Part shown: one piece after another, positions 1-64,000 of the stretch
Numbering within the stretch: position 1 is the first letter of the stretch
Layout: each line of letters begins with the position of its first letter
Source of the DNA: Candidatus Micrarchaeota archaeon
Lineage (GTDB): Archaea; Micrarchaeota; Micrarchaeia; Micrarchaeales; CABMGC01
Length of the DNA stretch: 64,000 nt
Reading direction: 5' to 3'
NCBI GenBank assembly: GCA_021792095.1
Contig: JAJYVH010000001.1
Location: forward strand, 509,324-573,323
The notes under the pieces: generated by a model
Database searches by the model: none
Seen by the model: the letters and a program-made list of their open reading frames with translations, nothing else
What the model was told of the DNA's origin: nothing
Program-made: the position numbers and the translations under genes

Positions 1-253
1 CTGCGTTGCTGAGGTAGAACGCCGTTATGTTGGCGGTGTTGTTCTGCAGCAGCCCGAGCCTCTGCGCGAACTGCTGCTGCGCGCTAGCGCCGTGGGAGTG
101 GCCGAGAAGGCCGGAGATTATGCCTATTATGCTGCCCAGCAGGTTGGAAAGGGTGTCAAGCCAAGAGAGCAGCAGTTGGTGCGCGCCTGGCGCGGCCGAA
201 AGGAGCACCAATGACAGGGCTATCGCAGCGAAAGCGCGAAGGGCATTGGCCAT
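1..253 (-). CDS. Partial CDS (N-terminus only, runs off the window start): exported protein of unknown function
   Basis: A minus-strand ATG (253-251) opens MANALRAFAAIALSLVLLSAAPGA..., which looks like a signal peptide, and the frame stays open to position 1. It is absent from the ORF track because it is truncated. The + ORF 27..281 is Cys-rich and looks like its shadow. Confidence 0.4.
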   Translation of the reverse strand, partial: MANALRAFAAIALSLVLLSAAPGAHQLLLSWLDTLSNLLGSIIGIISGLLGHSHGASAQQQFAQRLGLLQNNTANITAFYLSNA

Positions 254-289
254 GCATCTATTCTGTGCGCGTGTTTATTAAAATGCAGG

Positions 290-754
290 TCAGACGTCCA
301 CCAGCACCCTCATGCTGTAGCCCCTTGCAGTCCTTTTCATCTCCAGGCCGTGGGGCGTCACCGCCTTGACGTCCAGCATGAACGGGTCGCCGGCGCTTTT
401 GGCGAAGAGCAGGCGCCCCGCGAGCCTGAGCTCCCTGCCCCTTTCCAGCCTGTCTACCTTGAACGCGTACGCGTGCAGCTTGGTCTTGTCCACTTCGCTG
501 ACTATGCGCTGCAGCGTGTACCACGCCAGGCTGTCGATGCTCTGCGCGCGTTCGGCTATGCGCACCGTCCCGCGCTTTGCACTGGAGCGCATTATAGGGC
601 CTGTGTCTAGCATGATTCCTAGCAGGGCCTCGGCCGCGTTCTCTATCGTCTCCCTGGCGCTCCCGCCGTAGGCCACGAACGCCACGTCGGCCGTGTGCGG
701 CAGGTACCTGTACCTGGCTATCTTCGCGCCGCCCTTCATGCCCCTATTCTGCAT
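290..754 (-). CDS. Archease (RtcB tRNA-ligase activator family)
   Basis: 154 aa with the N-terminal YLPHTADVAF (HTAD) signature. Length and layout are typical of archease. Confidence 0.85.
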   Translation of the reverse strand: MQNRGMKGGAKIARYRYLPHTADVAFVAYGGSARETIENAAEALLGIMLDTGPIMRSSAKRGTVRIAERAQSIDSLAWYTLQRIVSEVDKTKLHAYAFKVDRLERGRELRLAGRLLFAKSAGDPFMLDVKAVTPHGLEMKRTARGYSMRVLVDV

Positions 755-858
755 CTGCTTTATATATTGCTTGACCCATTGTTAAGCGTCCGATGAAGAA
801 CAGAGTAACTGCTGAATTGTGATGAAGTCTATATCGGCTGAGGACGAAGGTAGTTATC

Positions 859-2376
859 GTGCGCTACAACACGGGCGTCGCCGCAGTGCTGCTCCTTGCA
901 AGCATAGTGCTGCTCCTGTCGACTTCGCTGTACATAACGCCGCTCACTGTAAGCGACACGAACCCGGCGAGCTACGTGATAGTGCCGCTGCTGATGCTGC
1001 CCGTGTTCCTGTTCTTCTCGCTCAAGCACAGGCCCGTGCCCGCGCTAGATATGCGGAGCGTGGCGCTCGGCGCAGCCGCGCTGTCCGCCTTCGTGCTCGC
1101 GGCAATAGCCCTTAGGCTGTACTTCTCCTTCCTCTTCGTGTCCTTCAGGATAGACATGCTGCTCATGCCCCTGGCGCTCGTGGGCCTCGTCTCCCTGTTC
1201 TTCGGAGTCGCCAATATCCAGAAGTTCAAGTGGGCGATAGTGTACTCGCTGCTTGCCTCACCTGCCGTGCTCTACGCGCTGATATCGCAGTCCGGCGCCT
1301 TCGCGCAGGCCAATTCGTTCGCTGTCTACGCGCTTCTGAAGCCGCTCGTGCACGGGCTGGGCTATTCCGCGCCCATGACCCTGGTCGCCAACGGCTACAG
1401 CATAGGCATAGGCCAGAGCTGCGTGAGCCTAGGCATATTCGTCTCCCTAGTCCTTTTCCTGATTCCTGTGGCCTATTTCTACGATGGCAGGCTTTCGAGG
1501 AGGGTTCTCTGGCTCGGCTCAGGGCTCGCGCTGCTTCTGGTCCTGAACCTCGCAAGGATGGCCTCTATATCGCTGCTGTGGTTCAGCTACGGGCCTAGCT
1601 CCACGCTCCTGCTGGTCCACCAGTTCGTAGGCACGCTTCTCTTCTACGCCATAATACTGGTGATGGTGCTGACCGCGTTCCTTTTCGGCTTGCGCCTGCC
1701 CGCGCCGTCCAGGGCGAGGCGCGCCAAGCCAAAGTACATGCCCTGGATCCTGGCCGCCTCTGCGGTACTGGCGTTCGCCATCTCTGCCTTCTATGTTTAC
1801 GCCACCCTGAACTATGCCACTGCCCTTTCGATAATGCCCACGAGCGCAGCCAATGCGGTGCCGTTTAACTTCAACAACGCATCGATATCCGCTGCCGTCA
1901 GGGCGACCGTCAACTCCTCCGCCTACCTCACCGCCTTCATAGCGAACCAGAACGGGACCGAGGCGATAGCTGCGTTCACTAACTCCAGCATGAACGCCTC
2001 CAACGCGATACTGGCGCTCTTCGGGGAGCCGAGCGGCAACGTTGTCGCTGGCCTGGCGAGCAACAACAGGCTAGTGGGCCAGATGCGCTTCTTCGGCACC
2101 ACCGGGCTGCAGCAGCAGACGTTCGAGCTCGTATCCAACAGCACGGACTACCTTGTGTACAACATAAACCTGCCGCTGCTGCTCCCGAACGCGTCCAGCA
2201 CTGTGACCGGCGTGTACGTGGTGATACCCGCCAGCGACATGCCCGCAAGCGTCACGTGCAGCAGCTATGACGCATTCTACTCCTACCTGTACAACCTGCC
2301 TCTGCCCGAGAACTACAGCAACGCGACGAGGCAGCGCCTCATAGCAGCAGAGTGCATGGGCAACAGGCTGGTGTAG
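859..2376 (+). CDS. Archaeosortase/exosortase-family membrane protein with a long sequon-rich C-terminal extension
   Basis: The N-terminal half is multi-TM with Cys..Arg..His motifs in family-like spacing (GQSCVSLG, LNLARM, VHQFVG). The C-terminal ~200 aa is rich in N-x-S/T. GTG start. Confidence 0.5.
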   Translation: MRYNTGVAAVLLLASIVLLLSTSLYITPLTVSDTNPASYVIVPLLMLPVFLFFSLKHRPVPALDMRSVALGAAALSAFVLAAIALRLYFSFLFVSFRIDMLLMPLALVGLVSLFFGVANIQKFKWAIVYSLLASPAVLYALISQSGAFAQANSFAVYALLKPLVHGLGYSAPMTLVANGYSIGIGQSCVSLGIFVSLVLFLIPVAYFYDGRLSRRVLWLGSGLALLLVLNLARMASISLLWFSYGPSSTLLLVHQFVGTLLFYAIILVMVLTAFLFGLRLPAPSRARRAKPKYMPWILAASAVLAFAISAFYVYATLNYATALSIMPTSAANAVPFNFNNASISAAVRATVNSSAYLTAFIANQNGTEAIAAFTNSSMNASNAILALFGEPSGNVVAGLASNNRLVGQMRFFGTTGLQQQTFELVSNSTDYLVYNINLPLLLPNASSTVTGVYVVIPASDMPASVTCSSYDAFYSYLYNLPLPENYSNATRQRLIAAECMGNRLV

Positions 2377-2438
2377 CCGCGCGTCTCCGCTGCTGCGCGC
2401 AAAAGTAATAAAGCAGGTGCAAGCATTGTTAGAGTGGA

Positions 2439-2527
2439 GGGCCTGTAGCTTAGCCTGGTTGGAGCGCTCGACTGATAGCCTAACGGCAGACATCGAGAGG
2501 CCGGGAGTTCAAATCTCCCCGGGCCCA
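2439..2527 (+). tRNA. tRNA-Ile (anticodon GAU) with a ~14-nt intron at the canonical 37/38 position
   Basis: Acceptor GGGCCTG pairs with CGGGCCC and the T arm is GGGAG-TTCAAAT-CTCCC. The anticodon stem CTCGA/TCGAG is separated by 21 nt (CTGATA + 14 nt + A). No CCA is encoded. Confidence 0.75.
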
Positions 2528-2536
2528 TCCTGCTGC

Positions 2537-3100
2537 TTACAGCAGGAACAGCGCAAACCTGACCGCCGCGGTTATTACTATCGCAGCTATCCATGTAAGC
2601 ACTACTCCTCCGAACGCGCGCCAAACGCCTATCCTGTGTTGCCTGCCGAGCGAGACTATGAAGACGGCCAGGCTCCACAGCGCTATCACTATCAGGAGGA
2701 GGTCGACGAAGGGTATGAACGCGATCCAGAAGAACAGGAGCATGGGCATCATGCCGTAGGTGACGGCAGTGAACGTCCTCTCGTACGTCCCTTTCCAGAT
2801 ACCGAACACGAACTTGGCGAAGAGCTGGTAGATAAGGGCGTCAACTAGCATGCCTATGGGCACTGCCACAAGCAGGAACAGCGCGCCGAGCACGGCCGCG
2901 ATGAGACCTGCCACGGCTCCGGCTGCTGCGCCGAACGGGATGCCGATGCCGCCAGGTACAGCGCCGAGCAGGCTGCCCGCGAAGTAGCCGACGAAGAAGC
3001 CCACTATTATGGTCAGTATCACTGGCAGTAGGCTTGCCCTGTAGTAGAAGCCAAGCGCCTTTCCCACGCTTAGCGTGGCCTTGGCCCTGCCAGGCTGCAT
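2537..3100 (-). CDS. Yip1-like polytopic membrane protein
   Basis: Gly/Ala-rich TM helices in a Yip1/DUF1282-like layout. The ATG at 3100 was chosen because the longer ORF (to 3445) would overlap the divergent gene 3206..3619. A non-ATG start slightly upstream is possible. Confidence 0.5.
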   Translation of the reverse strand: MQPGRAKATLSVGKALGFYYRASLLPVILTIIVGFFVGYFAGSLLGAVPGGIGIPFGAAAGAVAGLIAAVLGALFLLVAVPIGMLVDALIYQLFAKFVFGIWKGTYERTFTAVTYGMMPMLLFFWIAFIPFVDLLLIVIALWSLAVFIVSLGRQHRIGVWRAFGGVVLTWIAAIVITAAVRFALFLL

Positions 3101-3205
3101 TATAAGTTCAAACGCTTTCTTCGTGTCCCTGAACGTGCATTCACCTGTATTATTGTGCCCTGCGGTGCTTTTAATTGTTGCAGGCGCATCAGATGCGGTG
3201 CGCGC

Positions 3206-3619
3206 ATGCGTTTCATGTGCTGGCATGTTGACTATTTCAGGGCCCGGCCCTCTGACTCCGGAAGGTCTGCCGTGGTGGAGGAGGGGAGGCCCCTGGACGT
3301 AGGGGAGGCGTTGCTCGTGTTCGCCAGCTTCGAGAAGCAGGATGAGAGCGACAGTGCGCGCATAGTGGGCAAGGCGGCCGAGGAGATAGCTGGCATAGCC
3401 TCGCAGCTCAAGGTGCGCTCTATAGTGCTGAACCCGTTCGCGCATCTGTTCGGGGATCTCGCGAGCCCTAAGGCGGCGAGCGGCATGCTCGGCGAGCTAC
3501 AGGCGAAGCTCGCAGCGATGGGCTTCGAGGTCAACAGGCTCGCCTTCGGGATATTCTACGAGATAGAGCTCAAGGCGAAGGGTCACAGGCTGGCTAGGAT
3601 ATCGCGCATCATCTCCTGA
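3206..3619 (+). CDS. Stand-alone threonyl-tRNA synthetase editing-domain protein (archaeal tRNA-Thr-ED / DTD-like fold)
   Basis: MRFMCWHVDYF...LLVFASFEKQDE...LKVRSIVLNPFAHLFGDLASP...FGIFYEIELKAKGHRLARISR is collinear with the N-terminal editing domain of archaeal ThrRS. The start was set at the internal ATG 3206. Confidence 0.7.
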   Translation: MRFMCWHVDYFRARPSDSGRSAVVEEGRPLDVGEALLVFASFEKQDESDSARIVGKAAEEIAGIASQLKVRSIVLNPFAHLFGDLASPKAASGMLGELQAKLAAMGFEVNRLAFGIFYEIELKAKGHRLARISRIIS

Positions 3620-3685
3620 GCCGCAGGTTCCTTTTTTCCAACTAAAACCTAATATGCCTTGGGTTGGAAGTAGCGTATCGGTTGC

Positions 3686-4234
3686 ATGGATGATGTACGG
3701 CACCCGTTGGGCTCTCCCGACAAGGATGGCGCAGTAGGCGGTGCCACTGCAAACAAAGCGGCGGACACAGGCAGAATCGGATCCGCGCCGTCGGAGAATG
3801 CATTTTCCGATGTCAAAAGGGCAGATGGTCAACCAAAATCACTGAGCCCTGCTGCCAAACTCGATCGTTTCGAGGGAGAAGACCTGAGGTTGCATATCCT
3901 CTGGACGTTCAAGGACGAGTACCTTTTCGAGAATGTGGTCGACGGCCTCTGGAAACTAGTTAAAAACATAGAGCCTCTTTTAGCTCAGGGCAAAGAAAGC
4001 GAGCTCCTTTCCGAGCTTAAAGCATCGCTTGAAAGAATAATGCTGACCCGCCAGTACGAGGCGCCGAAAATGAGGACGTTTCACGACATATGGTGGTCGC
4101 TGCACACAGAAATTGTATCGCAGGTCTACGCCGCCGAAGAGGAAAGGGAGAGCCATAGGAGGCAGTGGGACGCGACTGTCGAGGCGTGGGTGCCAAGAAG
4201 GAGCAGTATCGTAAGGGCCCTTCTCCAAGAATGA
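3686..4234 (+). CDS. Hypothetical protein
   Basis: 182-aa ORF at the edge of the AT-richer patch. No motif recognised and the start is uncertain. Confidence 0.35.
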   Translation: MDDVRHPLGSPDKDGAVGGATANKAADTGRIGSAPSENAFSDVKRADGQPKSLSPAAKLDRFEGEDLRLHILWTFKDEYLFENVVDGLWKLVKNIEPLLAQGKESELLSELKASLERIMLTRQYEAPKMRTFHDIWWSLHTEIVSQVYAAEEERESHRRQWDATVEAWVPRRSSIVRALLQE

Positions 4235-4317
4235 GGGGAAGGTTTTTGCCGACTTTGTATCGCCCTCTCTGCGGCGCGCATACCCGGTGCGCCCTGTTGC
4301 CAAATGGACTGGTTCGG

Positions 4318-4692
4318 CTATATTAATTCAGAATTTTCGACATCTTCGAAATCAGAATCCTTTGTAAGTATTTTAAGCCCGTAGGACAAGCCAGTGGCTA
4401 ATATGAAGGAGTCTAGCATGCCCCATTTCTTGTTCCTCTGTTTTCTATTAAAGTTAAGTTTTCCGGCAAGCGCAGAAAGGTCTCTATCCATGTTTATCAC
4501 AATGCTCAGTTTTTCTATTATTCCGAGCAGTAGCTTAGGGTCTCTTTTCTCCTTGAGCGCCCAGTTTGCCGCTTCGGCGATCGAAACAATGCAGGTATAA
4601 CAGGGCTCTTTTCTCAGTACTTCCCTCACCCTGCGTCCCCTGGCGTTCCCTATGAAAAATTCCACCCACGCTGATGTGTCTAGCAGCACCAA
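4318..4692 (-). CDS. vapC: PIN-domain toxin VapC
   Basis: VLLDTSAWVEFF at the N-terminus and ILTKDSDFEDV near the C-terminus give the PIN acidic residues. TTG start. It lies 5 nt downstream of its antitoxin. Confidence 0.85.
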   Translation of the reverse strand: MVLLDTSAWVEFFIGNARGRRVREVLRKEPCYTCIVSIAEAANWALKEKRDPKLLLGIIEKLSIVINMDRDLSALAGKLNFNRKQRNKKWGMLDSFILATGLSYGLKILTKDSDFEDVENSELI

Positions 4693-4697
4693 ATCAG

Positions 4698-4910
4698 CTA
4701 CACCCTGTCGGCGTTAACCCTTCTGAAACCCGCAGCGCCCTTAGCTATCCCAAAACTGTTCTCTATAAGGTCTAGCCGTTTCCTTTTAAGCACAGCTATC
4801 TCTATTTCTTCTCCGTTTCTGATTTTTTCGCTAGCAAGCAGGCGTTTGGGAATTAAAACCCCTAGAGAAGTCCCGATTTTCCTGACTTTGGTCTCGAACA
4901 GCTGTTCCAT
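4698..4910 (-). CDS. vapB: AbrB/SpoVT-type antitoxin VapB
   Basis: 70 aa with the swapped-hairpin motif KVRKIGTSLGVLIPKRLL...GEEIEI. It sits immediately upstream of VapC. Confidence 0.8.
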   Translation of the reverse strand: MEQLFETKVRKIGTSLGVLIPKRLLASEKIRNGEEIEIAVLKRKRLDLIENSFGIAKGAAGFRRVNADRV

Positions 4911-5118
4911 CGCATCACATTATAATATGTTATAATAACTATTTAACTCTTTCCTTGTACCTAAATGATAGTAAGGCCCAGGAGGCTGTTAGCGGGGGCT
5001 GAGGAGGCGTTCTCAAACTGTAGCAATCGTCATACTGTGTATTAATCTGCTTGATTTTAGTATAACAGCGTGGGCGTTTTTGGCGCTTTTCCATGCTTCC
5101 CACAGGTGTTTAGCAAGG

Positions 5119-5126
5119 TTTAAAAG
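5119..5126 (+). promoter_or_regulatory. TATA box (TTTAAAAG) of small-ORF paralog 1
   Basis: GGTTTAAAAGG lies 41 nt upstream of ATG 5160, inside the ~88-nt cassette conserved in all four paralogs. Confidence 0.5.
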
Positions 5127-5159
5127 GCTAACCGGCGAGGTATGGCCAGGTAGTGGAGA

Positions 5160-5339
5160 ATGGGAAGCAAGATAGGTAGCTTCGGTAGGCTGTATGCGAG
5201 CAAAGACAAGGCTGTCTTCGTCTCCAGCCCCAACGATTGCCCTAAAGTGGTCATTTCCGAGTCCAGCGGCAGGCTCAAGGACGACTTCTCCAAGGGCTTC
5301 AGGGCGAGGAAGGCGCTGCTGAAGGCCACTCTTGGCTGA
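5160..5339 (+). CDS. Small protein, 59 aa, subtype B of a 4-member paralog family (unrecognised family)
   Basis: MGSKIGSFGRLYASKDKAVFVSSPNDCPKVVISESSGRLKDDFSKGFRARKALLKATLG. It is below the ORF-track cut-off. It shares frame, promoter and ends with 13197..13376. Confidence 0.65.
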   Translation: MGSKIGSFGRLYASKDKAVFVSSPNDCPKVVISESSGRLKDDFSKGFRARKALLKATLG

Positions 5340-5439
5340 TACGTAACCAGACATAGACAGAACAGATAAATTTGTATTGGCAACTTACACCTAACGTAAC
5401 ACCGTACGTCTGAATAATAGGTGTGGTGTTAAGGATCGT

Positions 5440-5835
5440 CTACCATAAGAATTTATCAATGCTCTTGAGTATCTTAACTTGTTTTCGACCTGCATCACTG
5501 GGTCTTATCGCCATGTGGTACGATATGGTTCCATCCGAATCTACTATCTGCTCTAGCATCCCTTTTATTCTGATTACTTCTGTATCGAAAAATGTAACAC
5601 CACAAATTGGGTCGCCATATATTGTTGTGTGCATCGGTGCGCTTCTCACATCTTCTGGTATTTGGGTTTGAGTACTATTTCCGAACGATTTAGTTGCTTT
5701 GATCTCTCTGACTTTAACTTGTATGGTTGCTGGGTCATAATACAGTGATTTGCTATCGATTACTTCGCCTGTTAGTATGGCGTTTCCGAGCGGGATTATG
5801 TTTTTTACATTTTTGAGGTAGGAAAGAGGTCGCAT
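5440..5835 (-). CDS. Hypothetical protein; the frame stays open 55 codons upstream, back to the Nudix stop codon
   Basis: 131 aa from the first ATG. The upstream 5836..6000 has no in-frame stop and no ATG/GTG/TTG. AT-rich. Confidence 0.4.
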   Translation of the reverse strand: MRPLSYLKNVKNIIPLGNAILTGEVIDSKSLYYDPATIQVKVREIKATKSFGNSTQTQIPEDVRSAPMHTTIYGDPICGVTFFDTEVIRIKGMLEQIVDSDGTISYHMAIRPSDAGRKQVKILKSIDKFLW

Positions 5836-6000
5836 ATCTATAAACGAAAAACAAATCTTGTTTTTCCTAGCGCAATTCCCATTCTGAATGCGATATCGCG
5901 GGAATACAATCTGCCTATGTGATTTCCAAAACGTCTCGCTGTCTACCTCAAATACTACAGGTGAATCTACTATATGAAGTGTATTGTAAGTATCCCCGGC

Positions 6001-6498
6001 CTATTCTACCTGTGTTTCTTTGATCAGTATTTTGAGGAATTTGTCTATACCTTTTGGCACTATTGGTTGCGTATGGTTGAGTAGATCCTTTATAGGAATC
6101 CATCTGTATTCTACAACACGTCCTGTTTCGTCGGCGTATCTTACTGTGCCATTTTTATATAGCTCTTTTTTGCCAAATGTGCCCGAATAAATGAACAGGA
6201 TTTCATGATACTGCTTGCCTTGTGGATCTTGGAAAATATTTTCCAGGGGTCCCAAAAACCTAAGGTTATTTATGGCGGAGTTTAGTTCTTCTTGCATTTC
6301 TCTCCTAATTGTGGTTTCACTGTACTCTCCGAACTCTATGCGGCCGCCAGGAGGTCGCACTGTGTTCTTTTCCACTTCGTTACTTAGGATCCCGTGAACC
6401 AGCAGCTTATTGCCATTAACTGCTAGAAGAAGCGCCTTTGGAGATATGTTCTTGCGTAATTCTTTTACCTCAACACTAGTTTCAGCCATGGACGACAC
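6001..6498 (-). CDS. Nudix hydrolase
   Basis: Nudix box GGRIEFGEYSETTIRREMQEELN (GX5EX7REUXEEXGU). Confidence 0.85.
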   Translation of the reverse strand: MSSMAETSVEVKELRKNISPKALLLAVNGNKLLVHGILSNEVEKNTVRPPGGRIEFGEYSETTIRREMQEELNSAINNLRFLGPLENIFQDPQGKQYHEILFIYSGTFGKKELYKNGTVRYADETGRVVEYRWIPIKDLLNHTQPIVPKGIDKFLKILIKETQVE

Positions 6499-6684
6499 CT
6501 AAAGTACCACAATACTGTATGCTACATACTTTCAGGCTTTAAAAATACTGCTCAGATTGGTTCTTCCAATTCCATTTTTTTATGCTGTTCGTAAAATAAC
6601 GCCTTTTTCATCCCCTTTCCGTGCTAAAACTATGTTAGAAAAAGGTAACATTTCGACGAGTTATGTATAACCCCTGAAGGCGAA

Positions 6685-6757
6685 CGGGGAGGCCGAGATT
6701 TGAACTCGGGTCTTCAGGACCCAAACCTGAAAGCCTGCCAGGCTAGCCTACCTCCCC
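6685..6757 (-). tRNA. tRNA-Pro (anticodon UGG)
   Basis: The reverse complement is GGGGAGG-TA-GGCT..GGCT-T-TCAGG-TTTGGGT-CCTGA-AGAC-CCGAG-TTCAAAT-CTCGG-CCTCCCC-G, a 73-nt cloverleaf with G37. Confidence 0.8.
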
Positions 6758-6828
6758 TCGCTGCGTTCCGCAGTTACTCCGCACTCATTTATATTAAACT
6801 CATCTGGCAGCCAGCAGCATGCGTGTTT

Positions 6829-7257
6829 CTACTGCTTGAACGGATTCGTTATTCTTATGCCTTCTATCCCAGCAAAGCCCTTCCTGTCCTCCGTTAGTAT
6901 TTCCTTGATCCCGTTCTCCTTCATAGTCTGGGCTATTAGGAGGTCCCAGAAACGTGTGCCGTCTCCATCCGTGTGTTGCAGTGCGCCTTCCACAGTCCTG
7001 TGCGTGTAGTTGACCTTTTGCCACTTAGCCGAGTAGATCAGCGCCTTTATTACCACTGCTACCTCGTTCGCAGGCATGATGTGCTTGCTCACGGCAGCGT
7101 TGAAGAATTCACCCAGCACCTGGTTGGATATGACTCCTGCCATCTCCCCTTCGAACACCTTCCTGACTAGCGGTGCGCATGCCATCTGCTTCTCCGGTTC
7201 GGCAGTGCTGTATGCGTAAAGCAGTATGTTGGTATCGAAGAACCTAGCCTCTTTCAT
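6829..7257 (-). CDS. vapC: PIN-domain toxin VapC
   Basis: MKEARFFDTNILLYAY...LIAQTMKENGIKEILTEDRKGF. The start was set at ATG 7257, overlapping the antitoxin stop by 14 nt. Confidence 0.8.
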   Translation of the reverse strand: MKEARFFDTNILLYAYSTAEPEKQMACAPLVRKVFEGEMAGVISNQVLGEFFNAAVSKHIMPANEVAVVIKALIYSAKWQKVNYTHRTVEGALQHTDGDGTRFWDLLIAQTMKENGIKEILTEDRKGFAGIEGIRITNPFKQ

Positions 7258-7498
7258 GCAATTCGTCCCTGTTGAATTTCCACTTTCTCTTTGCATTTAT
7301 TCCTTTTTCGAGGAGCAGGAGCGCCTGCGTTTCCAAGTCCGCGCTGTTTTGCCTGGTCCACGTCCTCATCGCTTCTGTCACAGCCTTGCCCAGGTATCCC
7401 TTTCTTCGGCCGAATTTCCTGCCTGCCTCTTCCCTGAATTCGTGTTCCGTCTCCTCCTCTACGTTTACTGTGATCGTCTTCGACATTTCCTCATTCAT
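7244..7498 (-). CDS. vapB: Ribbon-helix-helix (CopG-like) antitoxin VapB
   Basis: KTITVNVEEETEHEFREEA...GYLGKAVTEAMRTW is a typical archaeal RHH antitoxin, directly upstream of the PIN gene. Confidence 0.7.
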   Translation of the reverse strand: MNEEMSKTITVNVEEETEHEFREEAGRKFGRRKGYLGKAVTEAMRTWTRQNSADLETQALLLLEKGINAKRKWKFNRDELHERG

Positions 7499-7530
7499 AT
7501 TTACATCTTTTACATATTTAAATATTTGCT

Positions 7531-9714
7531 TTATGTAAATACAACTCTATTCGTTTCGCCTCCTGTAACGTCAAACTCGCGGTTGTCCCTCCTCTTCTCG
7601 CCCAAAACAACGAGCCTGTACCTGTTCCCGTTTATCGTTCCCTTAATCTCGGCGTTGCCGTTCTCATCTGTAGCGCCGTGGTAAAACAGTTCGCCGGCAT
7701 AGTATAGCCTGAGCCTCTGCCCCTGCTTCGCCTTCCCTTCTTTATCAACCACTTTAACCGTCATCTCGCCCTTGCCATACTCTTCGTTGTCCTCTTCCCT
7801 TGGTGCCAGTCCCTGGCCGCGTTCAGGCCCGCGCTCCGGTATCCTGACGAACACAGAACCGGCGTGGCCGCGCTCGCCCCTCGCGTCGGTGATGTAGTCT
7901 AGCGCGCAGACGCGCTGCTGCAGCCGTTTGAGCTTCTCGATGAGCGCATCCTTGTCCTCCTCACCGAAGGCGAGATCGTTGGCGGCGAGCTTCGCTATGT
8001 CCGCGCTCTGCCTGAAGTAGAGCTTGGTCTGGAGCATGCGCCTCACCTCCTGCGCTATGTCTGTGGGGCTGTGCGTCAGGAGCACGAGGCCAACGCCTCT
8101 CTTCCTGAAGTCCTGTATCCTTTGCAGCAGGTCCATCGTCGCCGCCGAGCCGTACCTTGCCTCGAACACGAGCTGCGCCTCCTCTATGCACACCAGCATG
8201 CGCAGCTCCCCGTCGCCGTCTGTGCCCAGCTCTTCGGCTATGCTGTACACCTGGTTGAGTATGAGCGCGTAGAGGAAAGGGCGCATCTTGCTGCTCACCC
8301 TTGACAGGTCGAAGACGGCTCCCTTGTCCAGCAGTTCCCTCATGTCAACTCCCTGCCTCTTCGAGAACTCGGGCCTGTTGAGCATGGTCCTGAGGTTTGC
8401 GAGGGCCGACCTGACATTCTCCCCGTGCTTTGTGTACACTGTTCCGGCCCCCGTCTTCTTCCCGTGCTGCTCCAGCACAGCGTCCTCTATGCAGTCGTAT
8501 ACGTCGAGCGGGTCCGGGTCCCTGAGGCGCTCGTAGGCCTTTCGGAACGCAGGCAGGAGGCACTTCTCCAGCGAAGAGGTGTACGGCCCGGCTTCTGAGG
8601 CCGACGCGAGCAGCATGGCCAGGCTCTCGTAGAAGCTCTCTATGCCTATGGCGCTGTCGCACTTGAAGAAGTTGAAATGCGTGCGGCTGCTGTACAGCGT
8701 CACCACCTCCATCCCGCTCTGCCTGCCGAACGCGTCCCATTCGTCCGTTGGCGATATTATCGCGATTCCGACTCTCCCCCTTCGCGACACCTGGCCCGCT
8801 ATGTGCATCGCCGCAACGCTCTTCCCGGTGCCCGGCACGCCCGTGATGAGCGTGCCCAGATTCAGTGTGCTGGCGTCCGCGCCCACGACCTCGCCAGTGG
8901 CGGCCGCTGCCGCGTCCATGTAGTTGCCAAACGTCACCTCGCCGTTCTCCGGCGCCTGCGAGCGTATTGTTATGTTGCTCCTTACTGTGTTGGGTACGCA
9001 GAACAGGCGCGCGCACTGGGTGCTGTCGCAGGGGAACGCGTCGAGTCTAGCTGCCTGCGCCCAGAGGCGTTCCAGGCTGCCCGCCTGCACGCGCCCAGTG
9101 TCCAGCACCAGCAGCCTTGACTTCAGGTAAGCGAGCGGCGTTTCCTGCTCGCCGAGCACGAACAGCACGGCCTTGTAAGCGGTGCCGCTCGTCAGCGACA
9201 CGTTCTTCATGGCGGCCAGTGCGGACAGCAGCACGTCCTTCTCGGCAGAGCCGTGGTAGCTGTCCATGTGCCTGGATGCGCTCTCCGAGGAAGCATCGGC
9301 CCTGCTGCTTATGCTTTGCGTCACAGCGGTCTCCTTTCCGCTCAGCATCTCCTCTATGCTCCTCAGCGCCCTCTCCACTTCGCCGTGCGCCATGGGCACG
9401 AAGGAAGCTATGACGCAGGCGCCAGTGTCTCCGAGCATGCCGTATATTGCGTCAAGCCTGTTCATTTCGCCCACCGGCACCGCCACTACGCGGAGCGCCT
9501 CCCAGCCGTACCCGCATTCGAGCTGTGCCTCCTCCAGCTCAAGGCCGGGCAGCGCAGCCCGGGGCCGCGCTGCGTCCTGCTCCGTTATCAGGAAAAGCTC
9601 CCTGCCCGGGAGGCTGTGGCAGAGCATGAACTGCCTGCCCAGCATCGCCTCCACGAGCCTCTCGTTCTCCATGCCGGCAGGCATCCCCGTTATCCTCTGT
9701 ACGCGTAGCCGCAT
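7531..9714 (-). CDS. HerA/FtsK-like (DUF87) P-loop ATPase with a C-terminal carboxypeptidase-regulatory-like beta-sandwich domain
   Basis: Walker A is GVPGTGKSV and Walker B-like is LRMLVCIEEAQ, followed by LVLLTHSP. The tail MTVKVVDKEGKAKQGQRLRLYY...TDENGNAEI resembles the CarboxypepD_reg fold. The first ~280 aa are unassigned. Confidence 0.6.
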   Translation of the reverse strand: MRLRVQRITGMPAGMENERLVEAMLGRQFMLCHSLPGRELFLITEQDAARPRAALPGLELEEAQLECGYGWEALRVVAVPVGEMNRLDAIYGMLGDTGACVIASFVPMAHGEVERALRSIEEMLSGKETAVTQSISSRADASSESASRHMDSYHGSAEKDVLLSALAAMKNVSLTSGTAYKAVLFVLGEQETPLAYLKSRLLVLDTGRVQAGSLERLWAQAARLDAFPCDSTQCARLFCVPNTVRSNITIRSQAPENGEVTFGNYMDAAAAATGEVVGADASTLNLGTLITGVPGTGKSVAAMHIAGQVSRRGRVGIAIISPTDEWDAFGRQSGMEVVTLYSSRTHFNFFKCDSAIGIESFYESLAMLLASASEAGPYTSSLEKCLLPAFRKAYERLRDPDPLDVYDCIEDAVLEQHGKKTGAGTVYTKHGENVRSALANLRTMLNRPEFSKRQGVDMRELLDKGAVFDLSRVSSKMRPFLYALILNQVYSIAEELGTDGDGELRMLVCIEEAQLVFEARYGSAATMDLLQRIQDFRKRGVGLVLLTHSPTDIAQEVRRMLQTKLYFRQSADIAKLAANDLAFGEEDKDALIEKLKRLQQRVCALDYITDARGERGHAGSVFVRIPERGPERGQGLAPREEDNEEYGKGEMTVKVVDKEGKAKQGQRLRLYYAGELFYHGATDENGNAEIKGTINGNRYRLVVLGEKRRDNREFDVTGGETNRVVFT

Positions 9715-9755
9715 GCAGTATTGTTTACTTTAGTATATATAATTGTATCTGCATA

Positions 9756-10439
9756 TCAGGTAATGAGCTTCAGTATCCTGCCCCTGTCCTTCAGGCTGTC
9801 CACCGCGACGTCGGCCCCTGCGCCCAGGAGGGCCTCCTTGGCGAAAGGTCCCAGTGCCACGCCCGCCGACTTTATGCCGTTGTCCTTGGCGGCGACCACG
9901 AACGATGGCGAATTGCACACAAGCACTGCGCTGTCCACGTTGCCAAATTCAGTCTTCGCCTTACCTAGCGCCATATTGACTATGCCCTTGGCGTCCTTCG
10001 CCTCGTTGCCGAACGCCCCGAAGCTGAAGTACTCGCCCAGTCCGGCCTTCTCCAACCTGAACCTTGCCACCTTCTCTATCTCGCCTGTAGCTATCCCTAT
10101 GGCTATGCCCTTAGCCTTCAGCTCCTTGAGCAGCTCAACCGCCCCTTCCGTGACGAGCTGCTTCTCGTGGCCCGCGACGTTGTAGTACGTGTAGAAGAGG
10201 TCCTCCATGAGCCTGGGCAGCTTCTCCTCGGCGTCCTCCCTGCTGACGCCGTTGGCCATGAGTGCGGCCTCCGCGGTCTCCTGGGCCGTGAGGCCGGCGT
10301 AGTCAGAGATGTTGAAGTCTATGCTGAGGCCGTATATGTTCCTTATGGACTCGGCGCAGTACTCTGATATGTCTATGCTGTCCTTCGTGAGCAGGTCCTT
10401 CACTTCAAAGAGTGCAAGCTGGGTCATTCCATCAACCAA
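9756..10439 (-). CDS. HAD-superfamily-like protein with degenerate catalytic motifs
   Basis: HAD Rossmann layout (GIAIGIATG..., VAAKDNGIKSAGV). Motif I is FEVKDLLT instead of DxDGT, and motif IV is VCNSPSF instead of GDxxxD. Confidence 0.55.
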   Translation of the reverse strand: MVDGMTQLALFEVKDLLTKDSIDISEYCAESIRNIYGLSIDFNISDYAGLTAQETAEAALMANGVSREDAEEKLPRLMEDLFYTYYNVAGHEKQLVTEGAVELLKELKAKGIAIGIATGEIEKVARFRLEKAGLGEYFSFGAFGNEAKDAKGIVNMALGKAKTEFGNVDSAVLVCNSPSFVVAAKDNGIKSAGVALGPFAKEALLGAGADVAVDSLKDRGRILKLIT

Positions 10440-10488
10440 ACCTGAGCGTCCTTGATAAGGTATTAATAGCTTAAATGCCTATCTGCTG

Positions 10489-11121
10489 TTGCCGGTGCTG
10501 CCTATGGACTTCTATTCACCTGCGGATGGCGCCAAGCTCGTCAGGGCTGCGCGCAACGCAATAGAGCTCTACATAGGCTCCAGGGAGTTCAGGAATGAGG
10601 CGGTGGAGCGCACCATACCTGGCTTCACGCAGAAGCACGGCGTGTTCGTCACACTGTACCACTACCCCACCATGTCGCTCAGGGGCTGCATAGGCTTCTC
10701 GGAGCCGATAGGCGAGCTGAAAGGCATGCTAGTTGAGGCCGCGGTCGCAGCTGCAGCCGATGACCCCAGGTTCGTCCCTGTCTCGCACCTGGAGCTTGAG
10801 CACCTGCTGGTAGAGGTAAGCGTGCTGTCCGCGCCAGAGCGGCTCAAGGGAAGCCCGGAAGCGATCAGGAAGCAGGTAAGGATAGGCCGCGACGGCCTGA
10901 TAATAGAGTACGGCTACAACAAGGGGCTGCTGCTGCCCATAGTGGCGGTGGAGGAGCGATGGAGCGTGCCGAAGTTCCTCGGCGAGGTGTGCATTAAGGC
11001 CGGCCTGCCAGAGCACGCGTGGCGCTCTAGCGGCGCGCAGCTGTACAGGTTCTCCACGCAGGTGTTCAGGGAGCGCGAGCCGCGTGGCAGGGCTGAGGAA
11101 GTAAGGCTAGAGACACCATGA
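10489..11121 (+). CDS. AMMECR1-domain protein
   Basis: SLRGCIGFSEP signature, ~210 aa. Its stop overlaps the dinB start (ATGA). Confidence 0.8.
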   Translation: MPVLPMDFYSPADGAKLVRAARNAIELYIGSREFRNEAVERTIPGFTQKHGVFVTLYHYPTMSLRGCIGFSEPIGELKGMLVEAAVAAAADDPRFVPVSHLELEHLLVEVSVLSAPERLKGSPEAIRKQVRIGRDGLIIEYGYNKGLLLPIVAVEERWSVPKFLGEVCIKAGLPEHAWRSSGAQLYRFSTQVFREREPRGRAEEVRLETP

Positions 11122-12197
11122 GACTAATACTGCTAGTAGACATGGACTATTTCTTCGTTGCCTGCGAGGAGCTGCGCAGGCCCGATATAAAGGGCAAGCC
11201 TGCTGTGGTGGGCTCCGACCCCAGGCCGACCGGCGGGCGCGGGGTGGTGATGACTGCCAACTACCCGGCCAGGAAGTTCGGGCTCAGGAGCGGCATGCCG
11301 CTCTCATTGGCGTACCGCATAAAGAAGGACACGATCTACATGCCGGAGGACTTCGAGTACTACGAGCAGGTGTCGAGGAAGGTGATGGACCTGATAAAGA
11401 AGTACGCCGACAGGTTCGAGCAGGTGAGCATAGACGAGGCCTTCGCCGACGTCTCGGTTAGGGCGAAGAGCTACGAGGACGCGCTTGCGCTGGCGGCCAG
11501 GCTGAAGAAGGAGATGAAGGAGGAGCTGGGGCTGCCGTGCTCAATAGGCGTTAGCACCAACAAGCTCGTGGCCAAGATGGCTAGCGAGGACGCCAAGCCC
11601 AACGGGATCAAGCTCGTCAAGGAGGCTGACGCCAAGGAGTTCCTTTCCGGGAAGCGGGTGGGCGACCTCTACGGCGTAGGGAAGAAGATGGGCAAGGTGC
11701 TGGAGGGCTTCGGCTACAAGACAATAGGCGACCTGGCGAAGGCCAACCCTGTTGTGCTGGTAGAGAGGTTCAAGTCATACGGCGCAGAGCTCCACAACTC
11801 CGCCAACGGCATAGACGAGAGCGAGGTGCAGGAGAACTGGGAGGTCAAGTCGATAGGCAGGGAGAGGACCTTTGCCAGGGACACGAGCGACAGGGAGGAG
11901 GTGGCCAGGCTGTTCGGCGGCATGTCAAAGGAGGTGGGAGAGGAGCTGGGGAAGCAGGGCCTGGCGTTCAAGGTGGTGACCATCAAGCTCCGCTACGCCG
12001 ACTTCGAGGAAGTGCTGAAGAGCAGGAGCCTGACGCACAGGTCCGTGGACCCCGAGGAGATATCGCGGGTGGCGATTCAGCTGTTCGACAGGTACGCGGA
12101 GCGCGGCGAGGAGCTGAGGAAGATAGGCGTGAGGGTGTCCAACCTGGTCAAGTACAGGGGCCAGAAGAGCATGAAGGAATACGCGGCAGGCGGCTAG
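11118..12197 (+). CDS. dinB: Y-family DNA polymerase IV (Dbh/Dpo4-like)
   Basis: LLVDMDYFFVACEE, SIDEAFADVS and the little-finger region; 359 aa. Confidence 0.9.
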   Translation: MRLILLVDMDYFFVACEELRRPDIKGKPAVVGSDPRPTGGRGVVMTANYPARKFGLRSGMPLSLAYRIKKDTIYMPEDFEYYEQVSRKVMDLIKKYADRFEQVSIDEAFADVSVRAKSYEDALALAARLKKEMKEELGLPCSIGVSTNKLVAKMASEDAKPNGIKLVKEADAKEFLSGKRVGDLYGVGKKMGKVLEGFGYKTIGDLAKANPVVLVERFKSYGAELHNSANGIDESEVQENWEVKSIGRERTFARDTSDREEVARLFGGMSKEVGEELGKQGLAFKVVTIKLRYADFEEVLKSRSLTHRSVDPEEISRVAIQLFDRYAERGEELRKIGVRVSNLVKYRGQKSMKEYAAGG

Positions 12198-12461
12198 GCA
12201 GCGCCTAAGGTGGCATTTGGCCTGTAGATATCCTTTATTTTCATTCCATTGTGTGCTTGTTGAGCTCGCTTTCTGCAGAATCTATTTCTCCGGCAGCAAT
12301 GACCGGCATTTCGTCGACGGACGGCTCCGGGCTCCCCTCTATGAAGTTCATTGTTTAGCTCTCCGCAGACCGCTGGCCTCGTAGGCTCGGCCGGCTTGCG
12401 TGGCTCGCTCCATGGGCATTTTTTGGCGCTTTTCCATGCTTCCCACAGGCGTTTCGCAAGG

Positions 12462-12469
12462 TTTAAAAG
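12462..12469 (+). promoter_or_regulatory. TATA box (TTTAAAAG) of small-ORF paralog 2
   Basis: Same cassette position as the other copies, 41 nt upstream of ATG 12503. Confidence 0.5.
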
Positions 12470-12502
12470 GCTAACCGGCGATGTATGACCAGGTAGTGGA
12501 GA

Positions 12503-12673
12503 ATGGCAAAGCTAGTCAGACTGTACCAGAGCAAGAGCACGACTGTGCTAGTGTTCAGCGGCAACAGCTGCCCCAGAATAAAGCTCAGCAGCGAATCTGC
12601 CGTGTTCAGGGACGACTTCTCCGATGGCTTCAGGCTGAGCAAACAGCTCGCAAAAACGGTAGGCAGCACCTAA
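12503..12673 (+). CDS. Small protein, 56 aa, subtype A of the paralog family
   Basis: MAKLVRLYQSKSTTVLVFSGNSCPRIKLSSESAVFRDDFSDGFRLSKQLAKTVGST, preceded by GGAG. It is below the track cut-off and nucleotide-identical to 12850..13020. Confidence 0.65.
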   Translation: MAKLVRLYQSKSTTVLVFSGNSCPRIKLSSESAVFRDDFSDGFRLSKQLAKTVGST

Positions 12674-12808
12674 GAAACACTGATTTGCTCTTCTGCTTTC
12701 CTTATTCTAGCGCCACTTATATCCGGCTTAGGCTCGGTCGGCTTGCGTGGCTCGCTCCATTGGCATTTTTTGGCGCTTTTCCATGCTTCACACAGGCGTT
12801 TCGCAAGG

Positions 12809-12816
12809 TTTAAAAG
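12809..12816 (+). promoter_or_regulatory. TATA box (TTTAAAAG) of small-ORF paralog 3
   Basis: Same cassette position, 41 nt upstream of ATG 12850. Confidence 0.5.
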
Positions 12817-12849
12817 GCTAACCAGCGATGTATGGCCAGGTAGTGGAGA

Positions 12850-13020
12850 ATGGCAAAGCTAGTCAGACTGTACCAGAGCAAGAGCACGACTGTGCTAGTG
12901 TTCAGCGGCAACAGCTGCCCCAGAATAAAGCTCAGCAGCGAATCTGCCGTGTTCAGGGACGACTTCTCCGATGGCTTCAGGCTGAGCAAACAGCTCGCAA
13001 AAACGGTAGGCAGCACCTAA
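12850..13020 (+). CDS. Small protein, 56 aa, subtype A (identical duplicate)
   Basis: Nucleotide-identical to 12503..12673, exactly one 347-bp period downstream. Confidence 0.65.
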   Translation: MAKLVRLYQSKSTTVLVFSGNSCPRIKLSSESAVFRDDFSDGFRLSKQLAKTVGST

Positions 13021-13155
13021 GAAACACTGATTTGCTCTTCTGCTTTCCTTATTCTAGCGCCACTTATATCCGGCTTAGGCTCGGTCGGCTTGCGTGGCTC
13101 GCTCCATTGGCATTTTTTGGCGCTTTTCCATGCTTCACACAGGCGTTTCGCAAGG

Positions 13156-13163
13156 TTTAAAAG
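13156..13163 (+). promoter_or_regulatory. TATA box (TTTAAAAG) of small-ORF paralog 4
   Basis: Same cassette position, 41 nt upstream of ATG 13197. Confidence 0.5.
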
Positions 13164-13196
13164 GCTAACCAGCGATGTATGGCCAGGTAGTGGAGA

Positions 13197-13376
13197 ATGG
13201 GAAGCAAGATAGGTAGCTTCGGTAGGCTGTATGCGAGCAGGAGTACTGTAGTCTTTGTGTCAAGCCCTAAGGACTGCCCCAAGGTACTCCTTGCGAGGTC
13301 TGCCGGCAGGCTCAAGGACGACTTCTCCAAGGGCTTCAGGGCGAGGAAGGCGCTGCTGAAGGCCACTCTTGGCTGA
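13197..13376 (+). CDS. Small protein, 59 aa, subtype B
   Basis: MGSKIGSFGRLYASRSTVVFVSSPKDCPKVLLARSAGRLKDDFSKGFRARKALLKATLG. The 5' 42 nt and 3' ~75 nt are identical to 5160..5339, and the centre differs with many synonymous changes. Confidence 0.65.
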   Translation: MGSKIGSFGRLYASRSTVVFVSSPKDCPKVLLARSAGRLKDDFSKGFRARKALLKATLG

Positions 13377-13389
13377 TACGCAGCTCGGC

Positions 13390-14790
13390 TTAGATGGGTC
13401 CAGCTTCTGAATTAGCAAGCACTCTAGCGCCCCGTATGTCCAATCGCGGCTCAGCAGCTTTCTTCCTTCCAGTGCTTTCGTAGTCTATCCTCTCTGTTTT
13501 GTCCCTGCCGTACTGGCTCTCTAGTATCTTCTGCTGCACCGAGTGCGCGTTGTCGAATCGCCTGTAGCAGAAGTTGCCCACCAGCATGTTAGAGGCCACG
13601 AGGGTGCTGAGCTTGACCCCCATGTCCAGCGCAGTGAGCTCCTCTACCGCCTTGTCCAGCTCGTCGTACTCGAACACCGGCATGAATATGACCGAGCCGT
13701 CCGGCGATATCGTGTCGTAGACGCAGAGGTACCTGTTCGTCTGCGTTCCGTTGTCCCAGATTATGTTGGATAGGGATTCGTGCCTCTTTGCCGAGAACTT
13801 TACCCTGTTTGTTATGCACTTGAATATGACGCCTATGTACCTTATCGGCAGCTTGCGCATCGTGATCGTTGTGCGCTTTATCTTGCCCTCGCTCCTAAGC
13901 GTGTGGTATGTGTAGCTGGCCCTGCCTGCGTCGAAGCCGTACTTCTCGTCTATCTTGGAGAACTCTACGCTCGCGTCGTCGTTGAGCTCTCTCAGCACCG
14001 CGTACTCCCTGGCCCTGACGCCGCCTTCCTCCTTCAGCAGATCTATGAACTCACTCCTGAAAGGCACGAATCCGTAGTCCTCGTATACTGGTGTGACACT
14101 CCACACTGAGTCGTAAGTGCCAAGCCTATTCCTCAAATTCACAATCAGCAGGTTCGCTTCCTCCACATTCTTCACGAGCACGTGCAGGATCACGTCGTAC
14201 TCGCCCTTGGCAAGCATCGCCAGCTGTACTCTGGGCTCCAGGAGCATTGCGCTCCTCAGCTCTTCCGTTGGCGGAATCCCATTGATGAATTTCACTGTAA
14301 CAAGGAGCTGCATGTAGCCGAACTTGCCGGCGTCTATCTCAGGCACATACCTTATCCCGTACTTCCTCTCGAGGCTCTTCTTCTGCCAGGCGGTAGCGTT
14401 GACGCTCAAGCCCGTCATCCTCGCGAGCGCAGGCAGCGATATCCTGCCGTTCATGCTCAGCGCAGTGAGCAGCGTCTTCTCGTGCCTGTTGCTGCGCTCC
14501 CCCTGAGCGCTGCCGCTTCCTGCGTCTCCAAAGTTAGGCGCACTCCTCACGCCTTCGAGCTCCACCTGCACCGGGCTGGGCCATTGCGTGCTCCTCTTGG
14601 CCACGAACTCGCCCTCGTCAGTTATCTTGCCCTGGTACGTGCTTATCTTCCTCTTCCTGCCTGTGGCCGCGTCCTTCCTTACGTACGAGAGGTAGACGTA
14701 GTAGTGCCTGTCTATCCTCTTAAGCTCGCAGGCGCTGTTCTTCGCCTTCAGCTCGCTGAAGGCCTGCAGTACCCTATCCCCGACCTCCAC
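13390..14790 (-). CDS. Transcriptional regulator with two tandem Lrp/AsnC-like (HTH + RAM) modules and an extra N-terminal domain
   Basis: Module 1 is LLTALSMNGRISLPALARMTGLSVNATAWQKKSLE...YMQLLVTVKF...YDVILHVLV. Module 2 is REYAVLRELNDDASVEFSKIDEKYG...YIGVIFKC...GSVIFMPVF. The N-terminus reads RHYYVYLSYVRKD..GRKRKISTYQGKI. Confidence 0.6.
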   Translation of the reverse strand: MEVGDRVLQAFSELKAKNSACELKRIDRHYYVYLSYVRKDAATGRKRKISTYQGKITDEGEFVAKRSTQWPSPVQVELEGVRSAPNFGDAGSGSAQGERSNRHEKTLLTALSMNGRISLPALARMTGLSVNATAWQKKSLERKYGIRYVPEIDAGKFGYMQLLVTVKFINGIPPTEELRSAMLLEPRVQLAMLAKGEYDVILHVLVKNVEEANLLIVNLRNRLGTYDSVWSVTPVYEDYGFVPFRSEFIDLLKEEGGVRAREYAVLRELNDDASVEFSKIDEKYGFDAGRASYTYHTLRSEGKIKRTTITMRKLPIRYIGVIFKCITNRVKFSAKRHESLSNIIWDNGTQTNRYLCVYDTISPDGSVIFMPVFEYDELDKAVEELTALDMGVKLSTLVASNMLVGNFCYRRFDNAHSVQQKILESQYGRDKTERIDYESTGRKKAAEPRLDIRGARVLANSEAGPI

Positions 14791-15335
14791 ATGCTCCCCA
14801 CAGTATATTGTGGCTCCCCGCCTATTTAAACATTCGTGAGAGATTTCCCTAGCCTTCCCTAAGCAGCTTCCGGCCAGGCGCGTTTTTGGTAAGTATTCTG
14901 ATTTTATCCTGGGCCAGACCGGCGGTTTACCACGACGAACCTATGGATTCCTGGCTCGCCAATAAGTACAGGAAAGGGCATAACACTACTCAAAGGTTGG
15001 GGGCTGCGATGGAGAACGCGTTGGGAAATACTGTTTCTGTACTTACCCACTACCCACTTCCCGCACGCCCCTCTGCCGCCCCCGCCTTCCGCTTCGCGTT
15101 GCTTGGGCAGGCGCGTGGCAGTCCGGAGGGGCACTCGTGTTCCTTCGGCCCCACCCACCACGCGCGCTCTCATGCTTGGATGAGACCATGAGGATAGGGA
15201 TTTTTGATATAAGACTGGCGAGGAAGGCGGCTGCTGAGACGAAACGCGGCGATGACGGCAGCAGGCCGGTCAAGTTCGTGCCCGACGGCTACAACTCGTG
15301 GCGCGTAGTTTGGGCCGATTGAGCCAAGTGGTCAT

Positions 15336-15629
15336 TTGAAGGGCAAATGTGTACGTGTGGGCGCTACAAGGGAGTGCTTCCTGCTGCTAAATCCAAGCAT
15401 GAGCAAAAGCTCGCACGAAGTGGCGAAGGCAATAGCTGTGTGCGAGGGCGTAAGGAAGGTATTCCTGACCAGCGGGGATTTCGGGTTTGTAGTTTCGGCT
15501 TCTATCCATGATGAACGTTCCGCGAAAGAAATGCAGCTAATGGCGAAAAGAATCGAAGGTGTAGCAAGGGCCAAGATTGTCGTAGGGCATTTTGTCTACG
15601 CGCAGAGAAGCGGAACGGCCGCCCCATAG
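15336..15629 (+). CDS. Stand-alone Lrp/AsnC ligand-binding (RAM) domain protein
   Basis: 97 aa. CFLLLNPSMSKSSHEVAKAIAVCEGVRKVFLTSGDFGFVVSA matches the RAM-domain beta-alpha-beta pattern. TTG start. Confidence 0.5.
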   Translation: MKGKCVRVGATRECFLLLNPSMSKSSHEVAKAIAVCEGVRKVFLTSGDFGFVVSASIHDERSAKEMQLMAKRIEGVARAKIVVGHFVYAQRSGTAAP

Positions 15630-15655
15630 CCCTTGCGGAAACCAGCCCGTTTGTG

Positions 15656-16216
15656 TCAGCCCTTCACTTTCTTGGCCCAGACCCGCAGCGCGAGCAGGAA
15701 CTCGGGCAGTCTCTGCCTCAACTGCTCGTCGACCAACGCGCCCGAGGCATCGAACTTCTTGTCCACGTTGCTTATCATCATCTCAGGCCTGTTGAGCACG
15801 TGCGAATCCAGGAAGATGAAGACCTGGCGCAGGTGGTAGTACGCCCTGGAGCCTCCGAACTGGCCCGGCGAGTTGCTTATGATCGCCACGGGCTTGCCAG
15901 CGAACGGGCTCGTGCCGTAGGGCCTTGAAGCTGCGTCCAGCGCATTCTTCAGCACTCCAGGGACAGAGTAGTTGTATTCAGGAGTGACTATCAGCACCGC
16001 ATCCGCCTTGGCTATCCTTTCCTTGAATTCGGTCAGCCGCGCAGCTGGCTCGTTCTCCCTGTCCTGGTTGTACACAGGTATGCCCTCCAGGTCGAAGATC
16101 TCTACCTCTATGCCATCCGGCGCCAGCAGCTTCGCTGCGTTCAGCACCATCCTGCTGTACGCCCCCTTCCTAAGGCTGCCTGCGAATCCCAGTATTTTGA
16201 AATCGGTCATCATCAC
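15656..16216 (-). CDS. NAD(P)H-dependent FMN reductase family oxidoreductase
   Basis: ILGFAGSLRKGAYS...IVTPEYNYSVPGVLKNALD signature. It overlaps the trxB stop by 4 nt. Confidence 0.8.
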   Translation of the reverse strand: MMMTDFKILGFAGSLRKGAYSRMVLNAAKLLAPDGIEVEIFDLEGIPVYNQDRENEPAARLTEFKERIAKADAVLIVTPEYNYSVPGVLKNALDAASRPYGTSPFAGKPVAIISNSPGQFGGSRAYYHLRQVFIFLDSHVLNRPEMMISNVDKKFDASGALVDEQLRQRLPEFLLALRVWAKKVKG

Positions 16217-17136
16217 ATACCGCTCTGTTCGGAGATGTAGGCCCTGACTGCGAGCGCCGCCTTTATGCCGCTGCCGGAGGCCGTGCCGGCCTGCCTGTAG
16301 ACCCTGTCCGCCACGTCGCCGGCCACGTAAACGCCATCTATGTCTGTCTTTACCTCGTCGTGTGTGACTATGTACTTAAGCTCGTCGAGCCTCAGCTGCC
16401 CCGCGAAGAGCCCTGTGTTGGGCTCGTGGCCTATCGCGGCGAACACTCCGTCTATCGGCATCTCCTTGGTGCTCCCGTCCTTCACGCTTTTCAGCACGAC
16501 AGAATGCACCGTGGCGTCGCCCCTTATCTCTTCCACAGTGCTGTCCCATACTACTTTTATCTTGTCGTTTGCGAACACCTTGTCCTGCATCGCCTTGCTC
16601 GCCCTGAACGCGTCGCGCCTATGCACTATGGTAACCTCCTTGGCGAACCTGGTGAGGAACAGGGAGTCCTCCATGGCAGTGTCCCCTCCACCTACCACTA
16701 TTACCGATTTGCCCTTGTAGAACGGCGCATCGCATGTTGCGCAAGTGCTCACGCCCCTGCCTATGAACCTCTTCTCGGAGTCTATGCCGAGCTGCCTGGC
16801 GTTCGCGCCTGTGGCTATTATTAGCGCCTCGGTCTCGTATGTCTTGTCCTCGACGGTCACCTTTATCGGTTTCGACTTCAGGTCTACGCTCGTGGCGTCC
16901 CTGTCAAGCACCCTGGCGCCGAATTTCTCCGCTTGCTTCCGGAGCAGCTGCACGTACTCCGGCCCGTCGACGCCGTCCGGGAAGCCCGGTATGTTCTCCA
17001 CCTTGGTGGTCAGCATCAGCTGGCCGCCGCTAACGTAACCCCCTATGACCAGGGGCTCGAAGCCCTCCCTGGCGGTGTATATCGCCGCCGACAGGCCAGC
17101 GGGCCCGGATCCCAGTATTATTACCTTCTCTACCAT
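16213..17136 (-). CDS. trxB: Thioredoxin reductase
   Basis: FAD motif GSGPAGLSAA, redox-active CATCD, NADPH motif VVGGGDTAMED. Confidence 0.9.
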   Translation of the reverse strand: MVEKVIILGSGPAGLSAAIYTAREGFEPLVIGGYVSGGQLMLTTKVENIPGFPDGVDGPEYVQLLRKQAEKFGARVLDRDATSVDLKSKPIKVTVEDKTYETEALIIATGANARQLGIDSEKRFIGRGVSTCATCDAPFYKGKSVIVVGGGDTAMEDSLFLTRFAKEVTIVHRRDAFRASKAMQDKVFANDKIKVVWDSTVEEIRGDATVHSVVLKSVKDGSTKEMPIDGVFAAIGHEPNTGLFAGQLRLDELKYIVTHDEVKTDIDGVYVAGDVADRVYRQAGTASGSGIKAALAVRAYISEQSGM

Positions 17137-17140
17137 GCTA

Positions 17141-17446
17141 TCAACCTGTTTCCCTGCACGTCTTCAAATATGCTCCGTAATCGTGGATGTAGCTGTTGAA
17201 AGGCTTTATGATTTTCTTGACGCTGGGGTTTATGCTGTATGTCCTGCTCCTGCCCTTCACCTTCACGTCGACGAATTTGCAGTCGAGCAGGCACTTGAGG
17301 TGGTGTGACAGGTTGCTCTGCTCTATCTTCAGCGACCTCGAGAGCGCCTTCACCGACATGGGCTTCTCTATCAGCGAATTGAGTATCATCATCCTATGCC
17401 TGTCCCCTACCGCGGTAAAGAACAGCGCCTCCGGTTTCTTCATCAT
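17141..17446 (-). CDS. ArsR/SmtB-family winged-helix regulator
   Basis: RHRMMILNSLIEKPMSVKALSRSLKIEQSNLSHHLKCL is the ArsR HTH. It is first in the trxB operon. Confidence 0.8.
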   Translation of the reverse strand: MMKKPEALFFTAVGDRHRMMILNSLIEKPMSVKALSRSLKIEQSNLSHHLKCLLDCKFVDVKVKGRSRTYSINPSVKKIIKPFNSYIHDYGAYLKTCRETG

Positions 17447-17496
17447 TGCAGTTACTGTTATGTGCGTATTTATATTTTAAGCTTTCTATGAATTTA

Positions 17497-17510
17497 TGAA
17501 TTTTTATTCA
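17497..17510. promoter_or_regulatory. Inverted repeat TGAAT-N4-ATTCA in the divergent ArsR/DUF1059 promoter region (candidate operator)
   Basis: tgaatttttattca lies among three TATGAAT direct repeats within the AT-rich 17447-17573 spacer. Confidence 0.3.
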
Positions 17511-17573
17511 ATATATGAATATCTAATCATATATATTTATATATAAGTTCGTGCATAATATGTACGTGGTACA

Positions 17574-17756
17574 ATGGCGAAGAAATACACTTTCGCATGC
17601 AGGGACATAGGAATGAGCTGTGGCTTCAATACAGATGCGGCCAGCATGGACGCACTGCTGCCTAAGATTGCGGAGCACGCGAAGAGCGCGCACGGAATGA
17701 GCAGGATAGACGACGCAACCATGGCGAAGGTAAGGGCGGCGATAAAAGAAGCGTGA
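17574..17756 (+). CDS. DUF1059-family small protein
   Basis: MAKKYTFACRDIGMSCGFNTDA...HAKSAHGM is the typical DUF1059 signature; 60 aa. Confidence 0.7.
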   Translation: MAKKYTFACRDIGMSCGFNTDAASMDALLPKIAEHAKSAHGMSRIDDATMAKVRAAIKEA

Positions 17757-17785
17757 TGGTGGCGGCGCACAGCGCATTTTGATGT

Positions 17786-18445
17786 GTGTTAGCTATGGTA
17801 ATGATAGATGACAAGCTGAAGCAGGAACTCAAAGGCATGTTTGCGAAGGAGCTTTCCGGCAATGTCAAGCTCTGGCTCTTCACGAGCAGCAACAAGGAGG
17901 AGTGCCCGTACTGCGAAGCCACGGCCGAGATGGCGGCCGAGCTTGCAGGAGTAGACGCCAGGATAAGCCTCTTCCAGTACACAGTTGAGGACAACGCCAA
18001 GGAAGCCAAGGTGATGGGCATAGAGCGCGCCCCGGCTCTGCTCATACAGGGCGAGAAGGCGCACAGCGTATACTATTACGGCATACCCGCCGGCTACGAG
18101 TTCAGCTCACTGGTGGAGGATATAATAGACGTGTCCAAGGGCTCGACCAGGCTAGCGGAACGCACCAAGGAGGCTGTGAGGAAAATAGACAGGAACGTGG
18201 ACATAAAGGTGTTCGTCACCCCCACGTGCCCGTACTGCCCGAGGGCGGTGCGCATTGCGCACCAAATGGCCATTGAGAACAGCAGGATAACAGCAAGCAT
18301 GATAGAGGCCGGCGAGTTCGAGCAGCTGTCCGGCAAGTACGGCGTCATGGCGGTGCCCAAGGTAGTCATAAACGACAGGGTTTCGTTCGAAGGGGCGCTG
18401 CCAGAGGAGCAGTTCCTCTCGTACATACGCCAGGCCGTGGCCTGA
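17786..18445 (+). CDS. Protein disulfide oxidoreductase (two thioredoxin-fold units, glutaredoxin-like)
   Basis: Two CPYC motifs (ECPYCEAT and TCPYCPRA) in a ~220-aa PDO-like layout. Confidence 0.8.
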   Translation: MLAMVMIDDKLKQELKGMFAKELSGNVKLWLFTSSNKEECPYCEATAEMAAELAGVDARISLFQYTVEDNAKEAKVMGIERAPALLIQGEKAHSVYYYGIPAGYEFSSLVEDIIDVSKGSTRLAERTKEAVRKIDRNVDIKVFVTPTCPYCPRAVRIAHQMAIENSRITASMIEAGEFEQLSGKYGVMAVPKVVINDRVSFEGALPEEQFLSYIRQAVA

Positions 18446-18496
18446 TTCCTGAAGCTTTAAGTATTTGATTATCTCAGGCTACTCAGGCGACTCTGG

Positions 18497-19459
18497 GTGG
18501 CTCTGCATCTCGGCGATTACAGGATAGCGCTCGACTCCAGGGACAGCGAAGCCAACGTCAATTTCATTTCCCACGCCCATTCTGACCACATCTCCGGCGT
18601 TTCAAAGGGCAGGAGGCTCATAGCAAGCAGCATAACCAGGGAGCTGATAGAGGCAAGATACGGTTTGCGCACAGAGCTCGAGCAGCCGCCGAAGGGCGCG
18701 GAGCTGCTCAACGCTGGCCACGTGCTCGGATCGAAGCAGTTCTACGTGGACGACCCTGTGCACGGCTACTCGCTGCTCTACAGCGGCGACTACCAGATGG
18801 TGGAGTCAGCGGCGGCGGAGCGAATAGAGCTGAAGCATGCCGACGTGCTCATACTGGATTCCACGTATCCCTATCCGTGGCTGCGCTTCGGCGAGCGCGA
18901 GGATACAGTAAGGGCGATGCAGCTCTACGCCAAGACGAAGATGGAGAACGGGCATGTGGTTTTCGGGGCGTATGCGGTCGGCAAGGCCCAGGAGATAATA
19001 AGGATACTCAACGACGCGGGCATAACTCCGGCTGTCGACGCCAAGATAGCAGGGGTGAACGAGGTCTACAAACGGCACGGTGTGCATCTCGATTACTTCG
19101 TGGCTGATAACTCTGGCAAGGAGCAGGTGTTGGTGGTGGAGGGCTCCAGGCTCGGCGAGTTCAAGAATGCTATCACGTCGCGCAGCAACAGGCGCGTGTT
19201 CACTGCTGTGGCATCGGGCTGGGCCAAGATGTACCGTTTCGGCACTGACGTGCAGTTCCCGCTCAGCGACCATGCCGATTTCCAGCAGGCGCTCGCTTAC
19301 ATAAACGCGTGCGACCCCGAAGTCATTCTTACGTGCGGGAACTCCGCAGGGCTTTTTGCAAAGAACCTGGGCGCATTGGGCTACGATGCGAGGCCGCTGG
19401 CCAAGCTTTCACAGTTCAGGCAGTCCAGCCTGCTAGTATGCAGCCTAGGCAGCAGATGA
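18497..19459 (+). CDS. Metallo-beta-lactamase-fold (beta-CASP-like) nuclease
   Basis: SHAHSDHISG (HxHxDH) and a C-terminal LSDHADF motif. GTG start. Confidence 0.65.
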   Translation: MALHLGDYRIALDSRDSEANVNFISHAHSDHISGVSKGRRLIASSITRELIEARYGLRTELEQPPKGAELLNAGHVLGSKQFYVDDPVHGYSLLYSGDYQMVESAAAERIELKHADVLILDSTYPYPWLRFGEREDTVRAMQLYAKTKMENGHVVFGAYAVGKAQEIIRILNDAGITPAVDAKIAGVNEVYKRHGVHLDYFVADNSGKEQVLVVEGSRLGEFKNAITSRSNRRVFTAVASGWAKMYRFGTDVQFPLSDHADFQQALAYINACDPEVILTCGNSAGLFAKNLGALGYDARPLAKLSQFRQSSLLVCSLGSR

Positions 19460-19595
19460 AGGCGCTACGTTGTATACAATTTCGGGATCGGCGTAGTGGA
19501 ATGCTAGGCAGCCCGGCAGGCCAAACCTAAGCGTACAGAACACTAAAGAAGCTTAACTGGCATATACTTGCGCTGCTTGCGGCAAGAGTGGTAGT

Positions 19596-20618
19596 GTGAC
19601 AGGAGAAGGCGAGGGAAGCAGGACGTACAAGTACATAGTCGTGCTCCTGGGCGTGGTGTCCGTGCTGATGGCCGCGGCGACAGTGTACGTAATGGGGGTG
19701 GTGAGCCTAAACTACGGCGCGGGCCTGGCGATAGTGGGCCTGGCGAACAACAGGGGCCTGGTGAATTCGACAGCAGCGAACATACCCTTGATATCGAGCG
19801 AGATAGGGGCGCTCCACAGCGCCATGGACGAGATATACGTGCTTGCGCTGATATCCTTCGCGCTGCTTGGCGTGTCCTTCGTCCTCTACACCGGCAGGTC
19901 AGCCAGGCACGCCGCGTTCACTAGGAGGTACACGCTCCTGCATACCGTCCTTACCCTAATCTACGCAAGCCTTCTCTACCTTGTGCTCTCCAGCATCTCC
20001 ATAAACTACACAAGCCTGTACTTCCTTTCTCTGTTCGCAGCGATAGCCGCGGCCATAGTGATAGACGCGTATCTAGAGGTGAGCATACACGTAAACTACG
20101 GGTCCGGCCGGGTGCGCAACAGGGGTACGCTGCGCATAGAGCCCGGCACACCGTACAGCAACCTGCTCAATCTCCGCGACACTGTCTTCTCCAATCTGGG
20201 CGGCGACGTGAGGATAGTGGACAAGCACTTCAACTCGGCAGCCCTCTCGAACCTCTACAGGCTGATCGAGACCGGCCTGCCCACCATAAAGAGGCTGGAG
20301 GTGCTCACCTCCAGCGAGATGCTCGACGCCAAGTTCAACGACAACTACACCGACTTCAAGAACGAGATGAATGCTGCAGGCATAGAGTTGGATTTCATGC
20401 TCATGAGCAGCGGCAACGCAACAGAGCAGCACGAGCGCTTCATCTTCGACGACGCAAGGGCCTACAAGATACCCCCGCTCAACATAATAAACAGGAAGAG
20501 CGAGCACATAGTGCCGCTGAGCATTTCGGAGGCGAGGCGCAGGTTCGCGGCGCTATCCAAGGACGCAACAAAGTACGAGAATTACATAGTGAAGCAGGCG
20601 CGCGGCACTGGTGCATAG
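19596..20618 (+). CDS. Membrane protein with a C-terminal MITD1-type PLD-like domain (tentative)
   Basis: About 5 TM helices, then VRIVDKHF...IKRLEVLTS...AGIELDFMLMS...QHERFIFDDARAYKIP, collinear with the IxDPYI...I.LxT...HDRxI pattern of MITD1-like PLD folds. Confidence 0.4.
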   Translation: MTGEGEGSRTYKYIVVLLGVVSVLMAAATVYVMGVVSLNYGAGLAIVGLANNRGLVNSTAANIPLISSEIGALHSAMDEIYVLALISFALLGVSFVLYTGRSARHAAFTRRYTLLHTVLTLIYASLLYLVLSSISINYTSLYFLSLFAAIAAAIVIDAYLEVSIHVNYGSGRVRNRGTLRIEPGTPYSNLLNLRDTVFSNLGGDVRIVDKHFNSAALSNLYRLIETGLPTIKRLEVLTSSEMLDAKFNDNYTDFKNEMNAAGIELDFMLMSSGNATEQHERFIFDDARAYKIPPLNIINRKSEHIVPLSISEARRRFAALSKDATKYENYIVKQARGTGA

Positions 20619-20637
20619 TGCCGCTGTGGTGAAACAC

Positions 20638-21435
20638 ATGGCAGATGCAAAACAGCAGTATCCCAAGGTCGTCTTTTCCCTAAACCGTTCTTTGGATAAA
20701 AAGTGGCTATGTCTCTTTCTTCAGAGGCGTAGCATGCGCAACCACATACTCGCTACCAATCCCAACTTGCCACTGTTCTTGAAATCTGCTAGAACAGAGG
20801 AGGCAGCTGTTTCCGCCTATGTAAACGACTTCTATAGAGAGCATGAGGAAGCAATGAAAAGATTGGTGCAGAGATTGCAAACGGAATGGAGCAAAACAAA
20901 CGACAAAGTAATGGAAGGGCTAGAGGAGATAATGGAAAAGAAGTGGTCTAAGATAGGGAAAATGCGCGCTTACCTTACCCTATGCTCGACAGCAGGCAGG
21001 TTCCTTGATTCGCATGAATTTCAAGTAACGTTTATGGGGAAGAGCATAAATGAGATGATGAGCAACGTTCTGCACGAGATAACGCATTTCCTGTATTTCG
21101 ACAAATGGAGGGATGTTTTCCCTGAAGACAAGGCTCAAGAGTTCAGCAATCCCCATCTTATTTGGACGCTGAGCGAGATACTGGTAGTGCCCATAGACAA
21201 CGACCCAAGAGTAAGGGCCTACATGGCCAGCGACCCAAGGATTCACCCGGACCATCTCCGTGCTGTACTGAACCGCAATGGTGCGAAGCTCAGCCTGTCC
21301 CAGTATTTTACTTGGCTCTACAAAAGAAGAATCTTAGAACAGAAAGTGCCGTTTGCCGATTTCCTTAAGGAGGCAAGGGAAGAGATATTCGGCATGCGAA
21401 ATGAGCTTAAAACGGCAAACATACCGTGCAGCTAG
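20638..21435 (+). CDS. HExxH-motif protein (putative zinc metallopeptidase), AT-richer than its neighbours
   Basis: LHEITHFLYF. ATG at 20638 (the track ORF starts at GTG 20611), 19 nt after the upstream stop. Confidence 0.45.
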   Translation: MADAKQQYPKVVFSLNRSLDKKWLCLFLQRRSMRNHILATNPNLPLFLKSARTEEAAVSAYVNDFYREHEEAMKRLVQRLQTEWSKTNDKVMEGLEEIMEKKWSKIGKMRAYLTLCSTAGRFLDSHEFQVTFMGKSINEMMSNVLHEITHFLYFDKWRDVFPEDKAQEFSNPHLIWTLSEILVVPIDNDPRVRAYMASDPRIHPDHLRAVLNRNGAKLSLSQYFTWLYKRRILEQKVPFADFLKEAREEIFGMRNELKTANIPCS

Positions 21436-21449
21436 GCGTGTAGCCAAAC

Positions 21450-21899
21450 CTATGCCTTAGGCTTCCTGCCGGGCGGCTTGGGCAGCTTCAGGTCAGGGAA
21501 CGCCTTCTCTAGCATCTCCACGTTCACGTCGAAGTCGAAGGATAGGCCCTGCACCGTCTTCCTGAAAAGATAGGTAGAAGCGACCTCATTGAGCTCTGGC
21601 CTTGAGTTAGTGGCCGCTGTTATTGTTTCCTTCGCCTCGCCTGTGCCGAGCTTCTGCACCACCTGCGCCAGCGTGTTGTAGCTCTTCCTAGAGCCAGAAG
21701 TGAGCTGCGCAGCGTACGCGTCGAGCTTGGCTGTGTCGATGCCCAGCAGCTCGAAGGCCTTCTTGTCTATGCTCTGCCTTATGCCAGCGAGCTGTGCGAC
21801 TATCTCCTCGGGCTTGGTGCTTGCATCTATGCGTATCTTCTTCACAGCGACCCAGTCTTTGTACTTGGCCAGGAACTCGATGGAGTTGCTGTCGTCCAT
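21450..21899 (-). CDS. Hypothetical protein
   Basis: 149-aa ORF with clean coding appearance and a Lys/Pro-rich C-terminal tail. No family recognised. Confidence 0.45.
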   Translation of the reverse strand: MDDSNSIEFLAKYKDWVAVKKIRIDASTKPEEIVAQLAGIRQSIDKKAFELLGIDTAKLDAYAAQLTSGSRKSYNTLAQVVQKLGTGEAKETITAATNSRPELNEVASTYLFRKTVQGLSFDFDVNVEMLEKAFPDLKLPKPPGRKPKA

Positions 21900-21911
21900 G
21901 CTTTTGTCCTT

Positions 21912-22133
21912 CTAGGCTTGCTGTATCAGATAGTAGCCCGCCGCCTTCTCACGAGCGACGCGTTTTACCACGTTCTTCTGGGAGAGCGCCACAAGGGCGT
22001 TGGTAACCATGCTCTTCGGCCTGTTGCACTTCTTCGCTATGTCGTCGGCTGTCTTGAGCGAGCTGTCCTTGGTTGCGCCAAGTTCCTTCAGTGCGTTCAC
22101 TATCAGCTGCTCTACCGGGTTCAGGTCTGCCAT
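21912..22133 (-). CDS. Small winged-helix DNA-binding protein
   Basis: MADLNPVEQLIVNALKELG...DDIAKKCNRPKSMVTNALVALSQKNVVKRV is wHTH-like. The start could be 22145. Confidence 0.5.
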   Translation of the reverse strand: MADLNPVEQLIVNALKELGATKDSSLKTADDIAKKCNRPKSMVTNALVALSQKNVVKRVAREKAAGYYLIQQA

Positions 22134-22172
22134 AATATCACGCAAACTTAATCAACGTCATTCTATTAAAGG

Positions 22173-22325
22173 CTACTTCTTGACCTTTATCTCGCGCCTC
22201 TTCGGCCTCAGGTAGTGCGAGCCGCACTTCCTGCACTTGGCAGCTCCGGCCTTGTTCCTGGCTTTGCACTTCTTGCAGATCCATACCTTCGCGAGCGCCT
22301 CGTCCGCCAACTGGAATCTTCCCAT
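22173..22325 (-). CDS. rpl40e: 50S ribosomal protein L40e
   Basis: MGRFQLADEALAKVWICKKCKARNKAGAAKCRKCGSHYLRPKRREIKVKK is a C4 zinc-ribbon L40e. At 50 aa it is missed by the track, which shows an out-of-frame shadow (22138..22338). Confidence 0.85.
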   Translation of the reverse strand: MGRFQLADEALAKVWICKKCKARNKAGAAKCRKCGSHYLRPKRREIKVKK

Positions 22326-22374
22326 TTCCTTTCACCAAAAAGCAGTAGGCTTTGGCAATGAAGTAATAAAAAGC

Positions 22375-22731
22375 CTACGCACCTAGCCTCTTCAGGTAAG
22401 CAGCGATGCTTTCGTAGGGCTCCATGCCCTCCATGTTCCTGACGCGAAGCCTTACGCCCTTGTCTATCTCGTCCTCGAAATCAAGCACCTTGCTGTACTT
22501 GGGCATCTTGCACCATTCCACAAGGTTTATGTGGAACGTCCCGTTGATGTACTCCTTGTCGGCCTCGTCGTTGTTCAGCGGGAAGATTGTGAAGAGCACG
22601 CCGCTGGCCCACGCGAGCGGGGCAGCGCCTCCGGGCCCCATCACGTTGGCTACGAGCTCCTCGCTCGAATCCGACTCGTGCACCTCATGTATCACCACCT
22701 TTTCCACAGGCCTTATTTTCACTTCCACCAT
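22375..22731 (-). CDS. Conserved-looking hypothetical protein downstream of leuS
   Basis: The start was set at ATG 22731 (MVEVKIRPVEK...), 4 nt after the leuS stop. The longer track ORF overlaps leuS. Confidence 0.5.
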   Translation of the reverse strand: MVEVKIRPVEKVVIHEVHESDSSEELVANVMGPGGAAPLAWASGVLFTIFPLNNDEADKEYINGTFHINLVEWCKMPKYSKVLDFEDEIDKGVRLRVRNMEGMEPYESIAAYLKRLGA

Positions 22732-22735
22732 GATA

Positions 22736-25588
22736 TCACTCCAGCGCCAGATCGATGCTCGGCTTGAGCGGCACGGAGCGCCACGCGCGCTCGGACATCG
22801 CCGCGGCCTCCTTCTCCACCTTAACATCGCAGCCGAGCTGCTTCGCCATGTACCCGGCCGCATCCGAGAAGCCAACGAACTCCTCCTGCTGGGTCAGCCC
22901 GACCGGCTGCAGCTCGTTCATGCGCTTGGCTAGCATGGTAGCTATCCTCTCCGCGGTTTCCATGCTCACCCCCTCCTCGCCATTCACAGCGGCGAGCGCC
23001 CTGTCCACCCTCTTCTCCTTGGCTAGCGCATTGAGCAGCTTCCTCTTCCAGTCCTCGGCCACCATGAGCTTTATGCTCCTTGCCCTCTTGCCGCTCTTCT
23101 TCTCCATTAGCGCAATCACCTGCCTCGCGTCCTCGAGCATCCTCTCTATCGCCTCCTCTACGCTCTCCGCCTTCGCGTCCAGCATGTCCTTGTCTGCCTC
23201 CGGCCACTTCTCCAGCGACGCGAAGCTGTCGTTGCCCAGCGTGTGCCACATCTCCTCGGCTAAATGCGGGGCCATAGGCTGCAGCATGAGCGCCACGCTG
23301 GACAGGAAGTCCTTGACCACTATGCCGTTCCCGCCTCCCCTCGCGAAATACCTTTTGAGCTCCAGCACAGAATCGTAGAATATGGGTATGTACGCGTCGC
23401 GCAGCTCCAGCTTCTCCATCGCTGCCGTGGCCCTGCCTATCTTGCCGCTCAGCTTGGAGTAGAGCCAGTAGTCGATGCTCTTCAGCTCGCCGGAACCCAG
23501 CTTGTCCAGGTCAGTGGCAGCGTTGTACAGGTATTCGAGCCTTTCCTGTATGCCCCGCACCGCTGTGCCGCTGAAGTCAGCGTCGCTGTACAGGTCAGCG
23601 CCTGCTATCACATTCATCCTGGAAGGATCTGCGCCGTACTTTGCAAGCGCGTCAGACAGGGGCACTATGTTGCCCAGGCTCTTGCTCATCTTCTCGCCCT
23701 CGCTCATGACGAAGCCGTTGACCACTATCTGCTTCGGCCAGTACGCGCTGTCGAACACCGCCGTGTGGTTGTATATGTACATCACGAGGTGGTTGAATAT
23801 CAGGTCGGGCCCGGAGCCTCTAGACGTATCCCTGTACCAGTACTCGAACGATTCCCTGCATTTCTTGATAAGCGTATAGTCGATGCCCGTGGACGCAGCC
23901 ACCTTGTCCGCGTCGCCGATTCCCTTGAACACGAAGTCGAAGAACTCCGGCCTGAGCTTCTCCGGCGCCAGGTCCTTGACAAGGTTCGATATGGTGTAGA
24001 ACGACATGTAGATGGTGGAGTCGGACAGGCTCTCGATTATCTTCGTGCTGTCGAGAGGGAACCTGGTGCCCAGCCCCTGGGCCCTGGCGACAGCGCGCAT
24101 GTCTATCCAGTCCATAGCAGCGTCGAAGGCGTTCCTTGTCCTGTCCGGAAGCAGGTTGACCCGCTTTAGCGCTTCCTTCGACTCCTCCTTCCACGCCTTG
24201 TCCCCGTAGTTTATGAACCACTGGTCCTCCACCACCTTGACCACAACCTCGTAGCCGCACCTGCAGTACACGGGCGCGTTCTGGAGCGCGTATACGCTGA
24301 TGGCGTTTCCGTTAGCTGCGAGTTCTTTCTTCATCTTCTCCCTTGCCTCCGGTTCGCTCATGCCCTCGTAGCCCTTGGCGAGCATCCTGCCCCAGTGGCT
24401 CTCCTCCCTGTACTCCAGCTTTGTGGCGAACTCCAGCATGTCGTCTATAGCATCGACGTTAGTGTGCAGTATCTCCATGTATGCCAGGGCTGGCACGTCC
24501 ATCTGGCTGGGTTTCGCCTCCCCGACGCTGACGTCGCTCAGCGACCTTCCTACCTTCACATCCAGCACCTTTATGGGCTTGATCTCCTGCTGGAGCCTAC
24601 CTTCCTTCCTGAGCCGCTCCAGAGCGGCATAGTCGAAGGGTGCATGCGCCGGCACGCTCATCACGATGCCGGTACCCACGCCCTCTTTCACGAAGAAGCC
24701 CGGCAGCACCGGAAGCTTGCTGCCGTTCATCGGGTTGATGCACGTCTTAGCCAGCAGCCTGTCAGCACCTACCTCCTCAAGTATCTCTACCTTGGTTTGG
24801 TATTTCAGTATGCCGGCTGCGGCTTTGGATATGTAGTACTGCTTGCCGCCGTCCCCTATCCTGCACGCGACGTACTGCACCTTTTCGTTTACGAACATGT
24901 TTGTGACTCCGAAGAGCGTCTCCGGCCTGTAAGTGGTGCACAGCATATACGCGTCCTCGCCGTCCACCCTAAACAGCACCGCAGTCTCCTCCTCTATCTC
25001 CGGCTCTACGTCGTGCTTCGTGTCGTGCATCCCGACCGCGTTGTCCTCGTTCGGGCACCATCCTACCGGATGCCTGCCTTTGGTCAGGTACCCCTTGCTG
25101 TTGAGTATTGCGAACTGCCATTCGACCATCTTGCTGAATTGCGGGTCCGTGGACACGAAGCTCCGCCTTTGGTCCATGCTGAAGCCCGACCTGCCGTACA
25201 ACTGCCTGCTCTCGTTCGTGAAGTAGGCCGCTATGTACGCGGGCTCGGTCATCTTCTGTATCTCGACGTCGGGCACGTGGAACATCCTGAGTTCCTCCAC
25301 TATCTCCTTGTCCCCGCTCTTTATCCTCTTGGCGAACGCGAGCACCGGCGTGCCTGTAGCGTGGAAGCCCATGGGGTAGATGACGTTGAACCCTCGCATC
25401 CTCTTATATCTGGCGAGCACATCCGACGTGCCGAAAGCGCGCAAATGGCCTATGTGGAGCGGCGTGTTTACGTACGGCCAAGCGGCGGTGACCATGTAGG
25501 CCGGCTTGTCGCTGACATCGTTCTCGAATATCCTTGCGTCGGCCCAGGCCTTCTGCCACTTAGCCTCGATCTCGCTATAGTTTATCAT
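22736..25588 (-). CDS. leuS: Leucyl-tRNA synthetase (archaeal type)
   Basis: 950 aa with the HIGH-type motif PLHIGHLRAF and the KMSKS motif KMSKSLGN. Confidence 0.95.
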   Translation of the reverse strand: MINYSEIEAKWQKAWADARIFENDVSDKPAYMVTAAWPYVNTPLHIGHLRAFGTSDVLARYKRMRGFNVIYPMGFHATGTPVLAFAKRIKSGDKEIVEELRMFHVPDVEIQKMTEPAYIAAYFTNESRQLYGRSGFSMDQRRSFVSTDPQFSKMVEWQFAILNSKGYLTKGRHPVGWCPNEDNAVGMHDTKHDVEPEIEEETAVLFRVDGEDAYMLCTTYRPETLFGVTNMFVNEKVQYVACRIGDGGKQYYISKAAAGILKYQTKVEILEEVGADRLLAKTCINPMNGSKLPVLPGFFVKEGVGTGIVMSVPAHAPFDYAALERLRKEGRLQQEIKPIKVLDVKVGRSLSDVSVGEAKPSQMDVPALAYMEILHTNVDAIDDMLEFATKLEYREESHWGRMLAKGYEGMSEPEAREKMKKELAANGNAISVYALQNAPVYCRCGYEVVVKVVEDQWFINYGDKAWKEESKEALKRVNLLPDRTRNAFDAAMDWIDMRAVARAQGLGTRFPLDSTKIIESLSDSTIYMSFYTISNLVKDLAPEKLRPEFFDFVFKGIGDADKVAASTGIDYTLIKKCRESFEYWYRDTSRGSGPDLIFNHLVMYIYNHTAVFDSAYWPKQIVVNGFVMSEGEKMSKSLGNIVPLSDALAKYGADPSRMNVIAGADLYSDADFSGTAVRGIQERLEYLYNAATDLDKLGSGELKSIDYWLYSKLSGKIGRATAAMEKLELRDAYIPIFYDSVLELKRYFARGGGNGIVVKDFLSSVALMLQPMAPHLAEEMWHTLGNDSFASLEKWPEADKDMLDAKAESVEEAIERMLEDARQVIALMEKKSGKRARSIKLMVAEDWKRKLLNALAKEKRVDRALAAVNGEEGVSMETAERIATMLAKRMNELQPVGLTQQEEFVGFSDAAGYMAKQLGCDVKVEKEAAAMSERAWRSVPLKPSIDLALE

Positions 25589-25641
25589 GCAGATCAGACG
25601 AGCGATGCCTATTCTCAGGTAATATTAATAGCGCTATTGTT

Positions 25642-25682
25642 TGCTGCCGGGCTCCTGCCCGTGCAAACCTTCCCGGGCAGCA
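25642..25682. promoter_or_regulatory. Inverted repeat TGCTGCCGGG-N20-CCCGGGCAGCA upstream of a TTTATATA box (candidate PadR operator/promoter)
   Basis: A 10/11-matched inverted repeat, with ctttatatattt at 25685-25696 about 25 nt before ATG 25717. Confidence 0.25.
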
Positions 25683-25716
25683 AGCTTTATATATTTGGTC
25701 TAATTTTAAACTATGC

Positions 25717-26097
25717 ATGGAGGATTGCCCAGAGCATGCGCTGCCCTTCAAGGATTTCGGCACCATGGGCGAGAGCATGCTGAAGAACGTGCACTCCATA
25801 ATAGTGCTTGTGCACATAGACGCGAAGAGCACATACCCGTACGCGCTGCTGAAGAGGTTCAGGGCGAGCAGGCACCCCATGGTGAGCAGCATAGATAAAA
25901 GCGAGCTCTACAACATACTCAACTCGCTGGAGCGCAAGGGCTACGTGAGGAGCAGGATGGTGCGCGCCGGAAAGAAGCCCCAGAGGGTATATGTGGTCAC
26001 GCCCAGGGGCGACGTCCTGGCCAAGAAGTTCAGGAGGACTTTCTTCAGGTTTGCGATCAAGATGTCCGACATGATGAAGGGTGCGTTCACTGAGTGA
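25717..26097 (+). CDS. PadR-family transcriptional regulator
   Basis: YPYALLKRF...SELYNILNSLERKGYVRSRM...RVYVVTPRGD. Confidence 0.75.
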   Translation: MEDCPEHALPFKDFGTMGESMLKNVHSIIVLVHIDAKSTYPYALLKRFRASRHPMVSSIDKSELYNILNSLERKGYVRSRMVRAGKKPQRVYVVTPRGDVLAKKFRRTFFRFAIKMSDMMKGAFTE

Positions 26098-27088
26098 TTA
26101 CGCCATAGAGATAGAGGGCCTCGTGAAGAAGTTCGGGGACTTCACGGCAGTCAACGGGGTGAGCCTCGGCATAAAGAGAGGCGAGATCTTCGGGCTGCTG
26201 GGCCCGAACGGGGCGGGAAAGAGCACCACCATAAACATGCTTCTCGGGCTCCTGGCTCCCACAGCTGGCAGGATACACATAAACGGCGTGGACATGCTTA
26301 GGGAACCGGAGAAGGCGAAGGGCCAGATAGGGATAGTGACCCAGGAGACCGTGGTGGAGCCAGACCTAACCGCGGAGGACAACCTTATGGTGTTCGGCAG
26401 GCTCTACCAGATCCCTGCCGACGAGCTGCAGAAGGACATAGAGTTCGCGCTGGACCTTTCGGACCTGAAGGGTTTCAGGAAATCATACGCCGGGACCTTC
26501 TCTGGCGGCATGAAGCGCAGGCTCGAGACGGCCAAGGCGCTGATGCACGCGCCCAAGATACTCCTGCTGGACGAGCCCACCACTGGCCTTGACGTCCAGA
26601 ACAGGTCGCAGATATGGGAGCTGCTCAGGAAGATAAACAAGGAGCAGGACGTGACCATACTCATGACAACGCAGTACCTGGAGGAGGCGGACCAGCTCTG
26701 CAACAGGATAGGCATAATAGACCACGGCAAGCTCATCGCGCTGGGCACCCCGGCCGAGCTCAGGCAGAAGATAGGGATGAGCACGGTGCTGGAGGTGGAG
26801 GCGGAGAGGGAGTCCCTGCCGAAGGTGGAGCAGATATTCAGGAGGCTGGGCATGGAGCCGAAGACTTCGGGCAACAAGGTGATCGCTCCGGCAGGCGCCA
26901 AGCCTGTTGAGAGGGTAGAGAAGGTGCTCAGGCTGCTTTCATCCGGAGGGATAGAGGTGCGCAACGTGAGCATGCACGAGCCAACCATAGACGACGTCTT
27001 CCTGAAGCTGACAGGAACGGCGGTGCGCGACCAGACCGGAGACTACCAGGGCGGGAGGCAGGGCCTGATGATGAGAAGGGGCAGATGA
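26081..27088 (+). CDS. ABC transporter ATP-binding protein (ABC-2/DrrA type)
   Basis: Walker A is GPNGAGKST, the signature is FSGGMKRR and Walker B is ILLLDEPT. Confidence 0.9.
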   Translation: MRSLSDYAIEIEGLVKKFGDFTAVNGVSLGIKRGEIFGLLGPNGAGKSTTINMLLGLLAPTAGRIHINGVDMLREPEKAKGQIGIVTQETVVEPDLTAEDNLMVFGRLYQIPADELQKDIEFALDLSDLKGFRKSYAGTFSGGMKRRLETAKALMHAPKILLLDEPTTGLDVQNRSQIWELLRKINKEQDVTILMTTQYLEEADQLCNRIGIIDHGKLIALGTPAELRQKIGMSTVLEVEAERESLPKVEQIFRRLGMEPKTSGNKVIAPAGAKPVERVEKVLRLLSSGGIEVRNVSMHEPTIDDVFLKLTGTAVRDQTGDYQGGRQGLMMRRGR

Positions 27089-27094
27089 GAAGGG

Positions 27095-28240
27095 GTGGAT
27101 GGAATGGGGCTGCTGAACGACACGTACACTCTTTTCCTCAGGGACATACTCATATTCAGGAAGAACTTGGGGGTAAACATAGTCAGGTCGCTCATATTCC
27201 CGCTAATATTCATAATACTGCTCGGCGCGTTCGGCAGCACGCCAAAGAACGTGCCCATCGCAGTGGTGAATTACGACAACGGGCCCCTTGCGCTGCAGTT
27301 CATAAACATGCTCCAGTCGGGGAACAGCCTGCAGGTGGCGAGCGTGACCACGCAGCAGGAGGCCATGTCGATGCTCGCCAAGGGCAGCGTAGCCGCCGTG
27401 GTCGTGGTGCCCCAGGGCTTCTCGGGGGCGCAGCTCCCCAAGCCGGACGTGTACGTGTACCTTGACAACTCCCAGCCGCAGTCTGCGACTATAGCCGCAG
27501 AGGTTGTGGACCAGGCTGCCGCGCAGCTGGGATCTCAGGCTTCTTCCGGAGCCGTGTCCGGCTCGACCACGCTCTCCGACCCAGTGCCCGTTATCACCAA
27601 CTACGCGTATGGCGCTTCGAGCAACTACGAGAGCTTCGTGGTCGGCGGCCTGGTGATAATGGTTGCCGCTTTCGGCTCTGTGTTCAGCTCAGGCTTCACT
27701 GTCATAAGCGACAGGGAGCTCGGCAACCTGAAGGCGTTCCTCACCACGCCAATAAACAAGTTCTCCATACTGCTCAGCAAGATAGGCTACGGCACTGTGC
27801 AGTCCCTGTTCAGCGCGTACATAGGCCTTGTCATAGGCCTGCTGCTCGGCGCGACAATAGCCGCTGGCGCAATCGGCCTGCTCGAGCTCATATGGATAGT
27901 GTTCCTTGTCGGCCTGGGCTTCGGCTCGCTGTCCATAGCGCTGGCTGTCAGGACGAAGCAGCTCCAGACATACGCGCTCGTGGCCCAGACGATAGTCATG
28001 CCAGCCGCGTTCCTCGGCGGCGCTTTCGTGCCCACTACGCTTCTCCCAAAGGTGCTCCAGTCAGTGGCCGTAGTTAACCCGCTTACGTACGCTGTGAACG
28101 CCGTCAGGGACATAATGATAAAAGGCTCCCTGCCCCTGAGCGACCTGGTGCTGGACAGCGCAGTGCTGCTTGTGTTCGCGGGCGCGATGGTGGCCTTGGC
28201 GTTCGTGCTCTTCAGGAATACGAGCGAGCAGCTGTCTTGA
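27095..28240 (+). CDS. ABC-2 type transporter permease
   Basis: An N-terminal TM helix, a large external loop and five C-terminal TM helices, directly after the ATPase. Confidence 0.8.
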   Translation: MDGMGLLNDTYTLFLRDILIFRKNLGVNIVRSLIFPLIFIILLGAFGSTPKNVPIAVVNYDNGPLALQFINMLQSGNSLQVASVTTQQEAMSMLAKGSVAAVVVVPQGFSGAQLPKPDVYVYLDNSQPQSATIAAEVVDQAAAQLGSQASSGAVSGSTTLSDPVPVITNYAYGASSNYESFVVGGLVIMVAAFGSVFSSGFTVISDRELGNLKAFLTTPINKFSILLSKIGYGTVQSLFSAYIGLVIGLLLGATIAAGAIGLLELIWIVFLVGLGFGSLSIALAVRTKQLQTYALVAQTIVMPAAFLGGAFVPTTLLPKVLQSVAVVNPLTYAVNAVRDIMIKGSLPLSDLVLDSAVLLVFAGAMVALAFVLFRNTSEQLS

Positions 28241-28274
28241 TGTTGTTATGCTATATAGCGAAAATGGTGAAAAG

Positions 28275-29486
28275 ATGAGAACAAGTGTCTTCTTGGTGCT
28301 TGCCGCCTTGTTTGCGGCAAGCGGGATGGTTGGCGCACAGTACACTGGCGCGCTCACGCTGGCGAACGTGTCCATATCGCCGAACCCGGTTGTGGCAGGC
28401 GGCAACGCCACCATAACGTTCAGGCTCTACAACTCCTACGGCATGTTCCTGGACAACGTGAACCTGCAGCCTGCGAGCAGTTACCCTATAGTGAACGTGT
28501 CCCCTGCGGGCAGCAGGGTGGTCAGCACGCTCAACGGCGGCCTTAGCGGCAACTACTTCACGTACACGTTCTTGATACCGAACACGACGCCCTCTGGCAC
28601 ATACACGATAGACTTCGATGCAACATACCTGGCGTTCGGCGCTTCCGCGTCGGTGGCGACCTCCACTATGCCCGTGAGTTTTCGCGTGCAGAACAGGCCG
28701 GCGATAAGTGTGGTCGCGTCGAGCCCGCAGCCCTCGGTGCTCTACTCGGGCCACAACCAAACGATAGAGCTCGCGATAGAGAATACGGGCTACGGGACTG
28801 CGAGGAACGTGACAGTCTCGGTGGCGGCGGGGCAGCAGCTCAACGTGCTGAGCTCGGTGAGCACTTTCTTCATCTCCAACCTTACCATGGGCTCCGTGGT
28901 GGACGAGCCGCTGCTGATATCGGCGAAGAGCCTCGGCAGCGGAAGCCTGGAGGTGAACACGAGCTACTACTCGTCGAACTTCGGGCAGAGGTTCTCCGGT
29001 TCGCAGTCGGTAGGCATTTCGGTGGCGCCTTCGGCGCAGTTCAACTACACGTACCTCGGAGGCAACCTAGGCATAGGCAGCTCCGATGTCCCTGTGAGCT
29101 TCAGGATAACCAACACGGGCACCGCTGCGGCGCAGGAGCTGCAGCTGAGCCTGCAGACCGCGTATCCGGTCACGCCGGTGGCCAGCACCGCCTATGTGGG
29201 CAGCCTGGCCGCAGGGGCTTCGGCTAACGTGACCTTCCTGGTGAGCATAGACTCGGCAGGCGTGAGCGGCAACTACCCGGTAACGATCTACGAGCAGTGG
29301 AAGCAGGCGAACGGGGCAGCGGACCAGCAATTCACTGCTAACAACAACTTCTTCGTTACGGTAGGCAGCCAACCCAGCGCGCTGACCCTGGCCATAGAGA
29401 TAGTTGTGGTGGTGGTTGTGCTGGCCGTGATCGCGTACAGGCTGCTGCCGCGCTTGGCCAAGAGGCAGGCGAAGAAGAAGCAGTGA
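28275..29486 (+). CDS. Exported CARDB/S-layer-like repeat protein with a C-terminal TM anchor
   Basis: ATG 28275 follows GGTGA. Signal peptide MRTSVFLVLAALFAASGMVGA, repeated beta-rich modules (VxxTxxNxG), and the tail IVVVVVVLAVIAYRLLPRLAKRQAKKKQ. Confidence 0.65.
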   Translation: MRTSVFLVLAALFAASGMVGAQYTGALTLANVSISPNPVVAGGNATITFRLYNSYGMFLDNVNLQPASSYPIVNVSPAGSRVVSTLNGGLSGNYFTYTFLIPNTTPSGTYTIDFDATYLAFGASASVATSTMPVSFRVQNRPAISVVASSPQPSVLYSGHNQTIELAIENTGYGTARNVTVSVAAGQQLNVLSSVSTFFISNLTMGSVVDEPLLISAKSLGSGSLEVNTSYYSSNFGQRFSGSQSVGISVAPSAQFNYTYLGGNLGIGSSDVPVSFRITNTGTAAAQELQLSLQTAYPVTPVASTAYVGSLAAGASANVTFLVSIDSAGVSGNYPVTIYEQWKQANGAADQQFTANNNFFVTVGSQPSALTLAIEIVVVVVVLAVIAYRLLPRLAKRQAKKKQ

Positions 29487-29624
29487 CGCGTGCGTATGCC
29501 CCTGGCATGTCGGCACCGGCAGGGCCGATGGCGCCTAGCTCGCATCTTGGCCGCCAACGCCGCTCGGAGGCGGCCTGCGTGCTAGGGCGAGCAAAGGTGG
29601 CTGCGCTACTTTATTAAATGGCGT

Positions 29625-30422
29625 GTGTTAGCACTAACCAGAGATGGTTGGATGGTTTTGCAAGTAGTCAGCACAGTGAAGGACAGCTACTCCACGCTTT
29701 TCCGCAACAGGACAGTGCTGGCGTACGTTGTCATAATCGCCATAGTGTCCTCTATCCTGGTCGGCTCGATAACTTCCTTGACCGGAGTGAGCCCAGGCGT
29801 GGCCTCGGCTTCCTCCCTCGCGGCAGCGTACTCCAATATTGCGCTCCTGGCAGCGGTGGCGGTTATAAGCTTCCTTGTCTCTGTGTTCCTCGCCGGCGCC
29901 GTGCTCACTGCCGCGCAGGCAGGCTGGAAGGGCGGCCTTGCTGATGCGGCCAGGAATTCCCTGTCCAGGTACCTGTCGGTACTCGGGGCTGACCTGCTCG
30001 GCGCAGTGATAATAGCCGTCCCGTTCGTAGCTTTCTACCTGTTCGGGCTGCTGGTCGTGCTCTCTTCTGTTTCGCTGGTGAGCCTCATACCGTTCGCCTT
30101 CGGCATCCTGCTTATCCTGATAGGCGTCATCCTGCTGGCGCTGTTCGGAGTAAGGTTCAGCATCTCCATGGTGGGCGCAATCAACGGCAACATGCGCGCA
30201 GTGCAGTCTGTCAAGCACAGCTGGCACGTCACCAAGGGTAACTACTGGCGCATCCTCGCAGTGTTTCTGGTGATAGGCATAATCATGCTGGTCGTGGGCG
30301 ACGGGCTTGTTATCGCCCTGGGCCAATTTGGCCTTTCGGTGATAGGCTACTTCGTGCTTGCGCTCCTTAGCGGTGCGGGCAGCGTGGCCATAGTGCGCAT
30401 CTACGAGGCGCTGCCCGGCTGA
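29625..30422 (+). CDS. Polytopic membrane protein, unknown function
   Basis: 265 aa with 6 or more hydrophobic helices. GTG start. Confidence 0.5.
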   Translation: MLALTRDGWMVLQVVSTVKDSYSTLFRNRTVLAYVVIIAIVSSILVGSITSLTGVSPGVASASSLAAAYSNIALLAAVAVISFLVSVFLAGAVLTAAQAGWKGGLADAARNSLSRYLSVLGADLLGAVIIAVPFVAFYLFGLLVVLSSVSLVSLIPFAFGILLILIGVILLALFGVRFSISMVGAINGNMRAVQSVKHSWHVTKGNYWRILAVFLVIGIIMLVVGDGLVIALGQFGLSVIGYFVLALLSGAGSVAIVRIYEALPG

Positions 30423-30478
30423 CCTGAGGCATGACGTGCGGTTTTTTAACCTGCGCATGACAAATAGCAGTGGTAACA

Positions 30479-30631
30479 ATGGCGTTGTACACACCGCAGC
30501 AGCAGGCAGGCATACTCAGCTTCTATGACGCTCCGGAGCGCGGGCCTAAGATAAGCGCCAAGACGCTGCTCGTTATAGTGGCTGTTTTCGCCGTTCTTGT
30601 GATAGTGCTGGACCACCTGGCAACGATCTGA
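30479..30631 (+). CDS. secG: Preprotein translocase subunit SecG (Sec61-beta homolog)
   Basis: MALYTPQQQAGILSFYDAPERGPKISAKTLLVIVAVFAVLVIVLDHLATI has the AG(I/L)xxYxD motif plus a single C-terminal TM. At 50 aa it is missed by the track. Confidence 0.75.
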   Translation: MALYTPQQQAGILSFYDAPERGPKISAKTLLVIVAVFAVLVIVLDHLATI

Positions 30632-30775
30632 ACGGTTGGCGCGCTCTCTGGCAGCAGTATAGTGACCTCGAGTCAAAAGGCATCACGATAAACGAGCCAC
30701 ATGCGTTTATTGCTGCCATTCGGCTTCTTCCGAAGTTCTGCTTGGAAATATGCAGGAACTTCATGCAACTGCTTA

Positions 30776-31351
30776 TCAGACGATCTTATCAAGGAACGCT
30801 TTTACGAGCCTGTAGTCTTCTTCGGCCTCCCCCTTGCAGATGTCGAGCGTCACCAAAGCATGCTTCTCTTCGAGTTTCTGTCTAAGGATTCCAATAGACT
30901 GATCGAAACTCCAGTCTTTTGCATGATAAAACAGAGAAATCATTGCTCCTGTGGGATCCAGGAACCTAAAGTTGTCTGCGTTCTTGACGATTTCGCTCTC
31001 TATGCACGTGTGGGGAACTTCGCCATGGTGGGCGGCTATGCAGTTCAGTATCTTTTCCTTTGTCTTAGAATCCGTGTTGAGTTTGTCCAAGAAAGGCCCT
31101 GCAATCTCTACGCCCATCTTGACGTGTTCTTTTTGTTTTCCTTCTTTCAGGGCCCTGCCCAACTCAATGTCCATCAAATAGCAGCCTGCTATGACTATAC
31201 TCTCGTCCGCGTGCAGTTTCTTAGCCAACTCTTGGCCCTTCTTGACTACAAACTCGGTATGGGGAAATGGCGGAGCGCCATACTCTTCAGCCATCTGTTT
31301 GCAAAAATTCCTGGCTTCTTCCACCAAACCCATGCATTCATCTTTTCTCAT
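30776..31351 (-). CDS. HD-domain phosphohydrolase
   Basis: HTEFV...CYLMDIE...IAAHHGE...KNADNF gives the HD residues. AT-richer than its neighbours. Confidence 0.7.
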   Translation of the reverse strand: MRKDECMGLVEEARNFCKQMAEEYGAPPFPHTEFVVKKGQELAKKLHADESIVIAGCYLMDIELGRALKEGKQKEHVKMGVEIAGPFLDKLNTDSKTKEKILNCIAAHHGEVPHTCIESEIVKNADNFRFLDPTGAMISLFYHAKDWSFDQSIGILRQKLEEKHALVTLDICKGEAEEDYRLVKAFLDKIV

Positions 31352-32217
31352 ATCAGCGTAAACACGTCCTTCCTCCTCTCGCTGACATCCCCCTGCTCGC
31401 TCAGCAGGTAGAGCATGGCCCTCACTCCGTCCTCGTCTAGCCCTGCGCTCTTCGCCACGTCCTCCACCTTGCTCGGCCCCTGCTTCAGCTCCTTTATCAC
31501 CTTGCCGCTGTTCTTATCGAAGAAGCTGCGCAGCACTATGTAGAACTTCTTGTTGAACGCGCGTATGCCGAGCACCTTGCCCGACCTTATGCTGTCCTCG
31601 AGCACCGCCGACAGGCTCATCGCCTCTGGCTGCGTCTGCAGCACCACGAAGCCCTCCTTCTCGAGCCTCTCTATGTTCTCGTTCTCGACCTTCACGGGCA
31701 GCAGCGGCGCCTCCGCAACCGGCGCTTCCTCGCTGCCTGCTTCCGGCATCTTTGGCTTCTGCTGCTCCTGCCTGGCCCGCGTGCCCATCAGGAACTTCTC
31801 GTACACGCCCCTGTCTATGCTGTACGCGCCCTTGAATATCCAGACGACGCGCTTGCCCATGAGCCCCTCCAGTATCCTCTTTTCCTGCTCGCTGAGGATG
31901 CCCCCGACTTTGGCCGCTGTCCTGTCAGCGTACCTGAGCGTGTCGAGCTTCCTCAGCACCTTTATCTCGGGCAGCGTAAGGTTGGCTATGCTGTTCCTGC
32001 TCGCCCCGGGGCTCATCGCCCACGTTCCGGCGCCCGTGCCCTTCCTGGTGTTGCTAAGCAGCATCTCCGATATGTCGCCCTTCTTCGCGAATATGAACGC
32101 CTTGTTGTTGAGCCTGAAGAAGTCCACCTCGTCGTCCCCCTTCAGGTCGAGCTGCTTCGTTACCTCGAAAGGGAGGTAGACTATGAGCTTGTTGCCCTTG
32201 GAGCTGTAAATCTTCAT
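31348..32217 (-). CDS. Hypothetical protein with an AbrB-like N-terminus and a wHTH-like C-terminus
   Basis: The N-terminus is KLIVYLPFEVTKQLDLKGDDEVDF. The C-terminus is VEDVAKSAGLDEDGVRAMLYLLSEQGDV. Its stop overlaps the HD gene start. Confidence 0.45.
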   Translation of the reverse strand: MKIYSSKGNKLIVYLPFEVTKQLDLKGDDEVDFFRLNNKAFIFAKKGDISEMLLSNTRKGTGAGTWAMSPGASRNSIANLTLPEIKVLRKLDTLRYADRTAAKVGGILSEQEKRILEGLMGKRVVWIFKGAYSIDRGVYEKFLMGTRARQEQQKPKMPEAGSEEAPVAEAPLLPVKVENENIERLEKEGFVVLQTQPEAMSLSAVLEDSIRSGKVLGIRAFNKKFYIVLRSFFDKNSGKVIKELKQGPSKVEDVAKSAGLDEDGVRAMLYLLSEQGDVSERRKDVFTLI

Positions 32218-32330
32218 CGAATGCCCCTTGCGTATGTGTTGTATGTATGTAATGCAAGGAATAAAAGAGGTGCGTTGGAGCGGCCTGGCGCAAACAGCAC
32301 GCCTTTAATTCTGCGCGTCCAATATCGTAC

Positions 32331-34241
32331 ATGGCTGGTCTGCATTCTAGTAGCCCTTCCCCAAGCTCTACCGTCAGGCAGGAATTAGTGTCGTCGCTGA
32401 AAAAGGCGATGGCGTCTGCCTATCCGGAAGCGGGCCTGAGTGATGACGAGCTTATGCTCAGCATAACGGTCCCCCAGGGGCAGGAATGGGACCTGAGCTC
32501 TTCCATCGCCTTCAGGCTGGCGAAGAAGCTGGGGGCAAATCCTGCGGAGATAGCGGGCAAGCTTTCAGGATTGATGCCGGCAGGCAACTATGTGGCGAGC
32601 GTAGAGGCAACGAATGGCTACCTGAACGCGAGGCTGGATGAGCGCAAATACACTTCGCTAGTGCTTGCGCGCATAAGGGACGAGGGCGGCGCCTACGGCA
32701 CGAGCGCCATGGGCGAGGGCAGGAAGGTCATAGTGGAATCGCCAAGCGCCAACCCGGCGCACCCCTGGCACGTGGGCACCCTGAGGAACGCGCTGCTCGG
32801 CAACGTTGTGTCCAACCTGTTCGAGGCATGCTCCTACGAGGCGGAGCGCGAGGACTACATAGACGACCTGGGCCTGCAGGTGGCCACGGCGCTGTGGGGG
32901 TGGATCAACATGGGCGACAAACCAGACAAGAAGTTCGACCAGTGGCTCGGCGAGCTCTACGTGCGGGTCAACAGGGAGATGGGGCAGAGGCCAGAGGTGA
33001 AGAAGCAGGTAGAGGCGCTCAACAAGGAGATGGAGGACGGGGTGTCGCAGCAGGCGCGGGCCGGCAGGGAGATGGCCGAGAGGTGCGTCATGGCCCACCA
33101 GCAGACGGCGTTCGACTACGGCATATACCGCGACGTCATGATATGGGAGAGCGACATAGTGCGGAGCCACCTCCTTAGCAAGGCGCTCGACATCTCCAGC
33201 GGGATACTAGAGAAGCCGAGCGACGGCAAGTATGCCGGGGCCGTGGTGATAAAGCTGGACAGGATAACTCCTTTCGCGGGCGAGCTGGCTGGGAGCAGGG
33301 AGGACGCCAAGGTGATAGTGAGGAGCAACGGGACCGCTACGTACATAGGCAAGGACTTCGCGTTCCACGCGTGGAAGTTCGGGCTGATAGATGCGGGCTT
33401 CAAGTACAGGAAGTTCATGGACCAGCCCAACGGCAAGCCCATATACAGCACCGCGCCAGAAGGCTCTCCTATGCAGTTCGGGAACGTTGAGCGCGCTATA
33501 AACGTGATAGGCGGGGAGCAGGCGTACGAGCAGCAGATAATGCGCGTGATGTTCTCCCTGATAGGCCACGAGGAGATCACCAGGGGCCTGTTCCATCTGG
33601 CCTATGGCAGGGTCAATATCGAGGGCGAGAAGCTGAGCGCCAGGAGCGGCAACTGGCTGGGCGACGGCAGGAACTACACGGCAGACGACCTGCTCGCCGA
33701 AGCCACGAAGCGCGCCATGGAGATAGCGCAGAAGAGCGAGAAGATAACAGACAGGCAGAACCTGGAACACATATCCAGGGCGGTGGCGCTGAGCGCCATA
33801 AAATTCGAATACCTGAAGATAGCCACCGAGAAGGATATAACGTTCTCGTGGCAGAACGCTCTCAACTTCGAGGGCAACAGCGGCCCCTACGTGCTCTACA
33901 CCTATGCGCGGGCGATGCGCATACTGGGCAAGTCGGCGAGCGCCGCCGCCATGTCGGACTCTGACGTGAGCCAGATCACGCGCGGCCAGGACTTCCAGCT
34001 GGTCAAGCTGATGGGCATGGCCCAGGACACGGTCGAGAAGGCGTGCACTGAGCTGCGGCCCAGCGTGGTCACAGACTACCTGCTCGGCCTATCGTCGCTC
34101 TTCAGCAAGTTCTACGAGACCATGCCGGTTGTGAAGGGCGGGGACGCGAAGAACGTCAGGCTGGAGGTGGTGCGCTCGTTCACTGCTGTAGCGTCCAATA
34201 TGCTGTCGCTGCTGGGCATAGCGACAGTGAGCGAGATGTAA
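32331..34241 (+). CDS. argS: Arginyl-tRNA synthetase
   Basis: 636 aa with SANPAHPWHVGTLRN (HIGH-type) and the DALR anticodon-binding C-terminus ending in M. Confidence 0.9.
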   Translation: MAGLHSSSPSPSSTVRQELVSSLKKAMASAYPEAGLSDDELMLSITVPQGQEWDLSSSIAFRLAKKLGANPAEIAGKLSGLMPAGNYVASVEATNGYLNARLDERKYTSLVLARIRDEGGAYGTSAMGEGRKVIVESPSANPAHPWHVGTLRNALLGNVVSNLFEACSYEAEREDYIDDLGLQVATALWGWINMGDKPDKKFDQWLGELYVRVNREMGQRPEVKKQVEALNKEMEDGVSQQARAGREMAERCVMAHQQTAFDYGIYRDVMIWESDIVRSHLLSKALDISSGILEKPSDGKYAGAVVIKLDRITPFAGELAGSREDAKVIVRSNGTATYIGKDFAFHAWKFGLIDAGFKYRKFMDQPNGKPIYSTAPEGSPMQFGNVERAINVIGGEQAYEQQIMRVMFSLIGHEEITRGLFHLAYGRVNIEGEKLSARSGNWLGDGRNYTADDLLAEATKRAMEIAQKSEKITDRQNLEHISRAVALSAIKFEYLKIATEKDITFSWQNALNFEGNSGPYVLYTYARAMRILGKSASAAAMSDSDVSQITRGQDFQLVKLMGMAQDTVEKACTELRPSVVTDYLLGLSSLFSKFYETMPVVKGGDAKNVRLEVVRSFTAVASNMLSLLGIATVSEM

Positions 34242-34268
34242 ATAAGCTTTCGTGCTGAATTGTATCGA

Positions 34269-34343
34269 GGGCCCGTAGCTCAGCTTGGACAGAGCAGCAC
34301 CGTCCTAAGGTGATGGTCGCGGGTTCAAATCCCGCCGGGCCCG
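34269..34343 (+). tRNA. tRNA-Arg (anticodon CCU)
   Basis: GGGCCCG-TA-GCTC..GAGC-A-GCACC-GTCCTAA-GGTGA-TGGTC-GCGGG-TTCAAAT-CCCGC-CGGGCCC-G, 75 nt. Confidence 0.85.
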
Positions 34344-34406
34344 TCCGAAGCGCCTGTAAACAAATAAATAGCTTCTCGAGCAACATTATGCCTGGGCTGG
34401 ATTTCG

Positions 34407-35435
34407 ATGAAGAAGGAGAAAAGGATCAAGGAACCGCAGATAATAGTGAAACCATTGGGGAGATTCGGCGGGCTGGACAACCTGCACATCACGCTTGCTG
34501 TGGTTGTGGTGCTGCTCGTCGCGCTGCTGCTGGTCGTTTCCTATTCAAGGCCTATACTGGTCCTGCCGGCCAACAACACCACCTCGACAATGGCCCCTGT
34601 GCACAACGCCGCGCAGGTGAGGGCCGTGGTGGAGCAGGAGCTCGCGAGCTACACTGGCGTGAACGGATCTCTGTCCCTGCTTCCGTACATAAGCAACGTG
34701 AGCGGCATGAAGCTGGGCTACTCGAGCTCGAGCCACGACTGGTACGCCACAGTCTCGGCGACAAACCCGGTAGGCAACGTTGCGTTCAACGTGTCTTTCG
34801 TAATAAGCGATTCGAACCTGTCCATAACCCCGTTCCTGCAGGCGGCAAAGCCGTCGCAGCTCTCCATGAACAGGGTCGTGTCGACGGGCGTGGTGCAGCT
34901 CAACGGCAAGTACGAGTGCACGAGCAACGCGACACGCGTGTACTGGTTCATGGACCCCTATGCGGCGGGCTCTGTGAGGAGCCTGCTCAACGCCACTGCG
35001 CTCGAGGCTAGGTACGGCAGCTCGCTCAACCTTACGTTCAAGATGATAAACGGCCCTAGCACGCAGGATGTTGCCGCCTCTGTCGGCCTGCAGGACGCGC
35101 TCTACCTCTCCAAGTACATACTGTGCGCGTCGCAGCAGCCGCAGTTCGGTGCCTTCGCCGCCGACCTTAACAGCGAGTACGCCAATCAGTACATGCCGCA
35201 GAGCTCGCTCCAGAGCCTTGCAAGCGTTGCGGGGCTGGACAACGCTACGCTCTCGAGCTGCATCGCGAACTCCACGTCGGTTCTCAACAACCAGGCGCTG
35301 CTCGCCACCTACTACAACATAACACAGACTCCGAGCGTAGTCGTGGCGTGCGCGTACATGGCGCTGCCCCAGACGGCGGGCTCTGCTATTTCTTATGCTG
35401 GTTCGGTAGGCTACGCAGGAAATTCCACGCGCTGA
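34407..35435 (+). CDS. Membrane-anchored exported DsbA-like thioredoxin-fold protein lacking the CxxC motif
   Basis: N-terminal TM anchor. VYWFMDPYAAGSVRS occupies the position where DsbA has CPxC, and the C-terminal ...NITQTPSVVV matches the DsbA cis-Pro loop region. Confidence 0.45.
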   Translation: MKKEKRIKEPQIIVKPLGRFGGLDNLHITLAVVVVLLVALLLVVSYSRPILVLPANNTTSTMAPVHNAAQVRAVVEQELASYTGVNGSLSLLPYISNVSGMKLGYSSSSHDWYATVSATNPVGNVAFNVSFVISDSNLSITPFLQAAKPSQLSMNRVVSTGVVQLNGKYECTSNATRVYWFMDPYAAGSVRSLLNATALEARYGSSLNLTFKMINGPSTQDVAASVGLQDALYLSKYILCASQQPQFGAFAADLNSEYANQYMPQSSLQSLASVAGLDNATLSSCIANSTSVLNNQALLATYYNITQTPSVVVACAYMALPQTAGSAISYAGSVGYAGNSTR

Positions 35436-35439
35436 TTCG

Positions 35440-35931
35440 TTGAGGTACGTAATAGCGGGCATAGACACGGGCAAGACGGCTGCGATAGCGTGCGTCGACC
35501 TCGACGGCATTCTTGTGAGCGTGGACTCCGGCAGGTTCGCCGGCATGCAGTGGTTCGTGGGTTCGCTCAGGAGCGTGGGCTCGCCCGTGGTGGTGGCGAG
35601 CGACAAGAGGAAACCGGACAAGGCTGTCGAGAAGCTCGCTAGCATATTCGACGCCGTCCTGTTCACGCCGGAGAGCGACATAAGCATGGCCAGGAAGAGG
35701 GAGCTCGCAGCAGGCAGCGTGTCGAACCCGCACGAGCGCGACGCGCTCTCGGCGGCGCTCACGGCCTATAACGCATACGCGGCCAAGCTCAGGCACGCCG
35801 CCAAGGTAGCCTGGGAGAGCGACGCTCCGGCTGACAGAATAAAGGCTATGGTGATAAGGAAGTACTCGGTGCACGAAGCTATAAGCGGAAGGAGCGCGGG
35901 GAGGCGCCTCGTCAGGAGATCCGGCGGCTGA
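35440..35931 (+). CDS. DUF460-like RNase H-fold protein (N-terminal domain only)
   Basis: YVIAGIDTGKTAAIACVDLDG...SPVVVASD...NPHERDALSAALTAYNAY matches the DUF460 N-terminal module. 163 aa, TTG start. Confidence 0.6.
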   Translation: MRYVIAGIDTGKTAAIACVDLDGILVSVDSGRFAGMQWFVGSLRSVGSPVVVASDKRKPDKAVEKLASIFDAVLFTPESDISMARKRELAAGSVSNPHERDALSAALTAYNAYAAKLRHAAKVAWESDAPADRIKAMVIRKYSVHEAISGRSAGRRLVRRSGG

Positions 35932-36013
35932 CTTTCAGAATATTTATATAATGCGGCACACAAATAGTAGCAAGCGAACGCGCAGCAGGCATTGACGCTT
36001 AAGTGGTGTAAGA

Positions 36014-36328
36014 ATGGCCGAAGAACAAGCAAGAAGCGAGGAGGTAAAGGCAAGCACGATCCCGGAGAACGTGGTCTACATAGGCAAGAAGCCTGCGATG
36101 AACTACGTGCTCGCAGTGGTGACCCAGTTCAACTCCGGCGCGAAGAGCGTGAAGATAAGGGCTAGGGGCAACACTATCTCGAGGGCCGTGGACGTGGCCG
36201 AGATATCCAGGAACAGGTTCATCCACGACGCCAAGGTAGGCACTATAGCCATAAACTCGGAGGAGCTGCAGAACGAGGACGGAACCAAGTCCAAGGTAAG
36301 CACCATAGAGATCACGCTGAACAGGTGA
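36014..36328 (+). CDS. albA: Chromatin protein Alba
   Basis: [21 protein letters not shown]...[28 protein letters not shown] box lies at 35943-35950. Confidence 0.9.
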
Positions 36329-36362
36329 CAGTCGCTTCCGCGCTGTCTTCGGGCAGGCGGGT

Positions 36363-37046
36363 GTGTTTCAAGTGGCGGCTTTCGTCCTTTTGGATGGCAG
36401 GCAGGCGAGGAGGGCAGCAGAGCTTCTCGAGAGGGCGTACGGGAACGCAAGCTACTACCTGAAGTTCGGCACTCCGCTGGAGCTGATGGTCGCTGCCATA
36501 CTCTCCGCGCAGACGCGCGACGAGGTGGTGAACGCGATCACGCCGGAGCTGTTCAGGCGCTACAGGACCGCCAGGGACTACGCCGGCGCCGGGCCCGAAG
36601 GGCTGATGAAATATATCGGCAGGGTCAGCTTCGCCGGCGCAAAGGCCAAGAACATAATTGGCGCGTGCAGGATTCTGGTGGAGAAGTACGACGGCGCGGT
36701 GCCCAGGAGGATGGAGGAGCTGCTGGAGCTGCCTGGCATAGGGAGGAAGACGGCGAACACCATACTGATAAACGCTTACGGCATAGTGGAGGGCATACCT
36801 GTGGACACGTGGGTGATAAAGCTCTCGGGCAGGATAGGCTTCAGCAGGGGCGGCAAGCCGGACGAGATAGAGAGGGACCTGATGCGCATAGTGGACAGGG
36901 AGCACTGGCGCAACTTCGGCTACGTGCTCAAATCGCACGGAAAGAGCGTGTGCCAGTCGCAGGTGCCGCTCTGCAGCAGGTGCCTCATAGGCCCTGGCAG
37001 CGATGCGCCAATCTGCCCCAGGAACGGCGTGACGAAGAGCGGGTAA
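36363..37046 (+). CDS. nth: Endonuclease III (HhH-GPD DNA glycosylase with a 4Fe-4S cluster)
   Basis: HhH is LPGIGRKTANTIL, with a catalytic Asp region and a C-terminal Cys cluster CQSQVPLCSRC...C. Confidence 0.85.
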   Translation: MFQVAAFVLLDGRQARRAAELLERAYGNASYYLKFGTPLELMVAAILSAQTRDEVVNAITPELFRRYRTARDYAGAGPEGLMKYIGRVSFAGAKAKNIIGACRILVEKYDGAVPRRMEELLELPGIGRKTANTILINAYGIVEGIPVDTWVIKLSGRIGFSRGGKPDEIERDLMRIVDREHWRNFGYVLKSHGKSVCQSQVPLCSRCLIGPGSDAPICPRNGVTKSG

Positions 37047-37050
37047 TGCT

Positions 37051-38364
37051 TTGGAATACATAAGCGAACTGCACACGCACTCCAAATACGCGGCAGCGTG
37101 CAGCGAGCAGCTCACCCTGGAGAACATGGCCGCTTCCAGCGAGCGGAAGGGGATAGGGCTGATGGGAACCGCTGACTTTTCCCATCCGCTCTGGTTCAAG
37201 GAGATAAAAGACAAGCTGGAGGAAGACACGAAGGGCGTGTTCAGGCTCAAGGGGTCGAGCTCCAGGACAAGGTTCGTGCTCGCATCCGAGGTGTCCGTGC
37301 ACTTCTCGGACAGGGAGGCACCGGGTGGCAGCGCCAGCATTTTCGACAGGACTGGGGCCGTGAAGAGATGGCACAACTGCCTGCTGGCGCCCAGCATAGA
37401 GGTGGTGGAGCAGATAAACGCAGAGCTTGGCAGGTTCGGGAACCTCGCGTCTGACGGCAGGCCCCAGCTTGCGATGCGCGCCAGCGAGCTCGTGGAGTTG
37501 ATGCACGGCATAAGCGATGACATAATGGTGTATCCCGCGCACGCGTGGACTCCGTGGTTCGGCGTGTTCGGCTCCCTTTCCGGCTTCGATTCCATGGAGG
37601 ACGCCTACGAGGACCAGGCCAAGCGCATCTACGCAATAGAGACGGGCCTGTCCGCAGACCCTCCCATGTTCTGGCGCATATCCAAGCTCGACAGGTACGC
37701 TGTGATCTCGGGCGGCGATGCGCACTCCCTTCCGAAGCAGGGGAGGGAGGCCACTGTGCTTGAATTCGACAGGCAGCCTTCCTACAGCGACATGATAGGC
37801 CAGATAAAGGGCAAGAAGTTCAAGTACACGATAGAATTCTACCCCGAGGAGGGCAAGTACCACTACGACGGCCACAGGAAGTGCAACGTCTCGCTTAGCC
37901 CCGAGGAGTCTGCGAAGTACAACAACGTCTGCCCGGTCTGCGGCAAGCCGCTCACCCTGGGCGTGATGAACAGGGTAAACGAGCTGGCCGACAGGGAGCC
38001 CGGCAATGTGCCAAGTGGCGCCATCCCGTTCGTGCACGCGGTGCCGCTGCAGGAGGTGCTTGCCTTCGTGAGCAAGAAAACAGTGTACTCCTCTTATGTC
38101 AGGGACATGCAGGCTAAGCTGGTGGAGAGGTTCGGCAGCGAGTTCAACGTCCTGCTCAAAGCGGATGCGGAAAGCATAGCGGGCGTTGACAAGGAGCTGG
38201 CGAAAGCGATAGAGAATATACGCGCCGAGCGCGTCCGCATAAAGCCAGGCTACGACGGCGTTTTCGGAATAGTCGATGTGCTCAACGGGCCTGCCGGCGG
38301 GGGCGGGCAGGCCGAGCAGGGCCACGGCCAGAAAACAGTAACCGAATTCTTGCAAAAACCTTAA
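37051..38364 (+). CDS. endoQ: Endonuclease Q-like PHP-domain nuclease with a zinc ribbon
   Basis: PHP start ELHTHSKYAAACS, the motif HAWTPWFG and the zinc ribbon CPVCGKPLTLGVMNRV (COG1379 layout). TTG start. Confidence 0.7.
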   Translation: MEYISELHTHSKYAAACSEQLTLENMAASSERKGIGLMGTADFSHPLWFKEIKDKLEEDTKGVFRLKGSSSRTRFVLASEVSVHFSDREAPGGSASIFDRTGAVKRWHNCLLAPSIEVVEQINAELGRFGNLASDGRPQLAMRASELVELMHGISDDIMVYPAHAWTPWFGVFGSLSGFDSMEDAYEDQAKRIYAIETGLSADPPMFWRISKLDRYAVISGGDAHSLPKQGREATVLEFDRQPSYSDMIGQIKGKKFKYTIEFYPEEGKYHYDGHRKCNVSLSPEESAKYNNVCPVCGKPLTLGVMNRVNELADREPGNVPSGAIPFVHAVPLQEVLAFVSKKTVYSSYVRDMQAKLVERFGSEFNVLLKADAESIAGVDKELAKAIENIRAERVRIKPGYDGVFGIVDVLNGPAGGGGQAEQGHGQKTVTEFLQKP

Positions 38365-40167
38365 ATGCATTCTTGTGGCAAACCATTCATGGCAACACCA
38401 AGACCAGCTTTACTGCTGCTTTTGATTCCCTTCGTAGTGGTCAGCGCGGGCGCATACACGACGAGCATGCACGCGCCAGCGGTGCTCACCAACGCGACCA
38501 ACGATACAGGCGGGGTCCTGACGACCATAATGCTCAACCTCACTCCCGGGACCGGCGCAGTCAATGTGGGGGGCCCGTCCAGCGTCGCGTCGAGCACGCT
38601 CGATTCGGCAGCCACGGCTGCCGCTGCCGCGTCAACGTACATGCACGTGAACGAGACCGAGTACAACTTCAACTACACCATAATGGACAGGAACATAAGC
38701 GTCTCCGGGCCTAGCGCCGGCCTGGTGTTCACCCTGCTCGCCGTATCCGCGATACAGCACAAGCAGGTCGCGCATAACTTCACTGCCACAGGCACCATAT
38801 CCAGCTCAGGCAGCGTGGGCCTGATCGGGGGTGTGCTGAACAAGGTGTCAGCGGCGCGGGACGCGGGCATGGGCTTCGTGCTCGTCCCGTACGGCGGCGG
38901 CCCGGGCTTCGAGAACCTGCTCTATTACATGGCGCAGCAGGAATACGGCATACCGCTGGTGCAGGTCTCGAACGTGTCGCAGGCGCTGGCTTACATAAAC
39001 GGCGTTATGCCGCTCCAGCCGACACAGCCAGACATGGCGCTTTCGTACCCGCTCGCATCCATAGGCGACTCTAACATAACGTGCAGCGACTGCAACGCAA
39101 GCCTGTTCGGCGAGCTGGCCGGCTTCACGCTCAACTTCACGAACAGCACTATCTCAAGCATAGGGAGCGACTTCGCAAGCGCGAAGAGCGAACTGGCTTC
39201 GAACAGCAGGCTGTTCAGCAAGATAGAAGGCATGGGCTACCTGTACACAGCAGCCGACTTCTCGTTCCTGGATTTCATACAGGCGTTCACTATCGCGAAC
39301 GAAGCCAACTACAGCATAGCGGGCGCTTCGGGCCTGATAAACAGCACGTCCAACTACTGCGCGTCGGTGGTGCCGCCCCAGCTCACGAGCTCCAACTACG
39401 AGTACGTGCTGGGCGGCGAGCTCAGGCAGTACTGGGCCAACGTGACGCTCAACGAATCGCAGCAGACGCTCGACTCGGCGCAGGACGCGGACGGGCTGGT
39501 GAACAGCGTATATGACACTGCCAGCTCCGTGGCCTGGTGCAAGGCGGCCGCCGAGCTGTACGCCATAGCGCCGGCCAACGGCACCTACGTGCAGGAATCG
39601 GCGAGCCTCAGGACTGCCGCTTCTGACGCAATAAGCAAGGCGAGGATCTACGGCAACAGCCTCTACCTGCAGGCCGCGCTCGAAGCGTACAACAACGGCG
39701 ATTACGCTGTGGCGCTCTACTCCGCCACGTACGCAAGCGTGTTCGCCCCCGGCGCCCCCAACATGACCGAGTCGCAGCTGTACTCTGGCATATCGGCCAA
39801 CATAGCCAACGCCACCCAGGGCGTATGGCCTTCGCAGTTCGCATCGCAGGCCGAGTTCTACATGCGCGACTCGCTCGCTTCCAGCGGCGCCAACAGCAGC
39901 GCGTACGCCTCGCAGGCGTACACTACGTCCCTGCTCGCCGTCCAGCTCCAGAAGGACAATGCCATCATAAACGCGTCGTTTGTGCCCCTGGCGCAGACAG
40001 GCGCGTCGAACGCGCAGGTTCTCGCGCTCGAGCAGAGCGTTATGCAGCTGAGCGACATACTGGTGATAAACACGACGCTGCTTCTCATTGTGCTCGTGGT
40101 GCTGCTCTACATGCTGCTGAACCGCGGTCACGCGCAGCCGCCCAGGCGCAGGCGCAGCGCAAGGTAA
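38365..40167 (+). CDS. Exported, membrane-anchored Lon-like S16 serine peptidase-domain protein
   Basis: Signal/TM at the N-terminus. GPSAGLVFTLLA (Ser) and IGGVLNKVSAARDAG (Lys) form the Lon proteolytic dyad. A long sequon-rich helical region follows, then a C-terminal TM plus RRRRSAR. Confidence 0.65.
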   Translation: MHSCGKPFMATPRPALLLLLIPFVVVSAGAYTTSMHAPAVLTNATNDTGGVLTTIMLNLTPGTGAVNVGGPSSVASSTLDSAATAAAAASTYMHVNETEYNFNYTIMDRNISVSGPSAGLVFTLLAVSAIQHKQVAHNFTATGTISSSGSVGLIGGVLNKVSAARDAGMGFVLVPYGGGPGFENLLYYMAQQEYGIPLVQVSNVSQALAYINGVMPLQPTQPDMALSYPLASIGDSNITCSDCNASLFGELAGFTLNFTNSTISSIGSDFASAKSELASNSRLFSKIEGMGYLYTAADFSFLDFIQAFTIANEANYSIAGASGLINSTSNYCASVVPPQLTSSNYEYVLGGELRQYWANVTLNESQQTLDSAQDADGLVNSVYDTASSVAWCKAAAELYAIAPANGTYVQESASLRTAASDAISKARIYGNSLYLQAALEAYNNGDYAVALYSATYASVFAPGAPNMTESQLYSGISANIANATQGVWPSQFASQAEFYMRDSLASSGANSSAYASQAYTTSLLAVQLQKDNAIINASFVPLAQTGASNAQVLALEQSVMQLSDILVINTTLLLIVLVVLLYMLLNRGHAQPPRRRRSAR

Positions 40168-40171
40168 TGCG

Positions 40172-40627
40172 TTGCTGGATGCATTCTGCGATGAAGGCGT
40201 GTACAAGCCTGTCTACTACGAGAGCGAGAGCTTCATCGTGTTCCTGGACATAAGGCCGCTGCTGCCCGGGCACAGCCTCGTCGCGCCGAAAAGGCACACG
40301 CTCTACATTACGGAGCTGAACGACAAGGAGCTGATCGAGCTGCGGGACCTGCTGGGCTACGTGCTGCCGAAGCTGCTGCGCGCATACGGCGCCGATTCCT
40401 ACAACCTCTCGATAAACGGGGGCGAGCACGCGGGCATGGTCGTCAGGCACCTCCACATCCACATTGTCCCCCGGAGCGCGTCAGACCCGATGCAGGGCAG
40501 GATAGTCACTTTCTACAGCCTCCTGCAGGGCGAGAGGCGCAAGTACGCGAAGGACGTGGGCAAGGAGCTGGATAGGCTCAGGAGAATATTCAGATATAAA
40601 GGGAAAGGAACGCAGAGGCGAGTATAG
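40172..40627 (+). CDS. HIT-family nucleotide hydrolase/transferase
   Basis: Histidine triad RHLHIHIVPR. Confidence 0.85.
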   Translation: MLDAFCDEGVYKPVYYESESFIVFLDIRPLLPGHSLVAPKRHTLYITELNDKELIELRDLLGYVLPKLLRAYGADSYNLSINGGEHAGMVVRHLHIHIVPRSASDPMQGRIVTFYSLLQGERRKYAKDVGKELDRLRRIFRYKGKGTQRRV

Positions 40628-41492
40628 CCAGCAGCGCGAGCCCCATAGCCGCCAGCGAAACGTTCCTTGACCTCTCGAAGAACGCGTAGTGCTTCCGCAT
40701 GTGCCTGACGCGCAGCACGTACGCCGCAGCCACGTACGCGAGCAGAGCGTCGCTGACAAGTATCGGCGCGGTGAAGACCAGGTTGCCCGCGAACGGTGCC
40801 ACGAAGACGAACAGGAATGCGCTTACCGCTATGGCCGTTAGGTACAGGAGCATGGCGCCGTATGCGGCCGGGCCCAACCCGACCGCTCTCGGCAGGCTTA
40901 CGGCGTTCCGCATCCTTACATCCCCCTCATAATCCCTTATCGTGCCGTGGATCTCCCTTGCGAGGCCGCTGGCGAATATCATCACGCATATCAAAGCTAC
41001 CGCTGTGCTTATGCTCCGGCCTACCACGTAAGCCCCGAACACGAACGGTATGACCATTGTGAGTGCTATGTACGCGTTCCCGAGCAGCAGCACCTCCTTG
41101 AGCCTGTAGCTGTACAGCACCGCAAGCGCGGCGAAGACGAGCGTTATGCCGAGCGCGTACGCGTTTATTGCGGCGCTGGCCGCTATCCCCCCGGCGAACG
41201 CGGCTGCCGATATGTAGAGCGCCTGCGGAGGCTTGAGCTCGCCTGTTACGAGCGGCCTCCTCTTCTTGTTTAGCCTGTCCACCTTTATGTCGAAGTAGTC
41301 GTTTATGGCGAAGGAAGCCATGCTCACGAGCACCGGGGCCACGAGGCTCAGTATCAGCACTGTCATGCCCGGTAGCCCATTGCTCAACTGCTCCGCCGCG
41401 AGCACAGCTACAGCCAGCATGGCGCTGTGCTCGATTCTCGTGAGCCTCATTACGGAACGCAGCATGCCCATGCACAGGTTCCTCAAGAGCAT
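40590..41492 (-). CDS. UbiA-family prenyltransferase (DGGGP-synthase-like)
   Basis: NDYFDIKVDRLNKKRRPL and a second Asp-rich region, with 8-9 TM helices. The start may lie a few codons inside. Confidence 0.8.
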   Translation of the reverse strand: MLLRNLCMGMLRSVMRLTRIEHSAMLAVAVLAAEQLSNGLPGMTVLILSLVAPVLVSMASFAINDYFDIKVDRLNKKRRPLVTGELKPPQALYISAAAFAGGIAASAAINAYALGITLVFAALAVLYSYRLKEVLLLGNAYIALTMVIPFVFGAYVVGRSISTAVALICVMIFASGLAREIHGTIRDYEGDVRMRNAVSLPRAVGLGPAAYGAMLLYLTAIAVSAFLFVFVAPFAGNLVFTAPILVSDALLAYVAAAYVLRVRHMRKHYAFFERSRNVSLAAMGLALLAILASAFLSLYI

Positions 41493-41513
41493 AATATATA
41501 ACTAGCATGAGTA

Positions 41514-42434
41514 ATGCAACTGTTGAATCCCAGAAGTGCTAGGATGCAGGACAGCTCTCCCTTGAACAGACTGCCGCCATACAACCTTTTCGGGCTCGAG
41601 GAGCAGGATTATGCAAGCGCGAAGGTAGCCGTGCTGCCAGTGCCGTACGACTCCACGCTCACCTACAGGGCGGGCGCCAGGGAGGGACCGCGGGCCATAA
41701 TAGATGCCAGCCGGAACATCGAGCTCTACAGCCACGAGCTCGGCAGGGACATAAGCGAACTAGGCATATACACGCTCCAGGCGATGGCGCCGGACCTCAG
41801 CTCTCCGGAGAGCATGGTCGCTGGCATAAAGAGGGAGGTGGGCATTCTGCTCGACGACAACAAGGTGCCGCTGCTGCTCGGCGGGGAGCACACGATAACG
41901 CTGGGCGCGCTGCAGGCGTTCAGGGAGAGGGGCGTAGATCTCAGCGTCCTCGATTTCGACGCCCACACCGATTCGAGGCAGGAGATATTCGGGAGCAGGT
42001 ACACGCACGCCACAGTCATGGCCCGTGGCAGGGAGCTGTATCCGAGCCTTTTCCAGGTGGGCATAAGGAGCATGGACGCCGCGTCGGCCGCCTACTTGGA
42101 CAGGAGCAGGGCTATCACCAGAGACGAGGTGCGCGAAGGCGGGACCGATGAGGCGGTGTCCAGGATAGTCGAGGGCACAGGAGACGCTGTATATCTCACA
42201 TTCGACCTGGACGCCCTGGATCCTGCAGAGATGCCGAGTGTCGGCACCCCGGAGCCCGACGGGCTGAGGTTCGCGGAGGCGATGGGCATAATAAAAGGGG
42301 TGGGCAGGAAGAAGAAGCTGCTGGGCGCCGATTTCGTGGAGCTCTCCCCAATACCGCACATGCACGCCCCGGACTTCCTCGCTGCAAAGCTTATCTACCT
42401 TACGCTAGGATACTTTATGCTTGGAGGTAAATGA
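41514..42434 (+). CDS. speB: Agmatinase (arginase/ureohydrolase family)
   Basis: GGEHTIT, DFDAHTD and LTFDLDALDP manganese-binding motifs. Confidence 0.85.
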   Translation: MQLLNPRSARMQDSSPLNRLPPYNLFGLEEQDYASAKVAVLPVPYDSTLTYRAGAREGPRAIIDASRNIELYSHELGRDISELGIYTLQAMAPDLSSPESMVAGIKREVGILLDDNKVPLLLGGEHTITLGALQAFRERGVDLSVLDFDAHTDSRQEIFGSRYTHATVMARGRELYPSLFQVGIRSMDAASAAYLDRSRAITRDEVREGGTDEAVSRIVEGTGDAVYLTFDLDALDPAEMPSVGTPEPDGLRFAEAMGIIKGVGRKKKLLGADFVELSPIPHMHAPDFLAAKLIYLTLGYFMLGGK

Positions 42435-42435
42435 T

Positions 42436-43278
42436 ATGCCATACGCGCGCATCGCATACTTGGTAGCTGTCTCGCTCCTTCTGCTCTCGTTCACTGCATC
42501 GGCCGGCACGGTCGTGCTTACAGGCACGTGCATAGCGCCCCCTGCGAACAGCTCGACGCTTGCCTTCAGCATAGCGAACTCGGGTAACGATTCTGCCACG
42601 CAGATGGTGATAAACCCGACAGTGTTCGGCGCAAACGTGTCCCTGCATTCCATCAGCATAGGGCAGCTGTCGCCAGGGGCCAACTATACTGTGGAAATAA
42701 ACATCACCAATGTCAGCGCGCCCGGCATGCATGCCGCGTATTACACTGCTGTCTACCAGCAGGGCAGTTCCATATTCTCCACTGTGTTCCCGTGCCTTGT
42801 CCCTGTGCACACGGCAACGAACAGCTCTCTGGAGCTCACAACCAACTCGAGTGTGTCAGGCTCCGGCACTGAGACTGTAAACGTCACCGTGTACAACGCA
42901 GGCAGCCCAGTGACGGCAAGGGTGTTCCTGGCGCTATCCCCGCTGTTCCGCTACATAGGCCCCGATTTCTACAACGTATCGCTTGCCCAGTACGAGTCTA
43001 GGAACCTCACTTTCAAGTTCTCAGTGCCTGCATCGCTCACGCTCAGCTACAGCGCAGGCGCCTTCGCCACATACACGTATGACAACAAATCCTACGGGTC
43101 CATGAGCACGTTCAGCATCGCAGCGGAGGGGCAGCCTCCTGCAAAAACGGCCTCGCAGGGCACCTTCTCGCTGTTGCTGTACGGGATGGTTGTTGTAATC
43201 GTGGCAGTGGTGGCGCTCCTAGTGTTCGCGATTGCCAGGCGCAGCCTCAGGCATAAGCGCGCGAAGCCTCAGGTATAG
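42436..43278 (+). CDS. Exported sequon-rich protein with a C-terminal TM anchor
   Basis: ATG 42436 lies 6 nt after GGAGGT. Signal peptide MPYARIAYLVAVSLLLLSFTASAG, and the tail LLLYGMVVVIVAVVALLVFAIARRSLRHKRAK. Confidence 0.55.
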   Translation: MPYARIAYLVAVSLLLLSFTASAGTVVLTGTCIAPPANSSTLAFSIANSGNDSATQMVINPTVFGANVSLHSISIGQLSPGANYTVEINITNVSAPGMHAAYYTAVYQQGSSIFSTVFPCLVPVHTATNSSLELTTNSSVSGSGTETVNVTVYNAGSPVTARVFLALSPLFRYIGPDFYNVSLAQYESRNLTFKFSVPASLTLSYSAGAFATYTYDNKSYGSMSTFSIAAEGQPPAKTASQGTFSLLLYGMVVVIVAVVALLVFAIARRSLRHKRAKPQV

Positions 43279-44999
43279 TTGAGCAGCCTGTAGAACTGTA
43301 TGCTTTTGTTGCTGACGTTGACCGAATAGGGTATCAGGCTCTGCATCTTGAATTCGTTCATGTACGCGTTGCAGAAGAACGGCGGCACGAGGCACCAGTA
43401 GCCGTAGTCCATTACCTTGCAGCTATAGCTGCTTATGGTCGCGTTCATGCTTCGATTGGTGGAGCCTATGTACTCCAGCTGCAGCGAGCTGTAGTTCTCC
43501 TCGAGCCAGGTGTCGGGCGTGTTCGAGAACACGAGGCAGTTCCTGGGCACGTCGGTGTAGTTGGCGTAGAAATTGCTCATGGCCGGGGCGATTACAACCT
43601 GCTGCGGCATCGCGCTCGGCGGCAGTGTGGTAAGGTTGAGCACAAGGGCGAACGGCACTATTATCAGGGCGACCGAGGTGACCGTCAGTACCGCGTAGAA
43701 AAGTAGCCTTGTGCCGTGCACGCCTATCCCTCTGCGCGCACGTTTCGCGAGCGCGACTCCCGCGTCGGAGATGCCGAGCAGCGCGAACGAGGCGAGCAGT
43801 ATGAGGGGCGGCATGACCTGGAGCATGAACCTGGAGTCTACGCCATACGTGGCGTAGCCGGCGAAGAACGAGGTGTAGAACAGGAAATATGTAAGGAACC
43901 ATGCGCCCGTGAGCAGCAGCATCCCGTACCTGTTCCTTGCTTTGTTGCGGAGCAGGAGCGCGACCACCCCGAGGACAGCCAGCGGCGCTATGGTGTAGCT
44001 GAATACGGCGGGGTAGAAGGAGAGCTGGTCGTAGTGACCTACGAGAAAGAGCAGGTTTATGCCAATATTGGATTGGAAGCTGGAGAAAGAGACGACCGAC
44101 TGGTTAAAAGCTTGGCCGTAGTTCGGGTTCTGCAGCTGGGTGCCTATGTAATACACTTGCGTCGCTATAAGCAGGAGCGCCACAAGGAGCACTACTAGCA
44201 CCTTTATGTTGTCCTTGAGCGCCTCTACCGCCGCCCTGATGTTTTTCCTTAGAGTGCGCGCTATTCCGTCATCGCTGAACGTGAAGAGCAGTATTAGGAA
44301 GAGGGGCACGAGAAGTATCGCTTCGGTGCGCATGTACGTCACAAACACCAGGCCGAAGCCGAAAGCGGCAAGGGCATTGAAGCTCCTTCTTTTCACGAAT
44401 ATTGTGAAGAGCAGGAATGCCAGTATTACCAGCATCATGAATGGCAGGTCAACGTCAGCCTGCGTCCTGGCCCAGACGGAGAGCAGGGGCATCATGGCAA
44501 GCGTGAAGGCGGAGAGCACAGCGTACTCCTTCCTTTCCGAAAGCATGCCGGCCAGCAGGAAGAGGAGCGCTATGGAGATGGCGCCTGCGAGCAGCTCCAG
44601 CGCGAACGCTGTGCCTATTCCCACCCCGAAGATTGCGAAGGCGATTGCTATGATGGCGGACCAGCCGACAGGGTCGTGGTAGACCTGGTTAATGTAGCAC
44701 GTATGCACCAGACCTGTGCCGAACTGGCACCATAGCGCTTGGCCGCTGTGTAGTATGTTGAGCGCGATTGCCTGGTATATGTTCTCGTCGAAATAGAGCT
44801 GCTCCAGCGGGCTGACGTAGACGAGCTCGAAAATCAGGAAGAACGCGAGTATGAGCGCAAGCGCGACTATCGAGTATTTGCTGAACCGCCTGCGCATGAT
44901 CTCAACGATGCCCTTGCGGTCAGCCACCAGGAATGCGAGCATGAGCGCGAGGGAGGCGTACACCGAGGCCGTTATCGCGTACCCTATTAGCAAGGTCAA
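43269..44999 (-). CDS. GT-C fold glycosyltransferase (ArnT/PMT-like, family 39/83)
   Basis: More than 10 TM helices with the first-loop motif LYFDENIYQ (DE...Y). Confidence 0.7.
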   Translation of the reverse strand: MTLLIGYAITASVYASLALMLAFLVADRKGIVEIMRRRFSKYSIVALALILAFFLIFELVYVSPLEQLYFDENIYQAIALNILHSGQALWCQFGTGLVHTCYINQVYHDPVGWSAIIAIAFAIFGVGIGTAFALELLAGAISIALLFLLAGMLSERKEYAVLSAFTLAMMPLLSVWARTQADVDLPFMMLVILAFLLFTIFVKRRSFNALAAFGFGLVFVTYMRTEAILLVPLFLILLFTFSDDGIARTLRKNIRAAVEALKDNIKVLVVLLVALLLIATQVYYIGTQLQNPNYGQAFNQSVVSFSSFQSNIGINLLFLVGHYDQLSFYPAVFSYTIAPLAVLGVVALLLRNKARNRYGMLLLTGAWFLTYFLFYTSFFAGYATYGVDSRFMLQVMPPLILLASFALLGISDAGVALAKRARRGIGVHGTRLLFYAVLTVTSVALIIVPFALVLNLTTLPPSAMPQQVVIAPAMSNFYANYTDVPRNCLVFSNTPDTWLEENYSSLQLEYIGSTNRSMNATISSYSCKVMDYGYWCLVPPFFCNAYMNEFKMQSLIPYSVNVSNKSIQFYRLLNYT

Positions 45000-46693
45000 G
45001 CACCCTTGTTCTCCACGTAGAAGCCGCCGAGGAACATGTGCCTGGTCCTTGTCTTCTTCATCGTGGCGAGCGCATCCTCGGGGCTCATCACTATGGGCAT
45101 GCCGTGTATGTTGAAGCTCGTGTTCAGCACCACGCCGTTGCCCGTGCTCCTCTTCACCTTCTCAAGCATCGCCCTGTAGCTCCTGTTCTCCCCGTCGACC
45201 ATCTGTGGCCTGGTGGTGTTGTCCACGTGCACCACGGAGCGCATCCCGTCCGTCTTGCCGTCCCTCACCCTGTAGGCCATGGTCATGAACCTATCCGCGT
45301 TCTTGGAGTACTCTAGGAGGCCCCGGGCCTCGGTGTCGAGCATCGAGGGAGCGAAGGGCTGGTACCATTCGCGCTGCTTCACGTACATGTTGAGCCTGTC
45401 CTTGGCCGTTTCCGATGCCGCGTTAGCGAGTATGCTCCTGTTGCCGAGCGCCCTCGGCCCGTACTCCATCCTGCCCTGGTACCAAAATACATAATTGTCC
45501 TTGTCCAGCAGTTCGGCGGCATGCGACGCCTTGCTTGCGTCTTCCTCAAAGTTCACTCCCTTCTCCTTCTTGAGCAGCTTCTCTATGTACGAGTCGCTGT
45601 ACTCGTCGCCGAGATATGCGTTGCCGAACCTGTAGCTGGAGACGCCGTTGAGCGTATAGTTTATGTGCATCGCTGCGCCGAGCGCGATTCCGCCGTCGCC
45701 CATGTGCGGGAACACGAACCACCTCTTCAGCTGGTCCATCTCCCTCACCTGCATGTTCGCCTTGACGTTGGCGAAGAGTCCGCCCGCCATGGTGACGTCG
45801 CCGATCCCGTACTTCTCCATCGCGTTGCGCATGAACTCGGTCATCACGTGCTCGCTCAGCTGCTGCGCCATGTAGGCGAACTGCTCCCTCGGCATGCCCC
45901 AGGCTATCCTGCCGAGCATCTCGTACTGCTTCAGGGGCGTGTACTTCGCCTTTATGTGCGTCCCTTCGACCCTGAAGAAGTCCTTGAGCTTGTTGTCCTC
46001 GAACTTGAAGGGATACGAATAGCAGGCCATGGCCATGACCTTCAGCTCGTCCTCCAGCTCCCTCATGCCGACTATGTTGGTTACCTGCTCGTAGAATATG
46101 CCCAGCGAATCCCTTGCGGGTATCGTCTCCTTCCGCACGAGCTCGCCTTTCGAGAACGTGCTTATCGATCCGCAGAGGCCGTCCCCCAGGCCGTCGAGCG
46201 TCACCACGAGCGACCTGCCGAAGCCCGAGGTGAACGCGGCCGTCGCGGCGTGCGATTCGTGATGGTCTACGGCGTAGAGCTTGAAGTTCGCGAAACCCAT
46301 GCTCCTTAGGTGCTTCGCCACTATCGCCTTGCTTACCGTGGCGCAGAGGGGCAGCACGCCTATGCTGGTCATGCCGTATTTGGCGTAGTGCATCAAGCCC
46401 TCGAGCCTGGGCTTCAGCATCTTCCTCCGCCTGAACCTGTAGTAGACCTCCTGCTGGTACGGGAGTATCCTGGAGAGCGTTTTTGTGAACTCCAAGGTTG
46501 GGAAGGCGACAGCTTCGACGTCGTTGGGCTTTATGCCCGTGTACGAAAGGGCCGCTGCTATGGAGTTGTACGGGAATTTTATCTCGAGCTTTCGCTTCGT
46601 GTACCGTTCCTCGTTGGATGCGAACAGTATCCTGTCGTCCTCGAGCAGCGCGGCCCCCGCGTCGTGGCCGTCCCATACCCCCAGTATGTACAT
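44996..46693 (-). CDS. Carbamoyltransferase (NodU/CmcH family)
   Basis: MYILGVWDGHDAGAALL..., HHESHAA and a C-terminal VVLNTSFNIHGMPIV. 565 aa. Confidence 0.85.
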   Translation of the reverse strand: MYILGVWDGHDAGAALLEDDRILFASNEERYTKRKLEIKFPYNSIAAALSYTGIKPNDVEAVAFPTLEFTKTLSRILPYQQEVYYRFRRRKMLKPRLEGLMHYAKYGMTSIGVLPLCATVSKAIVAKHLRSMGFANFKLYAVDHHESHAATAAFTSGFGRSLVVTLDGLGDGLCGSISTFSKGELVRKETIPARDSLGIFYEQVTNIVGMRELEDELKVMAMACYSYPFKFEDNKLKDFFRVEGTHIKAKYTPLKQYEMLGRIAWGMPREQFAYMAQQLSEHVMTEFMRNAMEKYGIGDVTMAGGLFANVKANMQVREMDQLKRWFVFPHMGDGGIALGAAMHINYTLNGVSSYRFGNAYLGDEYSDSYIEKLLKKEKGVNFEEDASKASHAAELLDKDNYVFWYQGRMEYGPRALGNRSILANAASETAKDRLNMYVKQREWYQPFAPSMLDTEARGLLEYSKNADRFMTMAYRVRDGKTDGMRSVVHVDNTTRPQMVDGENRSYRAMLEKVKRSTGNGVVLNTSFNIHGMPIVMSPEDALATMKKTRTRHMFLGGFYVENKGA

Positions 46694-46749
46694 TGGATCA
46701 ATTCCTGATACTTATGCCACAGAAGCTTTAACAAGCTTGCTTCTTGCCC

Positions 46750-47799
46750 TCAGATTTTTATCAGGGCCGCCAGTATGGACTGGTAGCTCTCGCAGGCTGT
46801 GAAATGAAGTTCCTTGTTTTTACCCAGCCCGGCAGAGGCGAGCATCGTGTCAGCGCGCATGCCGTCCTCGCGTATGTTGCCCAGCTTCCTGGTCGTCATG
46901 ATAGAGGGGAACACGTTGCCGTAGCTGTCGAGGAAGACGCTTAGCTCCCCGTCGCGGTTCGGCACCGAGCTCCTGCCTGTCTTCAGGAACACGAGCAGGT
47001 CCTCGAGGTACCTTAGCTCCAGGTACGTCTTCGCCCTGCCTATGACGTCCTTCTCCCGCACGCGCCTCATGTTGCCCAGCAGGAATTCCACGTCCTTGGT
47101 GGCCAGGTCGGCACTCGCCACGATCGGGTTGCTGGAGTTGGCGTAGTAGTTGTCGCTCACCTGGCCCACGTTTATGTGGAAATCCGAGTAGCTCACTCCC
47201 GGCACCTCTTTCATCACCTCGCCGGCCGTCCTCTCGAACTGCCCGGCGTTCGCGTTTATCACAGTGAAGCCGAAGACGCAGCGCAGGTTCCTGTACCTGG
47301 CGCCGAGCTCCCTTATGCCCTTGAACATGCGTATCGCCCTGTCGTAGTTGCCTGGCACGCCCCTTATCTTGTCCTCCAGCTCCCTGTAGCCGTCGAGCGA
47401 GACCGTTATGACTATGTTGGGTATGCCGAGCTTCGCCAGCTCCTCTATCTTCCTTATCTCCATGTCGTAGCTGCACAGGGAATTGGTCGGCATCGTGAGC
47501 AGGTAGAGGCCCCCGCATTCGTCCCTGAACGCCCTGGCTATCTCGACTATGTCGCCCCTGAGGAAGGGCTCCCCGCCCGTCAGCTCTATCCACCTGAAGT
47601 AGCTGTTCTGTTTCGCGAATTCCCTTATCTCGTCCAGGGTAAGCTCGCCTGTCGGCCTTATCTTCCAGATCCCGCAGTGCATGCAGCGGCTCTGGCACAT
47701 GTACGTTACCGAGAAGTTGAGCTTGTAGGGCCTGCCCAGCTTCGTGATGTTGCTCTTCGCTATCGTGGCCAGCATGCCCGCGAGCTTCGATCCTGCCAT
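46750..47799 (-). CDS. Radical SAM enzyme
   Basis: CQSRCMHCGIW (CX3CX2C) and the GGEP motif LTGGEPFL. Confidence 0.8.
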   Translation of the reverse strand: MAGSKLAGMLATIAKSNITKLGRPYKLNFSVTYMCQSRCMHCGIWKIRPTGELTLDEIREFAKQNSYFRWIELTGGEPFLRGDIVEIARAFRDECGGLYLLTMPTNSLCSYDMEIRKIEELAKLGIPNIVITVSLDGYRELEDKIRGVPGNYDRAIRMFKGIRELGARYRNLRCVFGFTVINANAGQFERTAGEVMKEVPGVSYSDFHINVGQVSDNYYANSSNPIVASADLATKDVEFLLGNMRRVREKDVIGRAKTYLELRYLEDLLVFLKTGRSSVPNRDGELSVFLDSYGNVFPSIMTTRKLGNIREDGMRADTMLASAGLGKNKELHFTACESYQSILAALIKI

Positions 47800-47856
47800 C
47801 GCTGTTTATATGCAGTTCTGCTTTATATTCGTTGTTTCAGTATTGCATGTGGTCAA

Positions 47857-48552
47857 ATGCAGCGAGCGCGCAACGGCAGTGAGCTTGTGTCCGTGGTCAT
47901 ACCCACGTTCAACGAGGCCAAGAACATAGCCGAGGTGATAGAGGGCGTGAAGGAGAACCTCAAGGGTTACGATTATGAGATAATAGTCGTGGACGACGTG
48001 AAGAGCAGCGACGGCACCGGCGCCATAGCGCGGCGGCACGGCGCCCGCGTGCTGCACGACGACGTAGGCAAGGGCTCCGCTCTGGTAAAAGGGCTGAAGG
48101 CGGCCAGGGGCGACGTCCTTATCTCGATGGACGCGGACCTCTCGAACGAGCCCAAGGAGCTCAGGCTGCTCATAGACGCCATAAACATAGGCTACGACGT
48201 CTGCATGGGCTCGAGGTTCATAACGGGCGGCGGCTCAGAGGACATACCGCCCCTGCGCGTGCTCGGCAACAAGGCGTTCGTGTTCCTGGTCAACCTCCTG
48301 TTCGGCGCGCATTACACAGATATGTGCTACGGCTACAGGAGCTTCAGGAAGGGCGTGCTCCAGAAGCTGGGGCTCGAGGAGCGGGGGTTCGGCATAGAGA
48401 CCGAGATAAACATAAAGGTGGTGAAGCGCGGCCTGAAGGTGATAGAGGTGCCCAGCACCGAGAAGAAGCGCGCCGCTGGCAACGCGAAGCTGCGCACCTT
48501 CCGCGACGGCTGGGTGATACTGAGCACTATACTCAGGAACGTCTTCGGCTAG
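47857..48552 (+). CDS. Family-2 glycosyltransferase (dolichyl-phosphate sugar synthase-like)
   Basis: VSVVIPTFNEAKNI, IIVVDDVKSSDGT and SMDADLS (DxD). The start was set at ATG 47857. The 5' part of the track ORF (47176-) is antisense to the radical SAM gene. Confidence 0.8.
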   Translation: MQRARNGSELVSVVIPTFNEAKNIAEVIEGVKENLKGYDYEIIVVDDVKSSDGTGAIARRHGARVLHDDVGKGSALVKGLKAARGDVLISMDADLSNEPKELRLLIDAINIGYDVCMGSRFITGGGSEDIPPLRVLGNKAFVFLVNLLFGAHYTDMCYGYRSFRKGVLQKLGLEERGFGIETEINIKVVKRGLKVIEVPSTEKKRAAGNAKLRTFRDGWVILSTILRNVFG

Positions 48553-48589
48553 CGCTGCAAATTTAAAATGTTGCTGCGCATGTAGTTGG

Positions 48590-49114
48590 ATGCTTATGGC
48601 ACAGGAATACTACGGGGACGATGAGCCGAAGAAGGAAGCGAAGCGCGGGCAGCGCAGCCATGTGGACATAGGAGGGCCGGTGACCGCCTGGCTCGCGCTC
48701 CTTTTCGTAGCTCTCGCGCTGAAGTTCCTGACTGCCGGTGTCCAGGCATCGGGCGGCGCGTACGCCCTCTTCGCCGGTATAGCGAACTTCATACTTTACA
48801 CGCCTGGCGACATAATACTCCCGCTGGTGGTGGGCGCGGCGATAGGCGCAGAGATAGGCAAGCGCGCCGGGACACTGAGGAAGGCGCAGCTCGCCGGGGT
48901 GATCAACGGCGTCTACGCCTCTGTGGTGTACGCGATAGGCATAATAGTGATATACGAGGTGCTGAACTACGGCGTGCTGAATGCGGCGGGAGCCGGGGTT
49001 GCGCTGTCACTCGATTTCCTGCTTCTGTCGTGGATCGCCATACCGATAGCCATATGCATACTGCTCACTGTGATTTTCGCTATGCTCTCCTATTCCAGGA
49101 AGGTAAGCCCGTAG
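48590..49114 (+). CDS. Membrane protein, unknown function
   Basis: 174 aa with a charged N-terminus and 4-5 TM helices. Confidence 0.45.
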   Translation: MLMAQEYYGDDEPKKEAKRGQRSHVDIGGPVTAWLALLFVALALKFLTAGVQASGGAYALFAGIANFILYTPGDIILPLVVGAAIGAEIGKRAGTLRKAQLAGVINGVYASVVYAIGIIVIYEVLNYGVLNAAGAGVALSLDFLLLSWIAIPIAICILLTVIFAMLSYSRKVSP

Positions 49115-49124
49115 CCCGGCGCAG

Positions 49125-50291
49125 CTACCTCGCTGCGCTGACTATCCTTATCACGTCCCCGTCCTTGAGCACGTAGTCCTTGGCCACCTTGAGCTTCTTC
49201 TTCGCGTCGATCGCGTAGAGCATGTGCTGCGCAAGGTCTGTGTGTATTCTTGCCGCAAGCTGCAGCGCTGTGGTCCCCTTCCTGACGAGCAGCGCGTCAG
49301 GCAGGACGTTGCCGAAGTGGTCCGTGTACTTGTTCTCGTCCTCTACAGGGTACACCACTATGTTGTCCAGCACGCCGAACACTGCCGTGTTGAGTATCTG
49401 CTGCACCCCTGTGCCTTTGTTGCGCCCTATGAAGTCCGCCATGTAGTCCAGCGCCTTCCTCTGCTCGCCGCTCACCTCCTTTATCACCGTGAACGAGGCT
49501 GCGCCTGGCGTATAGCCTATCACGCCTCCCTCCGCCGCCTTCCTCAGCGCGAGCTCTATGGCGGCGGAGCAGCCCAGCACAGTGTAGCCGTCCAGCCTCT
49601 TGCTGAGCCTCTCCAGGCTCCCCTGGTCAGCCATGTCGAGCTTGTTCGCCGCCACTATGGTGGGCTTGCTCGCGGCCAGCACATTGTCTGCGAACGCATA
49701 CGCCTCCTCGGCGTCCCACGATATCTGCGACGTGCTGAGGCTGCTCTTCCCTGCGGCGCTCCTCACCTGCTCCTCGCCCAGCCCGAATCCGGAGAGCAGC
49801 TCCACCAGCGCCCTGTCCCCGTCGCTTCTTTTCGAGAGCTGGCCGCCGTGCTTCGTTATTATGCCGGCGAGCCACATGGCCATCTCCTTCCTTATCGCAG
49901 TAACCTCCTCGGCCGGGTCCCCGCTGCCAGCATTGCCGTGCATGTCCGTGGTGCCGCTCAGGTCGACGACCTGCACGAATGCGCTCGCGCCCGCGAGGTC
50001 GCTGAGGAACTGGTTGCCCATCCCCTTGCCGAGGTGGGCGTCGGGCACCAGGCCGGCGACATCCGTGATGTTCACAGGTATCTCCCTCGTGCCGTCCACG
50101 CATAGCCCGTTCCTCGGCTTGCACCTGGTGCCGAGCGCCTTCTCCGCGCACTCCCTGGTGGCATACGCCACGCCGAGGTTGGGCCTTATTGTGGTGAACG
50201 GGTAGTCGGCTATCTCGGCGCTCGCCATGGTCAGCGCTGAAAAAAGGGTGCTCTTGCCCTTGTTCGGGGCGCCCACTATGCCAACTAGCAT
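49125..50291 (-). CDS. Obg/YchF-like GTP-binding protein with a C-terminal TGS domain
   Basis: The G1 motif is GIVGAPNKGKST, followed by YPFTTIRPN and DVAGLV. The C-terminal KDGDVIRIV is TGS-like. Confidence 0.8.
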   Translation of the reverse strand: MLVGIVGAPNKGKSTLFSALTMASAEIADYPFTTIRPNLGVAYATRECAEKALGTRCKPRNGLCVDGTREIPVNITDVAGLVPDAHLGKGMGNQFLSDLAGASAFVQVVDLSGTTDMHGNAGSGDPAEEVTAIRKEMAMWLAGIITKHGGQLSKRSDGDRALVELLSGFGLGEEQVRSAAGKSSLSTSQISWDAEEAYAFADNVLAASKPTIVAANKLDMADQGSLERLSKRLDGYTVLGCSAAIELALRKAAEGGVIGYTPGAASFTVIKEVSGEQRKALDYMADFIGRNKGTGVQQILNTAVFGVLDNIVVYPVEDENKYTDHFGNVLPDALLVRKGTTALQLAARIHTDLAQHMLYAIDAKKKLKVAKDYVLKDGDVIRIVSAAR

Positions 50292-50302
50292 TCAAACACC
50301 CG

Positions 50303-51634
50303 TTAATCGAAGAGCTTTATCCTGATTGTCTTCTTCTTCCTTATCTCCCTGAGCGCATAATATACGCCGATCAGCGCCATTATGAGCACCACGCCTATCA
50401 TGAGCGCCTCGGCCGGCATGCCCGCGAACAGAGCGAACAGGAGCGCTATGCTCAGCAGGGGCAGGTACGGGTACAGGGGTGTGCGGAACGGCGCCTGCAT
50501 GTTGCGCATGCGCACGTGCACCACGTCGAAGCCCACCACTACGTACGCGAACATGAGCCCAAAGTTGGAGATGGCTGCTATTACGTACACGTTGCCAGCG
50601 AACAGCACAAGCACCGCTATCACGGCCGATATTATCACCCCGTTGACAGCAGCGTCCGTGCGCGGATTGTATTTCCTGAGCAGCCCGGGCAGGAGCCTGT
50701 CCTCGCTCATCTGGTAGAGGGCCCGCGAGGCGGTGAGTATCATCGCAAGCGCTGCAGACGTGGTCGCGACGAGCGCGCCTATGTCGACCAATGTGAAGAG
50801 CCACACCGGCGCGTTGACGTGCAGCAGGGCGTACGACAGCGGGTCTGCTGTTATCTTGTACGCCGAAGCGGGCAGCAGCAGCAGCAGCGCGACCACGACG
50901 AGCACGTAGAGCACTATGCTTATACCGACAGCGGAGAGTATGGCCTTTATGTAGCCCCTGGTGCCGTTGCGTATCCTGTCCGTTATGCTGGATATGGCCT
51001 GGAAGCCGGTGTACGCGAAGAATACGGCCACGCTGGCAGCGAATATGCCGCCCAGCGTCCCGCCAGACTGCGCGAAGGAGAGGTTCGAGAGGCCTATGCC
51101 AGGTATCTCCAGCGCGGCGTAAAGCGCGAAGCAGACGAACGCAAGGAGCACGCCTATCTTTATGGCAACCAGCCACAGGTCGGCCTGCGCCGCCTTCTTC
51201 ACTCCGCGCAGGTTGACCACAGAGAGCGCGAATATCAGCGCTATCGCGAACGGTATTGCGTATGTCTGGGCGCTGGCCCCTATGAAGCTGGCCAGGTACG
51301 AGCCGAAGCCCAGCGCTATCGCGCCTATGGCTGTGGCGAAAGACACGTAGCTCAGTATGCCCGTTATGAAGCCGAGCTCGCTGCCCAGCGCCTTGTACGT
51401 GTACGAGTACGCGGCTCCCTTGACGTTGGGGAACAGGGAGCCCAGCTCGCCGAGCTCCATGGCTATTATGAACGCGAGCACGCCTACGAGCAGGAAAGCG
51501 GCGAGCGCGTACGCGCCCGCAAGCGCGATGGCAGTGCCGCTGAGCACGAAAATGCCGGCGCCTATTATGGCGCCGAGGCCCACCGCGGTGGCGGCAGCCA
51601 CGCTTATCTTCTTGTCCACGTCCATCATCTGCAA
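50303..51634 (-). CDS. APC-superfamily amino acid permease
   Basis: 443 aa with 12 TM helices and the N-terminal GLGAIIGAGIFVLSG motif. Confidence 0.8.
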   Translation of the reverse strand: MQMMDVDKKISVAAATAVGLGAIIGAGIFVLSGTAIALAGAYALAAFLLVGVLAFIIAMELGELGSLFPNVKGAAYSYTYKALGSELGFITGILSYVSFATAIGAIALGFGSYLASFIGASAQTYAIPFAIALIFALSVVNLRGVKKAAQADLWLVAIKIGVLLAFVCFALYAALEIPGIGLSNLSFAQSGGTLGGIFAASVAVFFAYTGFQAISSITDRIRNGTRGYIKAILSAVGISIVLYVLVVVALLLLLPASAYKITADPLSYALLHVNAPVWLFTLVDIGALVATTSAALAMILTASRALYQMSEDRLLPGLLRKYNPRTDAAVNGVIISAVIAVLVLFAGNVYVIAAISNFGLMFAYVVVGFDVVHVRMRNMQAPFRTPLYPYLPLLSIALLFALFAGMPAEALMIGVVLIMALIGVYYALREIRKKKTIRIKLFD

Positions 51635-51698
51635 CGCTCAGGAATAAAAATGCATCAAGGCAAAGGTAAAAGAGGATTGCCAAAGCAAGTTGAGACGT

Positions 51699-51784
51699 GC
51701 GGGGGTGGCAGAGCTTGGTCAAATGCGGCAGGTTCAGGGCCTGTTACCCTAGTGGTTGCAAGGGTTCAAATCCCTTCCCCCGCA
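51699..51784 (+). tRNA. tRNA-Leu (anticodon CAG)
   Basis: GCGGGGG acceptor, anticodon arm GCAGG-TTCAGGG-CCTGT, a long variable arm and T arm AAGGG-TTCAAAT-CCCTT. 86 nt. Confidence 0.85.
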
Positions 51785-51868
51785 ATCCTTTGCGCCAATG
51801 GCGCTGTCGCAAAGGGCCCGCCATAACTCTTTAAACTTTCCTGTTGCAATATAGCTTGGTGTTCGAGG

Positions 51869-52132
51869 ATGGCGAGGAGCATGCCGCACGACAGTTTTGA
51901 CAGGATGCTTGCGTACAACGAAAGGCACGCAGGCTGGATTATCTTCAGGTCGGTCTACTGGGCGATATACCTGCTGCTGCTTGGAGTGATACTGCTCTAC
52001 TACAGCGTGAACAACATTAGCATATCGCTGCAGGTGTTCTTCGGATGGGCGTTCACTGTGCTCGCCTTGATGCTCATAATCTTCGGGGCCGCAGAGACGC
52101 TGCACCACAAGCTGATGCGCAGGTACGGCTGA
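51869..52132 (+). CDS. Small two-TM membrane protein
   Basis: 87 aa with two clear hydrophobic helices. Confidence 0.4.
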   Translation: MARSMPHDSFDRMLAYNERHAGWIIFRSVYWAIYLLLLGVILLYYSVNNISISLQVFFGWAFTVLALMLIIFGAAETLHHKLMRRYG

Positions 52133-52231
52133 ACAGGTTCCAGGCGCAAGCCCGCTGTTTGGTACAGGAGCCTTCATATAGGTTAGTTAGCAATATGTAT
52201 AACCCGCAAGGCTGGAGCTTCGCTGATAAGC

Positions 52232-53392
52232 ATGTGGAAACTGCCGAATATATATGAGAGGAAGGATCTCAGGCCGCTAGTGCTCGTGCCCCTGGTCCTG
52301 CTCGTCATAGGCGCGCTGCTCTCAACACAGATAGTGCTAGACTCGTCGCTGAAGGGCGGGGTCAGCATAACGCTGCAGACCAACGCCACCATTTCGGCAT
52401 CGAAGCTCGCCGGCGAGCTCGGCAGTTTGCTGCACGTGCAGGCGCCGGAGGTGACTACGAGCGCGGGCCAGGTGTCCATAGCGTTCGCCACCAACCAGAG
52501 CCTGGCCGACACTGAGGCGTACCTGCTCCAGTTCTACGCGTACAACGCGAACTACTCCAAGTACCTTGTCAACGCAACAGCAGTTTCGATAGCGCTGCAG
52601 CAGAGCCCCAGCAACGCGACTCTGCTCGCCGAGCTCAGGGCTGCCAATTCTGGCATAAACTCCTCCATGGCGCAGATGCAGGGGGCTGTGGCCAGCGAGC
52701 TGGCCGCCGCGTCGCCCTTCGTGTCGGGCTATAGCGCAGCGGGACTCAACAGCGCCTCGGCCCTGCAGGGAGTGGCGCAGGCCGCGTACACCAACGCGAG
52801 CGACGTCTACAAGCAGCAGGTGGTCGCCGGGCTGCAGAAACTCGTGCCCTTCGCCTCCTACTCGTACCAGCAGGTCACGCCCACGCTGGGCAGCTTCTTC
52901 CTCTCCCAGCTCACGAGCGTGATAATAACGGCCTTCATCCTGGTCTTCATAATCGTGCTCATAATATTCAGGTCTCCGGTGCCCTCGGCCGTCGTGGTCT
53001 TCGGGGCCGCCAACGACATGATAATAGCCCTCGGCGTCATGGGCCTGTTCAAGATACCGCTGGGCGTGGCGAGCATAGCTGGCCTGCTCATGATAATAGG
53101 CTTCGCTATGGACACCGACGTCATGGCAGCCATAAGGATACTCAGGAGGCACGAGGGCGCGCCTGAGGCGCGCGCGTACGGCAGCATGCACACGGGCATA
53201 ACTATGGCGAGCACTGCCATAGTCTCGTTCGGCGTGCTTTTCATAGTGTCCGTGATAGTGTATGTGCCCACGTACTACGAGATAGCGGGAGTCGTGCTGG
53301 CCGGCCTGGTGGGCGACGTCATAACCACGTGGCTCGGCAACGCGCCCATACTGCTGATGTACAAGAGGAGGAAAGAGGGCAGAAGGCTATGA
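52232..53392 (+). CDS. secF: Protein-export membrane protein SecF
   Basis: An N-terminal TM, a periplasmic-type loop and a C-terminal 5-TM SecD/SecF domain. Its stop overlaps the secD start (ATGA). Confidence 0.75.
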   Translation: MWKLPNIYERKDLRPLVLVPLVLLVIGALLSTQIVLDSSLKGGVSITLQTNATISASKLAGELGSLLHVQAPEVTTSAGQVSIAFATNQSLADTEAYLLQFYAYNANYSKYLVNATAVSIALQQSPSNATLLAELRAANSGINSSMAQMQGAVASELAAASPFVSGYSAAGLNSASALQGVAQAAYTNASDVYKQQVVAGLQKLVPFASYSYQQVTPTLGSFFLSQLTSVIITAFILVFIIVLIIFRSPVPSAVVVFGAANDMIIALGVMGLFKIPLGVASIAGLLMIIGFAMDTDVMAAIRILRRHEGAPEARAYGSMHTGITMASTAIVSFGVLFIVSVIVYVPTYYEIAGVVLAGLVGDVITTWLGNAPILLMYKRRKEGRRL

Positions 53393-54984
53393 GCGCGCTA
53401 GCATACCTTAGGGATCCGAGATTCTCGGTGCTCGTGGCCATACTGCTAGTGCTCGCGGTGCTCGTCTACGTGAACCACGGCCTCAACCTTGGCATAGAGT
53501 TCGTAGGCGGGTCTCAGATACCTGTGCAGCTTGAAACCGCAGTGAATCCCGCGACCATGAACAACGTTACTGCAATACTGCAGGAGCGCCTGACGACCTT
53601 CGGGCTCAAGGAGGTCACCGTGGAAGGGATAGGCAATTCCGAGGTGTACGTGACCATACCCAACGCTACCAGCGCCGACGTGCAGCGGATGATAGACGTG
53701 ATAGAGAGCCAGGGAGTCTTCCAGGGGATAGTCGGAGGCAGGGAAGCGATAAACGGCAGCGACATACTGTCGGGCAGCGTTGGCGCGGCGCAGCCCACGC
53801 TGTCCAGCAACGTATCCTGGGCGGTGAGCTTCTACATAACGGCTCCGGCGGCGAGCAAGTTCGCCAAGGTGGTGTTCGGCCAGGCGAACAAGCCGCTGTA
53901 TATGTTCCTGGACAGGCCGACCCGCGCGGCCGTGCTGATAAACTCGTCGGTTGTGTCAGGTGCCGCGACCCAGGCCGGCATAAACCAGACGACGGCGCTG
54001 CAGGACATGCGGCAGGCGATGTCTCTGGGCAACAGGACCATAGCCATAGAGACGTTCGGCCCAGGCCTTGGCAGCGCAGCCGCGGCACTCGCCTTCTTCG
54101 CATCGAACAACGCGCTCTACAGGAATGTGATACTGGCTGACAACACGCCGGCAGGCCTTGCTGCGAACCTGACGGCACTGAACTACACGCTCGACTACGT
54201 CTCTGTGCGCAACATGACGCCCTCATTCTCCAGCGCCACCACGCAGACGGGCGCTGAGACCATGGTGAGCTCCTGGCCCGCGGTGGGCCTCCTGTCGTCG
54301 CCGATCCTGAACCCCGGCATAACCAACGGCACTGTGGAGCAGAGCTACCAGATAAGCGGCTTCGCGCCGTCAACGCTCTCTCCCGAGGCGCAGCTCGCGT
54401 ACGCCACCAACCAGTCCACGCTCGTAACCAGCATACTCAAGGGCGGCGCGCTGCCCGTGCACGTGATAGTCGGCACGCCCACCAGCATACCCGCCACGCT
54501 GGGCGCGAACTCCGAATTCATAAGCATAGCTGCTATAGTTGCCGCTGTGATAGCTGTCTCCATATACATAGCGTTCAGGTACAGGAAGGCGTTCCTGGTC
54601 GTGCCCATACTCTTCACGACGATGGCGGAGCTCTTCATAATACTGTCTATAATAGGCCTCATAGGCACGATCGACCTCTCCGCGGTGGCCGGAATGATAG
54701 CGGTGGTCGGCACCGGCGTAGACGCGCAGATAATAATAACGGACGAGGTGCTCTCCGGCGCCAGCGAGCACACAATAAAGCAGAAGCTGGGCAACGCATT
54801 CTTCATAGTCTGGGCCGACGCCGGCCTGCTGATAGTGGCGATGCTGCCCCTCCTGTTCTCCACCACGCTCATAACTATGATAGGCTTCGCCGAGTCCACT
54901 GTGCTCGGCGTGCTCTTCGGGGCGCTGATAACCAGGCCAGCTTACGGCTATATAATATCTAGGCACTACCTAGCGCCTAGGTGA
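53389..54984 (+). CDS. secD: Protein-export membrane protein SecD
   Basis: Begins MSALAYLRDPRFSVL..., with GIEFVGGSQI and a larger external domain, then the C-terminal 5-TM SecD/SecF domain. Confidence 0.75.
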   Translation: MSALAYLRDPRFSVLVAILLVLAVLVYVNHGLNLGIEFVGGSQIPVQLETAVNPATMNNVTAILQERLTTFGLKEVTVEGIGNSEVYVTIPNATSADVQRMIDVIESQGVFQGIVGGREAINGSDILSGSVGAAQPTLSSNVSWAVSFYITAPAASKFAKVVFGQANKPLYMFLDRPTRAAVLINSSVVSGAATQAGINQTTALQDMRQAMSLGNRTIAIETFGPGLGSAAAALAFFASNNALYRNVILADNTPAGLAANLTALNYTLDYVSVRNMTPSFSSATTQTGAETMVSSWPAVGLLSSPILNPGITNGTVEQSYQISGFAPSTLSPEAQLAYATNQSTLVTSILKGGALPVHVIVGTPTSIPATLGANSEFISIAAIVAAVIAVSIYIAFRYRKAFLVVPILFTTMAELFIILSIIGLIGTIDLSAVAGMIAVVGTGVDAQIIITDEVLSGASEHTIKQKLGNAFFIVWADAGLLIVAMLPLLFSTTLITMIGFAESTVLGVLFGALITRPAYGYIISRHYLAPR

Positions 54985-54988
54985 GGGC

Positions 54989-55660
54989 ATGAAGCACTGC
55001 CCGATCTGCGACAGGACAAGCGACAGGTTCGCTTTCTTCGGCGAGATCTGCGAGGTCTGCGCAGGCAAGAAGCTCAAGGAAAAGCTGCCCTCGGAGGCAA
55101 GCGTGCCCGTCTGCAGGGACTGCGGCAGGATTCGCGTAGCCGGTGTGTTCGTGGAGCCCGGCGGGGCCAGCGTGCAGCGCCTGATCGCGGGCTACGCCAA
55201 GCCTTACAAGGTAAGGCTCATAGCCGCCAGCCACGAGACCGCCAGGGTGAGCGTCACCGACGAGAGCACGGGGCTCAGCGTCGAGCACGACATCAAGCTC
55301 CGTTTCGAGCGCACGCTCTGCGATGACGACAGCAGGAGGAGGGCCGGCTACTACGAGGCGGTCGTGCAGTTCAGGGGGGACGAGGGCAAGGTCGGGCGGG
55401 CCGCGGCAGCCCTGCAGAGGTATGTCGAGCGCAACGGCGGCTTCGTGGCCAAGACGGAGCAGAAGGAGCACGGTATGGACGTGTTCGTGAGCTACAAGAG
55501 GATAGCGCGCGCCTTCCTCGAGGCCAGGCACATTAAGTCCGAGTCCTCGTTCAAGCTGCAGGGTGAGAAGCGCGGCAGGAGGCTGTACAGGAACACCTAT
55601 TTTGTGACTCTGGGATACACTCCGAAGCACGTAGAGGCGCAGGATACCGGCGCGTCGTAG
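54989..55660 (+). CDS. NMD3-family protein (archaeal homolog of the 60S export adaptor)
   Basis: N-terminal Cys pairs CPICD...CEVC...CRDCG, followed by YYEAVVQFRG. Confidence 0.7.
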   Translation: MKHCPICDRTSDRFAFFGEICEVCAGKKLKEKLPSEASVPVCRDCGRIRVAGVFVEPGGASVQRLIAGYAKPYKVRLIAASHETARVSVTDESTGLSVEHDIKLRFERTLCDDDSRRRAGYYEAVVQFRGDEGKVGRAAAALQRYVERNGGFVAKTEQKEHGMDVFVSYKRIARAFLEARHIKSESSFKLQGEKRGRRLYRNTYFVTLGYTPKHVEAQDTGAS

Positions 55661-55738
55661 ATCCTGGAGCAAACGGTGCTTGCATAATCTTTAATAATGT
55701 GCGTTGCGAGATACGAGAGAGTTCGGGCGTGGCTTTCA

Positions 55739-57745
55739 ATGGCCAATAAAAATAGGGGTAAAGGGGCTAGGCGCGTTCGGGCCAAGAGGGCGCAGTCGGC
55801 AGCTGAGTACCTGGTCACTTACAGCTGGGCCATACTGATAGTGGCCGTGGTGGTCGCCGTCCTATACCTGTTCGTCTCAGCGCCGCAGAGGATAGTGCCG
55901 TCGTCATGCGTCTTCAGCGTGGGCGCGTACTGCAACGATCTTGTGTTTGGTTCAAATGCCGTTTCGTCCAGCGTGGCGATGTTCCTTTCGAACAGGGAGA
56001 GCTACCCTATAGCGTATCCCAGCATAGTGCTCAACTACAGCGGCATTGCACCCATAACAGGCACGTGCAAACCCAACCTGGTCCTGCAGGGCGGGGCCAT
56101 AATATGCAACGTCACCATATCGCAGCAGGCAATAGCGCTCGGTGTGCTCGTGTCAGGCAAGCTGTATCTTACGGCCACGCCGTGCCCCAGCGCCAATGCG
56201 CTGTCGTGCCAGGGCGCCACCCCTGAGACGTACGCCGGCACGTTCAACACGCATACGTCTCCGCTGCTCGCCTCGACGCCCACTACAATAACTCTCACAG
56301 TGGCCAACTCCACGCAGGCTGCAGATGGCGCCAGGGACAGGCTCACCGCAGTAGTGAAGATGCTCGGCACCCCTGTGGCCGGAGCCACTGTCAACTTCAC
56401 TATGAACAACAGCATAGCGACTGTGTCGCCGGTTATAACAACCACAGACAGCGCTGGCGACGCGATATCGTACATCTCCAGCACGCATACCGGCAACGTG
56501 CTCGTCACTGCGGCCTTCGCAGGCGAGACGGCCAACGTGCCTGTATTCTTCGTGACTCCTGCAGTCACAACAATTGGCCTTGGTTCCAGCATAGCCGGCA
56601 AGATGTGCAATTCAGGCAACCCCAACCAGGTGGTCGTGACCGTGGACGGCATAAACTATGCGTGCTCCCAGTTGCCTGTAACGCAGGACTGGCAGCCCGG
56701 CTCGCAGCAGACATATGCGTTCACCAGCCCAATAACGAACTCCAGCAACGGCAACATACGTTATGTTTGGAACACTACCTCCGGCTGCAGTGCGACAGGC
56801 GGGCAATCGGGCACGTTCACCGCAGGCTCGTCCGGCTCCAACTGCACAATCACCACCACGTACACCACCCAGTACTACCTAAACAACTACGCCAGCCCCA
56901 GCACTGGCGGCAGCGTCAGCCCGGCGGCGGGCTTCTACAACGCAGGCTCGGTGCTTGCGCTTACTGCAACGGCCAGTTCCAACTACCTCTTCTCGCAGTG
57001 GCAGGGCACAGGCTCCGGCAGCTACACCGGCGTCACCAACCCTGAGAGCATAACGCTGAACGCCCCTGTGATAGAGGAGGCGCAGTTCTCGAACCAGGAG
57101 TCCTCCTCCTCCACCACAACCTACGTCTCTTCGTCCTCCTCCACCACAACCTACGTCTCTTCGTCCTCCTCCACCACAACCTACGTCTCTTCATCCTCCA
57201 CCACAACCTACGTCTCTGCGTCCACCACCACCTACCAGTCCACGACTACTTACCAATCATCCTCCACCACCACCATAATCCCACCCCCTACCTACATCTC
57301 CATCTCATCTTCATCTTCATCCTCAACCACCACCATAATCCCACCCCCTACCTACATCTCCATCTCATCTTCATCCTCCACCACCACCTACCAGTCCACC
57401 ACCACCTACCAGTCCACCACCACCTACCAGTCCTCCTCCACCACCACCTACCAGTCAACCACCACCGTCTCCACAACCGTCACCATCATCACCATCACCA
57501 TACGTGAATCCACCACCACCTACAAGTCAACCACCACCTACCAGTCCTCCACTACCACTACGATATTATACTGCACCAGCGGTACCTATTTTTCTACGTA
57601 CAGCGGTACTTCGTGTTCCTACGACTGTGGCCACCTTGGTGTATGTGATAACATATACTACTGCAGCACCGGAGGCGTAGAAAGCAGTGGTTGCTACGCA
57701 ACGGGCTCGAATACCTGCGCCCCGTCCGGGTGCACAGTAGGGTGA
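55739..57745 (+). CDS. Large surface protein with an archaeal type IV pilin-like (class III) signal peptide, Ig-like domains, a Ser/Thr repeat stalk and a Cys-rich C-terminus
   Basis: The N-terminus is MANKNRGKGARRVRAKRA-QSAAEYLVTYSWAILIVAVVV. A Big_1-like segment reads LTAVVKMLGTPVAGATVNFT, and there is an InlB-B-repeat-like segment. These are followed by SSSTTTYVS/TTTYQS repeats. Confidence 0.7.
   Translation: MANKNRGKGARRVRAKRAQSAAEYLVTYSWAILIVAVVVAVLYLFVSAPQRIVPSSCVFSVGAYCNDLVFGSNAVSSSVAMFLSNRESYPIAYPSIVLNYSGIAPITGTCKPNLVLQGGAIICNVTISQQAIALGVLVSGKLYLTATPCPSANALSCQGATPETYAGTFNTHTSPLLASTPTTITLTVANSTQAADGARDRLTAVVKMLGTPVAGATVNFTMNNSIATVSPVITTTDSAGDAISYISSTHTGNVLVTAAFAGETANVPVFFVTPAVTTIGLGSSIAGKMCNSGNPNQVVVTVDGINYACSQLPVTQDWQPGSQQTYAFTSPITNSSNGNIRYVWNTTSGCSATGGQSGTFTAGSSGSNCTITTTYTTQYYLNNYASPSTGGSVSPAAGFYNAGSVLALTATASSNYLFSQWQGTGSGSYTGVTNPESITLNAPVIEEAQFSNQESSSSTTTYVSSSSSTTTYVSSSSSTTTYVSSSSTTTYVSASTTTYQSTTTYQSSSTTTIIPPPTYISISSSSSSSTTTIIPPPTYISISSSSSTTTYQSTTTYQSTTTYQSSSTTTYQSTTTVSTTVTIITITIRESTTTYKSTTTYQSSTTTTILYCTSGTYFSTYSGTSCSYDCGHLGVCDNIYYCSTGGVESSGCYATGSNTCAPSGCTVG
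57101..57560 (+). repeat. In-frame coding tandem repeats (30-nt SSSTTTYVSS x ~4, ~66-nt SSTTTIIPPPTYISISSSS x 2, 15-nt TTTYQ x several)
   Basis: Direct nucleotide repeats tcctcctccaccacaacctacgtctcttcg run from 57104. A second unit lies at about 57250-57380 and accacctaccagtcc units run to about 57550. Confidence 0.85.
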
Positions 57746-57763
57746 TGCTTGCCGGATTGATGC

Positions 57764-58333
57764 GTGATTAGCATGAAACACAGAATAAGAGCGGTTGCAT
57801 CTATCGTGATACTAGCCGTAATCGTGCTGCTTGTTGTGTACGCGTACAGCACCCTTAGACTTACCACTCAGCCAAGCAGCACGTCAACCACGGCCCTGGC
57901 CTCTAGCATACCTGTTGTAAAGAACTTCTCGTTTCAGTCCACGAGTGCCTACTATCCTCACTACCTCGCGTTTGGCGCGCGCGCGCAAAGCACTTACCTC
58001 TACTCCAACTCCTTGCGCAACTACTCGCTATTGATAAGGAGCATAGCTTATGCAAACTCGTCCATAATGCTGCACCAGTATGCCACCATAACGGCTTACG
58101 GCTCTGCAAATAGCACCATGAGCTATCTTCAGGGATTGCCGGCGAATTCCTCTGGGGTGCAGATAACTAATCCGGCGCAGCACAGTCTCTACTCAATGAC
58201 CAACCACGCGGGCCTGGATGTGATAACAATAACGCTGACCTATGAGGGCAATGCTTTATCGGAGTCGGCTGGGGTCGGCATACTGCTTTCGGCACTCAAT
58301 GCCACATACGCTGCGCTCGCGAGCGGGCAATAG
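57764..58333 (+). CDS. Membrane-anchored exported protein, unknown function
   Basis: 189 aa with an N-terminal TM (AVASIVILAVIVLLVVYAY) and a sequon-rich body. Confidence 0.45.
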   Translation: MISMKHRIRAVASIVILAVIVLLVVYAYSTLRLTTQPSSTSTTALASSIPVVKNFSFQSTSAYYPHYLAFGARAQSTYLYSNSLRNYSLLIRSIAYANSSIMLHQYATITAYGSANSTMSYLQGLPANSSGVQITNPAQHSLYSMTNHAGLDVITITLTYEGNALSESAGVGILLSALNATYAALASGQ

Positions 58334-58361
58334 CCCCTGTGCGGTTCTACTGCTTTACCGG

Positions 58362-59441
58362 CTAATAGAGCACTGAGATGCGCCCTTGAGCGAAATAGTT
58401 GGCCCTATTTCCTGTTACTGGTATGCTGCGCCCGCACTTTGCGCATTTGCTCTCTTTGGTAAGGTTCCACTCTGTTATGCTGAAGCCCAACCTGCCTATG
58501 ACCTTGCTGCCGCAGGCGGGGCAGTAGGTGCTCTCGTACCTGTTGCCGGGCGCATTGCCTACGTACACATAATTCAGCCCGTTCTTCCTTGCCACGTCGT
58601 AGTGCCTTTTCAGCGTGGCGTAGGGTGTTTCAGGATACTCGAGCATCTTGTAGTCTGGGTGGAAGCGCGTGAACTGGGTCGGCGTGTCCGGACCGATGTT
58701 CTTCGCTATCCACTTTGTGAGCGAGTCGCACGCTTCCAGGGAGTCGCCGACCCGCGGTACTATCAGGTCCGTTACCTCTATGTGCATTCCTGCCTTCTTC
58801 AGCTCCAGCAACGCTTCCTTGATGGGCTCCTCCGTCGCTACGGCCTCGTACCTGTTCGCGAACTTCTGCTCGCTGTTGCCCTTGAAGTCCACCACAATGG
58901 CGTCCACGAGCCCCTTCATCTCATGCACGGCCTCCTTTGTCAGGTAGCCGTTGCTGACCCACAGATTCTTCAGCCCTTTCCTGTGCGCCAGCCTCGCTAT
59001 ATCCAGCGCGTACTCTATGAATATGGCTGGCTCGTTGTACGTGCACGCTATGCTCTGCGCTCCGTATTCGAGCGCCAATTCCACCGCCCTTTCGGGCTCC
59101 AGCTCTGCGCCCTGTATGTCGCGCTCCTTGCTTATGCTGTGGTTCTGGCAGAAGAGGCAGCCGAAGTTGCACGAGCTGGTCCCTATGCCTAGCACGCGAG
59201 TGCCCGGCATGAAGTGGTTGAAAGGCTTCTTCTCTATCGGGTCTATCTGCACCGCCTCGGCGAGGCCGTAGTTGGCGAGGTAGAGTCTGCCGCCCCTGTT
59301 CCGCCTCACGAAGCAGAAACCATGGGAGCCTTCGGGTATCTTGCAGAGCCTGGCGCAGGCTGTGCACTCCACTCTCTTTCCCCCGAGCCGCCTGTAAAGG
59401 ACCGCTTCCTTCTCCACGCCCTGTACTTGCGCTCTCGGCAT
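58362..59441 (-). CDS. Radical SAM activase-type enzyme (AmmeMemoRadiSam / PFL-activase-like)
   Basis: CNFGCLFCQN (CX3CX2C), plus N- and C-terminal Cys pairs (CTACARLC and CPACG...CAKCG). Confidence 0.75.
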   Translation of the reverse strand: MPRAQVQGVEKEAVLYRRLGGKRVECTACARLCKIPEGSHGFCFVRRNRGGRLYLANYGLAEAVQIDPIEKKPFNHFMPGTRVLGIGTSSCNFGCLFCQNHSISKERDIQGAELEPERAVELALEYGAQSIACTYNEPAIFIEYALDIARLAHRKGLKNLWVSNGYLTKEAVHEMKGLVDAIVVDFKGNSEQKFANRYEAVATEEPIKEALLELKKAGMHIEVTDLIVPRVGDSLEACDSLTKWIAKNIGPDTPTQFTRFHPDYKMLEYPETPYATLKRHYDVARKNGLNYVYVGNAPGNRYESTYCPACGSKVIGRLGFSITEWNLTKESKCAKCGRSIPVTGNRANYFAQGRISVLY

Positions 59442-59443
59442 AT

Positions 59444-60115
59444 TTATTGCTTGCTCCGCAGCTCCGCCCTGTCTATCACGTAGACGCCCCCGATTCCCGC
59501 CTTCTCCACGTGCGCCTCCCGCACCTCTATCCTCTTCTTGAACAAAGGGGCGTCTAGCACGAACGTCTCGGCCTCCCCTCCCTCGAAGAGCATGTTTATG
59601 CCGTACTTCCTGCTTGCCTCCCTCAGCCTCTCCGCCATTCCGGCGTCGAGGCGCTTCCCGAGCAGCTCTGTGCCGAGGCCCTCCGCGGACACTGATGTTA
59701 TGATCGCATCGAAGCTGTCCGATATCTCGCGCAGCTCCCTTTCGGGCTCCACGTGCCAGAGCGGGGCCACGTGCTCTATGCCCAGCCTCTTTGCGATTGC
59801 GTTTATCCTGTCCGCCTGGTACCTGCTAGACGTTGCCCCGGTGACGAGCAGCCTCACATCGTTCTCGGACAGCGCCCTCTCCAGGTCGTCGAGCTCCCTT
59901 TCCTTCTCGCCCGCCGTCTCTACGAACACGTGCGGGATTTCCAGGGCCTCCGCCTGCAGTCCTGTCATGCCGACGTTGGGGTAGTGGAACATGTAGCTTT
60001 CCCTGTTCGCGCTCCGCATCGTTATCAGAAGGTCTATGCCTATCCCAAGCCGCACGGCCTCGTGGAGCGCCAGCGTCGAATCCTTACCGCCGCTGAACAG
60101 GCAAGCGTTTGTCAT
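59444..60115 (-). CDS. PP-loop ATPase of the MJ0570/Dph6 (diphthine-ammonia ligase) family
   Basis: CLFSGGKDST (SGGKDS PP-loop); 223 aa. Confidence 0.75.
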   Translation of the reverse strand: MTNACLFSGGKDSTLALHEAVRLGIGIDLLITMRSANRESYMFHYPNVGMTGLQAEALEIPHVFVETAGEKERELDDLERALSENDVRLLVTGATSSRYQADRINAIAKRLGIEHVAPLWHVEPERELREISDSFDAIITSVSAEGLGTELLGKRLDAGMAERLREASRKYGINMLFEGGEAETFVLDAPLFKKRIEVREAHVEKAGIGGVYVIDRAELRSKQ

Positions 60116-60119
60116 GCGA

Positions 60120-62057
60120 TCATCCGGGCCGCTTCTCTATGTCGAACTTGCTTAGGGTGCGCATGCGCCTGCTGGCGAACGGCCTGAACTCCCTGCCGTT
60201 CCCGGAGAAGAACTTGGAGAAGAACTCCACGTAGATGAGCCTCGCCCCCTGTATGCCGGGCTCGAAGATCGCTATGAGCATGTTGAAGAGCTGGCCTATC
60301 ACCAGTATGGCTATGCCCACCGCGCCCAGCAGGATCGAATGCTGTATGCCCTTCAGGAAGATGAGGTCTATGACCTCCGCGAGTATGACAGATGCGAGCA
60401 GTATGCCCACCAGCCTGGTGTACGAGAGTATGTGGCTTATGAGCGATGGCAGTTCCATCAGCGCCTCGAAGCCCTCCCCGTAGAGCACAGTCGCCATGCC
60501 CCCGACCAGGAGCGCGTACGCCAGTATTGCGAGCGGGTTCGAAAGGCCCAGGGGCTGCGCGTGCAGCACTGCCAGCCCCAGTATCACTATCGCCCATGCG
60601 GCCGCGAGCCAGCCCAGCTTGGCCGCCGCCTTCTTAGTCTCGCCGGCGGCCATCCTGTTGAGGAAGCCGAGCGCGAAGCCGAAGGAGACCATGAACACGC
60701 CTATCCACCCGGATATGACGAGCAGCGTAGCCACGTTCGCAGTGACCGAGAACGGCGCCGTGTAGGGCAGCTGGAAGCCGAAATACTCGTTGAAGAGCAC
60801 CCCCAGGGCGATTGCTATCACCGAGCCCGGTATTATGGACCTCATTACCGTGTTGAGGCCGTTGTTGCTTATTATGGTGTGGACGAATCCGGAGAGCGCT
60901 TTAGGTATCCTGCTCTTCTTAGGCGGGTGGGCAAGCCTCCTGTTGAGCCATACGGCCCCGAGCAGGAACGCTGCGCCGTAGCCGACGTCGCCTATCATGA
61001 GCCCGAAGAATATGGGGAACACTATCGCAAATATGAGCGTGGGGTCGACTTCGTCGCTCCTGGGCAGAGAGTAGAACCTTATGAAGAACTCGTAGAGCCT
61101 CGCATTCACGGGGTTCTCGAGCTTTGTGGGCGGCAGGGCGTCGGTCCTTACGTTTTCCATAACGAATGCATTGCTAGTTATGCGGCCTACCTCGTGGCTG
61201 AGCCGGTGCACGCTCTCCTCCGGCACCCAGCCGTCTATGGCCACTATCGACCTCCCTATGCCGAGCCTCGCCGTTATCTCCTGCTTCTCCACCTCAAGGT
61301 CCAGCTGCTCCCTTATCGCGCTCACCTCCGGGTAGTATTCTTTGGATATGCGCTCCAGCTCTTCCTCGAACACTCGCTGCCGCCTGCGGTTGTCGGCGAC
61401 CGCCTTTTCTAGCGCCTGCAGTTCCGCTTCCGCGGTTCCTGACAGCTTGGGCACCGGTTCGACGTGCAGTTTCGTGCCTTCCACGAGCTTGCTGAACTTC
61501 GCCTGGTCCGACTTGTCTATGCAGACGAGGACCGACGCGGTCCCGGCGAGCACTATCGCGTCGCCGAGCTCCTTCGGCGCAGTGGCCGCGAACTCGTTGA
61601 TGTGCTGTCCCGTGACAAGGAACGACGCTATCCTGCTTGTTGTGAGCATGGACAGGTCCTGCGTGAAAGCGGCGGGCATGTGCTTCAGCGTAGCTATGTT
61701 CCTAAGGACAAGGTTGGTGTCGGCGCTTATGTCGTCGATACGCTTCCTTACGTGCGCCACTTCCTTGTCTATCTTTATGCTGTCCGCCTTCTCGAGCAAC
61801 TCGTCGATGCTTTCGAACCTGTACTTCGCGTCCGATTCGCTCCTGTACAATTGGCTCTCGAGGCCCCTGAAGCGTTGCGCATAGTCACCTATCTGCCCGC
61901 GCCCGTAGCCATCGCCTTTGTTGAGCAGGGCAGCAGCCTCGGCCGGCACGTATTCGATCTGCATCACGCCCATGTCGTGCAGTATGGTAAGGACGCGCTC
62001 GGAGTGCCCCTTGGAGAACACGAGCCTTATCCTTCGCATCTTCGCCGGCTTCAGCAT
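60120..62057 (-). CDS. atpI: A/V-type ATP synthase subunit I
   Basis: 645 aa starting MLKPAKMRRIRLV. The N-terminal half is cytoplasmic coiled-coil and the C-terminal half is multi-TM with the conserved Arg region (SYTRLVGILLAS). Confidence 0.85.
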   Translation of the reverse strand: MLKPAKMRRIRLVFSKGHSERVLTILHDMGVMQIEYVPAEAAALLNKGDGYGRGQIGDYAQRFRGLESQLYRSESDAKYRFESIDELLEKADSIKIDKEVAHVRKRIDDISADTNLVLRNIATLKHMPAAFTQDLSMLTTSRIASFLVTGQHINEFAATAPKELGDAIVLAGTASVLVCIDKSDQAKFSKLVEGTKLHVEPVPKLSGTAEAELQALEKAVADNRRRQRVFEEELERISKEYYPEVSAIREQLDLEVEKQEITARLGIGRSIVAIDGWVPEESVHRLSHEVGRITSNAFVMENVRTDALPPTKLENPVNARLYEFFIRFYSLPRSDEVDPTLIFAIVFPIFFGLMIGDVGYGAAFLLGAVWLNRRLAHPPKKSRIPKALSGFVHTIISNNGLNTVMRSIIPGSVIAIALGVLFNEYFGFQLPYTAPFSVTANVATLLVISGWIGVFMVSFGFALGFLNRMAAGETKKAAAKLGWLAAAWAIVILGLAVLHAQPLGLSNPLAILAYALLVGGMATVLYGEGFEALMELPSLISHILSYTRLVGILLASVILAEVIDLIFLKGIQHSILLGAVGIAILVIGQLFNMLIAIFEPGIQGARLIYVEFFSKFFSGNGREFRPFASRRMRTLSKFDIEKRPG

Positions 62058-63366
62058 TCACCCAATCCCCTCGAAAGGAAGCCCACCTCCTCTAGAGGCG
62101 GGATGAATTTCGAGCATAACCCTATTAATATCCTCTCCTAAACAGTTTTGGTTGAAGACGTGGAACGCGCCATTCTTTTGCAGATTGAACCGACGGGCCG
62201 GAAGGAGGCCATACTCGCCGATTTCAGCCGTGAGGCGGTTTCCGAGTTCAATCTGCTGCTCTCCGAGACGGAAGGATGCGAACGGATCCGAGAATTTCAC
62301 CACAAGGTCTGCCATCCTTCCAAAGACAGGACGCATTTCAACATCCAGGTCGTGACCTCCTTGATACGAGATGCCTGGAGGAAGAAATGCGACAGAGTGG
62401 AACGATTGACTGTCAAATTCAATGTTCCACGAAACTGCAAGACCTTTTCCACCAAGTCCCTCGACTTCGTGGAGTTTGGGATAAGACCACGAGACAGGGC
62501 TGCGGTGCCTATTGTGAAGAACAGGAACTGGCAGAGATACAATGCACTCCTTGCGGATGGCTGGGCCTGCAAGACCTACGGGCTGACCTCCGACCTCCAG
62601 ATCGTCGCCTATCTTTCCAAGGGTGAGACGCCAATTCCGCAGAGGAAGAACGTCCTCGGTATCGACTTCAACGCGAAGAACATAGCGGTGACCATCCTCT
62701 CCCCACAGAATAAAGTACTGAGGCAGTCCTACTTCGGAAAGAGGATATGGATACGTCGCAAGGAGATTATGAGACGCCGTGCCATTCTGCAATCCTACGG
62801 AAACGAGAAGGCACTGCGGAGGCAGAAGACCTATGAGAGGAACTTCGTGGGCACGAACCTCGGCCAGACCATCGCCGAGATAATGCGCCTTGCGCTCGAA
62901 TACGATGCAGACATCTCGATAGAGAACCTCAAGAGGTTCAAACCGAAGGGCAGGCGGTTCAACAGGACCGTGATGAGGATGCCCTTCAGGAAGTTCAGGG
63001 AAATCCTTGCCTCCCGCTGTTTCGACAGGAACGTTACGCTCGACATCGTGGACTCGTGGCATACAAGCAAATACTGCAACCACTGCGGTGCTGTGGCTGC
63101 AAACGGGCACAGTCATGGGAACTATGCCCTGTTCAGGTGCAAGGAATGCGGAGTTGCTATGAACTCCGACAGGAACGCAAGCAGAAACATTGCGTTGAAA
63201 TGCCTTTTGGAGCGGAACAATGTCTTCAACCAACAGTCGTTCCAGATTTCCAATAGGGGAGGTCTTGTAAGCGACCTCGGCTTGTCTGATGAAACTGGTT
63301 TGTCGGTTGCTGTGCAACATTCAAATCATCTTGATGGAAAGCCCACAGGCTTTAGTCGTGGGTAGC
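62058..63366 (+). mobile_element. TnpB-only IS200/IS605-family (IS1341-like) element filling the atpH-atpI spacer
   Basis: There is no tnpA. A left-end hairpin lies at 62082-62102 (cccacctc-ctcta-gaggcggg) and a right-end hairpin at 63338-63353 (aaagcc-caca-ggcttt). Both ends share GAAAG..AGCCCAC. It is AT-richer than its flanks. The exact ends are not determined. Confidence 0.5.
62148..63365 (+). CDS. tnpB: TnpB (OrfB_IS605) RNA-guided nuclease family protein
   Basis: RuvC-like residues are LGIDFNAKNI (D), DISIENLK (E) and NSDRNASRNI (D). The zinc finger is CNHCG...CKECG. TTG start. Confidence 0.85.
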   Translation: MVEDVERAILLQIEPTGRKEAILADFSREAVSEFNLLLSETEGCERIREFHHKVCHPSKDRTHFNIQVVTSLIRDAWRKKCDRVERLTVKFNVPRNCKTFSTKSLDFVEFGIRPRDRAAVPIVKNRNWQRYNALLADGWACKTYGLTSDLQIVAYLSKGETPIPQRKNVLGIDFNAKNIAVTILSPQNKVLRQSYFGKRIWIRRKEIMRRRAILQSYGNEKALRRQKTYERNFVGTNLGQTIAEIMRLALEYDADISIENLKRFKPKGRRFNRTVMRMPFRKFREILASRCFDRNVTLDIVDSWHTSKYCNHCGAVAANGHSHGNYALFRCKECGVAMNSDRNASRNIALKCLLERNNVFNQQSFQISNRGGLVSDLGLSDETGLSVAVQHSNHLDGKPTGFSRG

Positions 63367-63702
63367 TTACGCACCATACTCGTCCTCCAGTATCTTTGCG
63401 AACGCGTCCAGCGCGTCCTCGGCGCCCACGTGACCGAGTCCCGACGTCCTGGACTTCCAGCTCTTGGCTATCTCCGCCGCTTTGGCGCCGGCCTCCTTCT
63501 CCGTTTCTGCCATCTTCTTGCTGTATGCAGCCTCGGCCTCCCTCTCGGCCGCGCTCTCGCGGTTCTCGGCGTCCTTCCTGGCGCCCTCTATCTTTTTGGC
63601 GGCCTCCTCCTTCGCCTTCGCCACTTCCTTCTCTACCCTGTCCTCCTTCTCCTTTATCTCCTCGAGCGTCTCCATGTCTGCCATCGAACCACCATCAAAC
63701 AA
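63367..63702 (-). CDS. atpH: A/V-type ATP synthase subunit H (coiled-coil peripheral stalk-like)
   Basis: 111 aa, Glu/Lys/Ala-rich (LEEIKEKEDRVEKEVAKAKEEAAKKIEGARKDAE...), immediately upstream (operon sense) of atpI except for the IS. Confidence 0.55.
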   Translation of the reverse strand: MFDGGSMADMETLEEIKEKEDRVEKEVAKAKEEAAKKIEGARKDAENRESAAEREAEAAYSKKMAETEKEAGAKAAEIAKSWKSRTSGLGHVGAEDALDAFAKILEDEYGA

Positions 63703-63844
63703 TCGTGATTATCGCGAACGCTATGAGCGCCAGGGCCGCCGCGACATTGAACGCAAGCAGCACGATCCTTATCCTGTTGAACGTCGCCGCCGCTCTGCCC
63801 TTCGCTTGGAGCGCGATGCGCTCCGTCGCGTCTGGCTTGTGCAT
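63695..63844 (-). CDS. Possible small tail-anchored membrane protein
   Basis: MHKPDATERIALQAKGRAAATFNRIRIVLLAFNVAAALALIAFAIITIV. It overlaps the atpH start by 8 nt. Start uncertain. Confidence 0.3.
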   Translation of the reverse strand: MHKPDATERIALQAKGRAAATFNRIRIVLLAFNVAAALALIAFAIITIV

Positions 63845-63872
63845 GTAGTTTTTCTCTATGAATTCATTTGCG

Positions 63873-64000
63873 CTATCCACCCAACTTACCCTTTATGAAC
63901 TTTATCGAGACTATCTGGTCCCTCTCCATGTCCTCGAGCCTGAGCTTTATGTAGGCCGCCCTGTCGAGCATGTCGGGTATCGCCACGTTCTCTATGGCGT
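63873..64000 (-). CDS. Partial CDS (C-terminus only, runs off the window end), unknown function
   Basis: A minus-strand frame is open from the window edge, ending ...AIENVAIPDMLDRAAYIKLRLEDMERDQIVSIKFIKGKLGG-stop (cta at 63873-63875). Confidence 0.4.
   Translation of the reverse strand, partial: AIENVAIPDMLDRAAYIKLRLEDMERDQIVSIKFIKGKLGG

Follow-up and report, generated by a model that had tools for sequence, protein, structure and literature searches.

Small genes and their neighbors at the locus

The window, a 64,000-nt stretch of a Candidatus Micrarchaeota archaeon contig, carries four copies of a small gene, three arranged head to tail and one dispersed, and the array runs into the 3′ end of an oppositely oriented gene for a predicted regulator. 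The features are as follows.

12382..13200, plus strand: tandem 347-bp repeat, two full units and the promoter part of a third (TRF, repeat search)
12399..12425, plus strand: terminator-like hairpin and T6 run at the head of unit 1 (consensus scan; T-rich tracts in the sequence)
12420..12502, plus strand: conserved upstream element of A1 (alignment), with BRE-like GCAAGG, TATA-like TTTAAAA (12462-12468), and GGAG adjoining the ATG
12767-12849, 13114-13196, and 5077-5159, plus strand: further copies of the upstream element (alignment)
12503..12673, plus strand: small-protein gene A1, 56 aa, subtype A (ORF; family HMM E 1.2e-21; exact protein in public collections, P0004)
12850..13020, plus strand: small-protein gene A2, 56 aa (ORF; nucleotide-identical to A1)
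13197..13376, plus strand: small-protein gene B1, 59 aa, subtype B (ORF; identical to P0001; HMM E 9.5e-21)
5160..5339, plus strand: small-protein gene B2, 59 aa, subtype B, lying apart from the array behind a separate copy of the promoter element (ORF; identical to P0002)
13390..14790, minus strand: 466-aa tandem Lrp/AsnC (FFRP) protein (Pfam HTH_24, HTH_AsnC, AsnC_trans_reg; AF2; Foldseek; PDB profile search)
15137..15322, plus strand: 61-aa ORF ending ..NSWRVVWAD
15336..15629, plus strand: 97-aa stand-alone RAM-domain (demi-FFRP-like) protein (Pfam AsnC_trans_reg E 1.9e-4, below cutoff; ORF clustering)

The 347-bp period was detected at 12382-13200 as 2.4 copies at 98% identity (TRF), and the array originated by tandem duplication of this unit. 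Three head-to-tail units had been proposed; two full units are present, differing from each other at 5 of 347 positions, but in the third only the 121-nt upstream part is exact relative to unit 2, after which a diverged coding sequence follows. The 56-aa ORFs of the two full units (12503-12673 and 12850-13020) are nucleotide-identical, as predicted. The predicted fourth copy at 5160-5339 is likewise real, sharing 83% amino acid identity with the product of 13197-13376, both of 59 aa. It lies in a low-GC stretch (0.47 versus ∼0.58 elsewhere) between a PIN (VapC) gene and a NUDIX gene/tRNA-Pro (Pfam PIN and NUDIX matches). In both B units, a stop after 13 codons ends the competing 110-aa frame. 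Three other assemblies of the same species have the gene order A-B, not A-A-B, which points either to a strain difference in the extra A copy or to its collapse in those assemblies. The B1 stop codon is separated by 13 nt from that of the convergent regulator gene. Beyond the regulator, the 61-aa ORF resembles by eye a 56-aa gene (..NSYQIVWAD..) that follows the RAM-only gene in another lineage (L026) and may be a further member of the module described below.

The repeats encode a small-protein family

A first single-sequence protein search returned only the source genome's own copies. The family was instead reached by fetching loci via the regulator and building a profile from these, and profile searches then yielded ∼70 clusters of 53- to 67-aa proteins, nearly all from Micrarchaeota MAGs. 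Members are annotated as hypothetical, such that the original description of the genes as unannotated is correct relative to a 60-aa ORF track and incorrect for public gene calls, which list them as “hypothetical protein”; one ortholog (L034) was overlooked by its gene caller. A description of the family was not found in literature searches. Giant repeat proteins (P0124 [6911 aa], P0125, P0132, P0134, P0139, P0146, and P0150) were considered as relatives and rejected as spurious. They were top matches of a four-sequence profile, consist of S/T/V-rich or short-motif repeats, and are unmatched by the 67-sequence profile.

The family median is 60 aa, with a pI of 10.4 and a net charge of ∼+9, and the consensus reads M-G-S-K-I-x3-G-[RK]-L-Y-x-[SN]-K-G-[RK]-x-V-F-V-[AS]-[ST]-G-x2-3-C-P-[RT]-[IV]-N-x7-9-K-F-R-D-D-[YF]-S-K-G-[FL]-K-x2-K-x2-A-K-x-I-F. 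C27, D41, and D42 are invariant, while P28, R40, F20, and V21 are nearly so. The single invariant cysteine first seen in the window copies thus extends to the family: Cys is present in 67 of 67 sequences, of which 60 contain exactly one, and it is followed by Pro in 66. An invariant Cys-Pro together with Asp-Asp would be unusual in a purely electrostatic nucleic-acid binder and hints at a ligand or catalytic site.

Purifying selection on the coding frame, implied by the original prediction, was borne out by dN/dS values of 0.04 to 0.25 for close pairs (NG86); over 120 pairs, pN/pS had a median of 0.42 and a maximum of 0.73. The ortholog frames checked are free of stops and frameshifts, intact except for one possibly start-less copy (L010a), and in AT-rich genomes the protein is kept while the DNA sequence is not. 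Judged by these substitution patterns and frames, the repeats are protein-coding genes, neither RNA nor junk. As far as sequence comparison can establish, they are four separately promoted genes, two identical of subtype A, one of subtype B, and one dispersed B, and they belong to a real, previously undescribed orphan family restricted to Micrarchaeota.

Upstream elements and gene conversion

Each unit in the window has the same layout, in which a terminator-like hairpin with a T-run is followed by BRE/TATA, a short leader containing an SD-like motif, and then the coding sequence. The hairpin and T6 run of unit 1 recur almost unchanged 347 and 694 nt farther downstream and probably terminate the preceding transcript. 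TTTAAAA occurs 41 nt before the ATG in all four copies (12462, 12809, 13156, and 5119), and GGAG precedes the ATG of all four ORFs, as had been noted for the three in the array. Upstream blocks of 23 and 27 nt are found only at these four places within the window, with 0 expected by chance. Copies of the upstream element show 0 to 8 differences over 88 nt, whereas the dS between A and B coding sequences is ∼1.1; the B1 unit matches an A unit at every one of the 121 upstream nt. Orthologs in other genomes are preceded by similar BRE/TATA motifs and by GGTGA/AGTGA SD-like motifs. A search of the conserved upstream element for operator-like palindromes was negative. A 9-nt inverted repeat in B2 (TGCTTCCCA/TGGGAAGCA) was rejected as an operator; it spans the promoter and start codon, is imperfect in the other copies, and is probably due to chance.

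The two B genes are identical over their first 42 nt and last ∼73 nt, in agreement with the original prediction, and all 27 differences between them fall within nt 44 to 107 of 180 (P<1e-5 under uniform spread). The mosaic structure proposed for these genes is therefore real, but its variable core is not a selected, hypervariable one. Diversifying selection was rejected at a core pN/pS of 0.31, and the core values of pS (0.82) versus pN (0.26) imply old divergence between homogenized ends. As read from the distribution of differences, gene conversion keeps the promoter and gene ends nearly identical, while the cores are old and diverged. Promoter function plus gene conversion would likewise account for the upstream conservation.

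A conserved pairing with a tandem Lrp/AsnC protein

The regulator-like neighbor proved to be a tandem Lrp/AsnC protein with two wHTH+RAM modules (AF2 and Foldseek). Its predicted layout (AF2 pLDDT 85.9) comprises an N-domain (residues 1-64), a disordered linker, a first wHTH+RAM module (94-240), and a second (246-404) that aligns to the first (hhalign E 0.006). A PDB profile search matched PH1519/FL11 at 3.7e-14, and the top Foldseek match was the NirDL tandem fusion 4ch7 (E 3.6e-12), with Lrp transcription factors at ∼1e-5. In Pfam searches the window protein falls just under cutoffs, while orthologs exceed those for HTH_AsnC and HTH_24. Homologs form 52 clusters. An identity as a siroheme decarboxylase was considered but not supported; a NirDL/Ahb sequence match was absent from the PDB profile search, and a match to NirdL-like_HTH was weak (17.5 bits versus a cutoff of 27). 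The NirDL match probably reflects the fused tandem architecture only. The RAM-only gene, divergent from the regulator gene, is conserved beside it in 11 loci.

Recurrence of the small gene and the regulator as neighbors, a test suggested with the original prediction, was observed as a convergent pair in 16 distinct lineages, with stop codons 0 to 26 nt apart or overlapping. The pair is present in the window and in L004, L005, L009, L010, L011, L014, L015, L017, L022, L026, and L029; it extends to the most divergent members (L031-L033), which are paired with a short form of the partner (357 to 393 aa), and to L034, although its small gene was uncalled. In a genome with two tandem-FFRP paralogs, the small gene lies at one only, and it is absent at four more distant tandem-FFRP loci (L018, L019, L020, and L035). 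Small-protein identity tracks the identity of the adjacent regulator (Mantel r=0.65, p=1e-4). The small gene is thus found almost always tail-to-tail with the gene for a double Lrp-type regulator, and, judged by their correlated divergence, the two make up a two-gene module that is inherited together vertically. That this neighbor regulates the small genes is inferred from the linkage; neighboring-gene control is the usual logic of the Lrp/AsnC (FFRP) family.

A convergent arrangement by itself does not imply regulation. The VapBC genes put forward as a second recurrent neighbor were not seen across loci, apart from an unrelated PIN gene that flanks the regulator in L031. Linkage to rRNA was also rejected as a general feature; the small genes lie 156 nt downstream of the 23S rRNA gene, on the same strand, in L026 only. 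Kinship between the small protein and the regulator's N-terminal domain was considered and rejected, with hhalign finding no relation, and fails because short-form regulators without the N-domain still pair with the small gene.

Predicted fold and database searches

The best AF2 model of the small protein (pLDDT 82.9, pTM 0.61) shows six short β-strands followed by a C-terminal helix; the input alignment is shallow at 67 sequences, and the five models span pLDDT 54 to 83. The original reader had not recognized the family, and no above-threshold match was obtained from Pfam, NCBIfam, PHROGs, PADLOC, or Rfam, nor any significant fold match in PDB/BFVD. Pfam, searched with three window proteins and all 67 members, gave GRAM, GLUE, and similar families below threshold only; for GRAM (PF02893) the best score was 13.8 bits versus a cutoff of 23.6, and four of 67 members matched at all. 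NCBIfam gave scattered matches with E of at least 0.019, and PADLOC and PHROGs gave none. In Foldseek searches with the model, no PH or GRAM match was significant, and the top matches were polo-boxes (TMq 0.6-0.7, E 0.3-1, identity 10-12%). Convergence on a simple meander is likely because of the small size. At gathering thresholds, Rfam 15 reported only tRNAs in the window, and nothing at E<=1 in 12200-13420.

Proposed function and alternative explanations

The best explanation of the whole, to which we assign a probability of roughly 60%, is that the genes belong to a Micrarchaeota-restricted family forming a module with the tandem FFRP, the small protein being its dedicated effector or partner. 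In such a module, the FFRP would sense a small metabolite via its RAM domains and set small-protein dosage, which it could do by binding the conserved upstream element or also by antisense interference from convergent transcription over the shared 3′ ends. The highly basic small protein would bind nucleic acid or the FFRP itself, and our best guess is an effector that acts together with the FFRP through one of these kinds of binding. A more elaborate version, which we regard as decidedly speculative and unlikely, is a two-protein regulatory switch that would be a Micrarchaeota signature: the 60-aa protein would bind the FFRP directly, or a host-derived ligand via Cys-Pro/Asp-Asp, and a metabolite, heme, or redox signal arising from host association would thereby alter transcription, with tandem amplification and gene conversion adjusting gene dosage.

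Unlikely, though the most probable of the alternatives, is a housekeeping nucleic-acid-binding role, i.e., a lineage-specific chromatin or RNA-chaperone protein like Sul7d, Cren7, or CC1, with dosage provided by multiple strongly promoted copies and with an FFRP adjacency that is conserved yet functionally loose. The tiny size and strong basicity, the compact β-plus-helix predicted fold, and the several gene copies, each with a consensus BRE/TATA, would all suit such a protein, as would upstream neighbors encoding DinB (in the window), a PLD-type nuclease (five loci), and 23S rRNA (L026). The one-lineage distribution fits as well, archaeal nucleoid proteins being typically limited to one lineage. 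Lineage-restricted nucleoid proteins are described for Sulfolobales (PMC11841832). However, Foldseek returned no SH3-like, Sul7d, or Cren7 match, the invariant Cys-Pro and Asp-Asp are not expected in such a protein, and the tight, co-diverging pairing with one FFRP paralog would be left unexplained. Histones and Alba are already encoded by Micrarchaeota (PMC6136690), and an additional chromatin protein is therefore not required. A divergent ribosomal protein, eL6-like or otherwise lineage-specific, would also be very basic, and the best PDB sequence match is to Tetrahymena eL6 over 25 residues including K-F-x-D-D-Y; yet this match is not significant (E 0.52), the predicted fold is unlike the SH3/KOW barrel of eL6, the suggestive position of the L026 genes behind 23S rRNA is confined to one lineage, and multiple diverged paralogs linked to a regulator are atypical of ribosomal proteins, making this reading very improbable.

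The Cys-Pro dipeptide is the core of heme-regulatory motifs, and its near-universal conservation in the family, with a single Cys in most members, raises the putative reading of a ligand-handling protein (the ligand being a tetrapyrrole such as heme, a metal, or a redox signal sensed via Cys-Pro) that works with the tandem Lrp-like protein. Such a role would suit organisms without heme synthesis yet in need of heme, e.g., the cultured Micrarchaeon Mia14, which lacks heme biosynthesis yet encodes cytochrome bd (PMC5498576). NirDL, a tetrapyrrole-binding siroheme decarboxylase, points the same way as the partner's best structural match, but at 11% identity and an rmsd of 11.7 Å, while at the sequence level the first module of the partner aligns with true Lrp transcription factors, and NirDL/Ahb sequences are absent from that search. 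In addition, CP is followed here by R/T and then I/V, rather than by the usual hydrophobic residue directly after Pro, and we consider this alternative improbable. Cargo of a mobile, viral, toxin-antitoxin, or defense element is a still more doubtful origin. The low-GC setting of B2 beside a PIN gene and tRNA-Pro, the copy number varying among assemblies, and the PIN gene in L031 would be in keeping with it, but matches in PADLOC and PHROGs are lacking, and tblastn of phage and plasmid collections and a scan of IMG/VR did not find the small protein. The pair moreover diverges in step with the partner, as expected for vertical inheritance, its convergent orientation is atypical of toxin-antitoxin operons, and it is flanked by ordinary chromosomal genes, different ones in different lineages. 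A noncoding repeat or RNA element with incidental ORFs would explain why the ∼88- to 121-nt upstream part is more conserved than the coding sequence at the nucleotide level within this genome, and why a hairpin with a T-run occurs in every unit. This reading is effectively refuted by the conservation of amino acids across genomes while nucleotides and GC content diverge, by dN/dS well below 1, by ortholog frames intact with one possibly start-less exception, and by the negative Rfam result, the upstream conservation being accounted for by promoter and gene conversion.

The gene pair is of wider interest for Micrarchaeota. These DPANN symbionts have reduced genomes, and the majority of their lineage-specific genes lack an explanation; a pair that stays together over partner identities of ∼30% to 100%, in genomes pressed strongly toward reduction, probably matters for their lifestyle. 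The small protein has no recognizable relative by sequence or predicted fold, so annotation by transfer is impossible, and the gene is short enough to escape ORF-length filters and some gene callers, as in L034. Two available Micrarchaeon co-cultures make it a concrete, testable target, and the gene family illustrates cleanly how gene conversion can act on the promoters and termini of archaeal multigene families. What is claimed is a family and a conserved module, both of them new; the claim does not reach as far as a demonstrated mechanism.

Comparison with known systems

Among small archaeal proteins, Sul7d/Sso7d, Cren7, and CC1 share with the family a length of ∼60 aa, strong basicity, several gene copies, and restriction to one lineage, and Sul7d is β-rich with a C-terminal helix, as in the predicted fold of the small protein. 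In contrast, the family shows no sequence or Foldseek similarity to these proteins and has the invariant Cys-Pro/Asp-Asp and the regulator linkage. The polo-box (β6α) likewise has six strands followed by a helix, with a best Foldseek TM of 0.69 to the PB3 domain of PLK4, and the N-terminal hairpin of the small protein (G-x-L-Y-x4-R-x-V-F) resembles that of GRAM; similarity to polo-box, GRAM, and PH-like folds does not reach significance, however, with Foldseek E of at least 0.3.

For the regulator, FL11/PH1519 and LrpA match the first module by both sequence and fold. NirDL is the sole solved protein that shares the fused tandem Lrp-like architecture, but NirDL/AhbAB differ in the low identity and poor superposition given above, and a tetrapyrrole pathway context was not found. 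Archaeal FFRP regulators can have an adjacent target gene and stand-alone RAM (demi-FFRP) partners, e.g., FL11/PH1519 and DM1 of Pyrococcus, and here too a RAM-only gene adjoins the regulator. Unlike archaeal Lrp/AsnC proteins in general, the regulator has two wHTH+RAM modules fused into a single chain, to which most members add an N-domain, and its conserved neighbor is an orphan 60-aa protein encoded convergently rather than divergently or in the same orientation.

Repeat array and small genes of the window

The 347-bp period was located at 12382-13200 by Tandem Repeats Finder (2.4 copies, 98% identity). The original prediction described an array of three such units; its period, ORFs, and upstream GGAG were all recovered, but the third unit is a partial repeat only, in which a 121-nt upstream region is repeated exactly and then followed by a diverged ORF. 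The genes concerned are as follows.

12503-12673: A1, 56-aa protein of subtype A
12850-13020: A2, nucleotide-identical to A1, same protein
13197-13376: B1, diverged 59-aa ORF (subtype B) of the third unit
5160-5339: B2, second B copy, 83% amino acid identity to B1
13390-14790, minus strand: regulator, a 466-aa tandem FFRP (Lrp/AsnC protein)

As anticipated, B2 lies outside the array and the competing 110-aa frame is closed in the B units, by a stop after 13 codons. B2 carries a separate copy of the final ∼88 nt of the upstream region. TTTAAAA occurs exactly 41 nt before the ATG in all four genes (at 12462, 12809, 13156, and 5119), preceded in each by GCAAGG, and GGAG adjoins each ATG; within 64 kb, two long stretches of this upstream element occur at these four sites only (0 expected by chance). 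A weak hairpin and a T6 run open each unit, and a pyrimidine/T-rich tract lies 3′ of the A stop codon. Together with the upstream motifs, these features give each unit the appearance of a complete archaeal gene in its own right, comprising terminator, BRE/TATA, short leader, and CDS. The family has been amplified in the window by tandem duplication; the arrangement is A-B, not A-A-B, in three further assemblies from this species.

All 27 sites that differ between B1 and B2 fall within nt 44-107, the two copies being identical over the first 42 nt, the last ∼73 nt, and 4 nt past the stop. The upstream 121 nt is likewise identical between an A unit and the B1 unit, while A and B coding sequences differ with a dS of ∼1.1. 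The picture that emerges is one of old paralogs with promoters and termini homogenized by gene conversion. The mosaic originally proposed was confirmed, but its variable core, with a pS of 0.82 versus a pN of 0.26 in the B copies, is not a selected hypervariable cassette. A perfect 9-nt inverted repeat (TGCTTCCCA / TGGGAAGCA, window 5094-5102 / 5161-5169) links the upstream element of B2 to its start-codon region; B1 carries it with a single mismatch and the A copies lack it, so that it is probably due to chance.

Identification of the family and coding status

Single-sequence searching returned no proteins beyond this genome's own, which are listed in NCBI/ENA gene calls without a name. A genome scan yielded one fragment in a Candidatus Micrarchaeia MAG, and since this fragment adjoined a 468-aa homolog of the regulator, the regulator (52 homolog clusters) was used as bait to fetch 21 metagenomic loci, whose six-frame translations were searched with a small-protein HMM. 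In most of the loci that included downstream DNA, a small-ORF homolog lay just past the 3′ end of the large gene, in convergent orientation. A profile built from 13 such sequences recovered 70 clusters of 53-67 aa, almost all from Micrarchaeota-labelled MAGs and every one labelled “hypothetical protein” without a Pfam domain. Giant repeat proteins that headed a 4-sequence profile search were unmatched by the larger profile and were rejected as compositional or short-motif artefacts.

Across genomes of very different base composition, orthologs keep the protein sequence and not the DNA sequence. Pairwise ratios were below 1 throughout, and over all 120 pairs the median pN/pS was 0.42, with none above 0.73.

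dN/dS (Nei-Gojobori) for pairs of small genes; a and b denote copies within one locus
L015a / L026a: 0.04
L026a / L026b: 0.11
L015a / L015b: 0.13
L010a / L010b: 0.17
B1 / B2: 0.25

Orthologs are preceded by a BRE/TATA-like (A/G)AAG(C/G)-TTTTTAAA element between roughly -40 and -55 and by an SD-like GGTGA/AGTGA between -5 and -10. For copies separated by only 12 nt, as in L015 and L026, the SD is all that is left, indicating an operon. Rfam gave no match for the repeat, and each observation named beforehand as refuting a protein family came out negative. The repeats therefore encode a real, lineage-restricted family of orphan small proteins.

Some members are uncalled in databases. At L034 3942-4160 (-), 26 nt from the regulator stop, a clear member (HMM E 1.7e-13) is missing from public annotation, so that members are sometimes truly unannotated. 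The regulator-proximal copy at L010 1507-1692 (-) has no in-frame ATG, GTG, or TTG upstream of the conserved region and may be decaying or use an unusual start codon.

A conserved convergent module

In the window, B1 is convergent with the regulator, with 13 nt between the stops. The same pair occurs in L004, L005, L009, L010, L011, L014, L015, L017, L022, L026, and L029, the stops being 7 nt apart in L026 and 0 nt in L029. It is kept by the most divergent small proteins (L031-L033) and by L034, where the small ORF is uncalled. In L031-L033 the regulator is a short form of 357-393 aa that lacks the N-domain, and the 3′ ends of the two genes either overlap (by 24 or 4 nt) or are 26 nt apart. 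Recurrence of a tandem-Lrp regulator beside the small gene, originally put forward as a check, was thereby seen in 16 distinct lineages. The small gene is absent from four loci with more distant tandem-FFRP homologs (L018, L019, L020, and L035, the last a paralog from the genome that contains L034), so the linkage is specific to one orthologous group. In L035 and L018, a GNAT acetyltransferase gene follows the homolog. Identity between small proteins correlates with identity between the regulators beside them (Mantel r=0.65, p=1e-4), which is what co-inheritance of the two genes would predict. Small gene and tandem FFRP form a conserved convergent two-gene module; for the coding and module conclusions, we put the probability at about 0.9 or higher.

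The L018 homolog, 1199-2614 (+), is split by an in-frame stop into 1199-1897 and 1901-2614, and may represent a pseudogene, a sequencing error, or recoding.

Neighboring genes and copy number

A stand-alone RAM-domain gene is divergent from the regulator in 11 loci (15336-15629 in the window). Next to it, on the far side of the regulator, lies a second small ORF with the motif ..NS[WY]x[VI]VWAD (window 15137-15322 (+), 61 aa; L026 7274-7444 (+), 56 aa), which may be another conserved micro-protein of the neighborhood. In five lineages (L009, L011, L014, L022, and L029), the small gene is immediately preceded, in the same orientation, by a PLD-type nuclease-like gene; this encodes a PLDc_2 / NgoFVII-like PLD-family protein of ∼192 aa (e.g., L029 4339-4917 +), and its position in the window is occupied by a DinB-type polymerase (11118-12197).

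Small-gene copies number one in many loci, two in L010 and L026, at least three in L015, and four in the window. In L026 (Micrarchaeota genome GCA_021844905.1), and in no other locus, the two tandem small genes (4813-5177 (+)) lie 156 nt downstream of a 23S rRNA gene (1806-4657 (+)) on the same strand.

B2 and its promoter lie within window 4001-8000, where GC is 0.47 versus ∼0.58 elsewhere. Given this low GC and an abutting tRNA gene, the segment may be integrated or foreign. It includes the following features.

4318-4692, minus strand: PIN gene
5440-5835, minus strand: 131-aa ORF
6001-6498, minus strand: NUDIX gene
6685-6757, minus strand: tRNA-Pro

Elsewhere in the window, an 89-nt tRNA at 2439-2527 (+), called by Rfam (56.9 bits) and not by ARAGORN, is probably an intron-containing archaeal tRNA, and a dense CCA/ACC-rich nest of 18-, 30-, 57-, 60-, and 114-bp tandem repeats at 57104-57565 presumably represents low-complexity repeats in the gene for a large protein, possibly a surface one.

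Properties of the two proteins and possible functions

Family medians are 60 aa, pI 10.4, and net charge +9, an extreme basicity that suggests nucleic-acid binding. Cys27, Asp41, and Asp42 are invariant, Pro28, Arg40, Phe20, Val21, and a C-terminal Phe nearly so, and 60 of 67 members have exactly one Cys; the Cys-Pro and Asp-Asp pairs suggest an additional specific site. AlphaFold2 with a 67-sequence alignment predicted six short β-strands and a C-terminal helix (pLDDT 82.9, pTM 0.61), a fold that is provisional because the poorer models among the five have far lower scores. The family was unrecognized by Pfam, NCBIfam, PADLOC, and PHROGs, by PDB sequences (best match eL6, E=0.52), and by Foldseek against PDB (best matches polo-boxes, E 0.3, TM 0.69) or BFVD, and no relative was recognized in IMG/VR or by tblastn against phages and plasmids.

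The regulator (AlphaFold2 pLDDT 85.9) starts with a helix-plus-β domain (1-64), followed by a disordered linker and two successive winged-helix + RAM modules, a layout also supported by Pfam and an internal repeat (hhalign E 0.006). The sequence of its first module matches true Lrp/FFRP transcription factors of archaea (PH1519/FL11, 3.7e-14; LrpA), and the original “tandem-Lrp” label was correct. A small metabolite would probably be sensed by the RAM domains of the FFRP, with the RAM-only protein perhaps taking part, and the FFRP would control, or cooperate with, the small protein. Such control could be exerted at the conserved upstream element or, alternatively, through antisense interference, which is possible because there is no terminator room between the two stop codons. 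This mechanism as a whole is tentative and rather doubtful.

A housekeeping nucleoid or RNA-binding role, by analogy with Sul7d or Cren7, might be envisaged for the small protein, but histones and Alba are already encoded in Micrarchaeota (PMC6136690). An interesting alternative is a Cys-Pro-based heme, metal, or redox ligand protein, given that the cultured Micrarchaeon Mia14 has cytochrome bd yet lacks heme synthesis (PMC5498576); the Lrp transcription factor-like sequence of the partner weakens this reading. Identity as a ribosomal protein, mobile-element or TA cargo, or an RNA element is poorly supported or refuted.

DPANN genomes commonly encode uncharacterized small proteins peculiar to one lineage. 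No description of this family was found in the searchable literature and no model in any library searched; databases hold it solely as “hypothetical protein”. Judged by sequence and predicted fold, family and module appear new and far from described families, a novelty that stands apart from the predicted mechanism. The strict, phylum-wide pairing of small gene and FFRP is notable in genomes that are reduced, and the co-cultures already available allow it to be tested directly.

Among known proteins, the best whole-chain structural match of the regulator is the fused Lrp-like enzyme NirDL (4ch7; 3.6e-12), probably reflecting shared tandem architecture: both are fused tandem Lrp-like chains, whereas the regulator differs in its low identity to NirDL (11%) and its transcription factor-like first module.

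Follow-up and report, generated by a model that had tools for sequence, protein, structure and literature searches.

The window analysed here is a 64,000-nt stretch of a Micrarchaeota genome that consists of one contig of 771,545 bp and is 86% coding. Two genes for subunits of the A/V-type ATPase, atpI (subunit I; 60120..62057) and atpH (subunit H; 63367..63702), are encoded on the minus strand, and a tnpB ORF (62148..63365) lies between them on the plus strand. The TAG stop codon of tnpB (63363-63365) ends one base short of the atpH stop codon (63367-63369), in agreement with the 1-nt gap given in the first-pass annotation of this DNA. The product of atpI matches V-type ATP synthase subunit I (E=4.5e-183); the match of atpH to subunit H is weak (4.3e-9), and synteny in relatives supports its identity. 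In these relatives atpH and atpI abut, with the TGA stop directly followed by the ATG start. The earlier view that the two genes are normally adjacent was thus correct, but there is no native spacer that an element could have filled.

Two congeners (G008 and G001) contain an empty atpH|atpI site, which reads ...GCATTCAC|GCACCATAC..., and the occupied site reads GCATTCAC|element..CTTAC|GCACCATAC, i.e. insertion occurred 3' of TCAC and no target duplication is present. This comparison with genomes lacking the insertion, an approach already proposed in the first-pass annotation, fixes both the exact borders and the TCAC target. The whole element, comprising the left end, tnpB, an omega-RNA region, and the right end, spans 1,309 bp (62062..63370, plus strand), and similarity to a second copy extends over 62070-63370. 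An element had been recognized here before, but its ends were set at 62058-63366. The TAM-like target tetranucleotide TCAC (62058..62061, plus strand) occurs once in the empty sites and extends to TTCAC by using the T of the complemented atpI start codon. Its minus strand, GTGA, contains the TGA with which atpH originally ended and forms the 3' portion of the Shine-Dalgarno (SD) core GGTGA. Across the family, the left end is preceded by the consensus A-[T/A/C]-TCAC, with TCAC or a near variant in 23 copies. At the level of sequence comparison, this shows that the element inserted 3' of TCAC, at the point where the atpH TGA abutted the atpI ATG, without target duplication. The right end terminates in TTAC (63367..63370, plus strand), which is invariant in 38 copies and whose TTA provides, on the minus strand, the present TAA stop of atpH. 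The corresponding tetranucleotides of IS608 are TTAC and TCAA. In inserting 3' of a tetra- or pentanucleotide that is not duplicated, and in having a similar tetranucleotide at the right end (here a TCAC target and a TTAC end), the element resembles the IS200/IS605 elements.

Terminal inverted repeats are absent, and both ends carry imperfect subterminal hairpins, as do the reference elements of the IS200/IS605 group, ISDra2 and IS608. The left-end hairpin (CTCGAAAGGAAGCCCACCTC / GAGGCGGGATGAATTTCGAG; 62070..62114, plus strand) has inner and outer stems that covary over 27 copies; the hairpin previously drawn at 62082-62102 is real but is merely the inner part of this structure. At the right end, a hairpin is present as proposed, although not at 63338-63353: the covarying one, GCCCACAGGC TTTA GTCGTGGG, lies at 63341..63363 (plus strand; 38 copies), in a region that doubles as the coding sequence for the C-terminus of TnpB. 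The GAAAG..AGCCCAC motif common to both ends is also real and is conserved family-wide.

The tnpB gene encodes a protein of 405 aa when read from TTG at 62148, but the family alignment (MKRAILLQ) makes GTG at 62160 the more likely start. A TATA-like palindromic box, TATTAATA (62123..62130, plus strand), coincides with an A/T-rich box (TTATATAT) that is conserved in the left-end alignment. It probably serves as the tnpB promoter and lies about 20-25 nt ahead of the 5' pairing segment described below. The RuvC residues D173, E259, and D341 and the zinc-finger residues C310/C313/C331/C334 are invariant in seven family members, and the catalytic residues line up with those of a solved TnpB (9nzp). 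The RuvC triad and the CxxC...CxxC finger are thus intact, as had been read from the single sequence, and the possibility that the triad was misaligned did not materialize. With a sense dN/dS of 0.11-0.28 (about 0.15), the sequences show that tnpB is not only intact but under purifying selection.

Profile searches with the tnpB ORF product yielded Cas12f1-like_TNB (7.8e-15) and guided_TnpB (2e-24), the latter under the NCBIfam cut-off and confined to the C-terminal half (whole-protein score, 86.5; cut-off, 100), and gave no match for the N-terminal half. The element differs from the IS200/IS605 reference systems in that its similarity to profiles and to solved TnpBs covers the C-terminal half only, whereas the RuvC D-E-D triad and the zinc finger are alike. 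The predicted fold is Cas12f/TnpB-like, and its best structural matches are Cas12f proteins (Foldseek E=6e-12; TM about 0.40). These matches, and that to NCBIfam Cas12f2 (5.9e-24, far under its cut-off), could be taken to indicate a miniature type V CRISPR effector, and Cas12f (type V-F), which resembles the protein in size (~400 aa), overall fold, and RuvC/zinc-finger core, was first found in DPANN archaea (PMC7229846). The direct neighbours, however, are atpI and atpH, no repeat array was found within 62000-63450, and the gene lies between transposon ends in a TAM-adjacent insertion. The element has neither a CRISPR array nor adaptation genes, and its guide would come from the transposon flank, unlike in Cas12f systems. 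We therefore regard a CRISPR effector as an extremely improbable reading.

The 3' region of the element encodes a predicted omega-RNA-like scaffold of ~195 nt (63176..63370, plus strand) that ends at the right-end TTAC and is supported by covariation. It comprises five helices (63176-78/63192-94, 63203-12/63248-57, 63259-64/63273-78, 63306-10/63314-18, and 63341-50/63355-63), the fifth of which is the right-end hairpin. Compensatory changes were found in 22 of the 33 scaffold pairs, including changes on both sides in 6 of the 9 pairs of helix 5. Pairing holds in 94.4% of the scaffold cells but in 36-50% after sliding, and the covariation score of 0.412 drops to 0.13 or less in the slid controls. 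Because G-U pairs are conserved, the structure can be placed on the plus-strand RNA. Synonymous-site conservation in tnpB is likewise restricted to the last ~140 alignment columns, which correspond to the omega-RNA region. An Rfam search using E-value and gathering thresholds returned no match in or near the element. The covariance check advised for this region revealed a covarying predicted RNA structure rather than an unstructured 3' end, and the perfect GAGGTC-N8-GACCTC stem noticed in the first-pass annotation was located at 63259-63278, with four of its six pairs covarying.

By analogy with known TnpB systems, in which the omega-RNA overlaps the tnpB 3' end up to the right-end border, as does the structure predicted here, we infer that the structured RNA is an omega-RNA and that the adjoining atpH sequence serves as its guide. 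The guide position, GCACCATACTCGTCCTCCAG (63371..63390, plus strand), was assigned from the layout of known TnpB systems and the site comparison. It is antisense to the last codons of atpH and stands directly after TTCAC in the empty site, so that the predicted RNA would indeed run antisense into the atpH 3' end, as had been anticipated.

A second potential RNA interaction connects the two ends of the gene. A 5' segment over the tnpB start (62148..62161, plus strand) is complementary to a 3' partner, ATGTCTTCAACCAA (63220..63233, plus strand), located in a variable loop enclosed by helix 2, with 12 of 12 Watson-Crick pairs. Of 40 copies, about two thirds show covarying complementarity of 10-16 nt between these positions (shuffle mean, 5.4). 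Mismatches in this pairing include 21 G-T and 14 A-C under symmetric scoring, which fits plus-strand RNA, minus-strand RNA, or single-stranded DNA alike. The pairing may shut off tnpB translation, either via the omega-RNA or via the 3' end of the mRNA itself.

A second copy resides 88 kb away in the same genome and shares 86% amino acid identity and, over 62070-63370, 84.6% DNA identity. It occupies the rps6e|cdc48 site; because the empty sites of G001 and G002 show CTAC rather than TCAC at the TAM position, this locus gives no clean before/after comparison. G008 carries another lineage of the family (58% amino acid identity) at the same site. In related genomes, the family is patchy, with several copies, often at contig ends. 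In total, 69 family loci were identified across archaeal phyla, and the 24 full-length copies with placeable ends are all ~1.3 kb in length and TnpB-only. No match to Y1 TnpA (PF01797) was found in the element, as already reported, or in the entire 771,545-bp genome. The element is non-autonomous and, in this genome without Y1 TnpA, probably immobile at present. Y1 TnpA is present in 20 of 40 relatives, and an autonomous tnpA+tnpB IS in G008 has a hairpin (GAAAGCCCAC..GTGGGATGAAT) that is the same as the left-end hairpin of the family. As with other IS200/IS605 elements, mobilization by a Y1 TnpA in trans is proposed here. The ends, empty sites, patchy copies, and RNA agree in indicating a TnpB-only IS200/IS605-type element that is antisense to the ATPase genes, the assignment made initially.

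The lack of TnpA in the genome, the purifying selection on TnpB, and the overlap of the guide position with a host gene would also be expected if a domesticated TnpB, such as a TldR-like regulator or another host-recruited RNA-guided protein, had become fixed between atpH and atpI. TldRs are likewise TnpB-derived proteins with a guide beside a host gene, but they are nuclease-dead repressors, whereas the D/E/D residues of this element are intact and both transposon ends are intact and covarying. The site is, moreover, empty in two congeners, so that a gene fixed at this position without IS ends does not describe it, and copies of the family occupy many different sites. Domestication is accordingly a highly improbable explanation of the locus.

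To analyse how the family is positioned relative to host genes, flanking genes were called by a log-odds model of codon usage for which this genome had served as the training set; choosing the longest flanking ORF had been abandoned, as shadow ORFs were picked over atpH. Many flank calls were left as '?' because the codon model is less reliable in distant phyla. Among callable cases, the flanking gene is on the strand opposite to the element in 26 of 33 on the left side and in 21 of 25 on the right side. The upstream gene stops in the TAA of the right end at 14 of 19 callable loci, and the ATG of the downstream gene lies 8-9 nt from the left end at 11 of 20 loci. The 3' end of the 16S rRNA is ...GAUCACCUC (...UCACCUC); the TAM, in reverse complement, gives the SD core GGTGA, and together with the first bases of the left end it would preserve an (A/G)GGTGA SD sequence for the downstream gene.

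The strand read by these host genes is also open across the element. The codon-aligned antisense frame runs for 420 codons (62058..63320, minus strand) from an ATG at 63320 to the TGA of the TAM, just before the atpI ATG. This antisense ATG is located 46 nt past the atpH stop and is preceded by a weak SD-like GATGA. At this length, it exceeds the tnpB gene itself. The codon-aligned antisense frame contains 0-4 stops, whereas each of the four remaining non-coding frames has 3-43. For the core of 20 'full' copies, 227 antisense-stop codons were expected (about 170-230 in the family-wide estimate) and 2 observed, and for 14 'mid' copies 196 were expected and 3 observed, these groups (full, mid, and none) having been set by the very feature that was then counted; in 14 control TnpB genes outside the family, taken from this genome and related ones, 282 were expected and 210 observed. 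The trait is scattered over the entire family tree.

The stop-free frame could have no function of its own and simply reflect codon usage, composition, or the common descent of the copies. Antisense frames in codon register usually contain the fewest stops, TTA, CTA, and TCA together account for just 1.3% of codons in this genome and are absent from 5 of 239 long genes, and the A3-based null over-predicts about 2-fold for two control genes (L003 and L004 of G000). However, these codons are missing from copies with GC3 values of 0.27-0.50 as well, although there is free use of other codons that end in A (GCA, 25%; GGA, 35%), and other TnpB families in the same genomes have 7-32 such codons. The copies are related and are therefore not independent, but dS ranges from 0.6 to >2 and synonymous sites are saturated, so that ancestry could not have preserved the pattern. 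The frame is also open through the non-coding left end; it is terminated by the TGA of the TAM in 12 of 16 full-frame copies with placed ends, and 13 of 16 have a left end whose length keeps the phase. A by-product is therefore unlikely.

The alternative that the frame encodes a functional protein of its own (340-420 aa), e.g. a factor acting in transposition or regulation whose gene is overprinted on tnpB, would account for a frame that stays open across deep divergence, for the presence of its start codon (the CAT of a conserved His codon) in most copies, and for its persistence in L039 and L082, whose tnpB contains a nonsense codon. Antisense NG86 dN/dS is about 1 but is uninformative, since selection on the sense strand alone predicts ~1 in such a phase, and a synonymous-site test was used in its place, in which the third positions of sense four-fold codons serve as antisense first positions. 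No antisense amino-acid constraint was found by this test: over the first 300 columns, the third positions of conserved four-fold codons are at the random level (0.30-0.35 versus 0.29-0.33 expected). Furthermore, seven antisense translations gave no Pfam match, an AF2 model (22 sequences) had a pLDDT of 29.5 and a pTM of 0.13 with all residues below 50, the host codon model scored the frame at -72 versus +56 for tnpB, and the C-terminal extent differs among clades. These results make an antisense protein very unlikely.

Taken together, 62062-63370 is best explained, with high confidence, as a tnpA-less, TnpB-only (IS1341-like) IS200/IS605 element that encodes a putative omega-RNA and belongs to a family that appears adapted to operons. 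In such an element, the TnpB-omega-RNA complex would cleave sites that lack the element (TAM TTCAC with a guide match), repair from an occupied copy would then bring the element back, and movement to new sites would require a Y1 TnpA acting in trans. The anatomy of the family suggests that it is fitted to sit backwards in operons. The GTAA of the right end would supply a replacement stop for the upstream gene, the TAM and the start of the left end would retain an SD sequence for the downstream gene, and ribosomes on the host read-through transcript would cross the element and end at the original TGA beside the atpI start. The antisense frame is proposed to be kept stop-free because ribosomes can then translate across the element, and we infer from the sequences that the insertion is compatible with the operon and contains a relay frame that is translated. 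The fuller version, in which an 'operon-compatible' body targets the SD/stop junction, replaces the stop by TAA, and keeps ~420 antisense codons open, thereby maintaining coupling and avoiding polarity, possibly with a layer of tnpB shut-off, is put forward tentatively, at somewhat below even probability. Under a pure relay model, the 'mid' group, in which the open frame ends ~245 nt short of the left end, is left unexplained. The placement of the antisense ATG, 46 nt past the atpH stop and behind a weak SD-like GATGA, also speaks against the relay. Antisense-strand T-runs showed no clear depletion, and runs of T5 or more on either strand were too few for a test of terminator avoidance. The insertion had been thought to separate atpH from atpI transcriptionally, but the stop-free antisense frame and the retained stop and SD sequence point towards tolerated read-through instead.

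In the literature on TnpB and antisense ORFs, Micrarchaeota, translational coupling, and opposite strands free of stop codons, we found no description of the traits of this family. A stop-free antisense frame of ~420 codons, a right end that replaces a stop codon, and a target that is the SD core thus appear to be undescribed, as does a fourth trait, the covarying complementarity of the tnpB start to the omega-RNA region. In strategy, though not in kinship, the element would resemble self-splicing group I/II introns and inteins, which are selfish elements that neutralize their harm within an expressed host unit; it differs in that it would use a replaced stop, a kept SD sequence, and a translatable antisense frame rather than splicing.

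As an element, it adds one to the known TnpB-only ISs, and with its exact borders, TAM, and predicted omega-RNA structure established, its action as a small RNA-guided nuclease of archaea can be tested. More broadly, a 0.77-Mb genome that is 86% coding leaves a selfish element almost no free space, and the family appears to persist by mimicking operon punctuation (the stop codon and the ribosome-binding site), with the reverse strand staying translatable. Antisense translation, if true, would be a clear case in which an open frame is selected and a protein is not, would provide a handle on archaeal transcription-translation coupling and polarity, and would serve as a warning for gene callers, given that the antisense ORF here exceeds the real gene in length.

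The window corresponds to G000:C1:509324–573323. The source genome, G000, is a single contig of 771,545 bp with a G+C content of 56.5%, and related records carry the label Candidatus Micrarchaeota, a group of DPANN archaea. A tnpB ORF of 405 codons (62148..63365, plus strand) lies between the minus-strand genes atpI (60120..62057) and atpH (63367..63702), and its TAG stop ends one base short of the atpH stop. This layout agrees with the first-pass annotation, which had also rightly recognized an IS200/IS605-type, TnpB-only element in the spacer. Its further proposal, that the insertion separates atpH from atpI transcriptionally, is conjectural. The ORF matches Cas12f1-like_TNB (7.8e-15); the match to the NCBIfam model guided_TnpB (2e-24) is below the cut-off and covers residues 164–350 only. 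Residues D173, E259, D341, and C310/C313/C331/C334 are invariant in the family alignment, and the catalytic and zinc motifs of the family profile align with TnpB and Cas12f chains of known structure (E ~1e-16, C-terminal half only). The AF2 model (7 sequences) has a pLDDT of 57 (70–88 in the RuvC core), and its best full-length structure matches are Cas12f and TnpB complexes (E 6e-12 to 4e-10). The sense dN/dS is 0.11–0.28, with dS ranging from 0.57 to saturation. Elsewhere in the window, a 682-aa ORF (55697–57745, plus strand) has an N-terminus like an archaeal class III (pilin-type) signal peptide and a tail of long Ser/Thr-rich STTTY(Q/V)S repeats followed by a terminal Cys-rich stretch, and probably encodes a surface or pilus-like protein.

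In two same-genus genomes, no spacer separates the two genes, and the TGA of atpH is immediately followed by the ATG of atpI. The empty junction of these congeners reads, in window orientation, ...CAGCAT TCAC|GCACCATAC..., and the occupied site reads ...CAGCAT TCAC|CCAATCCCC...GGGTAGCTTAC|GCACCATAC...; because these junctions could be compared, as the first-pass annotation had proposed, the exact ends (62062–63370; 1,309 bp) and the TCAC target were obtained. Insertion occurred 3' of TCAC with zero target duplication, which is the IS200/IS605 mode. A second copy, located 88 kb away (G000:C1:481991–483202; 86% protein and 84.6% DNA identity), shows DNA similarity to exactly positions 62070–63370 of the window. 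Within G000:C1:481897–483208 (outside the window; positions 1409–2720 of extracted locus L002), this copy has the rps6e start on one side and the cdc48 stop on the other, and its right end likewise gives cdc48 its TAA. Since the same junction in the congener G008 is occupied by a different family lineage (58% aa), this site was struck more than once, or the element was replaced there. Some related genomes have family members (55–86% identity) and others do not; where present, these number two to four copies and frequently lie at contig ends. Scanning a single genome per species detected 69 loci in Micrarchaeota, Nitrososphaerota, Iainarchaeota, Altiarchaeota, Thermoplasmatota, Bathyarchaeia, Aenigmatarchaeota, and one Asgard MAG; the full-length copies with both ends placed (n = 24) are all ~1.3 kb and TnpB-only.

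The left end consists of TCAC|C(T/C)AATCTCGACAAGGAAGCCCAC-loop-GTGGGAGGAATTGTCGAG, whose inner and outer stems both covary; a conserved TATA-like box and the tnpB start come next. The right end is GGAAAGCCCAC-N4-TTTA-N4-GTGGGTAG-TTTAC. The TATA-like box (62123–62130) is a perfect palindrome (TATTAATA) located 65 nt from the atpI start, and could in principle act as a promoter in both directions, towards atpI and towards tnpB. No Y1 TnpA was found across the G000 genome. Because TnpA was found in 20 of 40 relatives and a tnpA+tnpB IS of G008 has the same left-end hairpin (GAAAGCCCAC..GTGGGATGAAT), mobilization of the element in trans is plausible; both G000 copies are probably stranded at present. 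Two distant TnpB genes of G000 outside the window (C1, ~310537 and ~696684; loci L003 and L005; 26–29% identity) carry the same end hairpin as the element, GGAAGCCCAC-N4-TTTAG-N4-GTGGGAGG, despite their differing proteins, which suggests that several TnpB families share a single TnpA specificity.

When the 3'-most 220 nt of 38 copies were aligned, five helices emerged (63176–63363, plus strand), with compensatory changes in 22 of 33 pairs. Paired cells amount to 94.4% in this structure, compared with 36–50% when partners were slid and 80.1% in shuffles, and its covariation score (0.412, versus ≤0.13 slid) was reached by 0 of 500 shuffles. A structured RNA at the tnpB 3' end, as the first-pass annotation had anticipated, is therefore borne out by strong covariation, and the GAGGTC-N8-GACCTC stem noticed earlier is helix 3; no Rfam model matched the 3' RNA. 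Several pairs are conserved G-U (e.g. 38/38 and 35/38) and would be C-A on the opposite strand, which assigns the structure to RNA of the plus strand. Over alignment columns 1–300, synonymous-site conservation in tnpB equals random expectation; it rises only in the last ~140 (0.48, then 0.71 identity, versus 0.30–0.37 expected), which is the signature expected if an omega-RNA overlaps the tnpB 3' end. The predicted guide would run from 63371 onward, antisense to the atpH end. In addition, the tnpB start region (62148–62161) is complementary to 63220–63233, in the loop enclosed by helix 2 (12/12 Watson–Crick pairs). Complementarity of 10–16 nt recurs at the same two positions in about two-thirds of 40 copies, with 36 different sequences (shuffle mean 5.4, maximum 11). 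Through such pairing, the tnpB start codon could be masked by the omega-RNA or by the 3' end of the mRNA itself (translational self-repression); alternatively, the pairing could act within an ssDNA intermediate, and a wobble test did not discriminate between the two.

The element copies the operon's punctuation. Read along the minus strand, the empty site is ...GGT GCG TGA ATG... and the occupied site ...GGT GCG TAA GCTACCC...(element)...GGGGATTGG GTGA ATG..., i.e. the terminal GTAA of the right end retains the last atpH codon and provides TAA at the unchanged stop position, and the original GTGA still precedes atpI. The 16S rRNA 3' end is ...GAUCACCUC, by which TCAC plus the first left-end C is the reverse complement of the Shine–Dalgarno core GGTGA; the left end contributes A/G-G, giving (A/G)GGTGA. 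Among the genome's 4,245 TCAC sites, only ~92 are gene-terminal GTGA stops, yet both G000 copies lie on one. Flanking genes were called with a codon log-odds model trained on the G000 genome (tnpB +56, tnpB antisense −72, atpH +65). The upstream gene stops at the right-end TAA in 14 of the 19 loci that could be called, among them copies from Asgard and Nitrososphaerota; the ATG of the downstream gene is 8–9 nt away from the left end in 11 of 20 loci; and flanking genes are opposite in strand to tnpB in 26/33 (left) and 21/25 (right) callable cases.

Opposite tnpB, an antisense ORF of 420 codons (63320..62058, minus strand) shares codon boundaries with tnpB, so that stops can arise only from sense TTA, CTA, and TCA. 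The frame is open for 418–432 codons in 7 of 8 copies from G000 and relatives, and the other four non-coding frames contain 3–43 stops. In these copies, TTA and CTA together account for 3 of 280 Leu codons, and 9 of 243 Ser codons are TCA; the remaining A-ending codons are at normal usage, even in copies with a GC3 of 0.46–0.50. Antisense-stop codons were counted in the gene core of 43 intact copies from the species scan, with the expectation taken from third-position A usage. Copies with an open block of ≥400 codons (n = 20), 320–399 (n = 14), and <320 (n = 9) had 2, 3, and 39 (227, 196, and 68 expected), but these groups are set by the very feature counted, and the fair figure is the family-wide one (44 versus 491 expected; distribution bimodal). 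In 14 other TnpB genes of G000 and relatives, 210 were seen versus 282 expected; the null is thus ~1.3-fold generous. Two distant G000 TnpBs (L003 and L004) have ordinary antisense stop counts (7 and 8), and 5 of 239 long genes genome-wide lack TTA, CTA, and TCA. The frame crosses the non-coding left end and stops exactly at the TGA of the target motif in 12 of 16 full-frame copies with placed ends, and in 13 of 16 the length of the left end keeps the phase. Both sides of the family tree include copies with the trait, which is absent in at least three places; it has thus persisted across divergences large enough to saturate synonymous sites. An open frame arising as a by-product is poorly supported.

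That the frame encodes a real antisense protein is also poorly supported, and the peptide looks non-functional: antisense first positions, which are third positions of the sense codons, are not conserved, no Pfam match was found, AF2 (22 sequences) gave a pLDDT of 29.5 and a pTM of 0.13, and host codon-model scores are strongly negative. Since conservation, Pfam match, fold, and codon fit are all lacking, selection appears to act on the absence of stops, not on a protein. At 420 aa, the antisense ORF exceeds tnpB (405 aa) in length and misleads length-based gene callers into the wrong strand. Two copies, L039 and L082 (= L031, G014:C22), in which tnpB is interrupted by an in-frame nonsense codon, still have an antisense frame open for 425 codons.

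We found no description of this family-level architecture in the literature on TnpB antisense ORFs, Micrarchaeota, translational coupling, or stop-free opposite strands. One reading, which we offer tentatively and place somewhat short of probable, is that the antisense frame is translated on host read-through transcripts. The antisense ATG lies 46 nt after the atpH stop with only GATGA before it, and the frame of the 320–399-codon clade ends ~245 nt short of the left end, both of which argue against such translation. If it does occur, read-through transcripts would carry ribosomes through the antisense frame to the original TGA beside the atpI ATG, and translation through the element would preserve translational coupling and avert polarity.
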